A DNA stretch of 64,000 nt from Takakia lepidozioides (Eukaryota > Plantae > Bryophyta). Numbering within the stretch: the stretch's first letter is position 1; each line of letters starts with the position of its first letter. This document shows, one piece after another, positions 1 through 64,000 of this stretch. Below the pieces are notes generated by a model, which was not told the DNA's origin, did no database searches, and worked only from the letters and a program-made list of their open reading frames with translations. Made by a program: the position numbers and the translations under genes. The stretch is from positions 5,022,001-5,086,000 of the forward strand of contig CM060733.1 in assembly GCA_030704615.1 (NCBI GenBank), written 5' to 3'.

Positions 1-385
1 ATCGCATAAGGTTGTCTGTATATAATCTCAACAGATTTGTCACTGGCATGGACCAATTTCGTGCTCTTTCAGTTCTGCACTCTCTTAGGCAATGTGTGAT
101 GGCTGAAGTCGCATCTTTACATGATTTGAGAAGATGCAGACCAATCTCCGGCCTGCATCTTCTGAAATCAACATATCTGGTGCTTATTAGGCTTGGCAAC
201 ACTTTGGCAACACTCCCTATTAGCTGGTGTGCTGAGGCCCTCTTGCAGTCGTTAGCAGCTGCATTGAGCAGTCGAAGTATTTCCTTAGGGCAATCATGTT
301 GTATTACTCATATTTGGGCAAGAAAGTTATTGGAAGTTGAGAAAAAATTGTCCATTGGTGGCTGGCAGAGAGATTGCAGTTGACA

Positions 386-3300
386 ATGCTGCCCTTCAAT
401 AAGAAGCGAGTGTCCGCCACAAGCAATGCCAAAAGCAGCCAAGATGTGTTGCTTCCAGAATGTTTAGATGCAGCTCCGGTCCAAGAGTTGAATTTGGAAT
501 GCACATCAGGCGAAATTACTGAGCTGACAAAGCAGGTATGTGCATTAGTTTTTCCAACATCCTTATGAATTTAGTGGAAACAAACTCAGGCTTAGGGTTG
601 CTCTGTTCACTCCACGATGAAATTGCAGAAAAGGCATGTGCACTCCTGGAAATGCTGCAACATCTTCATTGAAAGGTATGTGAACTTATGGCTGATGTAC
701 ACATGCTGTGATTTAATGGCTGGTGTCCAATGCAAATGCGTTGAGAGTATGTGTATGTGGGAGCTCAAACTTTGCACCATTTTCTTCTTACTGCTGACAA
801 GTTGCTTGTGGCCGGTTCAGGTTTTTGTTGAGGGTACTTTAGATCTTTGCAAGTAGTCTTTCTAATAAGGCTGGTGATGTGCTGCTTGTTCTCTTCATTT
901 TCAATCAATGCACCGTTGTCACTTGAAGACAGTCATTCTAAGCCAACACAGAAGGTCTCTGAAGCAGGTTGAGGCATATACAGGCCAAGTAAAAGATTTG
1001 AAGGGAAGGCTGAGCCGGTTGCAAGACCAGCTCCTCAACGAGAAGATGCATCGATCTGCTATGGAGGAACGTGCAGACACAGCCAAGAAGCATGCTGAGG
1101 GGTTGGAACATCATGCCCGGAATGCTGAAGAGCGAGTCAAAGTTGCACAACACACAGTGGAGACCACCAAGAAGCATGCTGAGGGGTTGGAACATCGTGC
1201 CCAGAATGCTGAAGAGCGAGTCAAAGTTGCACAACACACTGTGGAGACCACCAAGAATCGAACAAGGGATCTAGGAATCTTGTGTGCCTACCAGTCAGTA
1301 AAAGTGGGAGAGTTGGCCAACATGATCAACCTCTTTTTGAAGAAATTAGAGGAGCAGCGCAAAAGTCCTGGTAAACCTGCATCAGAAGTCTGCCAACATC
1401 CACTCCACAACTTGACACATCCCCAAGTTACAACTAATTGTGATGCTGTTAGTGGTGCTGCAACCTTTCAGAGTGCAACTAGCACTCAAGGGGCTGTTCA
1501 ACAGAGTAAAGGAAGCCCCGGTGTCTGTGGAGGTGTCACTCCTCAAAGTGTAAGCAAACCTGAAAGACAGCAAGCACGCATTCGATCCATCTCAACGCAG
1601 GCGGATTTTCCTCCTGGTCCAGTTGGTGATGTAAACCAAGGTCATGTTCGACCTGTCTTGACGCAGGGTGTTATACCCGCTGGTCCAGATAGCTTCTATA
1701 GTCCCAGTGAGGACAAGAGTGGTTCTCCTCCAGGAGGGATGAATTCTCATGATCCTAAGCAAATCAGTTCCCCCAAGAGTAGCCACCAGTCCTCCGGTGC
1801 TCCATCTAGACCTGCCGCCCTGAAAGGCAGTAGCAATAAAATTGTTCATGATCTTCTGAAAGGAATCAACTCCCCAAGGAGTCCCAGTTTGCAATCCCCT
1901 CATGCTCCATGTGGTGGACCTGCTGCCTTGAAAGACTGGGGCTGGAAAACTGCTCTTGATCTTCTGGGGATCAGCTCTCCCAGAAACAGTCCCAATTCCC
2001 AGTCCCCTCATAGACCTGCTGCCCTGAAACAGAGGTGCGGGAAAATTGCTGTCGATTGTCCAAAGGGAATCAGCTCCGCCAGGAGCAGTCCCAGTTGCCA
2101 ATCCCCCGGTGGTCCATTTAGACCTGCCATCCAGGAAGACAAGAGCGGGAAAATTGCTGGTATCAGCTCCCCCAGAAGCACTCCCTGTCTCCTATCCCCT
2201 CGTCCTCCATCTGGACCTACTTCCCAGAAAGATAGGGGCAGGAAAATTGCTCGCGATCCTCCAAAGGTAATAAGCTCGCCCAGACGCAGTCCAAGTCCCC
2301 AATCCCATCAGACTCCATCTAGAGCTTCCTCTACAGTTCCTGCCCTGTCTTTGCCAATCAAAAGTATACTTCGTAGCTCTCCCAGATCCACCTCTCGCTC
2401 ACCTCAGAGCAGATCAAGATCCCAATCCAAAATGTCATTTCATAGTCTTATAGGCACTCCCAAATCTAGATCACCCTCTCCTCAAAGCATTGAAGGTGAG
2501 TCTGTGTCAGGTGGAAGAAAAAGTGGTGCTCATCGACCCACCAGGGGCAGAAGTCGGACTAGGTCTTCTTCCCCTGAAGTGAGGGGCAGAAACAATCGTC
2601 AAACCCCCTCTCATCAAGGCAGGGGTCATGAAATTGTCTTGTATCAATGTTCAAGGGATTCTCCAAAGTCTCCATTGAGATCTCTGTCTCCTGAAGGCAC
2701 AGGTGCTGAACTTGTGTTGTATAAAAGTAAAGTAATAGTTGACTCTCCCATATCTAGTCCTCCCACTCCGTCCCAATCTCCAAGTTCTCAAGTTGCAGGT
2801 CATGAACTCGTAGTGTATGGTCTGAAACCTGTCAAGGGTCTTCCCTCTGGAACATCCTCCCCTCAAGGCAAGGATGGTTCACCAAGCAGTGTGGCCATTT
2901 TGCCTCGATTTGAAAATGAGTTGCAGATGGTCTTGTATCCTTGCTCAGATCAAATTGAACACCCACCAAGAGGTCTTGTTTCTCAACTTGAGAATGTTTC
3001 TGCTGGGGACGGGAACTGTTCAGACTCCAAGCGCATGAGAGTTTCCTCTCCAAGTAGTCCTGGTTCTCAAGCAGCTGAAATCAATATGCTCTTGGCAGAA
3101 AGTCTTTCACATTGGAATAAAACCATTCCACAGCCCAATGCTTCTGCTCTAGAGGTTGCTAGTGCAGTTTCTCGAATTAGAGGAGGTGGTCTTTGGGAAA
3201 ACGTGAAAGACGGCCATGGTGGTGCAAACGCACCAGTTTCAGTAAAGCTGAGATTGAATCCTGTACAGGAGACATTTTTCCAGGAGGTTGAAGGCAAATC

Positions 3301-3835
3301 GGTATTAGAACTGCGGGCGGAGGAACTGAGTAGGAGTTGCACACACCAGGCTAGAAAATTGGCAGAGGTAGCACACCAGTTGAAAATGTTTCCGGTTAGG
3401 CTGGAAGAGCAGCTTAGGCGCTGGGCCGCACTGGAAGCCAAGCACAAATATGAGGATACTCCGCAAGCGAAGGCTCTGGAACAGGTATGTGAGGATGGGG
3501 AAGTTATTTCACCAAGGTCAGGTGATGAGGATACAGATACTACGAGGTCAGTTGGGCAAAGTTCTCCTGCAAAGTACATACTTGCACTTGCAGATCAGCA
3601 CAAGTTTGCCAAAGGATTGAAAGCTGTTACAGATGCAAAGTCAACATTTTTAAGGATGAGGCTTAAAAAGCTAGAGTCGACGTGCAAGTCAATGGGTGAA
3701 ATGGAACATCCACTGGAAGATGAGGTAGCAGTCTGGAGGTTCGGTTCAAGAGTGTTAGTGCAGGCTATCTTGTTTTGCGTTGGCATCAGTAGCTTTCTGG
3801 TCAGATTGACCCCCTTTGTAGCACCTCCAACTTGA
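386..3835 (+). CDS. Coiled-coil, Ser/Pro-rich, C-terminally anchored protein with a plant KASH-like tail (~1005 aa); exons 386-535 and 968-3835
   Basis: Donor CAG|GTATG at 535/536 and acceptor AAGCAG|GTT at 967/968 give a phase-0 join ELTKQ|VEAY, followed by a long open frame. N- and C-terminal heptad regions. Hydrophobic segment VLVQAILFCVGISSFLV followed by RLTPFVAPPT-stop. Start codon is uncertain. Confidence 0.75.
1084..1255 (+). repeat. 84-bp (28-aa, 4-heptad) tandem duplication in the coiled coil
   Basis: KKHAEGLEHxAxNAEERVKVAQHTVETT occurs twice, nearly identical at DNA level. Confidence 0.9.
1760..2340 (+). repeat. Degenerate ~35-39 aa Ser/Pro-rich coding repeats (about 5-6 copies)
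   Basis: Recurrent ISSPRxSPxxQSPxxPxxPAALKxxxGKIAxDxxKG pattern in the translation. Confidence 0.75.
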
Positions 3836-6800
3836 TCCTTTACTGTGGCTGGCTCTTCTTTCAAGGTTGTCAGCTCCTGTTGTTTGACTGCACATTAAAA
3901 GGCTGCTCTGGTTACTAAGAGGCTGTGAAAAGTGGATCCCCCTCATAGTCTCTATGTATCAGTCTTGTAGGAGTGAACTTTGACCGAAATCGGTTGACCA
4001 CCGAAGGTTAAGCTCATGAGAGTCTAGCAGTTGATGCCATATGATCACAGTTTTGTTTCTATGATTTGTTAAACGTGTGGACATAGGTAATGAGATCTCA
4101 TCTGTCTGCCTGTCTCCATGTATACGTAGTAATTTTGTGTCAAGTGCAGTGCAATTGAGAGTAATGCGCTTAAAACCTACGAGTAGTGTGCTTCTGTATT
4201 CCTGAAGACATTGGTGATGGACATATGGATGACTCGTTAAGGTCTCACTTTATCCTATTATCTCCTCGTGGACTAGCAGGAAGGTGCTAGTCCTTCAGCA
4301 AGAATCACACCAATTACACATTTATTAACCGCGTCCATATTTTGGGATGTGTGAATGAGAGTTGAACACTTGCCCTCGGCACCATAAGCTGAGACCTGTG
4401 CGGATCCTGTTGCAGTACTACTGCTCATCTTGAGAGTGGCTAATGAAACAGCTGCATAGCATGGATTGAGCACACTTGAGTGCAGGGTCTAGAGAATGTA
4501 CTCATAAGACGTTGTTTGCCGTAGCCTTGTGGCCATTGACCCCGTGCCCAGTTTGAGTGGAACACAAAGGGTCAGAACCTACCTCTGTCAGGGGCTGATG
4601 TCGGTAGTAAGACTTACCTTGAAATAAACAACTGATCCGGGTTTTCCAGATATCCTCTAGAAATCCCTTCACACAAGCATCAATCTGCTGTGTGTGGTTT
4701 GCCCAATAACTAGGCCCCAAAAGGGCCTGGGCTTTTGGCTCAGCCTTGAGACTTTCAAAGTTGGTAAACAGAGGTACAGGCACAATTCCCTTGATAGATT
4801 TGAGGAGAGTGTCTCTCTGGTGAGAGAACCCCGGACAGTGAGTCAGAAAATGAATATTGTCTTCAGGTTGCCCACACAACAGGCAATTGGACTCTCCCTT
4901 TCCTCTCTGCTTCTGTTTGCTGTTCAAAGGTAGGCTTCCCGCCCCGAGTTTAAATTTCAGTCTAGTGCTGAGAGTGGGTAGACCCTTGAGGTCATCCATG
5001 ATGTCCTCCCCCATGTCACAGACTGGAACAAGTTCAGGGAAGTTTTCTGCCTAACTTCATTTTCATCAGACAATTTCCTGGCAACAGTCATGGCTTTGGA
5101 CACTAATGCCTCTAAGTCAGATTTATCCAGCAGGGTCAAGACTCGCGGATTAAGATTCAGATCTTTGAGATCTCTTCTACTCTCTTCTGCCAGGACTTAG
5201 CCTGTTTGACAGGGCGGTCCTGTTTCCAAGATATAGAGTCGATCAACTTAGGATATCTGGTGTTGGACATATGTTGCAGCTGACCCCACCATCTAACCTT
5301 GAATTCATCTCGTCGGGAGCTTAAGGACCGGATGCCAAACTCACCCCGAACAGCCACATTGGCTGTTTTGGAGCAATGCTGACATGCACTCCTTAAGCAC
5401 TCCCACTTGAATGGATTCTAAGGACTTAGCCTGGTTGGAGTTATCAACCCATATTGCAGATCCGTACTCCAAGGCAGGTCTAATAACGCGACAAAGCATG
5501 GTTTTCTTAACCTCAGAGTTGACCCCTCTGCAGTGGAAAAATTTAGTGAGACCCAGCGCTTTGCCCTTGCCAGTTTGAACAACTTTCCGAATATGTGCAT
5601 CCCAATTACAGTTGGAGGAAAACTGAACGCCCAGGTAAGTGTAGGAAGGGAGGACCGGAATCTCTTGGCTACCCCACTGCCACTTGAGATCCTCCCTCTC
5701 CTCTGTGGTTGAATGCCACCACTGCACATTTACTGACGTTAGCCTCTAGCCCTCAAAGATCAAAGTATCTCTTCGCGCAATCAATCAACTCCTGGAGGTT
5801 GGAAGGAGTCTCCCCTATGCCTGCGAAGTCATCCGCAAACATAAGGGCTGGTATGGTGGTATCAACCACCCTTAACCCAAATCCCTCACTTTCCTCATCC
5901 TCGAGGAGTTGATTGATGAAAACATTGAAGAGCAGAGGGGAGAGAGTACATCCTTGAGCTACACCTTGGTCTATGTCAAAGAAGTTGGACTTCTGTCCAT
6001 TAACAGTGACACAGCTTTTGGTGTGAGCATACAAGTTATGGACAACTCTCCACACCTTTCCCTTGATCCCACAAGACCAGAGGCGGAGCCATAGACCATC
6101 TCTCCACACTGTGTCATAAGCTTTTTTGACATCCAAGAAAAAAACATAAGTGGGTTTCCCTTCTTTTTCCTTCCCTGGATAATCTGGCTTAGAGTGAAGA
6201 TATGGTCCACACAGCCCCTGTTTCGCCGAAAGCCAGCTTGGCCTTCATGGAAACAACCTCTAGATTCCAGATCAACCTCGAGACGAGTACTTATAACTCT
6301 GCAAAATATCTTGCCAACAGCATTGAGGAGCGTGATGCCACGGTAGTTCCCCGGTTCTTCTCTGTCACCCTTCTTGTATAGATTGACAATGACCCCCTTT
6401 CGCCAGCGAAAGGGGATCATTTCAGTCTTCCAGATAAGGTTAAAGAGGAGGAAGGGCCTCTTACATGGGGTCGCCACCGTGCTTGATAAGCTCGTTGACT
6501 ATGCCATCAGGTCCACCTGCTTTATATCCATTTAAATGTTCAATTGCTTCCACAATCTCAGAAGAACTAATGGGAGCGTTGTACGCCTTTGAAATATACT
6601 CCAGTTCATCAGGGCTGTTTTGAATCATAGGAACCAACTGTGTCCTTCCATTCATCAGAGGATCCCTCACTGTTAGACCTAGAAGTTCTGCCAAGGATAC
6701 TGTAGTGGGTTTCAAAGGTTTTGACAATGTCAACCGATAAAGTCACCACTGCACCCTTAGTAGTCTTCAGCGCTTGTACTTGCTGACAGCTTTTTGGCTT

Positions 6801-6953
6801 GTACAAATGTTGAAGGGCCAACCAGAATCTCGTCATTACTACCATGGTGGTTTGAGTTTATTTCACTGTATAACTTGACCCAGTATAATTTCTTCTGAGA
6901 CCTTACAAGCTGATTGATATCTTTACGGATCTGGTAGTACCTCGCCCACAATT

Positions 6954-7063
6954 TTTTTTTAAATAATAATAAAGGGGATGAAGCCCATTTATTTTATTCA
7001 ACGTGGGGAAAAAATAAACCCTTGTGGGGCCATGAAGCATGCACACCAGACGGTGAGGGACGA
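6954..7063 (-). mobile_element. 110-bp poly(A)-tailed retro-insertion (5'-truncated L1 or SINE) nested in the RTE-like LINE
   Basis: TSD CCACAATT at 6946-6953 and 7064-7071; T-run at the left end; removing it restores the reading ...KTNKELWARYYQ. Confidence 0.75.
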
Positions 7064-8260
7064 CCACAATTCTTTGTTGGTTTTCAAATTGCAGCACTCT
7101 TTATAGAGGACTCGTCTCTCAGCTATCTTGAGTTTAATCTCATTGCTCCAACAGCTCTACTGCAGACAATTAGTTTCCTCCCAATGATCTTGTCAGCCAC
7201 AGAGGAGACGATACTTCCCAAGAATCCACTGCTCTTTCGACTTCATTTCTTGCATTGTTAGAGCGAGACTGAAGGTCTTGGAGGGAGTGGACAAAATGAG
7301 GGAGAGCCACAAGGCCTGGACATACTCAGCCTTGACCTCTTCATTATGGAATTTTTCTATGCGCCACTTCCGAATCGAACGTTTCACAGATCTCTTGGTG
7401 TTGGGAAAACACCTTTTGATCTCAGTCCAAACCAGGAAGTGGTTAGAGGTACCAATATCAGTTCTGTCGATCAACACATTGGCACTCTGGGGAAACAAAT
7501 TTTTGTGTGTTATGATATAATCCACAATGGTACGTTCCCCAGTTTGGGTTTTCTCACGAGTCTACTGCACTTGGTCACCTTTTGTCCTATTATTCAAGGT
7601 CAAAAGCTGAAGCTCTTCCAGACAGTTAATTAATCGTCTACCATTAGAATTCAGCTCGTCCTCACCAAAAGGCCCAATGATATCATCCTGATGGAGACCT
7701 TTGCCCACCCGGGCATTGAAGTCACCCAATAAAACCACCTGACCTTTGGCAAGGAATGAAGCACAGTCCAGCTTTACATCTTCGAAGGCTTTGTCAGCGT
7801 CAGCACTAAGGGTCCCTCTGTGGGCATGTAAACACAACCCACAAAGAGGTCCTTCGTACTCACGCCGCCCTTCAGTTTCAGTTTTAGCCTGATACTGTGC
7901 TCATACCTCAAACCCTTGTTGATAATTTCACAATTGTCAAACAAGAGATCACGGACAAAGAATCCAACCCCTTTTTGACCGTGTTTGGCAGAGGCTGCCT
8001 TGAGAGTACACATCTTACCCATCCATTTATAACCATTGACATCTCCAACCAATTATCCGGTGTTTCCCATGTCTCTTGCCCAGCACAGATGTGAATGTCA
8101 TTAGCCCGAAGAACTTGTCCCACTTCGAGTTGTTTCCTTTGGTTAGTCAGCCCTGAGAAGTTGAAAGTTCCAGCCGCAAGCCAGCCCTTTGCATGTGAAT
8201 TGTTTGTCGTCTAGGTAGCTTATGATTGCTCCTGGATGGCCAACCGTTCTGCAAAGGGGG

Positions 8261-8543
8261 GACAGTTACCCCGTGTGTAGATTTTGCTGGTCTTGTGTAA
8301 ACTTTGAGGATTGGTAAACCATTCAGAGTACCAAATCCTTCAGTTACACAACGTTCAGGCTCCGCACACTTAGGGACAGATTGTCCGTCTGATTGCTTGG
8401 GGACAATTACCCCGTGTATAGATTTTTGCTGGTCTTGTGTAAACTTTGAGCATTCGTAAACCATTCAGAGTACCAAATCCTTCAGATACACGACGTTCAG
8501 GTTCTGTATACTTAGGGGCAGATTGCTCGTCTGGCTGCTTGGG
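8261..8543. repeat. ~141-bp tandem duplication in the 5' part of the LINE
   Basis: Two diverged copies starting GACAGTTACCCCGTG (8261) and GACAATTACCCCGTG (8402). Confidence 0.85.
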
Positions 8544-10027
8544 TTCAACCTCATCCAGAGCATCAAACCGATTAGAAACTCTCAAGTTGAAGTCCCTGCC
8601 CTTGGTTGTCTTCCTAGAGCGCCCCATTGAATCACCAATGTCTAAGACCGCTCTCCAGCCAGTCAAGGGACGAAATTCTTTGAGATTGAATTGATGTGAG
8701 ATTCTATTTTAAGCATTTTTGGGCATTGCAACCTTCAAAGTACCCCTGTTATCAAGTCTCGAGATGGAACCATTAGCCATGAAATCCAAGCCTAAGCTAG
8801 AGCATGTAGTTTTAAAGGACACATCGTCCATCCTGGGATTCACCCCAAAAACTACACATGAAGCCCTAGATTTGGCATAAGTAACCAATTCCCAGGAATC
8901 ACCCTGGGGAGTGTTGTTGTTGATAAGAGGTAAAGTATTGATTGATTTCGCAGGCTATAAGTTTAAGCACAAGGACCAACCCTAGCCCAAGTGCTGAGTA
9001 TGCTAGACAGAGCATACGACTGCCCAATTTGGGCGGAGGGGCTGCCCCCAGGCGGTAGGGTTCCGCTTCTTACCATTCAGAGATCACCACTCCAAAGGAG
9101 CTGCAGGGAGTGGCCCGTGTAGGTCTAAAGAGGGAAAGGCCCCAAACTTTCCAACTAAATCCAATGCACTACCTTACCTGGAGCAAAGCGCTTCAGGTGA
9201 AAACAAACAAAGACACGAGGTCACAAGGTCTAGAGAATGGAAGATGAAGTCCCACACCCACCCAAGGCCATGCAGCCATACACACCTTGATCTAAGTAGG
9301 TGAAGAAATAAAATCTTGGTCCATCACCTTGGATGGTCAAGAGCTTACTCTAAAGTGTATGGATATAGTGTTCCATGCCAAGTTTTATGTATGCATGCAG
9401 AGGTCTGTGATCAAAACTCTTTGAGCTGATAAATCAGCAATCTTTTCTTTCAAGTTAGATGGGCTTTTAAGTGCTTGCTTGTCATGTACTTGTTATTGCG
9501 TGCTTGCGAACATGCAGGAGTGCCAGTCTTGGGATAATTATTTGCCTGAACAACAAAGAAGAGTTTCTCTACAGTATTGAGATACTCTTGCGCCTAAACA
9601 GTACCAAATCTCAGTTTTAGATTAAGTCCTTATCATTCATTCCGAGCTTATTTTGGTTCCAGTCTGACAAGTAACATTGCAGAGTAATATCAGTTTCATG
9701 GGAATGGAGTGACACTGCACAGCTGCTGATGAGAAGGCCACCCCAAGGGCGAATGCGACTCACTCGTTGGGAGGTGGGTGTTCGATTCATGCGAATTCAC
9801 TGAAAGTACTTGAAAAAACAATGATCAGCATATCCTTTCTACATGTTACAAAGGATTTCAACCCATGACCCTCTGGGGGAGTAGCAACCCAGTCGCTCCT
9901 GTATCAATGACATTGACCTTGGGGTTTGCGCACAATGATGAATTGGAAGTTGGAAAAATACCAGAAAAGAGTTTGTTTTGATGCATGTGGCAAAAGCTAG
10001 GCTTAACACTACTCTTGGATACCTGGT

Positions 10028-11267
10028 TTAAGTGGGAAGAAGGGTGCTGACAATCTCCGGATCCCTACCAAAAACAACACACACTGCAAGGCATATCAAT
10101 GCAGCTTGGACCACTGTAAGAAGCCCGTATCTCCACGCCGATTCTCGATGCTGACAAACCTTTTGAAAAGTCTTAACTGAGTCACACATCACCTCTAGCT
10201 GTTTCACCTGCATCCCCCCGAGTGTTTAGATGACATTTTCATTCCCCTTTCTTGCCAATGCCTTGACACTTATAAGAGGTTCTTATATGGCAAGAGGTAG
10301 AGAAGAGAGACTGATAGTGAAAGGCAACATTGAATACTCAAATGGACTCCTTCCTCAGATTGGGGTTCTTATTTATGAGTTGGAGAGAAAATTCTCCATA
10401 CATGGTGACGGACCTGCGCCTTCAAGGATTCAATGCGGCCTTCAGCCACGCCGCGCCAGCGCTTGGCCTCACGTAGCTGGCTGACAAGCTGATACTCTTG
10501 GGGGTCCAGCATCCCGCTCATTGTACCTTTCTCTCTATTACTCCCTTGTGTGTATCCCTGTGCGACTGTCTCACTTAAGACAGCCAGGCGTGCACCAAAC
10601 TTGGCCCGCTCCTGCTGCTCTCCGTCCAGTTTTGCCCGCAGCTCCGCTCTGTGCCTATGCTCGTGAAGAGACAATGCAGAATCATACAAAGTACGAGCAT
10701 CAATGTTATGGGAAAGGTATGTACACTCCATTGAAGCTTTCCAAACGTGACATGTATAGAAGCGCATGGGCAACCAGTTAGTACCTTTGTGCTTCTATCA
10801 ACTCGTGTGACAAGTTCTCCCGCAAATCGTGTGCTTGTTGCTCTGCACATATCCGTCTGTCCTCCTCGAGCTGCAAACTTTGTTGCATGGAGTCCAGCCG
10901 CTCCCTCAACTCCATCACTTGGTTGGCATACAGGTCCACCTGCATCCGTGCCGAAGCTGCAGCCAGTGAGTATGCAGCAAACCCGAGTATGAGTACAGGG
11001 CTCCTAGCCAAAACATAGCCTCCACTTCACTCTATACTATCGTCTCTATCTCAAAATTAGAGTGGAAAGAACACTAACTTGCTTGATTAGCTCATCCGGT
11101 GTCCGCATACTAGGAGTGTCTGGAGATCTTGGTTGCTTGTCCTTCTGTGCCCAGTGTGCCCGACCAGTTGGCCCCTGCCTTATCGTGTTGTTCTGGAAGT
11201 TGTTTTCTGGGAAGCCTAAGCTATTAACCTTAAATCCCACCTCCGATACCAGACTTTGCACTCCCAT
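10028..11267 (-). CDS. Short coiled-coil tail-anchored protein with a plant KASH-like tail (~254 aa), paralog of 386-3835; exons 11267-11079, 10939-10785, 10654-10414, 10207-10028
   Basis: Three GT-AG introns with phases 0/2/0 join the ORF pieces in frame (765 nt total). ELIKQ|VDLY matches ELTKQ|VEAY of the first gene. C-terminus WRYGLLTVVQAALICLAVCVVFG-RDPEIVSTLLPT-stop. Confidence 0.75.
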
Positions 11268-14200
11268 GTTTTCGTCCCTTGCACCTGGCAGGCGCAGTAC
11301 CTCTGTGCACAAACAACAGTGCCACTCTTTAGCAATGCCAATCCGTCCATGTTTGCAACTTATAGCACACGGAGAAAGGAGTTTGTGGAGCTTCTTAAAT
11401 ACCCTACACGTAGATTTTAGATTTCATGATTCACATGTGGTCTGAGGAGGAGAATTTCATGCACTCAAACAATAACACCATTACAGACAGCAGGGCACTT
11501 GCCTTTGCATATGTGAGTGTGGATGGGGGCCAAAAGCCAGGCTTTCATGGAGGCAGAGAAGAGGTGGTCAGGGCGGATCTTGTGTGGACCTACATTGAAC
11601 CCATTGTCACGCTCCTGCCGGTCCTCCAGCAAAACATGATCAGTCCCTCGGATATTGGGGCTGTGAAAGCCTTCACCCTCATGCTGCTTGGGTGTGAGAA
11701 ACAGGTGGCCACCCCCAAACATTTTGAATTTCTCACAGAGATACCTAGGGATTGAAAAGTTGCAGGCATTCAAATATGCCACTGCTTTTTCTATGTTATA
11801 AGACTCCATCTACCAGTGCCTTGAATCTCACAGTTGGGGGCCTCCATGGTCTGCAAGCCTGCTGGAGATGACCATTCACTTCGAGTTGTTGTCTATCAGC
11901 CAAATGTTATTATATGGAGGGATCTGAAGCAGGTGAACCCTCCCACTCATGGGCTTCACCCTAATGAAAATATGTATGCTTTGAAGGGTATACCATGTGA
12001 AGACGGAGTTCTCTGATACTGCACCATCTTAATTTGGTTGCATTTGAAGATGGAGCCATTTGTACACAGCAAATGGGATCAGTAGAGGCTTCAGAAGTGG
12101 CAAACAGAATTGCAGGTGAGTACTTTGAAGTTCTTCCCAGCAAACTTAATGAGCAGATTACTTCTTACACTGTAATGATGTCAATATCCTCTGATTGAGA
12201 TTGAATTTTGAATAGAATCTCGTGAAGAGTTTCAATTCACACGATGCAAACCGCATCTTCAAATGGAAACAAAATAGTGGGTAGTTCACGGCGCTTGTTT
12301 GATGCGGACTGTGAATGATATATTCTTCTTTAGGGCAACATGTCCAACTGGAAACCCAGTTCCTAGGCCTCACAGGATCTCCTGTTGTACTCTTGTCAAT
12401 GCCAATGTTATGGGCATTTACTGTTCAAGATACTGTTAGTTTGTCGCCAGAATTTTGTTGTTTGTCAAAACAAAACCTTGCTTCCATGATTCACCCTTTC
12501 CAATGTTCAACCTTCATTGCAGGAATGACGCATAGCAACACCGAGCAACTTTCCATAAATCATAAATGGTAGATGAGTGAGAAGCCGGTGAGTAGAACTC
12601 TCCTTTCCAATTGTGTGCATGAGGGGTTTCAATATAACTGATCTTTCAATGGCCTCTGAACATACATTCCACAGCTTTGACGTCTGCTCCGCAGCTAACA
12701 CACGGAATTAGTGAAATCTAAGGTAACCTGACTAATTGTTCTTGAGACTTGTAAGCCATCTCATTGGGGAAATCTTATCAGGAGATGAAAGAGTGGATGA
12801 CCGGGTTCCACACGCTTAGTGCGAGAGAGGGCTACGGGGACACGAGCCCGCGAGCATCTCGCAGGCAGAGCGATGGCTGACGGTTTTTCGTGCCCTCTCG
12901 CAAATGCATCTGTTTTTTTGTTTTTTTTCATCTGTATTTTCCCTTCAAAGGTGACATCTACGGACATCGATCATTTTCTTCAAAGGTCTATTCATCCTCG
13001 CCTCCGTAACTAGTCGAGTGTACAGTACTCACCTCTTGATGTAGTCCGATGGACCAGAGTGCAAGTCGGATCACGCTTACAATGCGAGACAGAATCTAGA
13101 GTATGCGAAAGAGAAAGGACGGGGTGCATCTCGAGATGTGGCATCAACAGTGCTTGAAGGAGCATCATATGGGCTTTGACCATGAATGAGCTCGAAGCCA
13201 TCATATCACTTCATATCATCATTGCCACATCTCTTTTCTATCCGAAGACCTCCAACAAGCCGGGAAAAAGCTGAAACATGGGCGGATGGGTTTGCGGTGA
13301 CGGTTCCCGTGCACCTTGCACCGGACCTCCTGCAGGCTCTTTCAATCTGTGGCAATAGACATGGCAAAGCGTTTTACGCTGTCCCCCATTTCGAGACTAG
13401 CACCAATATGGTGGACCGATGCATAAAACGCCTCGCCATGCAGATGGTTGAAAAACCCCCACCTGCCTGAGAGCTTCAACAGGGCTCTTGGGCCACGATA
13501 GATCTCTGCAGCACGGAGAGGATCGAGGTACAAGGCAGGCCTTTCTACGCCGCCTTTCATTCAAGTGGTAGAGCTAGAGCGAAGGAAAACGTGGAACGAC
13601 TCACCTGACACCGAGCAACTCGATGTCTACAGATCCTTGATGCTCTTGAAGCCCATAATATGCTTGACCTCCACATCTTTTTTGGAAAATGCGGCACAGT
13701 ACCAGGCAAGGCATTCTACAACGCCCCCTGATCTGGATCTACGGGACACCGTAGGACGCTACGCCAGGCTAAAAGCGTTACTAAGATTGCAATGTCCTCA
13801 GTGCCCAGAATGTAGAGCAGCTTCAGCTCCGTTGTGAATGGCTAGGGACCTACCACTTCTGTCAGCCTCTCGGAAGGGGCTTCTACTCTATTATTCTAGC
13901 GCTGAAAATGATATCAGGGCTCTTAATAAGTTCAACACAAGGAAGTCCAGATGCAGGGTTCATCTATTTCCTTCGTCTACTGATTGGGGTCACAAGGGAG
14001 GTGTGACTTGTGACCAAGAGTGATAGCACTGCCTTTCTTTCCTGGGAACTAAGTTACTTACGTTCTCTTCTAGAAATATGAGCTTTTTTTGGAGCTTACA
14101 TTGGCTCCATAAATGTTTCTGATCAGGTGGTTTCTGAACCTCTCAGTATTGATATACATTGACGTACAACTCGTTCATTTCAAGGCCCATGAGCGCAGAA

Positions 14201-14585
14201 AAGATGATCGACAAAATGAAGGAGAGAATGATCAAATGCAGACAATGACTCGTAAGCGCACAGACTCCACCCCTCTCGAGCCTCCCCAGGCGAAACGATT
14301 CGAAGGGATTGACTCTCCTTTCCCCTCTCCTTTGAGTCCTCGGATATTTCTCTTACCATATCAGTCCCCTCTCTCATAAAAACAGGCGACTGTTGTCCCT
14401 ACGATTTCAACCTGGCTCCTGGTGCAGAGTGCAGAGGTCAACCTGACAATAAATTGTTTGAAGCAACTCAAATATTTTTTTAAGTTCGAATCTCTGTTTG
14501 AGGTGACACCTCCTTCTGAGCCTTTCAGTGTGGCTATACGTGTTACGCCAAATTATTTATGGATTCCTTGACGGAACCCCCACTA

Positions 14586-15922
14586 TTTTTTATTTTTTTT
14601 TATTTTTTAATAAAAGGGGGATAGAGGCCCTTTTAATCAAATTAATTAAAAATAGAGTCATATCAATGGAAAAAATAACCACTGCAGAGGCCGTGAGGAC
14701 TTACTGGGGGGAAACTTCCCCGTAACTTTAGCAAAACAGCTAAAAGAGACGAAGGAGAGATCAGAGATTGTTTTATGAGTGTTTGAAGGTAATTTGAAAA
14801 TGCTAAGGGGAGGGTAGATGGGAAAGAACATGGCGTAAGAGCAGACAAGGCAGATGAAATCCTGCTGCAGCTACTGATCCAGTTTTACAGTATTGGTGCT
14901 TTAAGAACAATGTAAGGTGTTTTAGAACCGAGAAACAGGAGAGACAAAGAGGGTCGGCAGAAAGGCCCGCCGGAGGGGAGGCTCCAACCTACGAGTTCGG
15001 AGCTGCAGATGCTGCAGACCGAGAGGCGAGCGATTGGTGCTTCAAATTCAGAACTTCAGTTGAGTTTTTAACTTTGTAACTCGAGCTCTCTTGTGACGCA
15101 AGTTGTAATCAGCCTCCTCCCCATCACCAGGGAACCTCCCATTGAGTGGGGATGGAGTCTTTCCAAGCAAAGCGGTTGTCGGGAAGACTGGTGCCGAGCA
15201 GGTTGCCTTTGCCCCAGGACTGCATGAAATCTTGAAATAGCTTCCTTCCTCGTTGTTCAGAAGATCTGGAAATAGCTGCACGCAACGAATCCCACGCTTT
15301 TCTCCCCTCACTCAACAGATCATGAAAAAGACAGATCTGCCTCTGGGGGGCTTGCCCTCATAGACATAGGAACACCTTGACTTCCAGATATTCCATAAAG
15401 TATGGGCTCTAAGCGAGGCCCACACTGGACAGAGGGTTTGCGCCTGACCTAGCACCATGTTGAGAAGCAACAAAGACTGAGGAGGAGGGGAGGGGTAGGA
15501 GGCCCAATGAGAGTAGAACCCCAAAACCTTTCTCTAGATACTACCCGAGAAATTGCAAGACAACAGGCAATGTTCCATGGACTCTGGTTCTTGCAGACAG
15601 AGAGGGCAGGTAGGATTGTCTTGGTCTGTGGTTAGCTTGACTGACAGGATTCTGTGGGTCAATTTCCATAGGAAACCCGAGACCTTTGCTGCCCTGTCTT
15701 TCCTCCAGACGTCCTTCCAGATTTTGGCCCAGTTAGACTGGGTGAACTGCAGATTGTTCCATTTTGAAGACCATCTTGCCAAAAATGTGCGGGGCGGGTT
15801 GATGAGAGAGTAACCCAACTTGACCTTGTAGGCGAAAAATGGTGAACGTTTTTTGTCCATCCAATTCCACTCGTAGGGATGAAATTGCAGATCCGCCAGT
15901 GGGCACTTGAGAAACCAGGTGA
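14586..15922 (-). mobile_element. L1-clade LINE, 3' part (zf-RVT region, 3' UTR, poly(A))
   Basis: FLWKLTHRIL..CPLC..ESMEHCLLSC and WNIWKSRC motifs; T-rich tail at 14586-14608; joins in frame (QSF|TWFLK) to the piece starting at 24803 once the CACTA element is removed. Confidence 0.85.
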
Positions 15923-17154
15923 CACTAGAAGAAAAACGTGGAATAACCACTGGCCCTTTAACCACTAGTGTATTTTTCCACTCTATAAACCACTGGTAAC
16001 CACTTGCCAGTGGTTAATCCCAATGAAATGCCATGGTGGCATCACAGACAGTGGTTGGAAGTGGTTTCAACCACTCAGTAGTCCACGTGGAATAATTTGT
16101 TTTTATTATTTATTTGCTAATACATTTTAATTAATTAATATAATATTGCACGTGGACGAGTGCAGTGGTACATTGTGAGTGGTTATAGGCACCTCAGTGA
16201 TGGGAAGTGGTTGAAACCACTTGCTACTCCACGCGTAATAATTCAAATTTTATTTGTGATTTATTATTTGGAAATATATTTTAATTCATAAATATAATAT
16301 TCCACGTGGACGGGGACAATTCACGTTGATCTTGAGTGGTTGAAGACACCTCATTGATTTGTACCACTTTGACAGTGGTGGAGAGTGGGTGGTGAAAGAT
16401 ATTGCAGTAATTGGAACCACTATGCTAGTGGTTGCTCATGAGTGCTTGCCTACACAACAGTGATTGGTACCACTTTTTGGGTGATACATGAAAAACTTTA
16501 AGTGGTTTGTGCAGCTGTGATAGACTTTGAAAAACAGACAAGTGGCCAGACCATTGTGGGATGATGCTATTGAACAAATGGTTCCAACAATAAACTTTAT
16601 TCTGAATCTGAAACATATTCGTCACCCTCTGAATCACTTTGCTCAACTGGAATAGCGGTTGGTTGCACAAATGCCGCTTGAATGGTAGCCAACATAGCCA
16701 GGTTTTCTTTATTTAGAGCCGTGGGACCATCTAATGACCTAGGTATTGGCTGATCTGATAAGGTAGACGTCGATTGGCACGCCACTCATCACCACATGCC
16801 TCTCTGTCTGCTGTGAACTGTGCCTTCTTTGTTGCATACTTTTTGTCACAAAATGGCAACAACAATGACACATGTTAGCAATGAAGTATTGCATTACTTA
16901 GCAAAAAATACCTAGCATGAATGATACTTTGAAAACCACTGTTTCAAACCACTGGAGGAGTGAGCAGAATGACTTATAAATGAACATGCTCTTCCAACAA
17001 GTCATTCACTCAGACATTCCGTTACTACAGCATTGGTTATAATCAGGATGAACCACTGACATTTGTGACTTTGTGGGTGGTTTGATTACACTGGTGACAG
17101 TCAGAAATGAAATTGAACTTGATATGAATAAGGTGCAATGAAAAGAAGTACTCA

Positions 17155-17505
17155 CTACGCCCAAGGAGCCATGACATTGGTATTGTTCAACACATAGAAA
17201 ATTTGTGCTGCATCTCTCCCAGCTCCAGTCATGTCCCGCTTTTTGCCGACACCTTCGAAGACCTCGTCCTCAACCCCTTCCTCCGCATTTGCATCCCAAG
17301 TCCGCTGTTGAGTTGCATCAAATGATTGCATATACTCAGTCATGAACCCCGTGGCCTCATCCAGAACATACCCTACAGCCGTACTCCCTTCTGGCTTTGC
17401 GTAATTCCTAACGTATCCCTTAAGATCTTTCATGTAACGCTCTATGGGATACATCCACCATGAAGACACCGGATGAATAGTTTTGTTTATCTCCATGGAA
17501 TACAT
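17155..17505 (-). pseudogene. CACTA TnpD transposase fragment (DUF4218-like)
   Basis: PVSSWWMYPIERYMKDLKGYVRNYAKPEGS matches the conserved WMYPxER..LK.YVRN.A.PEGS block. Confidence 0.85.
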
Positions 17506-18654
17506 CTATGTGCTCACTTGTAACCACTAAAATGAATTAAAAAAAAAAATCAAAGTGCAAAAGATTTAAAAAAAACACATCGGCTGGTAAGTGCAAAGTG
17601 TGTCGCCCGGGTGGTTCAGGGTTCAAACCCGCTGCATGACTCCATGTGTGGGATTGTTTGTGACGACGGTATGTCTGAGCGTTGATCCTCCTATAGGTCT
17701 CATAGCCCATAAATGAAAGGGGGTTAATTTTTCCCCCTCCTCAAGGGCCTGAGGTTTCCTTTAAAATTTATTTTAAAAAAACAAAAAAACAAAAATTTGC
17801 TTATAGGATTTGTGAAAAGGTTAAAAAACTTAAAAAATTGCCCATCACGTATGTACAATATATATATACTTTTGGGAGGAAATTTCAAATGTGTGCATGC
17901 AGCGTACTGGTAAGGGCTCTTCCTGTGTGTCGCGGGGGTCGCGGGTTCAAACTCCTCGAGTTGTTTTTTTCCCCCTCATGCACTAAGCCCCACTAAGCCC
18001 CACTAAGCCCTATTGTTGCTGTGCACACTAAGTCCTCGTGCAGGTTAGTCTTAGCAGGTCGCGTTTCAATCTCTGCTCGCTCAGCTGCACCATGGTGGTT
18101 CTCATGGACAATCCGACATTACTTGACTACAGACACAAGCAGCACACACAAGAGGTCCGTTTGGGTTCATGGTCTGTCAAATCCTCCATGGGTCATGACA
18201 CAAGGTCGACGACAATGTGGTTAGGGCACCTTCTTCTTCGACCTATTTCAGCCTGTTTTGCCCTCCCATCAGACTCGGCCCTGAATTTGCAGCACGGAGC
18301 AAAGCTCGCATGAGTTTCTTACGATCCTTCATGATGGTGGGACAATCGCAATCGCAAGGTGTGGCTTTTTCTTAATGTAGGATGTGAAGAAGTTTGTCCA
18401 TCCTGCAAATGTGGGCTTTTGGCTCCAGTTAGTACCATGATTTGGTATTCTTCATGATGTTTACAAGGTTCTTGGGAGAGTCAGCTTGGTCTTAGCAGGT
18501 CGTGTTTCAATCTCTGCTCGCTTAGCTGCACCATGGTGCTTCTCATGGACCAATGCGATGTTTTTTTTTTCCCTCAAGCACTAAGCCCCACTAAGCCCTA
18601 TCGCTGCTACGCACTTAAGTCCTCGCTGATGTTTACAAGGTTCTTGGGAGAGTC

Positions 18655-20992
18655 ATCTTAGTCCAGGGTATGCACGGCAGGGACGTGGGATGGAGGATTT
18701 GGAGACCTATGGGCAAATGATGGGGGAAGCACATCGTGTTTGTGTGCATTTGCAATGCTTGTGCAAGCCTGGCAGCCCTGGAGAAGGGCAAGAGGTGCAT
18801 GGGGATATCAAAGCTGGAATTGTGCCAAATGTCAATCTGAACACTGCCCTGGCAGTTTTGGAAAAGGGGAAAGAGGTCCATGGCGTCATCTTCAGAGCTG
18901 GAATTGTATCAAATGTCATTCTGAACAATACCCTGGTGAACATGTTTGCAAAATGTGGGTGCATCTAGGATGCAAAGGGAGTGTTTGACACTATGGCTGA
19001 ACGAGATGTGGTGTTGTGGAGTGCGATGCTTGCAAGGTATGCACGGCAGGGACGTGGGATGGAGGCTTTAGAGAGCTATGAGCATATGATGGGGGAAGCA
19101 CATCATGTTTGTGTGCATTTGCAATGCTTGTGCAAGCCTGGCAGCCCTGGAGAAGGGCAAGAGGTGCATAGGGATATCATCAAAGCTGGAATTGTGCCAA
19201 ATGTCAATCGAACACTGCCCTGGCAGCTTTGGAAATGGGGAAAGAGGTGCATGGCGACATCTTCAGAGCTGGAATTGTACCAGATGACAATCTGAACAAT
19301 ACCCTGGTGGACATGTTTGCAAAATGTAGGTGCATCTAGGATGCAAAGGGAGTGTTCGACACTATGGCTGAACAACATGTGGTGTCGTGGAGTGCGATAT
19401 GATGTGCTTGTAGGGTATGCACAGCAGGGATGTGGAATGGAGGCTTTGGAGAGCTATGAGCAAATGATGGGGGAAGCACATCATGTTTGTGTGCATTTGC
19501 AATGCTTGTGCAAGCCTGGCAGCCGGCCTGGAGAAGGGCAAAGAGGTGCATGGGGATATCATCAAAGCTGGAATTGTACCAAATGTGAATCTGAACACTG
19601 CCCTGGCAGCTCTGGAAAAGGGGAAAGAGGTCCATGGCGACATCTTCAGAGCTGGAATTGTACCAAATGTTAGTCTGAACCATACCCTGGTGGACATGTA
19701 TGCGAAATGTGGGTGCATCGAGCCTGGACGAGGGCAAAGAGGTGCATGGGGTATCATCAAAGCTGGAATTGTACCAAATGTCAGTATGAACACTGCCCTG
19801 GCAGCTCTGGAAAAAGGGGAAAGAGGTCCATGGCGACATCTTCAGAGCTGGAATTGTACCAAATGTCATTCTGAACCATACCCTGGTGGACATTTATGCA
19901 AAATGTGGGTGCATCGAGCCTGGACAAGGGCAAAGCGGTGCATGGGGTATCATCAAAGCTGGAATTGTACCAAATGTCATTATGAACACTGCCCTGGCAG
20001 CTCTGGAAAAAGGGGAAAGAGGTCCATGGCGACATCTTCAGAGCTGGAATTGTACCAAATGTCATTCTGAACTATACCCTGGTGGACATGTTTGCAAAAT
20101 GTGGGTGCAAAGGGATCTAGGATCTAGGATGCAAAGGGAGTGTTCGACACTATGGCTGAACGAGATGTGGTGTCGTGGAGTGCGATGCTGGTCCAGGGTA
20201 TGCACGACAGGGACGTGGGATGGAGGCTTTGGAGACCTATGAGCAAAGGATGGGGAAGCTCATCATGTTTGTGTGCATTTGCTTGTGCAAGCCTGACAGC
20301 CGGCCTGGAGAAGGGCAAGAGGTGCATGGGGATATCATCAAAGTTGGAATTGTGCCAAATGTCAATCTGAACACTGCCCTGGCAGCTTAGGGGAAAGAGG
20401 TGCATGGCGACATCTTCAGAGTTATTATTGGACCAGATGTCACTCTGAACAAAACCCTGGTGAACATGTTTGCAAAATGTGGGTGCATCTAGGATGCAAA
20501 GGGAGTGTTCGACACTATGGCTGAACGAGATGTGGTGTCGTGGAGTGCGATGCTTGCATGGTATGCACGGCAGGGACGTGGGATGGAGGCTTTGGAGAGC
20601 TATGAGCAAATGATGGGGGAAGCACATCATGTTTGTGTGCATTTGCAATGCTTGTGCAAGCCTGGCAGTCGGCCTAGAGAAGGGCAAGAGGTGCATGGGG
20701 ATATCATCAAAGCTGGAATTGTGCCAAATGTCAATCTGAACACTGCCCTGGCAGCTTAGGGGAAAGAGGTCCATGGCGACATCTTCAAAGTTGGAATTGT
20801 ACCAGATGTCATCCTGAACAAAACCCTGGTGAACATGTTTGCAAAATGTGGGTGCATCTAGGATGCAAAGGGAGTGTTCGACACAATGGTTGAACGACAG
20901 GTGGTGTTGTGGAGTGCGATGCTTGCATGGTATGCACGGCAGGGACGTGGGATGGAGGCTTTGGAGAGCTATGAGCAAATGATGGGGGAAGG
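18655..20992 (+). pseudogene. Tandemly amplified, frameshifted PLS-class PPR array
   Basis: Repeated FDTMAERDVVSWSAML.YA.QG.G.EAL / ACASLAA.LEKGKEVHGDIIKAG / NTLVDMYAKCG motifs; ~370-bp period with internal sub-duplications; stops and frameshifts. Confidence 0.9.
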
Positions 20993-21025
20993 GGGGCACC
21001 TTCTTCAATAACACAATGGCTACGA

Positions 21026-21246
21026 GTGGGTAGATGGTCAACTGGAAACAACAATGGCAGCAGCACAATTGATAGAACAAGGCCCACTGCTAATGAAGAT
21101 ACCTTCTTCAACATATTTCACCCTGAATTCCCCTGCTATCAGAGTCGTCCCTAAGTATCCAAAAACAGGTAACAGATATGAGAAGAAGCTGTGGGATGAA
21201 TACTTTTCTGACCCCAGTAACTGGTGGGACAACCGAGGCAAAAAGG
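21026..21246 (+). pseudogene. Fragment with an OSB/PTAC9-type PDF-motif start
   Basis: EWVDGQLE...EKKLWDEYFSDPSNWWDNRGKK followed by a possible donor AAG|GTGAAT. Confidence 0.65.
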
Positions 21247-21320
21247 TGAATGCCTGTCAGATTACAGAGTGTAGCAGATGCAATTGACCATAGGAACTAG
21301 TGTGATAAGTTGAGTTGGGT

Positions 21321-21559
21321 GCAATTGCACTCTCCCTTTCCTCTCTGCTTCTGTTTGCTATTCAAAGGTAGGATTCCTGCCCTTAGTTTAAATTTCAGTC
21401 TGGTGCCGAGAGTGGGTAGACCCTTGAGGTCATCCATGATGTCCTCCCCCATGTCACAGACTGGAAACAAGTCCAGGGAAGTTTTCTGCCTAACTTCATT
21501 TTCATCAGACAATTTTCTGGAAACGGACATGGCTTTGGACACTACAGCCTCTAAGTCAG
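21321..21559 (-). mobile_element. Internal fragment of the RTE-like LINE family (homologous to 4883-5120)
   Basis: Direct alignment by eye; MGEDIMDDLKGLPTL.TRLKFKL is shared. Confidence 0.9.
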
Positions 21560-21589
21560 TAGGGTTGGGGCATTTGCTGGAACAATTCT

Positions 21590-22216
21590 AAAAGGAGAAT
21601 GTTTGTCAGGTTACCAGATGTCATTCTGAACACTGCCCCTGCCCTGGTGGACATGTATGCCAAATGTGGGTGCATCGAGGATGCCAAGGGAGTGTTCAAC
21701 ACTATGGCTGAACGAGATGTGGTGTCGTGGAGTGCGATGCTTGCGGGGTATGCACAGCAGGGGTGCAGGATGGAGGCTCCAACCTATGAGCAAATGATGG
21801 GGGAAGGGTTGAAGCCCGCCGACATAAGGTTTGTGTGTTTGCAGTGTGTCTGGCAGCCCTGGAAAAGGGCAAAGAGATCCCCGGTGACATGATCAAATCT
21901 GCAATTGTTCCAGATGTCATCCTGAACACTGCTCTGGTGGCCATGTATGCCAAATATGGTAGCATTGAGGATGCCAAGGGAGTGTTCAACACTATGGCTA
22001 AATGAGATGTGGTGTAGTGGAATGTGATGTTTGCAAGGTGTGCAGAGCAGGGGCGCTATATGGGGCTTTGGAGACCTGAAAGCAAATGATGGGGGAAGGG
22101 GTGAAGTTCGACCACATCATGTTTGTGTGCGTTTGTAGTGCGTGTGCAAGCATGGCAGCCCTGGAAAAGGGCATCGGAGGTGCATGGTTGCATCACCAAA
22201 GTTGGAAATGTACTAG
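21590..22216 (+). pseudogene. Second PLS-PPR pseudogene segment
   Basis: LVDMYAKCGCIEDAKGVFNTMAERDVVSWSAMLAGYAQQG; FVCVCSACASMAALEKG; frameshifts. Confidence 0.85.
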
Positions 22217-22565
22217 ATGGATCAATAGCTACAAGAAACCTGCATGGGTAGATGGTGACTGGTCAACTAGAAGCCGCAGCAGCAGCGGCACAATGATAAA
22301 CTCAGGCACTGGTAATGAAAGCACCTTCTTCAACACATTTCACCCTGTTTTTCCCTCTTATCAGAATCGGCCCTAAAATTTCATGTTGAATTCTGCAAGT
22401 TAGCTGGTTGAGTGAGCCTTTGATAGTTTGGAGCGACTTTGACATGGTACTGCCAATGTGACAACAAGGAAGTATCCAAAAACAGGTAACAGCTGAGACG
22501 AGGAGAAGCTGTGGAATGAATATTTTTCTGACCCCAGTCAATGGTGGGACAACCGAGGTAAGAAC
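22217..22565 (+). pseudogene. Second OSB-type PDF-motif fragment
   Basis: WINSYKKPAWVDG (motif end) and EEKLWNEYFSDPSQWWDNRGK (motif start); homologous to 21026-21246. Confidence 0.65.
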
Positions 22566-23440
22566 TTCATGAACTTAAGGCATGAGTGGCTGATTGTTTC
22601 ATTTCGAACCTGATATGCTTTGAGCCTGGTTCCGGAGATTTATCTCCAGAACTGCAATCTGTTTTTGTGATGAGTTTACAATCTGCATATATGGTGGTAA
22701 ATGTTATATATCAAACCAAGGTTCTTTCCTAAATGTGAATGACCTGGAAACCTTGTTAGAAAGATGAATGGCTTACAAATTGGACTATGTATGGCTTGAC
22801 CCATGGATTAAATTTCAAAGGGTTAGAACATGTGTTAGGGTTTTAATACTGAATGGATGTGGGACATTGCTAGGGCGCCAGAGCATGACATTCCATGCAT
22901 TCACGCCATTGGATGCCAAACTTTTTTTGGCACGTTGGACCAAGGTTTGTATGCATTCACAAACTGCCGACCTTGCTCATTGCCTGGTTGACCTTATTTT
23001 CCATAATTGCTAACTTTGTGGGGTGGAGGGGCTTGTGTTAGGCTGCAACTGGAGGCACCTCTCCATGCAACAGTTTTCGTACTAGAGGTGAGCATGCATG
23101 CACCTGTTGGCTATCAGTTCTATACAATGTGGCCATTTACATGTTGGGTACTTCAAACTATTAGTAGATGCATTGGTAAATGTAACTGCTAAGGGGTGTT
23201 GGGTGTGATGTTTGCAGGCTGAGAAAGCCACTCTTGATATTGCCACCGACAGTGCACCAACTACGGCGCCTTCAAAGGCAACCCCCAAATATCAACCCCC
23301 TGCCACAGTGGCAGATATTCTTATGCTACCAAAAGTACTCTGCACTTTGAGTGATTGCTTATACTGGATGGTCCTCATTATCTAGTTTTCAATGTACATG
23401 TAAGTCTTCATGGGTTGATTAATGTGGGTTTTATGGTAGG

Positions 23441-23722
23441 TGCTGTATGCAGTTTAAGTTGAAGGACAAAATCAGCCTGTATGATCATCATTTACCACGA
23501 CACAGGGTTGCTAGTGGAATTGTCACTGGTGTGCCTAACAAAGACACATATCACTGCCGTGTTATACCTGAAGGATTGTGGCGGGTTGAGGTGAATGATA
23601 TCTATATTCCCAATTGTGTCTTGCCTCACCCTAACGAGGAAGAGGTCCCACCGCAAACAATATTGGAGGATGTCGTCGGTCTGAATTGTCTTTGGCCAGA
23701 GAAGAACATGAAGAGGGCTTAG
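23441..23722 (+). pseudogene. Last exon of a CACTA TnpA/ORF2-like gene
   Basis: VASG..YHCRVIPEGLWRVEVNDI..LPHP..ILEDVVG..LWP pattern typical of En/Spm ORF2 C-termini; acceptor GGTAG|G upstream. Confidence 0.65.
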
Positions 23723-24802
23723 ATTTCGTTCGCCCGGGCATAGACATTGTTGGCAGTGAGAAGAAGGCAGGAAAGCAGTTCAGTGTTTCTAGCATGCATG
23801 TGGAGACGTCGTGTAGAAGTTAGGCTCAAACTTTTATCATGGCTAGATTTTGTTGACAGTATTCCAACACTTAACTCTCTGGGATTCTAGTCTATTTTGT
23901 GGAGCTTAAATCCCCAATGGTACTTCTTTCACTACACTAGTGGTATGTGTTCCTCTAGTCATGATTATAATCACTTGCACATCATTGTAATAGTGGTATA
24001 ATTTAAAACCGTGGGAGTAGCCAAATGCACACAATCGCCTACATTACCACTTGTTTAGTGGTATAAGTAGTCACATATATAATACTGTACTAGTGGTATG
24101 AATTCCTCCAGTGGTATTCCTAATCACTTACACACCACTCTGTTAGTAATCACTCCAATCCATAGTTCCCACTCAGAGAGACACCATGAATGACTCAAAT
24201 AGCTTACGCACCACTCTGTGGGTAATCCTTCCAATGACCTGTTGAGAGACATCATCCACTCACATAACCACTCTGTGAGTGATATTGTATATTCTCCGTT
24301 TTCATAGAATGACTCTATGAGTCATTTTGTGATCACTCAACAAGTGGTTTCGGAAGTCATTGAATTTCACTCCATCCATTTTGTAGCACTGACACACGAC
24401 ACGTGTCCATGCTGAGAGTGTCGCCACGTGTCGACACAATCTCCAATATCATCCACGGACCACCGGTTTACACGTCTCCACTACAAAACGGAAGTGGTTA
24501 CTTTACCACTATGACACGTCAGTTTACCACTGTGACACGTCATAAGTGGTTGGTTTACCTTAGTGACACGTCATTGACATGTCACAGTGGTTAATTTACC
24601 ACTGTGACACGTCAGCTAACAGGTGGACCCGGACGTGAGTGGTTCGAACCACTGTCCTTAACCACCAGTGCCACGTAATGTCTTTTACCACTCACTTGTC
24701 CTAATGGGTTCTTTATCACTCTGAGGCCAGAGTGGTTTAGTGTCTTTTACCACTCAAAATGAGTGGTTAACAGAGTGGTTATTCCGCGTTTTTCTTCTAG
24801 TG

Positions 24803-27800
24803 TGAATGATTGATGGACAACCCATTGAATTTCCATTCCCTGCGGTGGCATGGGGTTGGCCTTTCCAAGCATATCCAGCACCCTGATATGATATAGGTTC
24901 CGCTTGTCCAACGTTATTTCACCAGAGAATGCGAGGTTGCCAACATTGTCTGGTATGAACCCCAATCCTGTGGCCTCCATGTCATGAATTGCCAAAATCA
25001 GAGCCACTGTTACATGATTGCATTGATCCGATGCCATCCAGGCAGGGAGAGTGCAATTGTCCCTGGTCTCATCCAGTAGTGGGAGCATGAACTGAGGGAT
25101 CTGTGAGATGATTGTGTTCCAGGCTTTTGACCTTCTTTTCCCCACTATTCCAACAATGTCTTCCTCTTGAAGGAAATGTCCCTCAGATCTGGTGCTTGCA
25201 ATGTGCGTAAAACCTTGTCCCTCCCAGAAGGCCCATGTGGGGGTTTGCCTTAGCAAGGAATCGGAGTCCATGTTATAATTGAGAAATAGTGGTTGTCGCA
25301 GGCATTCCTGCAACATTGTAGGCATTTTCTAGAAAAGATTACCTCTGAGCGTGTGCCAGGCTCTCCAGATTGATTACCAAGGTTTGGAGCCTAACCCAAC
25401 ATTCGCGTTTCTGCCCTACACTATCCTTCTCAGCGAGAAAGCCCAAAGGGGGGAGGATGTGGGTGTAGCTCCCATGAGGTATGGTTAAATTAGCTTGCTC
25501 CATGGGCTGTTGTAGTGCTTGATCGTTCTAGGCACCCACTTTGCCAGTAAGGCCTTAATCTGTGATCCGGGGTCTATAATACCCAATCCCCCCTGGCTTT
25601 TCTTTTGGCACAACTGGTCCCAAGAGACAAGGGCTCATCTGATTGGAGTCGATGGGGTGGCTCCCCAAATAAAGTTACGTATGAGCGCTTTGATTTCCTT
25701 GACGAGCACTGGTCCTGGATCCCAGACTGTAGAATAGAACCAGGATGTCGATAGCAGCACTTGATTTGCCACCAAGGCCCTTCCCACGATGGATAGCATA
25801 ATAGAGCTCCAATATGCCAATTTTGCTTTGAGCTTTTGTATGACCCCTTTCATGATGGTTTGCAGTGTGAGTTTTAGCCCCATCTGGAGGCCCAACATCA
25901 TATGACTTTCACCCTCCCTGAGCCATTTTAATCCAATGTCATGACCCCATGGTTGGTAGTGAGCGGCAAGACCTCCATTCTGCAGTAGTGACAAAATTCC
26001 CACTGACTTGTTCCAATTGACCTTCAAGCCTGTTCCCAAGCAGAAAGTGTGAAGGGATTGCAGTGCTCTGTCAATGTTGCCTTTTGACGAGTTGTCGAGC
26101 AGCATGGTTGTGTCATCTACGTACATGGATATCTTGAGCATTTTGGGGCGGTAAGTTGGGAGGTGCAACCCAACAATGTCTGGCATGTGGTCCAGAAGGT
26201 GTCCGAGCGAGTTTGCAGCAATGAGGAAAAGGAAGGGTGCCAAGGGGCACCCTTGCCTCCCAGATCTTGAAATTGGGAAGGAACCAGAGATGACCCCATT
26301 GATCATCACTCTGCTTGAGGCTGAGTGAAGAAGGATGTGAACCCAGGTAAGGAAAGGCCCACCTAGCCCTATCTTTTCTAGAGCTTGAAGCAAGAATGTC
26401 CAATCGATGGAATCAAATGCCTTTTCGAAGTCCAACATAAGGAAGGCCAGTGGTTGATTGTTTACCTCAGCTCTGTGGAGTGCCTCATGAGCCAGCAATA
26501 TATTATCAAGGATCATCCTGTCTTGTAAAAACCTGTTTGATCCTGCCTGATGATGCTGGAGAGGAGAGGTTGCAACCTGAGAGCCAGTGCCTTGGCTATT
26601 ATCTTGTAGGTGGAGTTTAGGCGAGTGATCGGTCTATAGTTGGCCATGTTATCCCTTTCTCCTTTCTTAAAGATGACAGTAATGAGGCCTTCTGAGATCT
26701 GGGAGGGCATCAACTTTTTGTCGAGGATGTCATTGGCCATTAGGATGAATTCATCATCAATTGTGCTCCACAATGCCTTGAACAATTCTATGGGGAGCCC
26801 GTCTAACCCAGGTGATTTTATTGACGCCATTGACTGCACTGCCAAGCCCAGCTCTTCCACTGTAAAAGGAGAAGCCAACGCTGTTTTGACCCATTATGAT
26901 ACCAGGCATGGAATATGTTGTATGAGTGTAGCTCTAGCCTGGTCTTTTTCCTGTGAGGGTTGCTGTTGACAAAACAACCTCTGAAAATAATTTGCAGCAT
27001 GGATTTTGGGTTGTCAACCAGCAATCCTGAGGTTGGATCTTTCAGCGCAGGTACCAGCGTGGCGTTTCTCCTTTGAGCTGCTTTGACAAAGAAATACCTC
27101 GTCATTTTTTCCCCTTTCAATGACCAATTGACCCCCGCCTTGACTCTCATAAACTGTTCTTTTGTGTGCTGAAGTAGGGAGAGATTTCTTTTCGCCGTTT
27201 TGTAAGATAGCAGAGTTTGGGGGCCTTCACGCCCTGATTGTCGTTGAAACTGGCAAACCTTCAAGCACCTAATCAGTGCTTTCTGCCTCTGGGATTTTTC
27301 TTCCGCCTTCTTCCTTGATATTTGCTGACAAGCGATTCTGAGCATGGTGAGTTTTGCCAGGAAGCGCAAAGTGGGTGAAATGTGGGGCGACACTGCAGAG
27401 GACCACGTATTTTGAAGATCTTGGATGACCTATGGATCCTTGAGGATGGATGGGTTCAATTTAAAGAAGCCCCTCCCCCGCACCCTGGAGCCCGGTGCAT
27501 TGAGCTGTAGCTGAATTGCGGCGTGATCAAACCCTGGCTGAATCGGCTCAATTTGAATTCTCTTGGACCAGCCAATGAGGGAGGTTGTGCAGTAAAACCT
27601 GTCCAGGCGGGCCTGGCATAAATTTGGTGGCACCCTGTTATTGGACCAGGTGAACTTAAGCTCCCCAATACTAGGGGCGGTTGCATCCAACAAACCAACA
27701 GTCAAACAGAGAGAGTCCCATGCATCTGTTTCTGCAGGTGAGAGACCGTGAGCAGACTGACCATCTACTTCATGCTCTACCATATTAAAATCGCCCCCCA

Positions 27801-27990
27801 CAATCCAGTGCTGGATTAGTGGGTGCTGAAGCATTTTGTCCTTGATTTGATTCAGAGAAGCACTCTTTCATCCTCCTCATTAGGGGCATAGATGTTCAAA
27901 AGACCCACACTGCCCAGAGATTGACCCATGTTCTAAACCAGAAATTGGACACGACCTTGGACCCAAACATCATTAGAAAGGACAGACTGT
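24803..27990 (-). mobile_element. L1-clade LINE ORF2 (APE-RT), degenerate; 5' continuation of 14586-15922
   Basis: LLNIYAPN, WIVGGDFN, ARLDRFY, KSPGLDGLP, NYRPIT.LN, DQTGF, LDFEKAFDSIDW, RQGCPLAPFLF, YVDDT, LKVNWNKS. Confidence 0.92.
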
Positions 27991-27991
27991 G

Positions 27992-30900
27992 TCAGGTAGA
28001 GGCGGAAGATGAGATGATGCGGAGCTAGCCACATCAGCCCGATGCAAAATAGATATGGCTTGTTTTCTCTACAAAGTAACTGAAACACGTTGTCGATAGT
28101 AGGCGACAAGGACGGAGGCATGTGGGATGCCAGTGGACCCGCTCTTGGCTGCATGATGTGCACATGTCTGCAAGAAATCGTCGAAGTGCCGGTGCAATGA
28201 ACCAAATATCTCGACCCCCACTGGAAGAAATGTGTCGGTGGGGTGACGATCGTTGTAGTCGCGCTCCTTGGCCTGGGCTGCTATAATGGTTGTCGTGCCT
28301 GTTGTGGTAGCTGTGAGATAGCAGATTCGCTCGAGTGGGCTCGGCGAGAACGACATCTGCTAGGGTACGCAAACCATCTCTAGATAGGACGATGTCAACA
28401 CGGCGCCGTATAGAGTGGGACGTGAGCGTGGGTCGTAGATGTGGTTGCTCACGCAGTACATGATACCCTGCCTCCCGAGCAATAGATGTCACCGCATCGC
28501 GAACCATATCATGAGACGCAGTGCGCTCACCACCACATGGACAACGGAGGAGATGGATGACAAGGTCATCGATGGGCTAAAGACAGACGCAGCGCTGAAG
28601 GCCCAATGCCGAAGGATGAGGCAAACCGAGTCGCGTAGTAATGAAAATAGGGGATGAGAGGCGAAAGGTTGCGATAGTGGGTCGTGCTACCAACCATCCC
28701 CCTGCTCCGGGTCTTGCGCATGATAGAAGTTGGGCTCGATGCAACTCAGAAGAAGCACTTGAGAGCATGTCGGAAAATGAATGACGGTGCACGCGCTCGA
28801 AAATGGACTCCTGAAGATGGTCGAGGCCTTGAGCAACCAACTGCTCAAATGGTGGTAGACATGCTCGCGCCGGTGCCGGAAGAAGATCTCGTGCAGAGCA
28901 GAGATACTCACTACAGCAAATGCGGGGGGTTTGCGACACCAGCCGCGCCCCCACGCCCCGCGCGGCGCTGACCCTGCGACGCCGAGCCTGCGGCGTTTGT
29001 TTGCGACGCCTCGGCGTCACAATCCCCCGTTGCGACACCATTACGACGCCCAGCCGTCGTAAGGTGGCATGAAGGGGGAAAAATGGCCCTCGCTTCGACG
29101 GTTTTTTTTTCTTGCGACGCCCCGGCGTCGGAAATCCTATATATATATATTTTGGACGTTGCGACACCTCGGCGTCGCAAAAGCGTCACTACGGGCGCCC
29201 CAGCGCCTCTGCGACGCCAGGGCGTCACAACAGCATCACCATAGTGAGAGTTTGTTTTTTTTTTTTTTTTTTTTTTTGACTTTGCGGCGGGGGCGCCCCG
29301 CGCTGGGACGCCCCGCGCTGGGACGCCCAACGTTGCGACGCCAAGGGTCGTAATGGCGTCGCCACATGGGGTCGCAATGGTGTTGTTGTCAGCTTAGGTC
29401 ATCACAAGGACGTCGCTTAGGGCGTCTGGCGGTGGGGGGTGCAACAATGGCGACGATGCTGGGGCTGGGCACTAAGGCTGTGGAGGTTGCAACTCCCCGA
29501 CGTCACAAGAGAGACCCCTTTAGAAGGAACTTGAAGGCTCTTGAAGGAAATCTTTATATGTGTATATATATATTTAGATTGTTTTTGTGATACATAGATG
29601 TAACATAGGTGTGTTGGTTAGTTTGTAGTGTCTTAGAAATGTTATAATGTGGAGGTCTTAGGTTCAAGTATGCATTGCATTGCATGATGTATGTAGAACA
29701 ATGAATATATCGCCATTAGAGAGAACCGGAGTCAATGGTCAACGCCGGAGTCAATGGTCAATAAGTTTTTGAAATTCAAGTTTCAAATTCAAATTTTCCC
29801 GCCTAAATTCAAATGTACCCCCTTAAATTGTGACGTTCGGGGGTCGCAAAGTGCGACCCCAGGACGGTACTAATTCTGCATTGCAGAGAAGGTTTTTTTG
29901 TTTTTTTTGTTTTTTTTTCCTTTCTTTGACGCCCGGGCATTGCAAATCGCGGTTTCGCCTATTTGCGACCCCCATTGGTCGCAAATTTGTGACGTTTTTT
30001 TGGCGACGCCCTTGCGACGCCCGGACGTCGCAAATTTGAGTTTTTCCCCCTGCCTGAAAAGGGCTGTTTTACGACGCCGCGGCGTGGCTGCGGCGTCGCA
30101 AACCCCCCCCTTTTCCTGTAGTGGCTGCTGGAAGGGTAAAATGCCACTGTCGACATGTGTTATGGCGTCCATAAGGATGGGACGATGGTCATAGAGAAAT
30201 CGTGAAGCGAGGGTTGGCGCCACCAACGCCCAACTGCCGAGGAAAGCTGACGGGGCGGTAGTGACAGTGGACAAAAGACCCACACCGCCGGAAGAGACGG
30301 GCAGGGTGGCTTGCTGTCGTGGCAAAAGTCCCTGAGCATCCTCCAAAGCTCCTGGTCCTAACAATCTCCCGAAGGTAGTCATCATGGTAGTATCAAACCC
30401 AGATAAGAGGTGTAGGAAATCTGGGCTGGGTGGAACAATGCGCAAGAAATATGAGGGACGCTGAAGGAAACATTTGGTCAAGATTCCATATGCTACCTAT
30501 ACATCTCCGAGCCTAGGAAGGAGATCGGCGTGGGTGACATCCTGGTGGAGTGCATCTTCCAAGAATGACTTTGTGAACTAGGTGGTGCCAAAAGGGACTC
30601 CCAGGATTATGATGCCATTGGGCGAAGCAATGAAGTGAGCAGGGAGGACAAAATTTGCAGGGAGACCGGATGGAGACCACATCGCACATTTGCGAGGTTG
30701 CACTGAAAGGCCCACGGCAGAGAGTTGGGTGACAAAATGATGGTAAGCTGAAAGTACTTGTGAGGCAGGGCCTACAATGTGCGTGTCGTCTGCCACCGAC
30801 GGAAAAAGACAAGATGAGTGTACTTGTGCTGAAGCCGTCAGGGCGCGGACATGAACCATGACAAACAAAGGTCCTCCTAAAGGGTCGCTTTGGCGGGTCC

Positions 30901-32367
30901 CAACCTTGGACTAAATGATGGAGCACTCACCTAGGCGAGAATGATGACTGTAGTATAGGGGAGTGGTGGATGCATAGAATAATCGAACAAACGGAATGAG
31001 CTGGTGGAAATCTCCTCCGGCTGAACGGAGCTCCTGAAATATAGCTGCTCGTGACACAGTGTTGAAAGCGTTGGTGACGTCGACCTGGAGAACCACCAAA
31101 GGTGCGGAAAGAGGTGTCCGGAGAAGACATCTCGAAACTGAAGACAAAGTGAGCGGCTGACAAGGCAGTAAAGAACCTCTCCAACTGCGATAAGGCGGAT
31201 GCCAGTACCTGAGGGTTTGCTCATAGCCAACAATTTGGAGGCCCCAAGGAGACAGGCCACTAGGGCAGGGATACGGCCAGCAGCAATGAAAGAGCAAATC
31301 TGAAATAGCTGAGAGAAGCCGCTAGCAGAGTCCTGTGGAGAGAATCAGTCGCGTAAGTGCTCATACAGGAGACCGGAAGGACCTGCCGCTGCAAGATGGG
31401 GACTGCGCGTGAAGGCCTGAGTGAAGACCTCCCGATCTAGCTTGAGATCCTGGTCTGGATCGAAATCCTCGACAAAAAACGGCAGAATATCCTGAGCTGA
31501 TGGGTGAAGGGCTTCGAGGGCAGTGACAGTATCCGGTGATGGAGGCGCTGGTGAGGAAGGTGCTAAAGCCTTGGCCGCACGTGAGTATTCGCCAACGTGA
31601 AGTCGCCTGTGGGCCGATGAGGGTGGCTACGTGGAGGAAGCAGGAGGGGCGCGTGCCGTAAGGGCTAGTGCCCGTAATTGAAGCTCATCTTGCAGACTCT
31701 CCCAATCTCCAGATAAAAAACGGCGAAGACGGATGCGCGTCTCTCTGTGCCCTGACTGACCGTCATGAGGGGGCAAAACCAAACACTACTGAGGAAATAA
31801 CAAGAAAAGATACCATGCTGGTATATCATTAGGATCACGAGCCAGCCTGTTTAAGGGCAGACGGAGTGCCAGTTGGACCTCATGACGCAGTGCCACTGGA
31901 ATTCTTGTATAAAGACGAGGCCTTGGCAGTCATAGCTGAAATGCGCCCAAGACATCTAGCGCTGAAAGCCAATGCCATACAGAGGTAGGAGGTGGCGCGT
32001 GCAAGACACTGGGCTGAAATGGAGAAGTACCATTTGTGAGGGACTGATGAAGAGCCGCACGCGTGCGCTGGTGTCGCGCAAGCCCTCTGATGCGCGCAAA
32101 AAGACGACCGCAAGCTGGGCATGGGGTACGGTCTGATGGGAGAGGCGCCTGCTGTCGGGGTAAGAGTGATGGGGTCGCTAATGCAGGCTGCACAACTGGA
32201 GAAGAAGGCACGTAGAGAGGCTCATGACCAAGAGGAATTGGTCTTTTGAAAGCATCAAGTAGACTGTCATTGCACCTCTTTACACCCATTTCAGAAAGTG
32301 GTATGTAACCCTGAGAGCTGCCAACATCTTTAGGTTTGGGTTTAGGTCGAGGTTGAGAACTGGTCAC
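27992..32367 (-). mobile_element. CRE-like non-LTR retrotransposon with a restriction-like endonuclease, degenerate
   Basis: N-terminal CPACGRLF..LARHQ zinc finger; RT motifs IRLIAVGE, QVDVTNAFNTVSR, VADDTHIV, ILGVPFG; LPVSSGGVGL; CxC..H..C knuckle with HDMVRD; RRVDIV..LADV and AAQAKER..VEIFG RLE motifs. Boundaries are approximate. Confidence 0.85.
28909..30123. mobile_element. Non-autonomous CACTA element (1.2 kb) nested in the CRE-like element
   Basis: Imperfect TIR CACTACAG.AAA.G.GGGGGGTTTGCGAC; TSD ACT/GCT (1 mismatch); many GCGACGCC subterminal repeats; excision restores the frame ILPFQQYLCSARDLL. Confidence 0.88.
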
Positions 32368-32370
32368 GTA

Positions 32371-32466
32371 CTATGGAATGGGCCCGGTAGGGCCCGTTCC
32401 ACCTAGGAATCTGGCGAGCCTGCGTTCCGGTAGGGTGGAACGGGCACCACCGGACCTGTTCCAGAG
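32371..32466. mobile_element. 96-bp fold-back MITE-like element
   Basis: ~40-bp imperfect inverted arms (CTATGGAATGGGCCCGG... / ...CCGGACCTGTTCCAGAG) flanked by CGTA direct repeats. Confidence 0.6.
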
Positions 32467-33982
32467 CGTAACCGGTGTCCCCCACCTTTGATCAGCAATA
32501 ATACAAACGGCTACGATCGACTGTATATGGGCCGTCGATATGACACATATATGCGAAGATCTGACGGTCTACATTAGCAGCTTCGCGGTGACGCGTTATG
32601 ACAGAGGACCAGCCGATAACATTCAGGAAAAAACCTGAAAAAGTACCCTAATAAGACACCAAAACCGGTTACGATACCGGTGGGGATTCTTGCTCCGTGT
32701 TTGACATCACGGCTGTGTGATCAATACAATATTTCAGGATTAGGGCCCTGCCAACTGAAGGTGTGTCCTTGATTTAAGTGTTGGAATCAATGTCATGGGA
32801 GGTCGGTTAATGTTGCTGAAATAGGACCAAAATGTGAAAAAACAAGTTGCCAAAGGTGGCACAGTTGGATAGAAACAGAGAACATCCCATCAATGTGCTG
32901 GCAAGGTTTTTGTGAGGAATATTTTTTCTTTCGTGAGCAGCCAAGCACGAGAATGTGAAACTAGCTTGTGATGATGTCAATGCATGAAATATGCAGTCTG
33001 ATGAGCATGTATACTGGCGGTGTCTCACAAGCAATAATCCAATCAGCACTTAATGCTTATTAAGCTTTCTATTCAAGTTGATGCTTGCCCAGTCCATTGG
33101 CTCATTTCTCAAATAACTACTGAACTTTGTAAGGGCCCCATAGGCACACTGAATTCATCAATCATACTGCATCTCATGAAGGCATTGTGCTCTGAAGTGT
33201 GTGTACAAACTCAGATAAAGTGATTGAACTGAGTGTCAGTTTCGGTTCACAACTAGGACTGTTCAGCTCCCAACAGAACGAAGGCTTGAGGACCAGGGCC
33301 AGGACTAGGACCTCAAGATTTTGAAAGTTGGTGAACAGAGGTGCAGGGACTATGATCACGGTCGCCTCTGATGCAAATAAAATTGTATCAGAAATTGCAT
33401 AACTCTACTAGTCTGCAATAATGTCAAGGAGAGTTGATGTTACTTTATCCTGTGAGACATGCCAAGGATTCCAAGGGGAGCTGCTTCCACCAGGCACTTT
33501 GCAACCCACATTGGAATTGTAACAGTGCTTGCAGCCTTTTGGCAGTGGGGATGTTATTGGTTGATGGTATAGAAATCATTCCAAATTACCAGGTTGATTC
33601 CAGTTCTGCTGCTAATCCCACAATTTGGCCGCAGATCGGGCACTGCTATTAAAGGGCAACACCACTCTGAAGACCAGTATAATATAGTTGGATGGTGCTC
33701 ACATCCTAGTGATGTTTGTAGATAGGGCCTGCATGTAACTTTCAAGCAGTACCAGCTACTTTTCACTACTTATTACAAGCATTTTAGATGCTACATGTTC
33801 ACAATTGAAGTTCTCTTGGCTGACTAATGCAAACCAGCCTCAGCACAAGGACTACAACAACTATTCAACTCACTAAAAGCATACAATAAAGAATATAGCT
33901 CATACAGCTGAAAAGGTGGTGCTGGAGGAAGCAGGATCAAGCAAGAACAGGAAGACAACATGATTTTCTTTCTCTCTTGCAG

Positions 33983-34391
33983 ATGCTAAACGTTTGATAG
34001 GAAGGCGGTTTTCAGACCCTTCTGTCCAGAGTGATATTAAGCTATGGCCTGCTGGACCAGCTGAAAAGCCAATGATCACAGTGACCTACAAAGGAGAGGC
34101 TAAGCAGTTTGCCACGGAAGAAATTTATTCTATGGTTTTGATTAAAATGAAGGAGATAGCTGAGGCTTTCTTGGGCACCACTGCGAAGAACGCCGTTGTG
34201 AGAGTTCCCGCTTACTTCAACAATTCCCAAAGACAGGCCACGAAAAGGATGCCGGGGCCATATCTGGGCTGAATGCGATGAGAATAATCGCCCACGGCTG
34301 CCGCCATTGCTTATGGGCTGGACAATAAGGCGACCAGCGTTGGGGAGAAGAACGTGTTGATTTTTGATCTGGGAGGTGGTACTTTTGATGT
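33983..34391 (+). pseudogene. HSP70: Cytosolic HSP70 exon-2 fragment
   Basis: [76 protein letters not shown]; small deletions and a frameshift; preceded by polypyrimidine-TTGCAG acceptor. Confidence 0.92.
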
Positions 34392-35134
34392 TTGGCAAGA
34401 ATCTTCAGGCTATGTATAAGGTGGATTTCTTGTCATCTCCCTCTGTATCTGTTGTGTTTTATCTTGCAAAAATACAGTATGACTGGGTCCCACAGAAAAA
34501 CCAAATGCGGGAGGCCTACCTGCTACAGCGGGGACGGCCTGCTGCTTGCTGCGATGACCTGCTCGCTCCTGGCCCCGCGCTCCCTGCCATGCAAACACCC
34601 ACCCCACCCACACCGTGAACACACAAACAACCCTAAAAACAAAAAAAACAAACACGAAAGCAACAGGAAGAGATTGAGAGAGGAAAGAGAGGGAGGCAGA
34701 GAGAGGGAGAGAGAGGCACGGAGGGAAAAGGGGAGTGATCACAGATCATCCTCATCCTCAGGAGAGGACAGGTGCAGACCTCTGTTGCGCAAGATCACCC
34801 GATTTTTAGCACGTGACCGTGATTTAGCACCTGGGGAGAGGAGGGGAATAATGTAAGAACTTAATGGATGCGTGCGATCTCACGGTACTTTCGCCGGATT
34901 CCGGCAGCCTGGTCTCCTTCGAGCACGCCCCTCGCCATCTTTCCTACACACGTTGAAGAGCAAGATGTTCATGGATTGGTTGGGAGAGTGAAGGCGGTAA
35001 TTGTCTCTGGCTTTCTCTGCACACCCCCAGTAGAGAGTTTCATCTGCAGTGGTACAATGTATCCGATGCATTGGGGTTCATCTCTCTCCATACGTGGAGT
35101 CATGCGGTGGTTCGGAGAGTGAAGGGGTTTAGCG

Positions 35135-36796
35135 ATGGATGGTGGACAGGGAGAACATGGCATCGCGTGCCCTAGCCAGGGTATGCTTGCAGTTGTAGAT
35201 AGTCGAGAGAAGTTGCTTATAGACTTGGAAGATTACCTGGGTGTCTCGAAAGAGACACAACAGCATCTTGAAGATGAGAAGGGGCTCATCAACAGGACAG
35301 CTACACAGATGGTGGCACTCTCAGCACAGCCCCAGGTGGTACATGCAGATAGATTCATCCCTGCAGTTGTACATAAGAGAGCTAAGCTGTTAGACAGCTT
35401 AAAAGACCACATGCACGTCTTGGAAGAGACAACGCAGGTGCTAGAAGTGGAGAGAGGGGAATTGCAAAGGATGGCTACCAGCATGCGAGAGTGGCCAGCA
35501 AAGTTGGAAGACCAACACAGAACAAGTGCCAAGTTGAATGGTTCGGACACTTGGGCAGGTGTTCAAGAGCCTTCATGTAAACCCTATGTTTCTCTCTCAG
35601 AAGTGATGGACCCGACCCTTTGGAGCAAATTCCCAGAGGCCCTCCTGGAACTCGTGTTCGCAAGGATGCCAATAGCATGCATCTTCCGTCTTCGCACTCT
35701 CAGCAAACGGTGGAAGTCAGTAATTTTCTCACCCAGCTTTCAACACTCATTTCAGATCTTCGGAAGCCTCCGCCGTGAGAGGCATGGATCCGAAAGTAAT
35801 AGATTAAAATGCGAATTCCGGACTTTTCAGACTAGGTCCACCGAGTTTTCTACTTGGCTCTTCCATTGCATTTTTCTTTCATTGGACTTCGAAGGGCGTA
35901 CAGTCGCAGCAACTGGAGGCCTTCTGTGCTTGTGTAGTTGGGTGACGAAGACGACGACTTTACGAGTAATTATATGTAATCCTCTCACAAGTGCTTGGCG
36001 GGAACTTCCTCCCATTCCTGATGCACGAACGACTCCTGATGCACTAACGACGCCCCGAATAGTTCACATGATGATGGACAACCATACCAAGAATTACACC
36101 CTCGTTGTAGGATTCTCGCGATTAGGCTCAAACAGTTTACTAAGCATCTCAGTCTATGACTCTGGAACTGACCGCTGGAGCGCAACTGATGGTGGGAGTG
36201 ATTTGTTGTTTGGAGCTCTCACAAACAATCTGAACAATCCTACTAACTGTAAGGTGTGTAAGGTATTTGATGGTGCTGGGTATGGTGGTGGCGGAGGAGG
36301 GCGGAGGAGGGCGGAGGATGGTGGTGTCCGAGGATACGTACGCATAAGGCTTTTGGATAACCAAACAGGAGTCTTGGGTGACCTCTCAATGTTACCAGCA
36401 TTACCACCTCAGCGTGCTTCAAATCCTTTGTATCCGTCCGATTAGACGATTTTGGCGGAAAGCAATGGGCTTGTCTTCGCATTCACACCGGTCAACAGGT
36501 ATGTATGGGAATTTCGAAGCGCGGACCAGAGGTGGGTGAGGATTACATGTGTCCCCGAGCGCCTGCAGCTTCACTACCACGATTACTCTTACAATTGTCA
36601 CTCTTTTTTAGTTTGTGGTGACGTGCTTCTGATTGTGGAGGAAACTGTTCAGCGATTCCACACTGAGCGCAGTGTACAACGACACACTGCAATGTACAAC
36701 AAGGCCAAGGACGAGTGGCATAACCTCCGTGAGTTGGAACCGTCGTTTCTGGATGGGGACAGTATGGTTGAATGTAGGTTGGATACAAAACCCTGA
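35135..36796 (+). pseudogene. F-box protein (N-terminal coiled coil, F-box, FBA/kelch-like C-terminus) interrupted by one in-frame TAG at 36443-36445
   Basis: MDPTLWSKFPEALLELVFARMP..RLRTLSKRWKS..SPSF; VAATGGLLC; ICNPLTSAWRELPP; VYDSGTDRW; ORF 36452-36796 is in the same frame. Confidence 0.8.
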
Positions 36797-37249
36797 TTAG
36801 ATGTAGATTGAGGCATTGATTTGTGAGAGTTGCATGACCCAAGTTTTGTAATTTTTCCCATATGCACGCCGAACCTCCTTTTGATGCATCGTTTGGCCTT
36901 CTCTACTTCCTGCAACTTTGCTATGATCAATGGACTCAAAAGCAAATGTTGAGGAGGGTGCTCATAACAGTGTGGACTGTACCCATATTGCAATCTCTCT
37001 TTAAAGGTGATACCATGGCCCCTCTACACAGATCTATTGCCGTTCTAGTTTTGTTATGTGTCAACATATATAGATATACTTTGCATGAATACATATTCAT
37101 TCCACAGTCCATCCATCAAGAGACTTAAGTACCTGCGACGACAGTCAGTACCCTGGTCCTTGCTCTCTCCAAGGATGTTCAAAATTGATTGATCCAGAAT
37201 CGAGTTTACAGTCTGCATCAACCGAGGACCATTGGAGGACTGAGGTAGG

Positions 37250-37620
37250 TAGGTATCTGACCTTCCATACACAGGTGTTCCATGTCATGGTGGGCATTGC
37301 TTGCTGCAGCTGTCATCCCTCGTCATTTCCAAATCGGGCATATCCTGCTATTATGGCACTCCAGTTCACCACATTTCGTTCAGCATTTTGGCGAACGCTC
37401 ACTGGACTCCAGTATTTGGCATACATGTCCATTACGTGCTATTCAGACTCATATTTTGTACAAATCAGTTTTTCATGATGGACATTAGATGGACCTCTTT
37501 GCCCTCTTTCAGAGCTGCTTGGGTCGCACACGCCTTGCAAATGCAAACAAATCTGGCCTAGTTGGGCTTCACCCCTCCTTAGATCATTAATCATACCCAA
37601 GGCCCGGTCTTCTCCTTGCT
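37250..37620 (-). pseudogene. PLS-PPR pseudogene fragment
   Basis: Minus-strand translation gives FVCICKACATQAALKEGKEVH, VMDMYAKY, VVNWSAIIAGYA. Confidence 0.75.
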
Positions 37621-38908
37621 GTGGATGTGCGGAGGGCCTCACATCACCCAGCAGATCAACAGACCAGGCTGTGGAGCTGAAATGGGCATCCTGCTTCCCA
37701 ATGCCGAGCCCGACAACCCTTGCAAGGATAGCTATTACACATTCCCAGCCTTCCGGGAAAGAGAAGAAAGGTATGGGACATGATTTTGGCCCTTCCTCGT
37801 CCTTCCTCCCTTAATCATATACTGGAGGTCCACAGGGGAAGAGTTAGAGCTATCAATTCCCAGTACCCTGACCAAGGGCAGGGAGAGATGTACTGATTGA
37901 CTGTTTTTTGCAAACAATCAGTCTGATTTGTCCTTGAGCTCATAGTCCTCGCACACTATCTAACCTCCAGTTGTGGAGTACCAACCTACCAGGCCATGTA
38001 ACAATATCTCGGTTCCAGGGTTGCTACTCTAACCTCGAATCTCTTGCCGACGTTCCACATTGGCTGTGATAGAGAGAAAGAGAGAGAAAAGAATTCCCAA
38101 GTCGATGTTGTGGGGTGCTATGTTTTATTTTTATGAGTCACCCTCCTTAGCGACTGAGGCAATCTGAAGCTGTCACAGTTCTTAACTTGCAGTTCTTTCA
38201 TGCCAGGTCGAGCAATGAGCAGAGAACAGCTCTGGAAGGAGTTCTTCCGAGAACTTTCACAGTGGTGCGACAACAGGATTGTTAAGGTGGGAAAAGTGTC
38301 AGTTTGGAGTTTGTCAAGGAGTTACTTGACTGATCATGTTTTCTGGACTGCATTTTATCTCCAGCTGCTTAAATGAACAACAATTTGTCTCTTTGGTGGC
38401 TAAAAAGCAGCGAAAGTCTGAGTCTCACTGTTGCTAAGTCTTTCAAGGGGTTTCCAGGTTATTTGTAAGATTTCAGAGCTATGGTAGTTTTATCCTGTTC
38501 TGTGTGAGGTTGTGTTTTAGCCATTCCTGATCTGATGCTCACTCATGGTTTTCACACAATAGTCCAAGATCACCAGACTTTCACCCATAAGAACACAAAG
38601 GAGGTCCTTTGGGTTGAGAGTTGGGCAAACCCTCCTGGGGTGAAAGCAGAGTTTGTTCACGATACAAGGTCCAGCACAGTCAGGTGATGGTTCCATTGTC
38701 AGTCTACATTGGGAAGAGTTGGTGCAGTTTATTCCCAAAGTACATCACCCCAGTTGTCATGAAATTCTTGTGATATTTAACAGGAAAATTGTTCTCGAGA
38801 AGAGTGTTTCTAGGAAGTATCTTGGAACCAAAATAGGATATAATAGGTGCAATTGAGTGTAAGGGTTTTCAAGTAGGAGTTTTGAGTCATGCAGGATGGC
38901 AGGGTTGA

Positions 38909-40448
38909 ATGAGATACTTCTTTAGTGGACAGCAGACCGACTACAAGGATAGCATCTGCACCAGCACCACTGTTTTGGAAAGAGGACCAAGAGACGGACC
39001 CAACAAGAGAGCTCTTTTGAGGGCACTATGTAAGGCAGCGTGGATGAAAGAGGTGCTGTACAATTTGAACCAAGGAGGCACCCTAGCAGATTTTAATACA
39101 TATTGCTGTCTGCACAAGCTGGGACTGCACACGATATCATTCTGGAGACAGCCACATGTATGCCAAATGCGGGAGCATCAGTTCGACAAAATGGCTACAC
39201 ATGTTGTGCTCTCATGTAGTGCAATGGTTGCAGGATATGCTCAGCATGGGTATGGGGCGGAGGCTTTCAATATGTGTGAGCAAATACAACAGAAAGGGGT
39301 GACACCCAATAGTGTCACATTGATTTCCATTCTCAATGCATGTGCCAGCCTAAGGAGACCTTGGAAAGGGAAAGCAAGTCCATGCCAACATCAGCAAGGC
39401 TGGAATTGCATCATATATCATTCTGGAGAATAGCCTTGTTGACATGTATGCCTTTGTTACTGGAGTGCAATGATCAAAGGATATGCTCAGATGGTTGTGG
39501 TAGGGAGGCTTTTGACATGTACAAGCAAATGCAACTCCAAAGGGTTGGTCCCAGACAGGGTCACAATCAATTGCATTGCCAATGCGCGTGCGTGGTCAGA
39601 ATCGGTTTGGTAGAGAGGCCTCCAAATGCAACAGATAGGCTTGAAGCCGGCCAGTAGCACCTTTGGATCTCTTCTCTGCATGCAGTCGTGTGGCCTAGTG
39701 GATGAAGGAAGGCGATCACCATTTTGACTCCCTGAGTCAAGATCATGGGCTCAGCCCTACTGACGAGCGTTTTGGCTGCATGGTGGATATCTTTGGCTAT
39801 GCAGGCCGATTGGACAGGGCAGAGGTCTTCATTGAACCACATGCTACGGTGTGGGGCCTTGCTTGCTGCCTGCAGAATCCATGGCAACAGTGAGCTAGCG
39901 AAGGTACAGCAAAATGACTTCTCAAGTGCGATTCACAGCAGCCTACAACTTTGTGCAACTTTGTGCTGCTATCCGAACATCTTTATGGCTGCTGGCATGT
40001 GGGATGATAAAGCAACTGAGAAAAAAGCACGGAGGAAAGGCATATTAGGAAGGAGCCAGACTCATTGAGGTGGACAAAGGGTGCATACATTCGTTGTAGA
40101 AGACATCTCATCCACAAATTGAGGAAATTCTTTCTGGATTGAAAAGGTTGTCCAGGCAAATGAAGGAGGCCAGGTATGTGCCTGATAGGTGTTTTGTGTT
40201 ACATGATGTGGAGGAGCACCATAAGGAAATTTGTCATTGCCACCACAGTGAGAAAGTGGCCACTTTAGACTCGTAAGCACTCCCCCTGGGATCTCTGTCC
40301 GTGCTATCAAGAACCTTGGGGTGTGTGGTTACTGCCACACTGCCACCAAGTAGATCTCCAAGATTGCTATGCGAGCAATTCTTGTGTGGGATGCCAGCCA
40401 CTTTCATCAATTCCAAGATAGGATTTGTTCTTGTGGGATTACTGGTAA
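38909..40448 (+). pseudogene. PLS-PPR-E-DYW RNA-editing factor pseudogene
   Basis: AMVAGYAQHGYG, TLISILNACASL, CMVDIFGYAGRLD, IEVDK.VHTFVV, HSEK, IKNLGVCGYCHTATK, terminal GAT TAC TGG TAA (DYW-stop); many frameshifts; 5' boundary uncertain. Confidence 0.9.
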
Positions 40449-42439
40449 AATGAGCAATATAAGCATTGCTAATAACTCTGCTGACACTTCTGTCAGTTGA
40501 ATTACCAGCCAGAGAGCAGAAGAAAAGAATTACAAAATTTGACAAAAGCCTCAATTCCCTTGGTGTGCTTGGAAACTCACTAGATGTGGTTCACATTTAG
40601 TTGGAAGAGAGAATTGCACCTTTCTTGCAGCACTTGAATTCATTAACATTCTTCCACATTCTTAAGTTGCATAGTGAAGAGAGGCCAAACCTTCCAAAGG
40701 AGGACATGATGGGCATGACCACAATACAACTTTTAATCAGAATCATTTGCTTATTTGCATCTGTGGTATATGCAATACAATGTTCCAACCAAATGTGTCC
40801 ATACTCTCTTGCTGCCTCAAGCAAATCACTATATGGTTGACAGTCCCCTATCTGTCTGGAGACCTAGTTAGAACCTCCACTTTAAGTTGGTTTGAGCACA
40901 CCAAAGAGTTTGTACTGCTTCAGGGCACTTTACTGAGCTCATGCCCACAGAGATGACCCTTTGTAATCGTAAGGGCTCGCCTGTCTCATTGCGATGCCAT
41001 AGCTTGCTCAACTTAGCCTCAAATGCCTCACACAGTTTTGTGTAGTCCTCCAAATGAACCCTTCTTCATTCCTACGAATTTTTGTCAACAAGCAACCAGT
41101 CTTCAGGAGTGCCCACACCTTTTGCCCATGTTCATGCATGTGAAGCGTGCCGAAAATGATAAGTACCTATACATTATACTCATCATATGTTGATGACGTT
41201 CCTCATCACTATATGCAGGTGGACACCATAGCCGTTTATATAGGAGTGATCCACATCAAGCTATACAAGAACAATCCCAAGTTTGGAGGGTTTCTGCCAC
41301 CAGCCAAGTCAAAACTACTGAGCCAAAAAGCTGGCGAGGTATTTTTCTCTCCACACCTATGCCCAACACACCGCCATGTCAGAATGCTAACCACTTCCAT
41401 GCGCAACATGGACATTGTTCAAGTTCTAATAGAGATGGAGGTGGGGAACAAAGTTGTAGTGTGTAGTTAGAAATTCCATGGTCCACCTCAGAAGAGGGGG
41501 GAAAGAGGGGTGGACACATAACAAGGCAGGCAGTCTCCCATAGTGCTTATCCCAGACTCTGTAGTGGTTGGCATGAGTATATTCTGTAGTGAAAAAGTAT
41601 AGGGGAAGTACCTCATAATCCCACTCCCCATAAAGTCGCTCATCATTTAGTGTTGCCCATACATATATGTATGCTTGCACTGGGCTGCCAACTTCCTCCG
41701 TAGAATCATCCTGTTGAGAAGAATTTGGAAGTTTACACAATCATTTCCACACAAGGTTCCTTCTAGATCGGAGTACCGGGCAAATCACGCTGTACTTTGC
41801 TAGGACATAAGTATCCAGATGCTGTGTGTGCATGTCATTGCCAATTACACTAAAATTTTCCTAGTGGTTCAACTGAGGTTCAGACCTTCCAACATTCAAA
41901 CTAAAAGATTTAAGCAAGTATGAACAGCCTAGATTAGCTTCCATCAAGTGTTGGCCAGCTAATTGACTACGAATAAATGAACTTAAGCATAAAGACAGAT
42001 TCATGACATAATGTAGACTAAGTGCAGCATCCAAAGGTTTATCGAGTTTACCAAAACAAAGGATTTCACAACCACCCTGGAGTATTCAATGTCCTCAAAC
42101 TCGTCCAGCACTGCCAGCTCATGTTCAGTCAAATCATACAGTACCTGCTCCACACTCCTCCTTGAATTAGCTTTTCTCTTTCCTATATTAGTGTCCAGGT
42201 GAGGGTCAAGACGAGATTAGAACCATGGAATCACTGTCTGTGCAATTGTGGCCTTTTACCATCCTTGCTGCAATCAAGGAAAAACATGATACACAACAAA
42301 TACTAACCCTCTTCGAAGTGGTTCATACAACCAGGGTGTGAATCAGCTCATGAGACTGTCATGTAACTCACTCAGATTGGCAATGCGAGGCAAGAAAGAA
42401 ATTTAACACTTCCACCTCAATGGTCACCCAGCATAACCA

Positions 42440-42640
42440 TTCCGAAGCATACATGCACAAGTCGAAAGGGCAGTAAGGGATCCCAACTGCGAATACGTTT
42501 GGGCTTTCCAGATTCCCTCTAGAAAGCCCTTCACACAAGCATCTAGCTGCTGTGTGTATACATGTCAACAGGCCAAAGCCATGTCCCAAGCCAGATAACC
42601 CGGGATTTTGGAATATGCCACTGAAGCCCAAAGAGATATG
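42440..42640 (-). mobile_element. Diverged 3' fragment of an RTE-like LINE
   Basis: TTCCAGATTCCCTCTAGAAAGCCCTTCACACAAGCATC aligns with ~4645-4690. Confidence 0.6.
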
Positions 42641-43025
42641 GAGTTGACTAACAGCTCCAACAGAATTCTATACCCCGGGGGCATTGGACCCGCCAGACCA
42701 CCGCCCGGCGGCCATGTGGTGACCGGGCAATACGCCCGGTAGTACGGAGCCGTGTGGCAACGGCAACGGATATCCCAAGTCAGGGTCCGCCACGTCGGCG
42801 CGTGTACCGCTACTCTGCAATGAATAAGTCCCCAAACCGTTGAGTGATGTCCAATCAGATTCCACCGGATAGATGACGTGGCAGACATTTAGCGGTCAAT
42901 GAGAGCTACCTAATGGACGCGTGTGACTGGAGGGTACTTTCGCCGGATTCCGGCAGCCTGGGCTCCTCCGGCGGGGCCCCTGTCAAATCCTCCCCACCCC
43001 CCTCTTACCTATTATAAATACTTAA

Positions 43026-43999
43026 CTCCTAATGGGGGAGGCTGTTTTTGGTGGGCCCACTCCAAAACAGCACATACCCTCACGGATGAGGGTATATCTT
43101 CCAGCTAACAAACATCCACAGGGATGAACCGGATGAAAGGAAGGCTACCTACCTCATGCACCTGCTGTAAAATTTCCAGCTAATTTTACCGTGTCATTAG
43201 GAAGATTATAACAAAATGGTAAGCCCTAAATCTGTAGTGTACTCCAATTTAGAGGGAAGAATTTGTTTGACCAGGCTGTTCGTCCGAAAAAATATTTGTT
43301 CCTTGCAAGACCCCAACCACATTCCAATTCTGAGGCACCTAAAGCATCTTGCCCCAAATTTGCAAAGCACAATTCCAAAATCTGCATAGGGTTGCTTTGT
43401 ATGGGAAAACAGTGGGGTCAAAATGCACCATTTACCTCAATTGACCTGTAATTCAGCCATGGGGGTCCAAATTGGCATTGGAACCACAATTCCAACGGTG
43501 GAATTGTTCCTTGAATGATTTCCTACTACCTCCAAAAAGAATTTCTGATTTCTAACCAAAATGCAGGCAGAGATTTTAATTCCTACTTGAATCCCAGCTC
43601 AGGCGAAAATATTGCCTGAGCCTGTAGATAATTCCGGCCAAAAAAAGGGGCCAGGTCATGAAAACCCATGAACTCATGGGGGCTATTTTGAGTCTGCTTG
43701 CATTTTGTGGAGCCCCGCTCATACCCGCCTGCCGAAACCCAGCCATCTGCCTGCCACGTGGTAAAGTCAACCCTGTTGGAGGGTCCCAAACCCCTGATTT
43801 TTGGGTACCCCCACCCTTTCCGAAAAATCCTGTCGGCTGTCCTGTAGGGTTTTTAGGGTGCCATCAACACAGGGGGGCGTAGAATTAAATTTCCTACATT
43901 TTTCATTCAGGGCTCGATTTCATCCGAGATCATCTCGATGATTTTCATCCATTCAAAATTTTCCGGCGACCTGATTCAGGTCGCCTCGTCCATTAGGGG
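43026..43999. mobile_element. piggyBac-like non-autonomous element (974 bp)
   Basis: TTAA at 43022-43025 and 44000-44003; imperfect TIR C(T/C)CCTAATGG..GAGGC. Confidence 0.7.
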
Positions 44000-44099
44000 T
44001 TAAGAATCTAAGTGGGTTACAAGATGTGGTGGGTAGCAGGATGGTACGGTAATAGCGTTGCAGGCGGTGAGGTTCAGGGTTTGATTCTTGATGGGAGGT

Positions 44100-44375
44100 G
44101 CTTAATGTAACCCCGGTAGTGTAACCCCTTTGTAACCCCGGTTTCTCTGTAACTCTGGTTAGTCCATTTTAAACTTAATCAAATTTGGACTTAGTCAAAT
44201 TTCGAGACCAAGGTGTGAGTTACAACGAGGGGAGTTACACTCCATTCTGTGTAACCCCGAGTGAAGTTACACACCTCGTTGTGTAACCCGATGTAACCCC
44301 AAGTGGAGTTACACTCCTCGTCGTGTAACTCGAAGTGGAGTTACACACCTCGTTGTGTAATCCAGTGTAACCTGG
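44100..44375. repeat. Cluster of TGTAACCC / GAGTTACAC motifs in both orientations
   Basis: More than 10 copies of GTAAC/GTTAC-centred motifs, some forming short hairpins. Confidence 0.6.
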
Positions 44376-44495
44376 ACTCGACCTTCAATTCCATGTCACT
44401 CTCAAGAGAGGGTGGGGAAGATATGCCGAAACCGGCGTACCATCCTGTCAGTTCTTACATTATTCCTATTATCTTCCTAAAGTGTTCATATGCGG

Positions 44496-45440
44496 TTTTT
44501 TTGTTTTTTAAAGAAAAGGGGATGGAGTCCCTGAAATTTTATAGCAAGGTGGTAAAATGCCATAAGCTTTTAGTACACCCAGGAAAAAATAACCTCCTAA
44601 AGGGTGCCAAAGAGGCTGGCCGAGGAAGTCACTGCTTCGGGACCAAAAGCCTAAGGAAGGAGAGAGCATCTATCTTAAGGAAGGAAAGATGCTAACAAGC
44701 TGCCAAGTGACAAGAGCAGCAATACCCTAGGAAACTCAATAGCTACCGCGCTTTGGCTTGTATGTTTGAAATGAAAGCTGAGTTCTAGAGCGGGTTTTTC
44801 TAAAGGATCGCTAATGCCTCCAATTCACCTCGGACTCCTCTCCATCAGCTGGGGACTGATGCGCACTGAAGGAGCTCCTAGCCATGTGGGATGGTGTCGT
44901 TCCATCGAATTCTCTCGGCCTCCTCGTCTCTAGAGCAAATGGTTCCTCCCCCTCAACACCCGCCAAGCCTTGCGGGCCTCAGACAAGAGGTCTGAGTGAA
45001 CCAAACATAATATCACCCTAGCGCTACACGGCCTGCCATCAAAGATACTCGCGCATCTAGATTTCCATATATGCCACCGAGTTAGAGATCTCAGAGAATA
45101 CCACACAGGCCAGGAAGACCACACATCCTGGTGGATTGCCAAGAACTGTAGAAAGTAATGACATGGTTCCATACAAAGGAGGCAAGGGGGCAATCCACCA
45201 GGCAGCGATCAATAGTTTCGCACGACAGGAAGTACACTGCATAGGAGCCTTTGGGAAATGAGCACGCACAGGCAAGATTCTGTTGACCAATTTCCAAGCA
45301 TTGACCTCCGCAAAAGTAAAAAGCGAGAGGCCAGACTTGCGGTTTGGCATACCTATCTTTGCGCCAAACATCGATGTGGGGCATTGAGACAAGTGGGACC
45401 ATTTTGTGGACCACTTGGCATTGAAATTCAAACTGGCAGG
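44496..45440 (-). mobile_element. 5'-truncated L1 LINE (zf-RVT and 3' end)
   Basis: WKLVNRILP, ETIDRCLVDCP, WYSLRSLTRWHIWKSRC, EARKAW; T-rich tail at 44496-44509; similar to the element at 14586. Confidence 0.8.
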
Positions 45441-47517
45441 CTAATGTATGTTATTAGTTAGGTAGTGCCCAGAAAAAAGAAAAAGAAAAACTCTTATGGG
45501 ACACTGACTGCCACCCAGGTGGTTCTGGGTTCAAATCCAGCTACCTTGCGGGTGTGGTATGTATGATCTTCTCCCTTGACCCTTGTGCTCACTGCTAGGT
45601 GCCTCATGGCAAGGTTACTTTGTTATTACTAAGGGGCCTGACTTGTGTGAGCGGTCGCTCCCTATGTTTTTTTTTTGTTTTTTCAATTTTTGTTTTTTAA
45701 AAAACAAGAAAAAGACAAAAGAAAAAAAAATCAATTTTGTGGATGATATTCGAACGAGTAAATAAAGATGCATAAAGTAGATACAATTCACAACAATTTC
45801 CTACGATGGAATCCATGAAGGTAAATAAAAATGGCTCAGTAATTTATGTCTATTTGAATGTATTGACAAAAAACAAGCTAAAGGAGCATGTGGCTCTCAT
45901 GATGCCCAATGAGCTCCATGGACTCTGGCATATACACTCGTACCTAGAGGCACAAGGGCAATGGCGACACCAGAAGCTACATCAACATCTCCAACTGCAA
46001 GCACTAGTAGTGGGACAAGTAAAGATGGAGCTGGGAAATCCACTCAAGCTCATGCTGCAGCACCACATCCAAGCGTCAATAATTAAACCCCCTTGTTTTG
46101 CTGAAGCATCTTGTGGATTTGTGAGGGGAAATTCCCCTACCCCACCTTAAGGGGACATTCCTTAATGTGGTGTGACCCCATTGGCCACATACAAACAATC
46201 CAATGGAATGTGCAAGTACCTTCAGGTCAGCAAGTACAATGTTCTACATGCCATGGAATTCACTAGGAGCGGTCAAAATACAAAGGCAGAAAACCAGTAG
46301 AGCAATATGGTAATGCAGGCTAAGATGTTGACAGATGCGTTGGGGGGGTTGGTAGAACATGGGGGTTAAGGTCTATAGCGTTGACTCCACCAGGGTTACC
46401 GTCATTGACTCCCGGCTTTGAAAGCACCTCAGAAGCTCGCAGTTTTATAGTTCCCCCGCCATTCCTGCCTTGGATTCTGCCAGTACCCCGCAGTTGGAAT
46501 CTGTTGTTATAAAGCGTGTGAAGGGCAGGAGCAGATGGAGTCGATGGAGAGAGAGATTGTCTGATTTGGGTTTCGCTCAGTGTGTAGAGATCTGCAGAGC
46601 TCTGGAAGAAGAGCTGACGGGAGAAGACGGAGTGACGTTTGGCTCCTTCCTGCTGCCGGGGGTAGGTTGTGTCGGGGCAAGGATGGGAGTTTGGGGATTC
46701 GAACTGTGTATGAGTTCTGGAGATAATTCAGTCATTCTCATGCCTATGCCCAAACTCTCTAGTTTTCGCTTCTTTGTGATGGGGAGAATTCAGATTGCTC
46801 ACCATTCCCACACCTTCTCTGAATCTAATTACTCGAATGATTCCTGTAATCAACAAACTAATACCTCTGGGTAACGGTGGCAATGACGGGCTGTTGTAAT
46901 GGACCAACTATTAATATTTGTAGTACCATGAAAAGTAAGAGAGCGTATATTTATGGGGCAAACTGTACCCGTGACAGCTAAGAGGAATAGGATACAGACG
47001 AAATCTTGTGATGAAGGGAGAATATAAAGCTTGAAGTCAAGTGGGAGGATACCCGAATTTTTGAGCTCACAAAATTTGGGAAAAGGAGTTGTTGAGATCA
47101 TAGGTCTGTAACTCGACAGGGACTAGAGGTACTAGGTACTCGCTCAAGGACGTTCGAGGTGTGCCTCTTGAACAGAGAGACATTCAAAGGCGTGAATTAG
47201 TTTAGAAAAGAAAAAATGTATAACACTGCTCCAATTGGCGGTTCAATTGTACATACACTACTTTTGGACAAAGGCCACATGTATCCTACATTTTCTGGAT
47301 CTTTTCTTCACTGAGTTGAGAACCAGATAGACGATTTTTGTATTGCACCCGATGTCTGAAAGTAATTGTTATTGCTTGATCTGTTCGCAGGTTCATTGAA
47401 GGTTCTTGTTCTGAAAGTTTCAAACTTGCTTGCTCTATCCAGAGCCCCGACATATATATTCTAATATATGTCCTTTTCCTCTTCTGCAGGAACTGTAGGA
47501 CCTTCCTTGGAGACATC

Positions 47518-50500
47518 ATGGAACCACCTGATCAGCCAGAGGATCCCAACGGGTTTCACACATCCAAGGCAGAAGAGGACTTGGAGCCGGGATTCGTGGA
47601 TGAGGTTACAGACCCTGACATTGAAATGAAAGAGGTGGAACCTAACACACGACCGGAACTTTCAGAGAGGCTCTTCAAGGCATATATGGCCCCTTTTCAC
47701 AAGGAACCTAAGGTACATTTACCACTGGCGATTTGGTGGTTGCACATGACTATGCACGGAGTACGAGTTTTGGTGCTTTCTCCAGCTACCGTACATAGCC
47801 CCATACACCCATCCTGCATATATCTCCTGTGAAATGTGTGTGGGGGTCTGTGAGAGAGAGAGGGCTACTGTAGAGGTAATGACTTCTTGGTGCATTGTGG
47901 ATCCTGGGTGATCTGAACCAGGTGTATGGAAAGTGGGGATCACTTGTGTTGGCATACCAGACACTGGGGGTTGTGTATGGAGACCTGGGAACATCCCCGC
48001 TCTACGTCTACTCATCCATTTCTCTCGGACCTAATTTCGGTACAAAAGACCTTTTGGGAATACTGAGCCTCATCTTCTGGACTCTCACCATGGTGGGACT
48101 GGTCAAATATGTGTTCATTGTGCTTCGTGCCAACGACCATGGGGAAGGTAAACTATTGGATTCTCACTGCTTGACTCCCACACAGTCTCTATACAGTTTT
48201 GTACAAACTGTCCTGATGCCACAATTCTGTTGAACAATCCACCGGTTAGAGACACATGCTACATAAGAGCAATTGAGTGTCATCTTAGGTTGTTTGTCAA
48301 ATGAGTTCCTATTCAGCTCACTGTTATTGGCAGTCCAGCGAAGTGTTATTTGCCTGCCCAGTCATTAGGAAGGTAATGAGCAGGAACAGGTTTGAGGCCA
48401 TACTCTGTTGCTTGCATCTTGTCCATAAGTTCTTGCTGGTGTCTGATCGTAGTAACCTTTTGTTGTACAAACTTGGGAAGGTGCGGTGGACCTGCGATGA
48501 GATAGTCGGTAGGTATAAGTTGCACTGGAATTTGGGCAAGATGGTGATAGTTGATGAGATAGTGATTACCTACAAAGGCAAGTACTGTGAAACCAGTGAA
48601 GTGGGGCTGCATAGAAATCTGGGCATTGGCTGATGCTAAGGGTTAGGGTACATCTTGGTGATTTATGCATTTGAAGTGATTGGGATGTGATCACAAATTT
48701 GTGTCTCGGAGCAGATTGGGAAAGGAAAGGAAAGGATTTGTGCGCTGGATTCATGATGAAATGCTTATTGCAGGGGGCACATTTGCACTCTACTCCCTGC
48801 TCTGCCAGCATGCCAAAGTGGGGCAGAACGCAGGCGAGCAGTACCGGACCCATGAATCCGATGCTTCGCTCTCTTTCTACAGCAGATCCAGAGAATCCAA
48901 GACCAGGAAGCTCCTGGAGAGGACCAAATGGATGCAGAAGGCATTGCTGGTGCTTGTGATGCTGGGCACTTGCATGGTGATCGGTGATGGCGTCCTCACT
49001 CCTGCCATCTCTGGTATCCCTCTCTGTCATTGTATCGTTGCAGTCAATGGGGACAGGTCGATTGATCCAGTCTTTCAGTGACTGAGGATTTTTCAAATGA
49101 CTGATGGATGAAGTGGGCTTAGTGTTGGGTCCATCCGTCCGGCTGAGATGTCATTGCCGTCCATTGTCTTATATGTCACTCAGGACTACTACTATACATT
49201 GTACTTTCCATGTGTGCTGTGCATATACTAATGCATATAAAAAGTGGGGTTGCTGTTCCTGGGCTTTGGAAGTTTGCTTCCAAACACAATCAAGAGTGTG
49301 GGCTTACAAGTACCTGCAGTTATTGACAGCAAGCTTTGTGAGTGTCTAGTTCTTGATCTGACTTGGGTGACGTGGTGTGATGGACGGGCTGCAGTTCTGT
49401 CAGCTATTGTTGGAATCCGAAGTGCAGATCCTTCGTTTGGCCAAAGTACGGACATCTCACTGTCTCTTTGCAACCGATTCTACATGTATGCCGTTTCATA
49501 CAATCTATGGAGTTGGGAACCGTTTGAGGGATTTCTCATCCTGAAATGTATCCAAGGATCCAACCTGAAATGTCTATGCCATAGATCCGTTCCAGAGACT
49601 TTGTAAAGAGCGGCTACAGTACTGGTCTACATGTTGGTGGCTGTGCCAGAGAACTCTTCCATCATACATATATATGCTTAGCACATAACTTTGGTTTGGC
49701 CGTTGAAGAGTGCAGAAACATTTGTGTTCAAGTTTGGAACTGAGAGAGGTGATTTATACCGAGTTTTCACAATTTGAATTTTGGTATCTGCAGGCAAGGT
49801 TATACTGGTGTCAGTGATCATCCTGGTGACTCTTTTCCTGCTACAACGGTTTGGTACACATAAAGTGAGCTTTATGTTCTCCCCCGTCATGGTGGTGTGG
49901 TTTGTGTCCACACCCATCATTGGAGTTTACAACATTGCCAAGTATTACCCGGGTGTTTTCAAGGCCTTGTCCCCTCACTATATCGTTGATTTTTTCATGA
50001 GAAACAAGACAAATGGCTGGATTATGCTGGATGGTGTTGTCCTTGCCATTACAGGTACTGTCAATCAATCAAAATACTCTTACTGTTGCTCTTCGTGTCA
50101 TGCGTTACGTTATTTAAAGGGTATTATGTGTGTGATGTGGGGATCTATATCACACAGCACGTAAAATGTAGGCCATGTTTTCTCTGGACTAGGAAACTTG
50201 GCATTTGGCATATTATTTGTTGAAGGGAGCTCACTCCGAAAGGAGGCAGTACCCGCAAGGGGAAGAGGCTCTCATTATGCTGGCTTCAGTCAGCATCATC
50301 TCTCTCTTGCTCATGTGGAGGGAGGCACTTTATTTGTGTATGAATGACCCTTACTGGCCAAAAGAAAACCCAGGTTACCAATTTACAAGAACCCCTAAAC
50401 ATTGAACTCTTGAACTGAAATTGGGAACATGACAAGTCTGATGGTAAACTATTTTTATCTCTGGTTTTTGTGAACCAGGAGCTGAGGCGATGTTCTGTGA

Positions 50501-52575
50501 CCTATCACATTTCAACATGGGTTCAATTCAGGTGTTTTTCCATGAACACGAGGCTTTTAAGCACATGGATTACCGCAGGGCAGAGACAGATAGAGTCATA
50601 GATGGGATATCTCGTCCGAGATCTAGCGGACTTGAATTAAGTTTGCATTGAGCTTCTTACAGCAGTACATTCATCAACCCCATCAAACAAACTATTGTTT
50701 CAATGGCCTGCAAAATCAGCATTGGACATAATGTCACTGTTGCGAATGAAGTTGCAGAAAATGAAGGTGCAACAAGAACGTTGATCATAGCAAGTTTTGA
50801 CTTTCTTTGTCTTCAAACCTCTGTATCTTATAGGGAGATTGCTGAGTCTACCAGCATTTAGGATGAACATTCCTTCTTGATGACGAAGATTGAGTTGATC
50901 GTGTGCAGTTGGCGTTTTCGGGCTTGGTCTACCCATCCTTGATTCTGACATATGCGGGGCAGACTGCATACCTCATCAAGAACCCTCAAGACATTGGTGA
51001 TGCCTTTTTCAAGTCCATACCGCACACCGTGTACTGGCCAATGTTTGTGGTGGCGACACTGGCAGCCATAGTTGCCAGCCAAGCTCTCATCTCTGCCACA
51101 TTCTCCATCATTAAGCAATCCATGGCACTGGGCTGCTTCCCCCGGGTCAAAATGATCCACACTTCAGAGGACCAAGAAGGGCAGATCTACTCCCCTGAGA
51201 TTAACTATCTTCTGATGGTTCTCTGTATAATCATAGTTGTTGGCTTTCGAAATGGCACCCAAATTGGCAATGCCTTTGGTGAGTTTTCCACTTCCTTATC
51301 ACACGTGATCCTTGGTTTGGGAAGGCAATTTAGGCACCATTACAGCTGCCCTCGCCAACAGAGATAGGTCTCTGAGTTGGTGAGGTTGATCCCTGGAAAC
51401 CCACTCTCAACTTGACTTAACTCGACTACCTACTTCCATCTGTGAGTGCAGCGTTATTTATTGAGCATTTTTGGCCGGCATTGATTCTACCTGGCAATCA
51501 ATGACAGTGTACGGCGCCTCTGTTCTGAGCAGCTCTCCCACCTCTCTTCTCCTCTCCTCTGACATACTTAATTGGATGTTAACTGTCGTTGTTGGAGTAC
51601 AGTGATTGGTCCTTATCACTCTAACTGAAAGTGATTCTGTGTACAGGAGTGGCTGTGATTTTTGTGATGCTCATAACGACAATGCTGCTGACATTGGTGA
51701 TGCTGATCGTCTGGAGGCTGCCTTGGCCAGTGGCGTTCTTATTCCTAGGAGTGTTTGGCCTCATCGAAGGTGTGTACATGACAGCTGTCCTAAACAAGGT
51801 GCCCCAGGGTGGGTGGGTTCCCTTTGCAATTGCTGGGGTGTTCCTTATAGTCTCTTTGAGTTGGAACTATGGACGGCAGAAAAAGTCCCAGTATGAAATG
51901 ATCAACAAAGTCAGTTCAGAGAGATTGGGTGAGCTGCTGTCAAGCTCAGCAATACAGCGAGTGCCCGGAATGTGCTTCTTTTACAGTGACTTGTTCAATG
52001 GGGTCCCCCCAATCATAACCCACTATGTCAGAAACGTACGCACACTGCATGAAGTCCTAGTCTTTACAACTATCAGGTACGTACCTGTCAAGACTGTCCT
52101 TCCAGAGGAGCGCTTCCTTGTAGGGAGAATGGGTTTTAAAGGGGTCTACCGCTGTGTGGCACGATATGGCTACATGGACATAATCAATGCGGAAGGCAAT
52201 GAGTTTATGACCGAAGCAATCCACAATCTGAAAAACTATCTTCAGTCTGAAGACCAATACAACCTTACATATGCACAACGGACTGCCCTCCAATCGTCCA
52301 ACGGTTTGGTTGTGGCTGAGCAAACAAATCAGATGTCGGACTGGGATAACTCCAATGCAGAGGACTTGGCAGAGCTAGAGGATGCAACCAGGTATGAGGC
52401 AGTTTATGTCTTAGGGAAGACGAAGCTGAGGAGTACAACGAGAACAAATTGGTTAGAGCAGATTGTTGTAAATAGAATTTATCGTTTTCTGAAGATGATT
52501 TGTAGACCTGCCATACAAACTTTAAGAATACCTCCCGCAAATTACCTGGAGGTTGGTATGCTGTATGAAACATAG
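47518..52575 (+). CDS. HAK: HAK/KUP/KT potassium transporter (~774 aa); exons 47518-47712, 47922-48147, 48774-49013, 49395-49445, 49794-50054, 50479-50531, 50909-51278, 51647-52575
   Basis: [121 protein letters not shown]; GT-AG junctions sum to 2325 nt in frame. Confidence 0.95.
48290..48590 (+). mobile_element. piggyBac (DDE_Tnp_1_7/PGBD-like) transposase fragment in HAK intron 2
   Basis: [31 protein letters not shown]. Confidence 0.8.
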
Positions 52576-54006
52576 GCCCCACATTCACCAAGAGCCTCAA
52601 GCTCTCATTGTCCATATGAGATTGTAATTGTGGTTGTCCACATTAAAGGGTGCTTTATTGAGCTCTTGTGCTGTGAGTCTTACCGGTTTCTGTTTACTGT
52701 CACAATGAGGTCTGGGATAGCAATCAGAGAGGTATATCTTTCACTCTTGAATTGTGTCATTCGATTCCAGAACAGCTCATGGGGTGGAGAGAGATGGACG
52801 CCGAGGCCCTTCCCTCCACAACTTGGCCACGATACTCACTTGAGGGCACTTGAGGGCAGTGTCCTCGCATCGCAGGATCTAACCTCTTCCCTTGTGGTTG
52901 GTTGGCAATTTCAGCGTAGAACTGCCATTGCTCTCCCACAGCCAATGATCCACCAGGCTTCAAAACATAAACGTGGTATGCTGGCAAGTGTATGTACTTC
53001 AGACACTTGGTATTGTACTGATAATTAACACACAAAGAACATCAACTCTCATCAAGCCAGTTGTGTGGCTTCTTGAAACTCCATATTTTCGCAGTGCTCA
53101 CACACATGAAACAGTAATCTGCTTGCAGGGAGTTGACAATCGATTCCAGAACCTTTCACTCAATTTTACAGTCAACTACCGAACAATAGCAGTCAGGGTT
53201 GAGCCCCGGCTCATAATCCGGGGTGAGTTAAAACTTAAAACCCTGAAGAGGTATCATCTGCAAAAAGCACATCATGCAGAACTACACTTGAAGAGAGAAG
53301 CGAATGAGTGAGAGTGAGAGTGAGAGCTCTCTTCCGCCAGGACTCTGTTGTGATTTGGAGTTCCACATTCATTTGATCATATCTTTCCCAAGAACAAAAT
53401 CTTTACTGGAGAGACTGAAAAGTTAGATCCAAATTGACAATAAATTTTATTATCAGCACCCTGCAAGAGAAGGAAATGACCAAAACTGTGTGATATTGGA
53501 ACATGTGGTCCACGATAAAAGTTTTGTATTTGCTACATATGCATCACTAGAATGAGCAGATGATGCAGAGCATCCTACTTAACAGAGTGAGTCCAACCCA
53601 ATGGCCATCTGTCCTGAAGGAGACAATAGTGGCTGCATAAACAGTTGACTGGCACAGAGAACTTCCAGGAAAACGTAAAGAGTTTCACTAGTTGAGACTG
53701 AATTGTCTTTCACCAGTACTGGATGCTCGGAGGTTTTGAAGGGGACTTCTCTAATGTACACGAGGAATAATCCTCAGCCCCACATATCAAGAGTATCCGA
53801 TTTTTTCATCAGTGAAGGTTGCTGTTGCTGCTGGGTCATGACCGTTGTGAGCTCTACGATACTATGCATACCCCTAGAGCTTTGTCCATGTTTTCTCCTT
53901 GTAGATCCGGTTGTGGCTTTCTTACTCAAGCCCTGCCACCATTAGTCCGAGCACTGTGACTCACTGCAACATGGGATGCCCATCGTCAGTACAAGAATGC
54001 CAACAT

Positions 54007-55575
54007 TTAAGAAACAGGTATTAATGACTGTCTAGCATATCCACTCTTCTGAACAGCGCAATCGGTGGGAAGGGGGTAATGGCAGTAGCTTTCGTTCTTC
54101 ATGCATAGAAAGAGCCGCTCGTAGGCGGATCCCATCTTGGTGGCCGTGAACATGAGGGATGCATATCGGAGGCACCTTTGACCCTTAAATCGGAGCATTT
54201 CCTTTCCGTCTTGGATCACTGATTCTAGAGCCTTGACAAGCGATCCCACATTGGGAGAGAAGGTGTAGCCAAAGTCTTTATTAATAATAACACTCCAGGT
54301 TATACTGGAGAAGTGGGTTGCCAGCAGGGGCTTGCCACATTGCATTGCCTCCAACAGTGTGTGATCCAGACCTTGAGACCGCAGGGTCGGGTTCACAAAG
54401 ATGTCCAGTGCATTGTAAAATTCAGCAAGCTGCGCTGGTGTCATGGGGCCTAAAGTCTTGACATTCGGAGCAAGTTCTTTATATCGATCAGCCCAGGGAC
54501 CTTTCCCTGCCACCAGCAAATACACGTCTTTGTGGGTCTTCAGAATTTCTGAGAATGCTTCAAACAGCAAGGGATGTCCCTTGTCTCTGACCAGCCGCCC
54601 AGCTGCACCCAGCACAAGGCTCGCATTGGCTGGCACCCCATACTTGGCCCGAAAGGCAACACCTTTGGCAGGATCTGGCCTGAAGAACTTCTCATCAACG
54701 CCATTAAGGATTATATGCACCTGCTGCAGCGGTAGCTCGTAAATGGTGCGTAGCACATCGCCAACATAATCACTGGTGGCCACATGGTGGTGATAGCTAT
54801 GGAAAAATCGGACCTCGTCTGCTACACGAGACAATCGGCCAGCGAGGCTCTGTTGCAATTCCACACTGCGGGCTTCCCCTGGTTTTCGGATGAGATCGTG
54901 CACTACGTCACTGTGAATGACCTCATAGGCAATACCGTGCCAGGAAGCTGCCAGATTGGGCACATGCTGCGCGCGCCAATGAGGTAGAGCAACACTCTCT
55001 GAGTGCACAATGTGAAAAGGATTGGTAGAATTCATAATGGCATACTTATTCCAGGCTTCGGCATAATCGAATTGCTTCAAGAAATGGATATGGAAGTTGC
55101 CATCTATCTGATCCTCCGGGAAGCTGCCATCACCTGAGCAGGTGAAGACGTGGATCTGATGGCCGCGATCAGCCAGAACCTTGTGGAGCGTCAGCGCATG
55201 CCTCTCCAGACCACCTGGAGTCCCACCCACTGGCCATTTCTTGACGAACAAGGCTATGTTAATCTGTTCTGGCGCAGGACCGAAGCACAGTCGATTCCAT
55301 GCCGTCTCCAGCTCTCGAAGGTCGCCAGCCCAAGCCTCTTCCTGCCTCCCTCGTGCAATCAAGTTCATATAATGTGCAGGCTGCCAACAAGGGCCACCCA
55401 GAATGGCCAGCGAGTAAAGCAATATCCCGGAAGCAATGACGAACGCCCCTATACACTGCCAAGAATACCGACTCGTCTTTCCTCCTCGCCATCTCCCTCC
55501 TGCCTCCTTCGATCCAAAGCCCAGAGCTTCTTTCTCTCCCCGCTTCCAACTTTTCATCCGTCTCCACTGTTGCAT
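54007..55575 (-). CDS. Intronless GT4-family glycosyltransferase with N-terminal membrane anchor
   Basis: FVKKWPVGGTPGGLERHALTL, HSESVAL, SWHGIAYE, ILNGVD, AGRLVRDKGHPLL, DIFVNPTLRSQGLDHTLLEAM; first ATG at 55575. Confidence 0.92.
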   Translation of the reverse strand: MQQWRRMKSWKRGEKEALGFGSKEAGGRWRGGKTSRYSWQCIGAFVIASGILLYSLAILGGPCWQPAHYMNLIARGRQEEAWAGDLRELETAWNRLCFGPAPEQINIALFVKKWPVGGTPGGLERHALTLHKVLADRGHQIHVFTCSGDGSFPEDQIDGNFHIHFLKQFDYAEAWNKYAIMNSTNPFHIVHSESVALPHWRAQHVPNLAASWHGIAYEVIHSDVVHDLIRKPGEARSVELQQSLAGRLSRVADEVRFFHSYHHHVATSDYVGDVLRTIYELPLQQVHIILNGVDEKFFRPDPAKGVAFRAKYGVPANASLVLGAAGRLVRDKGHPLLFEAFSEILKTHKDVYLLVAGKGPWADRYKELAPNVKTLGPMTPAQLAEFYNALDIFVNPTLRSQGLDHTLLEAMQCGKPLLATHFSSITWSVIINKDFGYTFSPNVGSLVKALESVIQDGKEMLRFKGQRCLRYASLMFTATKMGSAYERLFLCMKNESYCHYPLPTDCAVQKSGYARQSLIPVS

Positions 55576-56754
55576 TCCCTCCCCGCAAGGGCTCCTCAAT
55601 TGTAATCTCGAGTTAGCTTCGGCTCCAGATTCACCATCAGCTTCTCAAGATGGGATTCCACAAGACTACCCGAAATCATCACATGATCAACTTATGTCCA
55701 AAAGAACTTCACTCACTCAAATAACTGAAAGATGGTTAAACGGTACAACCAATCCCCAGGCATCTTCAATTCTTACTCCTTCCATATCTTCTCTATCATG
55801 TCCAGATTCCTACGTCACACAACAACATGCCACGGCTCTGAGGATCGCATTGTAAGTAGGCCCCCCCTGAATACTTCCCAGATTCAGCAGCTCGCAATGT
55901 GGCTCAGAGAAGACTTGGCAAAGAGAATGTAGGTTGTATTTCAGGAGCAAGGGCATGGCAACGCTGCAATGAGACCCATGCAAAGCACAGCAAAAGAGAG
56001 AGAGAGGGAGAGAGAGAGAGAAATAGGAGAGCTGCTGCAGACGTCCAACGTGACACGACGCACTCTGCACGTCTTTCTGTTATAGTAGTTGTTCTGTAAA
56101 CAGTCGTCATGTTGACTAGTCGTAAAAGCAAAAGCTTTAGTGACATGTTGAACTAAAGTGCATATGTCCGAGTCGCCTCCACTCACAATTCTGTAATGAC
56201 TTAAGATTTGCGTGTCATCATAATCACCGAGGATGTTAAGTTTTTCTTCAACACAAGATATCCCACATGCCCCAGGTTGGGAAAGAAACTCAACCCTCTC
56301 TTTTCACAACTGTGTTTACAGAAAAAGATCACCCCATCAAATTTACTAGTCATGCTATGCCTCAATTTGTGCTGTCTGTGCTTCATTGTAATATCATCTA
56401 CTATGCCAAATGCACATGTCAGCATGAAGATGGGTCAAGTGTTTTTGGAACCTGAATGATGAGCAAAAGGTGATTTTTAGTAGAAGAGAATTTGCACATC
56501 GGCAGAATTAGTTCGCACGACATTGAAGAAAAGCCTAGTCCTTTACGCACCTCCGCCTACCACAAAACTAATTTGTGAATGTATAGAGGGCAAGAGATCT
56601 GGTTTGTGCTGTTGCAACTGCACTGTCTGCCTGAGTTGCTGTTTCCAAATGTAGTGAATTCCACTTTCTCTTCAGCACACAGAATTAATGGTGAGACAAG
56701 ACCAGATTTCCCCCAGAATTGAAGGTACCCCTACAGGCTTGGGAGTCTTTTGAC

Positions 56755-59700
56755 TCAATTCATTGGAAGGTGTACATTATGGAAGAGCCTTGCTGCAGTT
56801 GATCCCAATCTCCGCATTTCCCAAATATCCCCCTCACTGCCCCCATCTGTAACAGCCCCTTTCACCCCACAATTTTCCACCATGCTCATAGACGTAACAG
56901 ATGCACCAAGGGTGTCTACCACTGTGTTGGAAGGACAAGTGCTAGAGTTAAGGGCTGTGTTACTGTTGGTGCAGCTTTCTTCTTTGGGAACTCTCTCCCC
57001 GATATCTTTTCCGTCCTCCTCAGCAGTAGTACTGCTGGCCGGAGAAAGTCCCCTATCATTGACCTGACTCAATTGTGAGGGAGCTGGGATGGGAGACGTC
57101 ATGTTGGATGAAGCCTGGTCTTTGAACAGGGTGGCATCTTCCAAAGGCTGTGACTTACAAACGTCATTGCCAGTCAGCGGGACTATTCCTGAGTTCAAAT
57201 TTTCTTGCACAGGTGAATGAGCTTTGCATTCGTCGGAAGCCTCACTACAGATTGTTGTCTGTGGCAGGAAGCACCAACAAGGAATCAGCAGCTATTCACA
57301 TCTCCCAGAGAGCCCCGTTTTTCCCTCAGACACATGGGTGCATGTCACATCAGAAACACCTCATTCTACACCTTCAGCTCAGTATTATCTTGTTTGCAGA
57401 GAAACTACAGATAATACAGTCAATCTGTCTGAAAAAGGGAAAGATGAAAGCATACTGTGGATGGGTTGCGGTAGCGCATGATGAAAAGCTCAATGTCGGG
57501 ATGCTGGTACTTTGGATCCATCTGACATCCTTCCAAATTTTGTGAATCATAGCATATTACATCGGTAACAACCTTCAAGTTTTCCTGCCTCCATCTCTCT
57601 TCTTTTTCTTCTCCTCTCTCTAATGATACAAGGCTCCTTTCTCTCCTTTCATTGTTTTCTGCTCTCATGACCACAAATGACATTGGAAGCGCCCACCTTT
57701 GAATGTGGAACCCTCTTTATGTCAAAGTAGCGGCTAAAGAGTTGATGCAGCTGCTCACGCACTCCACTGGAGCGGAACTCGTAACCCAACTGCAAGTCGC
57801 ATCCAAGGCTTAACTTTGTAAAGATGTCCACAAAGGAAAGTCAAAGAAAGGACCAACACATCCCTATCTCTACTCCAACAAGGGAGGGTCAGAGGAAAGA
57901 GTACCACTACAGTAGTCTTCGGCCCAGACAGTGCCACCATGGATGAGATAAGGGGCTCCAACAGATGCTCCACATAAACCTTTATCAAAAACCCATGCCA
58001 TGTTGGTATCAGCTTATGAAATCGCAGTTACATACACTCTAAAAAGTAAGGGGCCCCCCATGGAGACAGAGAGAGCTATATTACTAGTGGGGTCAGCTTC
58101 ACAGTTCATGTGTTTGTTTTGTTATATGAAGAAAGTGACCACAAAAACATGCAGGAAAAGGGGGAAAACTACATACTACATCTGTGCCTATGATGTAGTC
58201 GAATGGGGGTTCCGCAGCAGCCACATGGATCTCATTTCCCCAATCAAGCTCTGCCACATTGACAGTCCCGATTGGCCCTGTGGATCCAAGCAAACAATTG
58301 GAGTGTCAGTAAAGTAAAAAATAACAAATGGCTTCTGATGCTTCCATTGTTGTCTAAATTACCAGACCAGGGTGACCAGACAACCAAATAGGAGTTGGCA
58401 CTCATGTTTGCATGTACAGAAACATGGTCCCGTATCTTTGGAATTCGTGAGACTACACTGGCCAGGCACCATAAATGACTCCCACATGCATTATTGTACT
58501 CTCAAACTTGTAGTACAGCCCAACAACAGCCCTAAACAAGGTTTTGATTAAAAGATTAAATGTTCCTGTAGGAAATTTCATGACTGATTGAAAAGTAATC
58601 CATAATTATGGTCAACTCAGGGCCTGTGATAATAGCCTCGTAACTTAACGTAAGATGGGAAACAATACCCAGATACGAGTGTTCTGAAGAGGCATAGGAA
58701 GCCCGTGCCATGTTTTGCTCCACATTTCGAAACAGCAGTGGAAGCACTTCCACCTGATCTGTCACGACCACATTGCACCCTAAAAGTGCCATCCCTGCTT
58801 TCCTCACCCACAACAGAGGAACCGTGCTCTGGTCAGTGTTTGTGAATCCCAAACATGCCTACTCTCAAGCAACTGCCACTGTCTGTATTGTCAGGGTTTG
58901 GTGCCCTCTAATTTGACAAGAATATTGACTTGGCTATGCTAGTTGGAACGAGCTAATTCCCATCATATGGCAGTTTCCATGACTCATGCAACCCCATCTC
59001 AGTTGCTGATGAAACTAGTAAGGTGCAATTCATTTCTCTATCTCTCTCACAGACACATGACCTCGGCCACAGTGAGCCATCTTTTGGGTCCCTTCCTCTA
59101 CCCCTCTTCCCGAGGCCCAATCCCTTTGTGTCTGCCTTCTCAACCAGCTGTAGCCCTGTCATGGTTCTACCCTGGTCAGAAAGAAACATGTGTACCTGCT
59201 TCATGTTTCAATTCATGATCAGTTGAAAGCTAAACTAATAGGTACTGGAAGGAGCAAACAGTTCATCTTCTCTGGAGTATAAAATGATCCGAGTTTGCAG
59301 GACAGAAGGTACTACTTCACCTAATCCAGCAAGGCCACAGCCAGCCCCCAGCTCAATCACTCGCTTGCCATTGAGTTTTGCCCGACTGAATTCCCCTTTT
59401 TTGCAGTTGCGCTCCTGCCCACCCCTCAATCTGCAATATTACTTGCTGTTGCCAGGCCACTCGTCTGGCTCATCTGCTAGCCATACATCCATGTAAATGC
59501 AGAGTAAACTGCAATTTACTTTTTTGAAGGGTAACTGACCGGGAGAGAACTAACAAGTGATTATAGAGGAGGAGGAAAAACCTTCCAAGAACATAAGTAG
59601 ATAATAACAGCAAACAAACAAACAACAAACCAGACTGCAGCCTTGCATCTTAGAGAGTCAATCACAATGTACAGGACAAAGGCTCTTAAGACTCCTCCTG

Positions 59701-60768
59701 ACAGTGGGTGCAAACATAAGTTTCTATCATCTTTCCTGAAAGGAAAAGCAAAGAGGAAAATGCCTTTTGATGAGATAGCACAAAGAGACTGGGAAAAGGC
59801 AGGGCCACGGACAACAATACCAGATATTTCACAAACACCACGGAGGAATCCCATACTGTTGTGCCTAGATGCTTTGAGTTTGGATCCTGCAATAAACCAT
59901 TTATTACAACCAATAAATTATGAGCAGTGCTTGAAAAGGACTCGATGCAGTAGACAATTCATGTGATGCTTCTCCCATGCCAAAGACCCTAGAGTTAATG
60001 GAATCCCTCAGTAAGTGGAACAATGTAGATTGTCCAAACATGTAGTTCTGTGAAGAGGTTGACAACATATAATCTGTGCAAAACTATAAAAGCCCCGGTT
60101 TCACGCTCAAAAAGCAGTATAGAAGTAGCTAAGATTTAACATCTAAAACTGCCAGGCTTGTTCAGCTCTGTGCAAGAAGACAATTGGAAGTTGCCAAGAG
60201 GGTGCCAGACCTGGGCAATGAGTAGATCGTGGCCAAACACCTCCAGCTCAATTGCGGCTGTGTGCTGTGTATTGAATCTGGAAAACATACCCCACAAACC
60301 AAAATTTGAAAACATGCAATCCAACTGATTCTGAAGGCATCACACCACGTGCATTGCACATTAATCAATCCTTGAACCCATTTCGCAAATTGAGCTGCTC
60401 CAAAGGGAGAGCAGATACAGCAATCAGAGTGGCGGAGCAGAATTGCAAGGTTTAGGGTTTAAGCTTTCCATACGCAACGACTAGCAAAAATTGGAATCAA
60501 TGTCACATTTTACAACGAGCTTTCCATAGAAACAGAATGACAAGTTCGCTTATATCTCGTAGGAGGATCAGGTGTGTAGAGAGAGCAATAAATCTACTAC
60601 GTCCACTAAAGCCTAGAGCGAGAATCTAAGATGATGCCTTGCTTTACTACTAAACAGATCCCTCGGCCTTGCAACCTGTGAACCCACGGGATCTAAACCA
60701 ATACAACGTCAAAATGGCTACGGAATATCCAAAATTTGAAGAAGGAATGAAGCAGACCTGTCCTCCAT
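56755..60768 (-). CDS. METTL21-like (Methyltransf_16) protein lysine methyltransferase, about 9 exons, with an 11-nt first coding exon
   Basis: Exon pieces MEDR|FNT..IAQ|DPNSKHLGTTVWDSS..|..GKRVIELGAGCGLAGL|GMALLG..VTDQ..|..AELDWG..FDYIIGTDV|VY..|LGYEFRS..|MDPKYQHPDIELF..; terminal WEMRRLGSTAARL. Confidence 0.88.
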
Positions 60769-61161
60769 AGCAAGCAACAAGGAGCCCGTCGCAGCCTCTG
60801 CTATTCCTCTAACCTCCGCCAACAAAAAGCAAATGCAGAACAGACGGAATTCTCCCTGTCTTGTCCCTCTGCCGGTCAATAACTTTCATAAGTAAATCTT
60901 TGCTTGGGCGGATGAACTACAATTAAACATCACTAAGCAAAATTCAGTGATGTTGATTAGGATTTGGGAGCGCACTAACAGAACATTATCTCACTACTTA
61001 GCCCACCAAGCTTCTTACAAAGCCTTATCCACACACCCTCTCCCTTCCTCTCTTGGTGCTTTGGGAGAATGCACTGAGAAACGATCCTTTTTTCTTTTAC
61101 ACATTGGGTTGCATTGTGTTTTGCTTGTCTGTGTCACTGTTACACTCTGCTGAAGCCAGGT
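60769..61161. promoter_or_regulatory. Putative bidirectional promoter/5' UTR region (393 bp between divergent ATGs)
   Basis: Head-to-head starts at 60768 (-) and 61162 (+); site II-like TTGGGC/AGCCCA words present. Confidence 0.5.
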
Positions 61162-62767
61162 ATGGCAGCGACGTGCTCTGGTGCTTTGCTAGGCGCGCGC
61201 GTAGAGGCCATACCCAGGGCGCTATCGGCTACCTTTGTTGGCCGAGTAGGAGGGCTCACATCATGCATCAATCTGAAAGGTCAAGAATTGGAAGTGAGAG
61301 GGGCATCCGTCCTGGCGATGCCGGACCGCAGACCGTTGCAGGTGCTGGCCATGGTACCTCCCAAATCGGGCAAGGCCAAGAAAGGTACAAGCATCTAGTT
61401 TTCCTTGTTAAGTCTAAGGGTTTGAATGCTGGATGTGGGCAGGTGAGGGATGTATTGAAGATAGCTCCTTAGCCACTCTGCAAATGGAGGGTCTGCGGGA
61501 TGCTATCCTTGGGTTTTCCACTGTTTCTCAATTCGCAATCCACATAGTGGTTTCGCAAACTTGATGACGGTTCTCCAGTTGGCAGGGTGTATTTGCGATT
61601 AACCATTATATCTCGAAGAAGGTTCACTGTTACCAGCTTTGGCACGACAGTTGTGCGTTTTACAGAAGCTGGAGGTGGGTATATGGAAAAAGAAATGACC
61701 AAGAGGTAGCATTATGGTAAGAGTGCAACGAAATGTGGCATGGCAGTGTTCCTGGGTACTGATGGTTTAAAAGGTGTGGGGATTTATGGGGGCTGAGAAT
61801 GGCAGTTATTGGAGTGGTGAAGCTGGCATTGGAGGCAGGGAAGGCAACTCCTGCACCACCCGTAGGACCTGCACTGGGGTCCAAGGGTGTCAACATTATG
61901 GCCTTCTGCAAAGAGTACAATGCGAAGACTTCTGACAAGCCGGGCTATGTTATTCCTGTGGAAATCACTGTGTATGATGTATGTCTCCCTTGCCCTAACC
62001 TTTCTATCATGTCTTGGGTACGCCATTGTCTCTTGTCCTCTCACCCACTAGGATTAAGTTGCTGTGGGGTGCTGGAATTCGCAGCCGCAACCATCTCACC
62101 AGGACATGCCTTGGTATGGGATTGCAGGGTCCCTGTTGAAACCCCTATATTCGTCTCCATTTTTGCAGTCTGCCGCAACCATCTCACCAGGACCAGGACT
62201 GCCTTGGTATGGGATTGCAGGGTCCCTGTTGAAACCCCTATATCCGTCTCCATTTTTGCCCGGAGTCTGACTCAAAAGTTTTCTGGCTAAAGTACCTTTC
62301 AGTCATGGTGGTGTCTGATTCATTGTTGTGTTTCAAACAGGACAAGAGTTTCACCTTCGTTTTGAAGACACCTCCAGCATCAATTCTCCTTCTAAAAGCT
62401 GCTGGTAAGTTCTAGCTTCTTGCTTTCAAGGAGGCAGCATTTACCTGGCCTTTTGTCTCTCTGCCTCCAACTTTCTAGTTACATCATCACTTGAAAAGGC
62501 AAAGGAAGAGAATCACATGGCATCTCTAAACTTTTCAGTGTTTTCATTTTGATCATAGGAGCGGATAAGGGGTCAGATAACCCCCAGAACGTGAAGGTGG
62601 GCAAGGTCACAATGGAGCAGCTGCGGGAAATTGCAACTGAGAAGTTACCAGACTTGAACTGTTCAACAATTGAGTCAGCTATGAGGATTGTTGCTGGAAC
62701 AGCGGCAAATATGGGGATTGACATTGTTCCACCTTTGCTTGAAAAGAAGCAAAAGGTCCTCTTCTAG
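61162..62767 (+). CDS. RPL11: Plastid 50S ribosomal protein L11 (222 aa with transit peptide); exons 61162-61384, 61806-61978, 62341-62404, 62559-62767
   Basis: [44 protein letters not shown]|[40 protein letters not shown]; exons sum to 669 nt. Confidence 0.96.
62084..62259. repeat. ~88-bp tandem duplication in RPL11 intron 2
   Basis: GCCGCAACCATCTCACCAGGA...CGTCTCCATTTTTGC occurs twice, nearly identical. Confidence 0.9.
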
Positions 62768-63209
62768 GTGAGTCTGTCCTTGTTAATGTAAGCTGAGCAC
62801 TATCATGATGGCAAGCCACTTTAGCTTCTAACCATCTCTCTCAAACTGTTCTTCCTCATCTCTTTCCTGATATTACCTGCAAAACTATGAAGTTTTTAAG
62901 AACAGTTCTACTTCACACTCTGCCTACTTACACCACAGCTTATCGGATTTCTTCTCTCCTGAAGTACTCAATCTATTTCTTGGCATTCTATCACGGCAGC
63001 AAGCACTGAAGCTTCTGACTCTCCTCATCATTCGTTTCTTTGCACCCTCTCTTCTTCTAGGTCTTTATCAGCAATGATCTGCAGCTTTTGAGTACAGTTC
63101 TCTTTCACATTTTGGGTATTTATCATGATAGCAAGCCCTTCCACTTCTCTCTCCCTCAGAGAGTATCTGCCATGCACTACACAGTTTGCACATGTCTCCC
63201 TTTTTTGAT

Positions 63210-63257
63210 GGGGTCAATGGCCACAAGGCTACGGCAAACAACGTCTTATGAGTACAT
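63210..63257 (+). mobile_element. 48-bp extreme 3' end of the RTE-like LINE
   Basis: Identical to the reverse complement of 4496-4543; flanked by CTTTTTTGATG direct repeats (63200-63210 and 63260-63270). Confidence 0.88.
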
Positions 63258-64000
63258 CTCTTTTTTGATGTTCTTCATGAATGCATCTTATATCATTATC
63301 CCAAGCTTTTTTTCACTATTTCTCATTACTGCAAGCACTCTATCTTCTTAGTATCTCTCTCAGGCTGTTTATGTCAACTGTTCTTTGCTCACTATCTGTT
63401 GTAATTGCAGAGGACCAAAGCATCTGGGTGTCCGTCTCCCATCCTCTCTGCTTTCCTTTTATGTCTTCCCTAGATTGTTGTGAAGTCTAGTTTTCGTCTA
63501 AATTTCTTGTAGATATAGTTGGAAACCAAAAAGCCTTCCAGCCTTACAATATCCCTTTCCTAAGTGACAGTCTTCTTCAACATGTTCCCACAGAAGAGTA
63601 GCCACGATTCTGAAGTAAGGAAAACTGATCTTTACAGTTGGAATCGGCACACGAATGCAGTGGAAATGAACATCTTTGCCAAAGAGGCCTCAATTGCAAT
63701 TCTTTCATTTGAGGAGTCATCCTGTGTCAATGAAGTGGGCACAAGGCTATTTTGGGCTACCAGTTGTTTGCACGAACTAGACTTCTGGAATGCAAGGTGT
63801 AAGCATTCCACATGAATGCAAGTTGAATGGGGAATATTTTGCCAAAGGAATGTGAGCTGTGTAACACATTGAATTGAGGATGGATCAGTCTTTGTCTTTG
63901 TGTATTCCCAATTGTGTTTTAAATTGTGCAATAAAATCTAATAGGTAGTGTGTCATGAAGTATCTGGTGTTTGAGAGGCAAAGTTCTTGTTAAGTCAGTA

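Follow-up and report, generated by a model that had tools for sequence, protein, structure and literature searches.

Two real, intact and anciently duplicated paralogs that encode membrane-anchored coiled-coil proteins were found in the window, the whole 64,000-nucleotide stretch of Takakia lepidozioides DNA analyzed here: gene 1, long and on the + strand, and gene 2, short and on the - strand. Judged from sequence, it is fairly probable that they form a new bryophyte KASH family, WIP-like in layout only, with putative SUN binding. The conserved terminal residues suggest that the products may tether the nucleus to the cytoskeleton via SUN, and their predicted location is probably the nuclear envelope. 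If KASH, the family would appear to join the single KASH family recognized in mosses so far.

Plant KASH proteins elude homology searches, and SINE1/2 alone are given as recognized in mosses in PMC7746247. A coiled-coil KASH family in mosses would, if true, provide new candidates and place coil-type KASH proteins beyond flowering plants. It would also widen the tail pattern for genome screens, by which xSPT, xFPT and LLPS would all be missed now, and its long paralog would have roughly double the size of SINE1. Two points reduce this significance: plants are expected to have lineage-specific KASH families, and no ortholog was found in the model moss Physcomitrium.

Gene structures

For gene 1, the initial annotation joined 386-535 and 968-3835 (+) into 1005 amino acids with zero internal stops. 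Its frame and GT-AG intron were upheld, but the model was 5'-incomplete, as the ATG at 386 lies inside an exon. Sphagnum residues 95-168 aligned to window positions 359-547, and the first exon within the window was placed at 369-535, with a phase-1 G|AG junction as in Sphagnum tenellum. Since the splice acceptor AG (367-368) matches the Sphagnum junction, gene 1 probably begins with an exon upstream of the window, before base 1. An AlphaFold model of the conserved first exon of the long gene was unusable (pLDDT 43). The intron (536-967) is phase 0, GT-AG, and its position is common to gene 2.

The last exon of gene 1 (968-3835, 955 codons plus stop), for which orthologs were found, is divided into several parts. 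Coil module 1 (968-1370) shares ~60-65% identity with orthologs in aligned codons and carries a recent 84-nt tandem duplication (1083-1257). It is followed by a Ser/Pro-rich low-complexity spacer (1371-3172) of ~600 aa, with 19% Ser, 32 SP dipeptides and four short hydrophobic motifs, each ending in Tyr; the spacer is poorly conserved, yet of similar length in all orthologs. A conserved RIRGGG motif (3173-3190) reads RI[RK]GGG in three other orthologs and RIKCGG in one. Coil module 2 (3245-3454) is homologous to coil module 1 by alignment and profile comparison (hhalign, E 9e-6), by which the two modules are an internal duplication. A juxtamembrane helix (3587-3751), with a W-R-x-G motif at its end that is common to gene 2, leads into a transmembrane helix predicted by hydropathy (3752-3802) and a 10-residue tail ending APPT plus stop (3803-3835), a putative KASH peptide in which the terminal PT is family-invariant.

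For gene 2, four exons had been proposed on the - strand (11267-11079, 10939-10785, 10654-10414 and 10207-10028; 254 aa, zero internal stops). All four are open, and the introns between them are GT-AG; a fifth, 5' exon had been missed, and the ATG at 11267 is internal. The full model has five exons, starts at 11809 and encodes 368 aa. Exon 1 (11503-11809) was matched by Sphagnum residues 17-115 (E 6e-5 to 6e-4), and intron 1 (11502-11303) is a 200-nt, phase-1, GC-AG intron, with the acceptor of exon 2 (11079-11302) at 11303. The five-exon model aligned continuously with the spliced Sphagnum contig L009. Exon 3 (10785-10939) encodes the coil module and exon 4 (10414-10654) a coiled coil. Exon 5 (10028-10207, ~60% identity to Sphagnum) encodes the juxtamembrane helix, a predicted transmembrane helix (10123-10070), a 13-residue tail ending LLPT (10069-10031) and the stop.

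Paralogy, orthologs and selection

The claimed paralogy was confirmed by local alignment of the two products, which scored 125 against 40 ± 6 for shuffled sequences (0/1000 shuffled alignments reached the observed score), and by profile comparison of the long and short subfamilies (E 3.6e-9). The shared phase-0 intron after an EL.KQ motif, also claimed initially, occurs in gene 1 and gene 2 alike and recurs in the Sphagnum orthologs of each. Recent tandem duplication was ruled out, as there is no DNA similarity between gene 1 and gene 2; each gene also groups with its own Sphagnum ortholog. The genes are convergent (tail-to-tail) here, but the pairing is not kept in Sphagnum tenellum, and the Sphagnum orthologs of the two lie on different chromosomes. 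Apart from the two genes themselves, no synteny with Sphagnum was detected.

In Sphagnum, each gene has orthologs that share its introns and carry the annotation of hypothetical or unnamed proteins. Comparison of the window genes with their orthologs gave dN of 0.27-0.39 and dS from 1.2 to saturated; by these rates and their open frames, both genes are intact and under selection. An artefact or a pseudogene was ruled out by the open frames, the conserved introns and dN far below dS. The proposed description as a lineage-specific family was too narrow if applied to Takakia alone, as the family is also present in Sphagnum and two further lineages.

Databases were queried with the window genes exon by exon and with Sphagnum proteins as full-length proxies; joined exons were used for local comparison with fetched sequences only, and the N-terminal coil and first exon of the long gene were given no separate queries. 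The window's own products were absent from the protein-search matches, as was an ordinary gene of the same window. No Physcomitrium or seed-plant matches were returned by the searches run, and a metagenome scan returned Sphagnum-type loci only. In Pfam, no exon or full-length ortholog had a match above cut-off (sub-threshold coiled-coil matches only). PDB sequence searches with C-terminal and N-terminal profiles gave nothing significant, and Foldseek with the short-protein model returned generic long helices only (best E 0.67). Across the protein, profile, Pfam, PDB and Foldseek searches, no relative of known function was found. No paper on the family turned up in the literature searches.

C-terminal tails and the KASH reading

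The KASH-type anatomy proposed initially held up. Each protein has a single hydrophobic C-terminal segment (19-residue Kyte-Doolittle hydropathy, on which alone the membrane helices were called, of 2.15 and 2.59; ≤1.03 elsewhere), followed by a short tail of ~10 residues ending APPT-stop (gene 1) or ~13 ending LLPT-stop (gene 2). Across the long-gene family the terminal Pro-Thr is kept, as predicted by the KASH reading. In four diverged long-gene lineages, the last two residues of the tail (Pro-Thr) are the only invariant ones; positions -3 to -15 have a mean identity of 13%, with none invariant. The codons of the terminal pair vary: Pro is encoded by three different codons and Thr by all four. 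The spacing between the juxtamembrane Trp and the C-terminus is constant, at 33-38 residues, in both subfamilies. All complete long-subfamily members end in PT (one annotated model is incomplete), ortholog endings being SFPT, PSPT, LSPT and PGPT. Short-subfamily endings are mixed: PT in Takakia gene 2, PS in Sphagnum (LLPS).

The DORY criteria for plant KASH proteins are a single transmembrane helix immediately before the tail, a tail of 9-40 residues and an XXPT C-terminus shared by most members of a family, with [DTVAMPLIFY][VAPIL]PT as the refined pattern; five proteins belonging to four predicted families were confirmed in that study (PMC4050730). Both window proteins have all three features and fit the refined pattern. 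That the pattern fits none of their orthologs counts against the KASH reading. The same definition also asks for residence in the outer nuclear membrane and for SUN binding dependent on the final four residues, both of which are predicted for the window proteins. Plant KASH tails range over 9-13 aa, matched by the 10-13 aa here, and among KASH tail residues conservation is highest at the penultimate Pro. The recent plant consensus ending is (V/I)PT, a WIP trait absent from the endings here (APPT, LLPT, SFPT, PSPT, LLPS); PSPT is a rare animal KASH ending. A model of the Sphagnum short protein showed long helices that continue across the membrane segment, and a tail without structure; its N-terminal half is of low confidence and mostly unstructured.

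The same proteins could be coiled-coil tethers, golgin-like or WIT-like, that are tail-anchored in an endomembrane such as the ER or Golgi and in which Pro-Thr/Ser serves a non-SUN luminal partner, insertion or sorting. A coiled coil with a C-terminal anchor is a generic layout, the ortholog tails miss the plant KASH consensus, Thr is replaced by Ser in the short subfamily, and maize PT-ending proteins of uncertain LINC status exist. Against this, conservation is confined to the final two residues, at a fixed membrane distance, of a tail that otherwise varies freely. Such a pattern is that of a binding pocket for a free C-terminus, and in plants the receptor established for it is SUN. We regard an endomembrane tether as unlikely.

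Thr to Ser in all Sphagnum short genes, together with homologous coils that could heterodimerize, would fit a history in which the long gene alone keeps a SUN-binding tail and the short gene has drifted to a WIT-like partner, held at the envelope by coil pairing. In the short gene, however, Leu-Leu-Pro is retained in both lineages, the membrane helix is the stronger of the two, and the Takakia copy fits the refined pattern; such a division is rated very unlikely. It is a variant of the best explanation.

A further point against the KASH reading is that some long-gene orthologs have a weak membrane helix (19-residue hydropathy 1.06-1.75), and the Sphagnum long-gene ortholog has an Arg inside it. 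Moderately hydrophobic anchors are typical of non-ER tail anchors, and PDV1/PDV2 and PMD1 are organelle outer-membrane bridge proteins. The family could thus be read as plastid, mitochondrial or peroxisomal bridges of this kind whose C-terminus binds an intermembrane-space partner. However, the tails carry 0-1 basic residue and that of gene 2 is net acidic, unlike typical mitochondrial or peroxisomal anchors, PDV tails end in Gly and not Pro-Thr, and there is no Pfam match to such families; the probability given to organelle bridges is very small, slightly below that of a one-subfamily KASH.

Least probable, and frankly speculative, is the idea that the long paralog might correspond, in plants, to an extended nesprin: a tether anchored by SUN and ~1100-1300 aa long, whose two coil modules and phospho-regulated spacer would reach from the moss nucleus to microtubules or an MTOC, and whose RIRGG (ubiquitin C-terminus-like) might be cut by a deubiquitinase to leave a short-paralog-like membrane stub as a proteolytic off-switch.

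Proposed mechanism

The reading we favor, with reasonable though far from complete confidence, is a bryophyte tail-anchored coiled-coil family of ancient paralogs that are most likely KASH proteins. The hydrophobic helix would insert in the ER/outer nuclear membrane and place the tail in the perinuclear space. There the penultimate Pro, together with the carboxylate of the terminal Thr/Ser, could dock in the pocket of an inner-membrane SUN trimer; this docking would hold the protein at the nucleus. The cytoplasmic coils would dimerize and recruit a partner, e.g. a cytoskeletal protein or an adaptor for motors. Duplication of a coil module, with a long disordered spacer set between the copies, may have given rise to the long paralog; the spacer, probably phosphorylated, would yield a longer, more flexible tether. 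The tail-to-tail arrangement may survive from the original duplication and would not be required for function.

Retrotransposon between the genes

The LINE noted between the 3' ends is real: endonuclease and RT fragments of a non-LTR retrotransposon (4499-9223, -) are flanked by a 16-bp target-site duplication (4483-4498 and 9224-9239, identical at 15/16). A 45-nt copy of its 3' end (63210-63254) fits the boundary. The element is broken by many stops and frameshifts, and without it the stop codons are 1451 bp apart, in agreement with the ~1.5 kb estimated. A functional role for the LINE was rejected; it was probably a later passenger.

Comparison with known systems

The angiosperm WIP1-3/MLKP proteins likewise have a cytoplasmic coiled coil, one C-terminal membrane helix and a PT-ending tail. 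WIPs terminate in (V/I)PT, and flowering plants are the only group from which they are reported; binding to WIT and RanGAP is a further mark of the WIP family. The present family, by contrast, occurs in bryophytes and has other endings, W-R-x-G as a juxtamembrane motif of its own, and a long paralog in which two related coils flank a 600-aa spacer. The initial label "WIP-like" stands as an analogy of layout, but no WIP, SINE or seed-plant protein was among the matches of any search; neither a profile search spanning WIP lengths nor the exon search retrieved a WIP.

SINE1/2/MLKS, the sole KASH family recognized in moss and Selaginella according to PMC7746247, share with gene 1 and gene 2 the membrane helix, a ~13-aa tail, a terminal PT and occurrence in mosses. 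SINEs differ in having ARM repeats as their N-terminal domain and, in the tail, an acidic/aromatic patch, whereas this family has no ARM or other Pfam domain, the full-length orthologs being without a Pfam match. SINE3, SINE4, SINE5, TIK and MLKG resemble it in narrow distribution, a unique cytoplasmic part and recognition by the tail only, and TIK ends PPPS, as the Sphagnum short gene ends PS; their range is confined to Brassicaceae, Medicago or grasses, and no shared sequence was detected. WIT1/2/MLKT are outer-nuclear-membrane, tail-anchored, coiled-coil proteins of the same layout but lack a PT-ending tail, and no sequence link was found. The animal giant nesprins and ANC-1 also combine long and short KASH proteins, the long one an extended tether; the gene 1 type, however, has ~1100-1300 aa against thousands in nesprins, coils and a disordered spacer in place of spectrin repeats, and no actin-binding CH domain.

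Paralogy and age of the gene pair

The two convergent genes, gene 1 (long, plus strand) and gene 2 (short, minus strand), are a real paralog pair, intact and under selection (against Sphagnum, dN 0.27-0.39 in the conserved parts, dS 1.2 to saturated). They represent a bryophyte family not described before, and are probably KASH proteins. The paralogy proposed in the initial annotation was borne out by the product alignment (score 125; shuffled sequence 40 ± 6), with scores of 98 for the last 110 residues (25 ± 4 shuffled) and 85 for the N-terminal coils (34 ± 6 shuffled). As no similarity between the genes was found at the DNA level, the duplication is old. The long and short subfamilies were homologous across the last 82 columns (E 3.6e-9), with weaker homology at the first coil (E 9e-4). 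A tree built from the C-terminal block placed the two window genes each with its own Sphagnum orthologs (split 100/100, long branches present), and the duplication therefore predates the split from Sphagnum. The S. tenellum genes lie on separate chromosome records (OZ234851.1 and OZ234854.1); therefore, the convergent pairing is not conserved. These comparisons point to a moss outside Sphagnum as the most likely source.

Gene models

Gene 1 had been modelled at 386-535 and 968-3835 (plus strand, 1005 aa), and gene 2 as four exons from 11267 to 10028 (minus strand, 254 aa). The open frames and GT-AG introns of both models stood, but their 5' ends were short and need extension. The first exon of the Sphagnum short gene matched a window ORF at 11809-11503 (minus strand), and corrected gene 2 comprises five exons and 368 aa, with a phase-1 GC-AG first intron (11502-11303, minus strand) that is GT-AG at the same phase-1 position in Sphagnum. 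Residues 19-368 aligned continuously with an intron-free Sphagnum contig (L009) at 43% identity. The first exon of the Sphagnum long gene (~97 codons; 65% identity with the first exon in another lineage) has no counterpart in the window. As the junction following it corresponds to the gene 1 acceptor at 367-368, gene 1 probably starts upstream of base 1, with a full length near 1100 aa. Outside the window, this exon (L013 1595-1879; L016 10001-10290) carries three conserved V-P-I/V-K repeats followed by E-I, and returned zero matches in Pfam and PDB searches. Directly upstream of gene 1, in its would-be first intron, overlapping antisense ORFs were observed at 2-290 (minus strand, ~96 codons) and 12-383 (plus strand, ~123 codons), for which Pfam gave nothing above noise.

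Orthologs and protein layout

Database queries were single window exons or retrieved proteins, and exons were joined by coordinates for local alignment only. For gene 1, a query of the C-terminal 216 residues encoded by the large exon retrieved, at 40-47% identity, proteins of two additional lineages and of Sphagnum, the latter with annotated lengths of 1284-1289 aa. All long proteins share a coil, a long low-complexity spacer, a second coil, a juxtamembrane helix, a hydrophobic segment and a tail. Homology between the two coils (hhalign E 9e-6) suggests an internal coil duplication. The spacer holds 32 SP sites in this genome vs. 11-13 in orthologs. Four copies of a short E-L/I-V-L/V-Y motif, possibly a linear binding motif, occur in it at 2627-2938 (plus strand); ortholog P0080 also has four, and the others one or none. 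Just before the second coil, RIRGGG (3173-3190, plus strand), resembling the ubiquitin C-terminus RLRGG, is conserved though the surrounding spacers diverged; one ortholog, at an apparently frameshifted locus, has RIKCGG.

For gene 2, a single exon was searched without an index and returned two clusters, both of Sphagnum type. Full-length short proteins are annotated in S. tenellum, S. troendelagicum, S. jensenii, S. fallax and S. magellanicum (400-406 aa, hypothetical or unnamed; 280 aa for the partial S. tenellum model), and their genes share the gene 2 introns plus an additional first exon. A Sphagnum metagenome contig (L005, 8365-10300) holds a decayed second short-gene copy with stops, its last exon not nearby.

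Terminal motif and proposed mechanism

Both products carry a single strongly hydrophobic segment ahead of a short tail, of 10 residues with the ending APPT in gene 1 and of 13 with the ending LLPT in gene 2; the initial annotation had described this layout, with tails of 10-12 aa. As the terminal motif was named before orthologs were seen, the orthologs provided a genuine test of it. In four lineages of the long gene, Thr at -1 and Pro at -2 were found in 4/4, with zero invariant columns from -3 to -15 (mean pairwise identity 13%), and terminal codon usage was unconstrained, with three codons for Pro, four for Thr and two different stops. The last two tail residues are under selection. In 12/12 proteins examined, the conserved juxtamembrane Trp lay 33-38 residues from the C-terminus. 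Both window proteins show the three DORY features of plant KASH proteins (single TM helix before the tail, tail of 9-40 residues, XXPT terminus) of Zhou et al., whose tested predictions held for five proteins from four families (PMC4050730); the refined pattern [DTVAMPLIFY][VAPIL]PT fitted none of the orthologs. The ortholog endings have precedent, since PSPT is listed among rare animal KASH endings and TIK ends in PPPS (PMC7746251). A further limit on the KASH reading is that some long-subfamily members have only a weak hydrophobic segment. The predicted structure of the Sphagnum short protein (low-confidence, largely unstructured N-terminal half; helices 199-293 and 315-391, then an extended tail) fits a tail-anchored coiled-coil protein, whatever its partner.

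With a coiled-coil body and a C-terminal hydrophobic helix in intact, selected genes, we favor, with reasonable though not high confidence, a KASH mechanism. The helix would span the ER/outer nuclear membrane and place the tail on the luminal side, where the SUN pocket, conserved in plants and animals alike according to modelling (PMC13200780), would capture the terminal Pro-Thr(Ser), while the coils would recruit cytoskeletal partners. The long form would act as a longer, flexible tether, its spacer perhaps regulated by phosphorylation at SP sites.

A generic endomembrane tether is an unlikely but serious rival to this reading; the selected terminal residues favor KASH. That the long gene alone encodes a KASH protein is improbable; Sphagnum short tails end LLPS, and both window products carry the KASH-type tail. 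A bridge in an organelle outer membrane is slightly less probable still.

Retroelements and neighboring genes

A disrupted non-LTR retrotransposon with endonuclease and RT fragments, flanked by a 16-bp target duplication, separates the two stops; its removal leaves 1451 bp, in agreement with the LINE and ~1.5 kb spacing first proposed. The LINE ends a few bases past its stop codon without poly(A) and contains a 142-bp tandem duplication (8258-8543). Three short fragments of its family lie at 21321-21559, 42501-42557 and 63210-63254, the last a 45-nt copy of the 3' end with an apparent target duplication of its own. From the ORF list, degenerate, frameshifted PPR-like repeats (19300-21100) and further retroelement fragments (24700-27900 and 29800-32400, minus strand) were noted. 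An F-box protein gene (N-terminal coil, kelch-like propeller; 35135-36796, plus strand) is apparently interrupted by a stop near 36445. Ordinary plant genes encode a KUP/HAK-type potassium transporter (47900-52575, plus strand), a family-4 glycosyltransferase (54007-55572, minus strand) and a ribosomal protein L11-like product (61799 onward, plus strand).

Comparison with known families

Word-index searches took in candidates 154-490, 165-525 and 525-1670 residues long, and one single-exon search ran unindexed. At this sensitivity, and with no separate query for the long-gene first coil or first exon, the matches included no named protein from Physcomitrium, Ceratodon, Marchantia or vascular plants. 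Literature searches found no publication describing the family. SINE1/2 have an ARM domain, and as Pfam found none in the full-length orthologs, SINE1/2 identity was rejected. No WIP was retrieved by profile search or the unindexed one-exon search, and WIPs are reported from flowering plants only (PMC13200780). Of the WIP-like KASH reading in the initial annotation, the KASH-type tail and, in the long genes, the conserved terminal Pro-Thr stood, and WIP identity was not shown: the family resembles WIP in layout, but its tails do not end in (V/I)PT, the current plant KASH consensus (PMC13200780).
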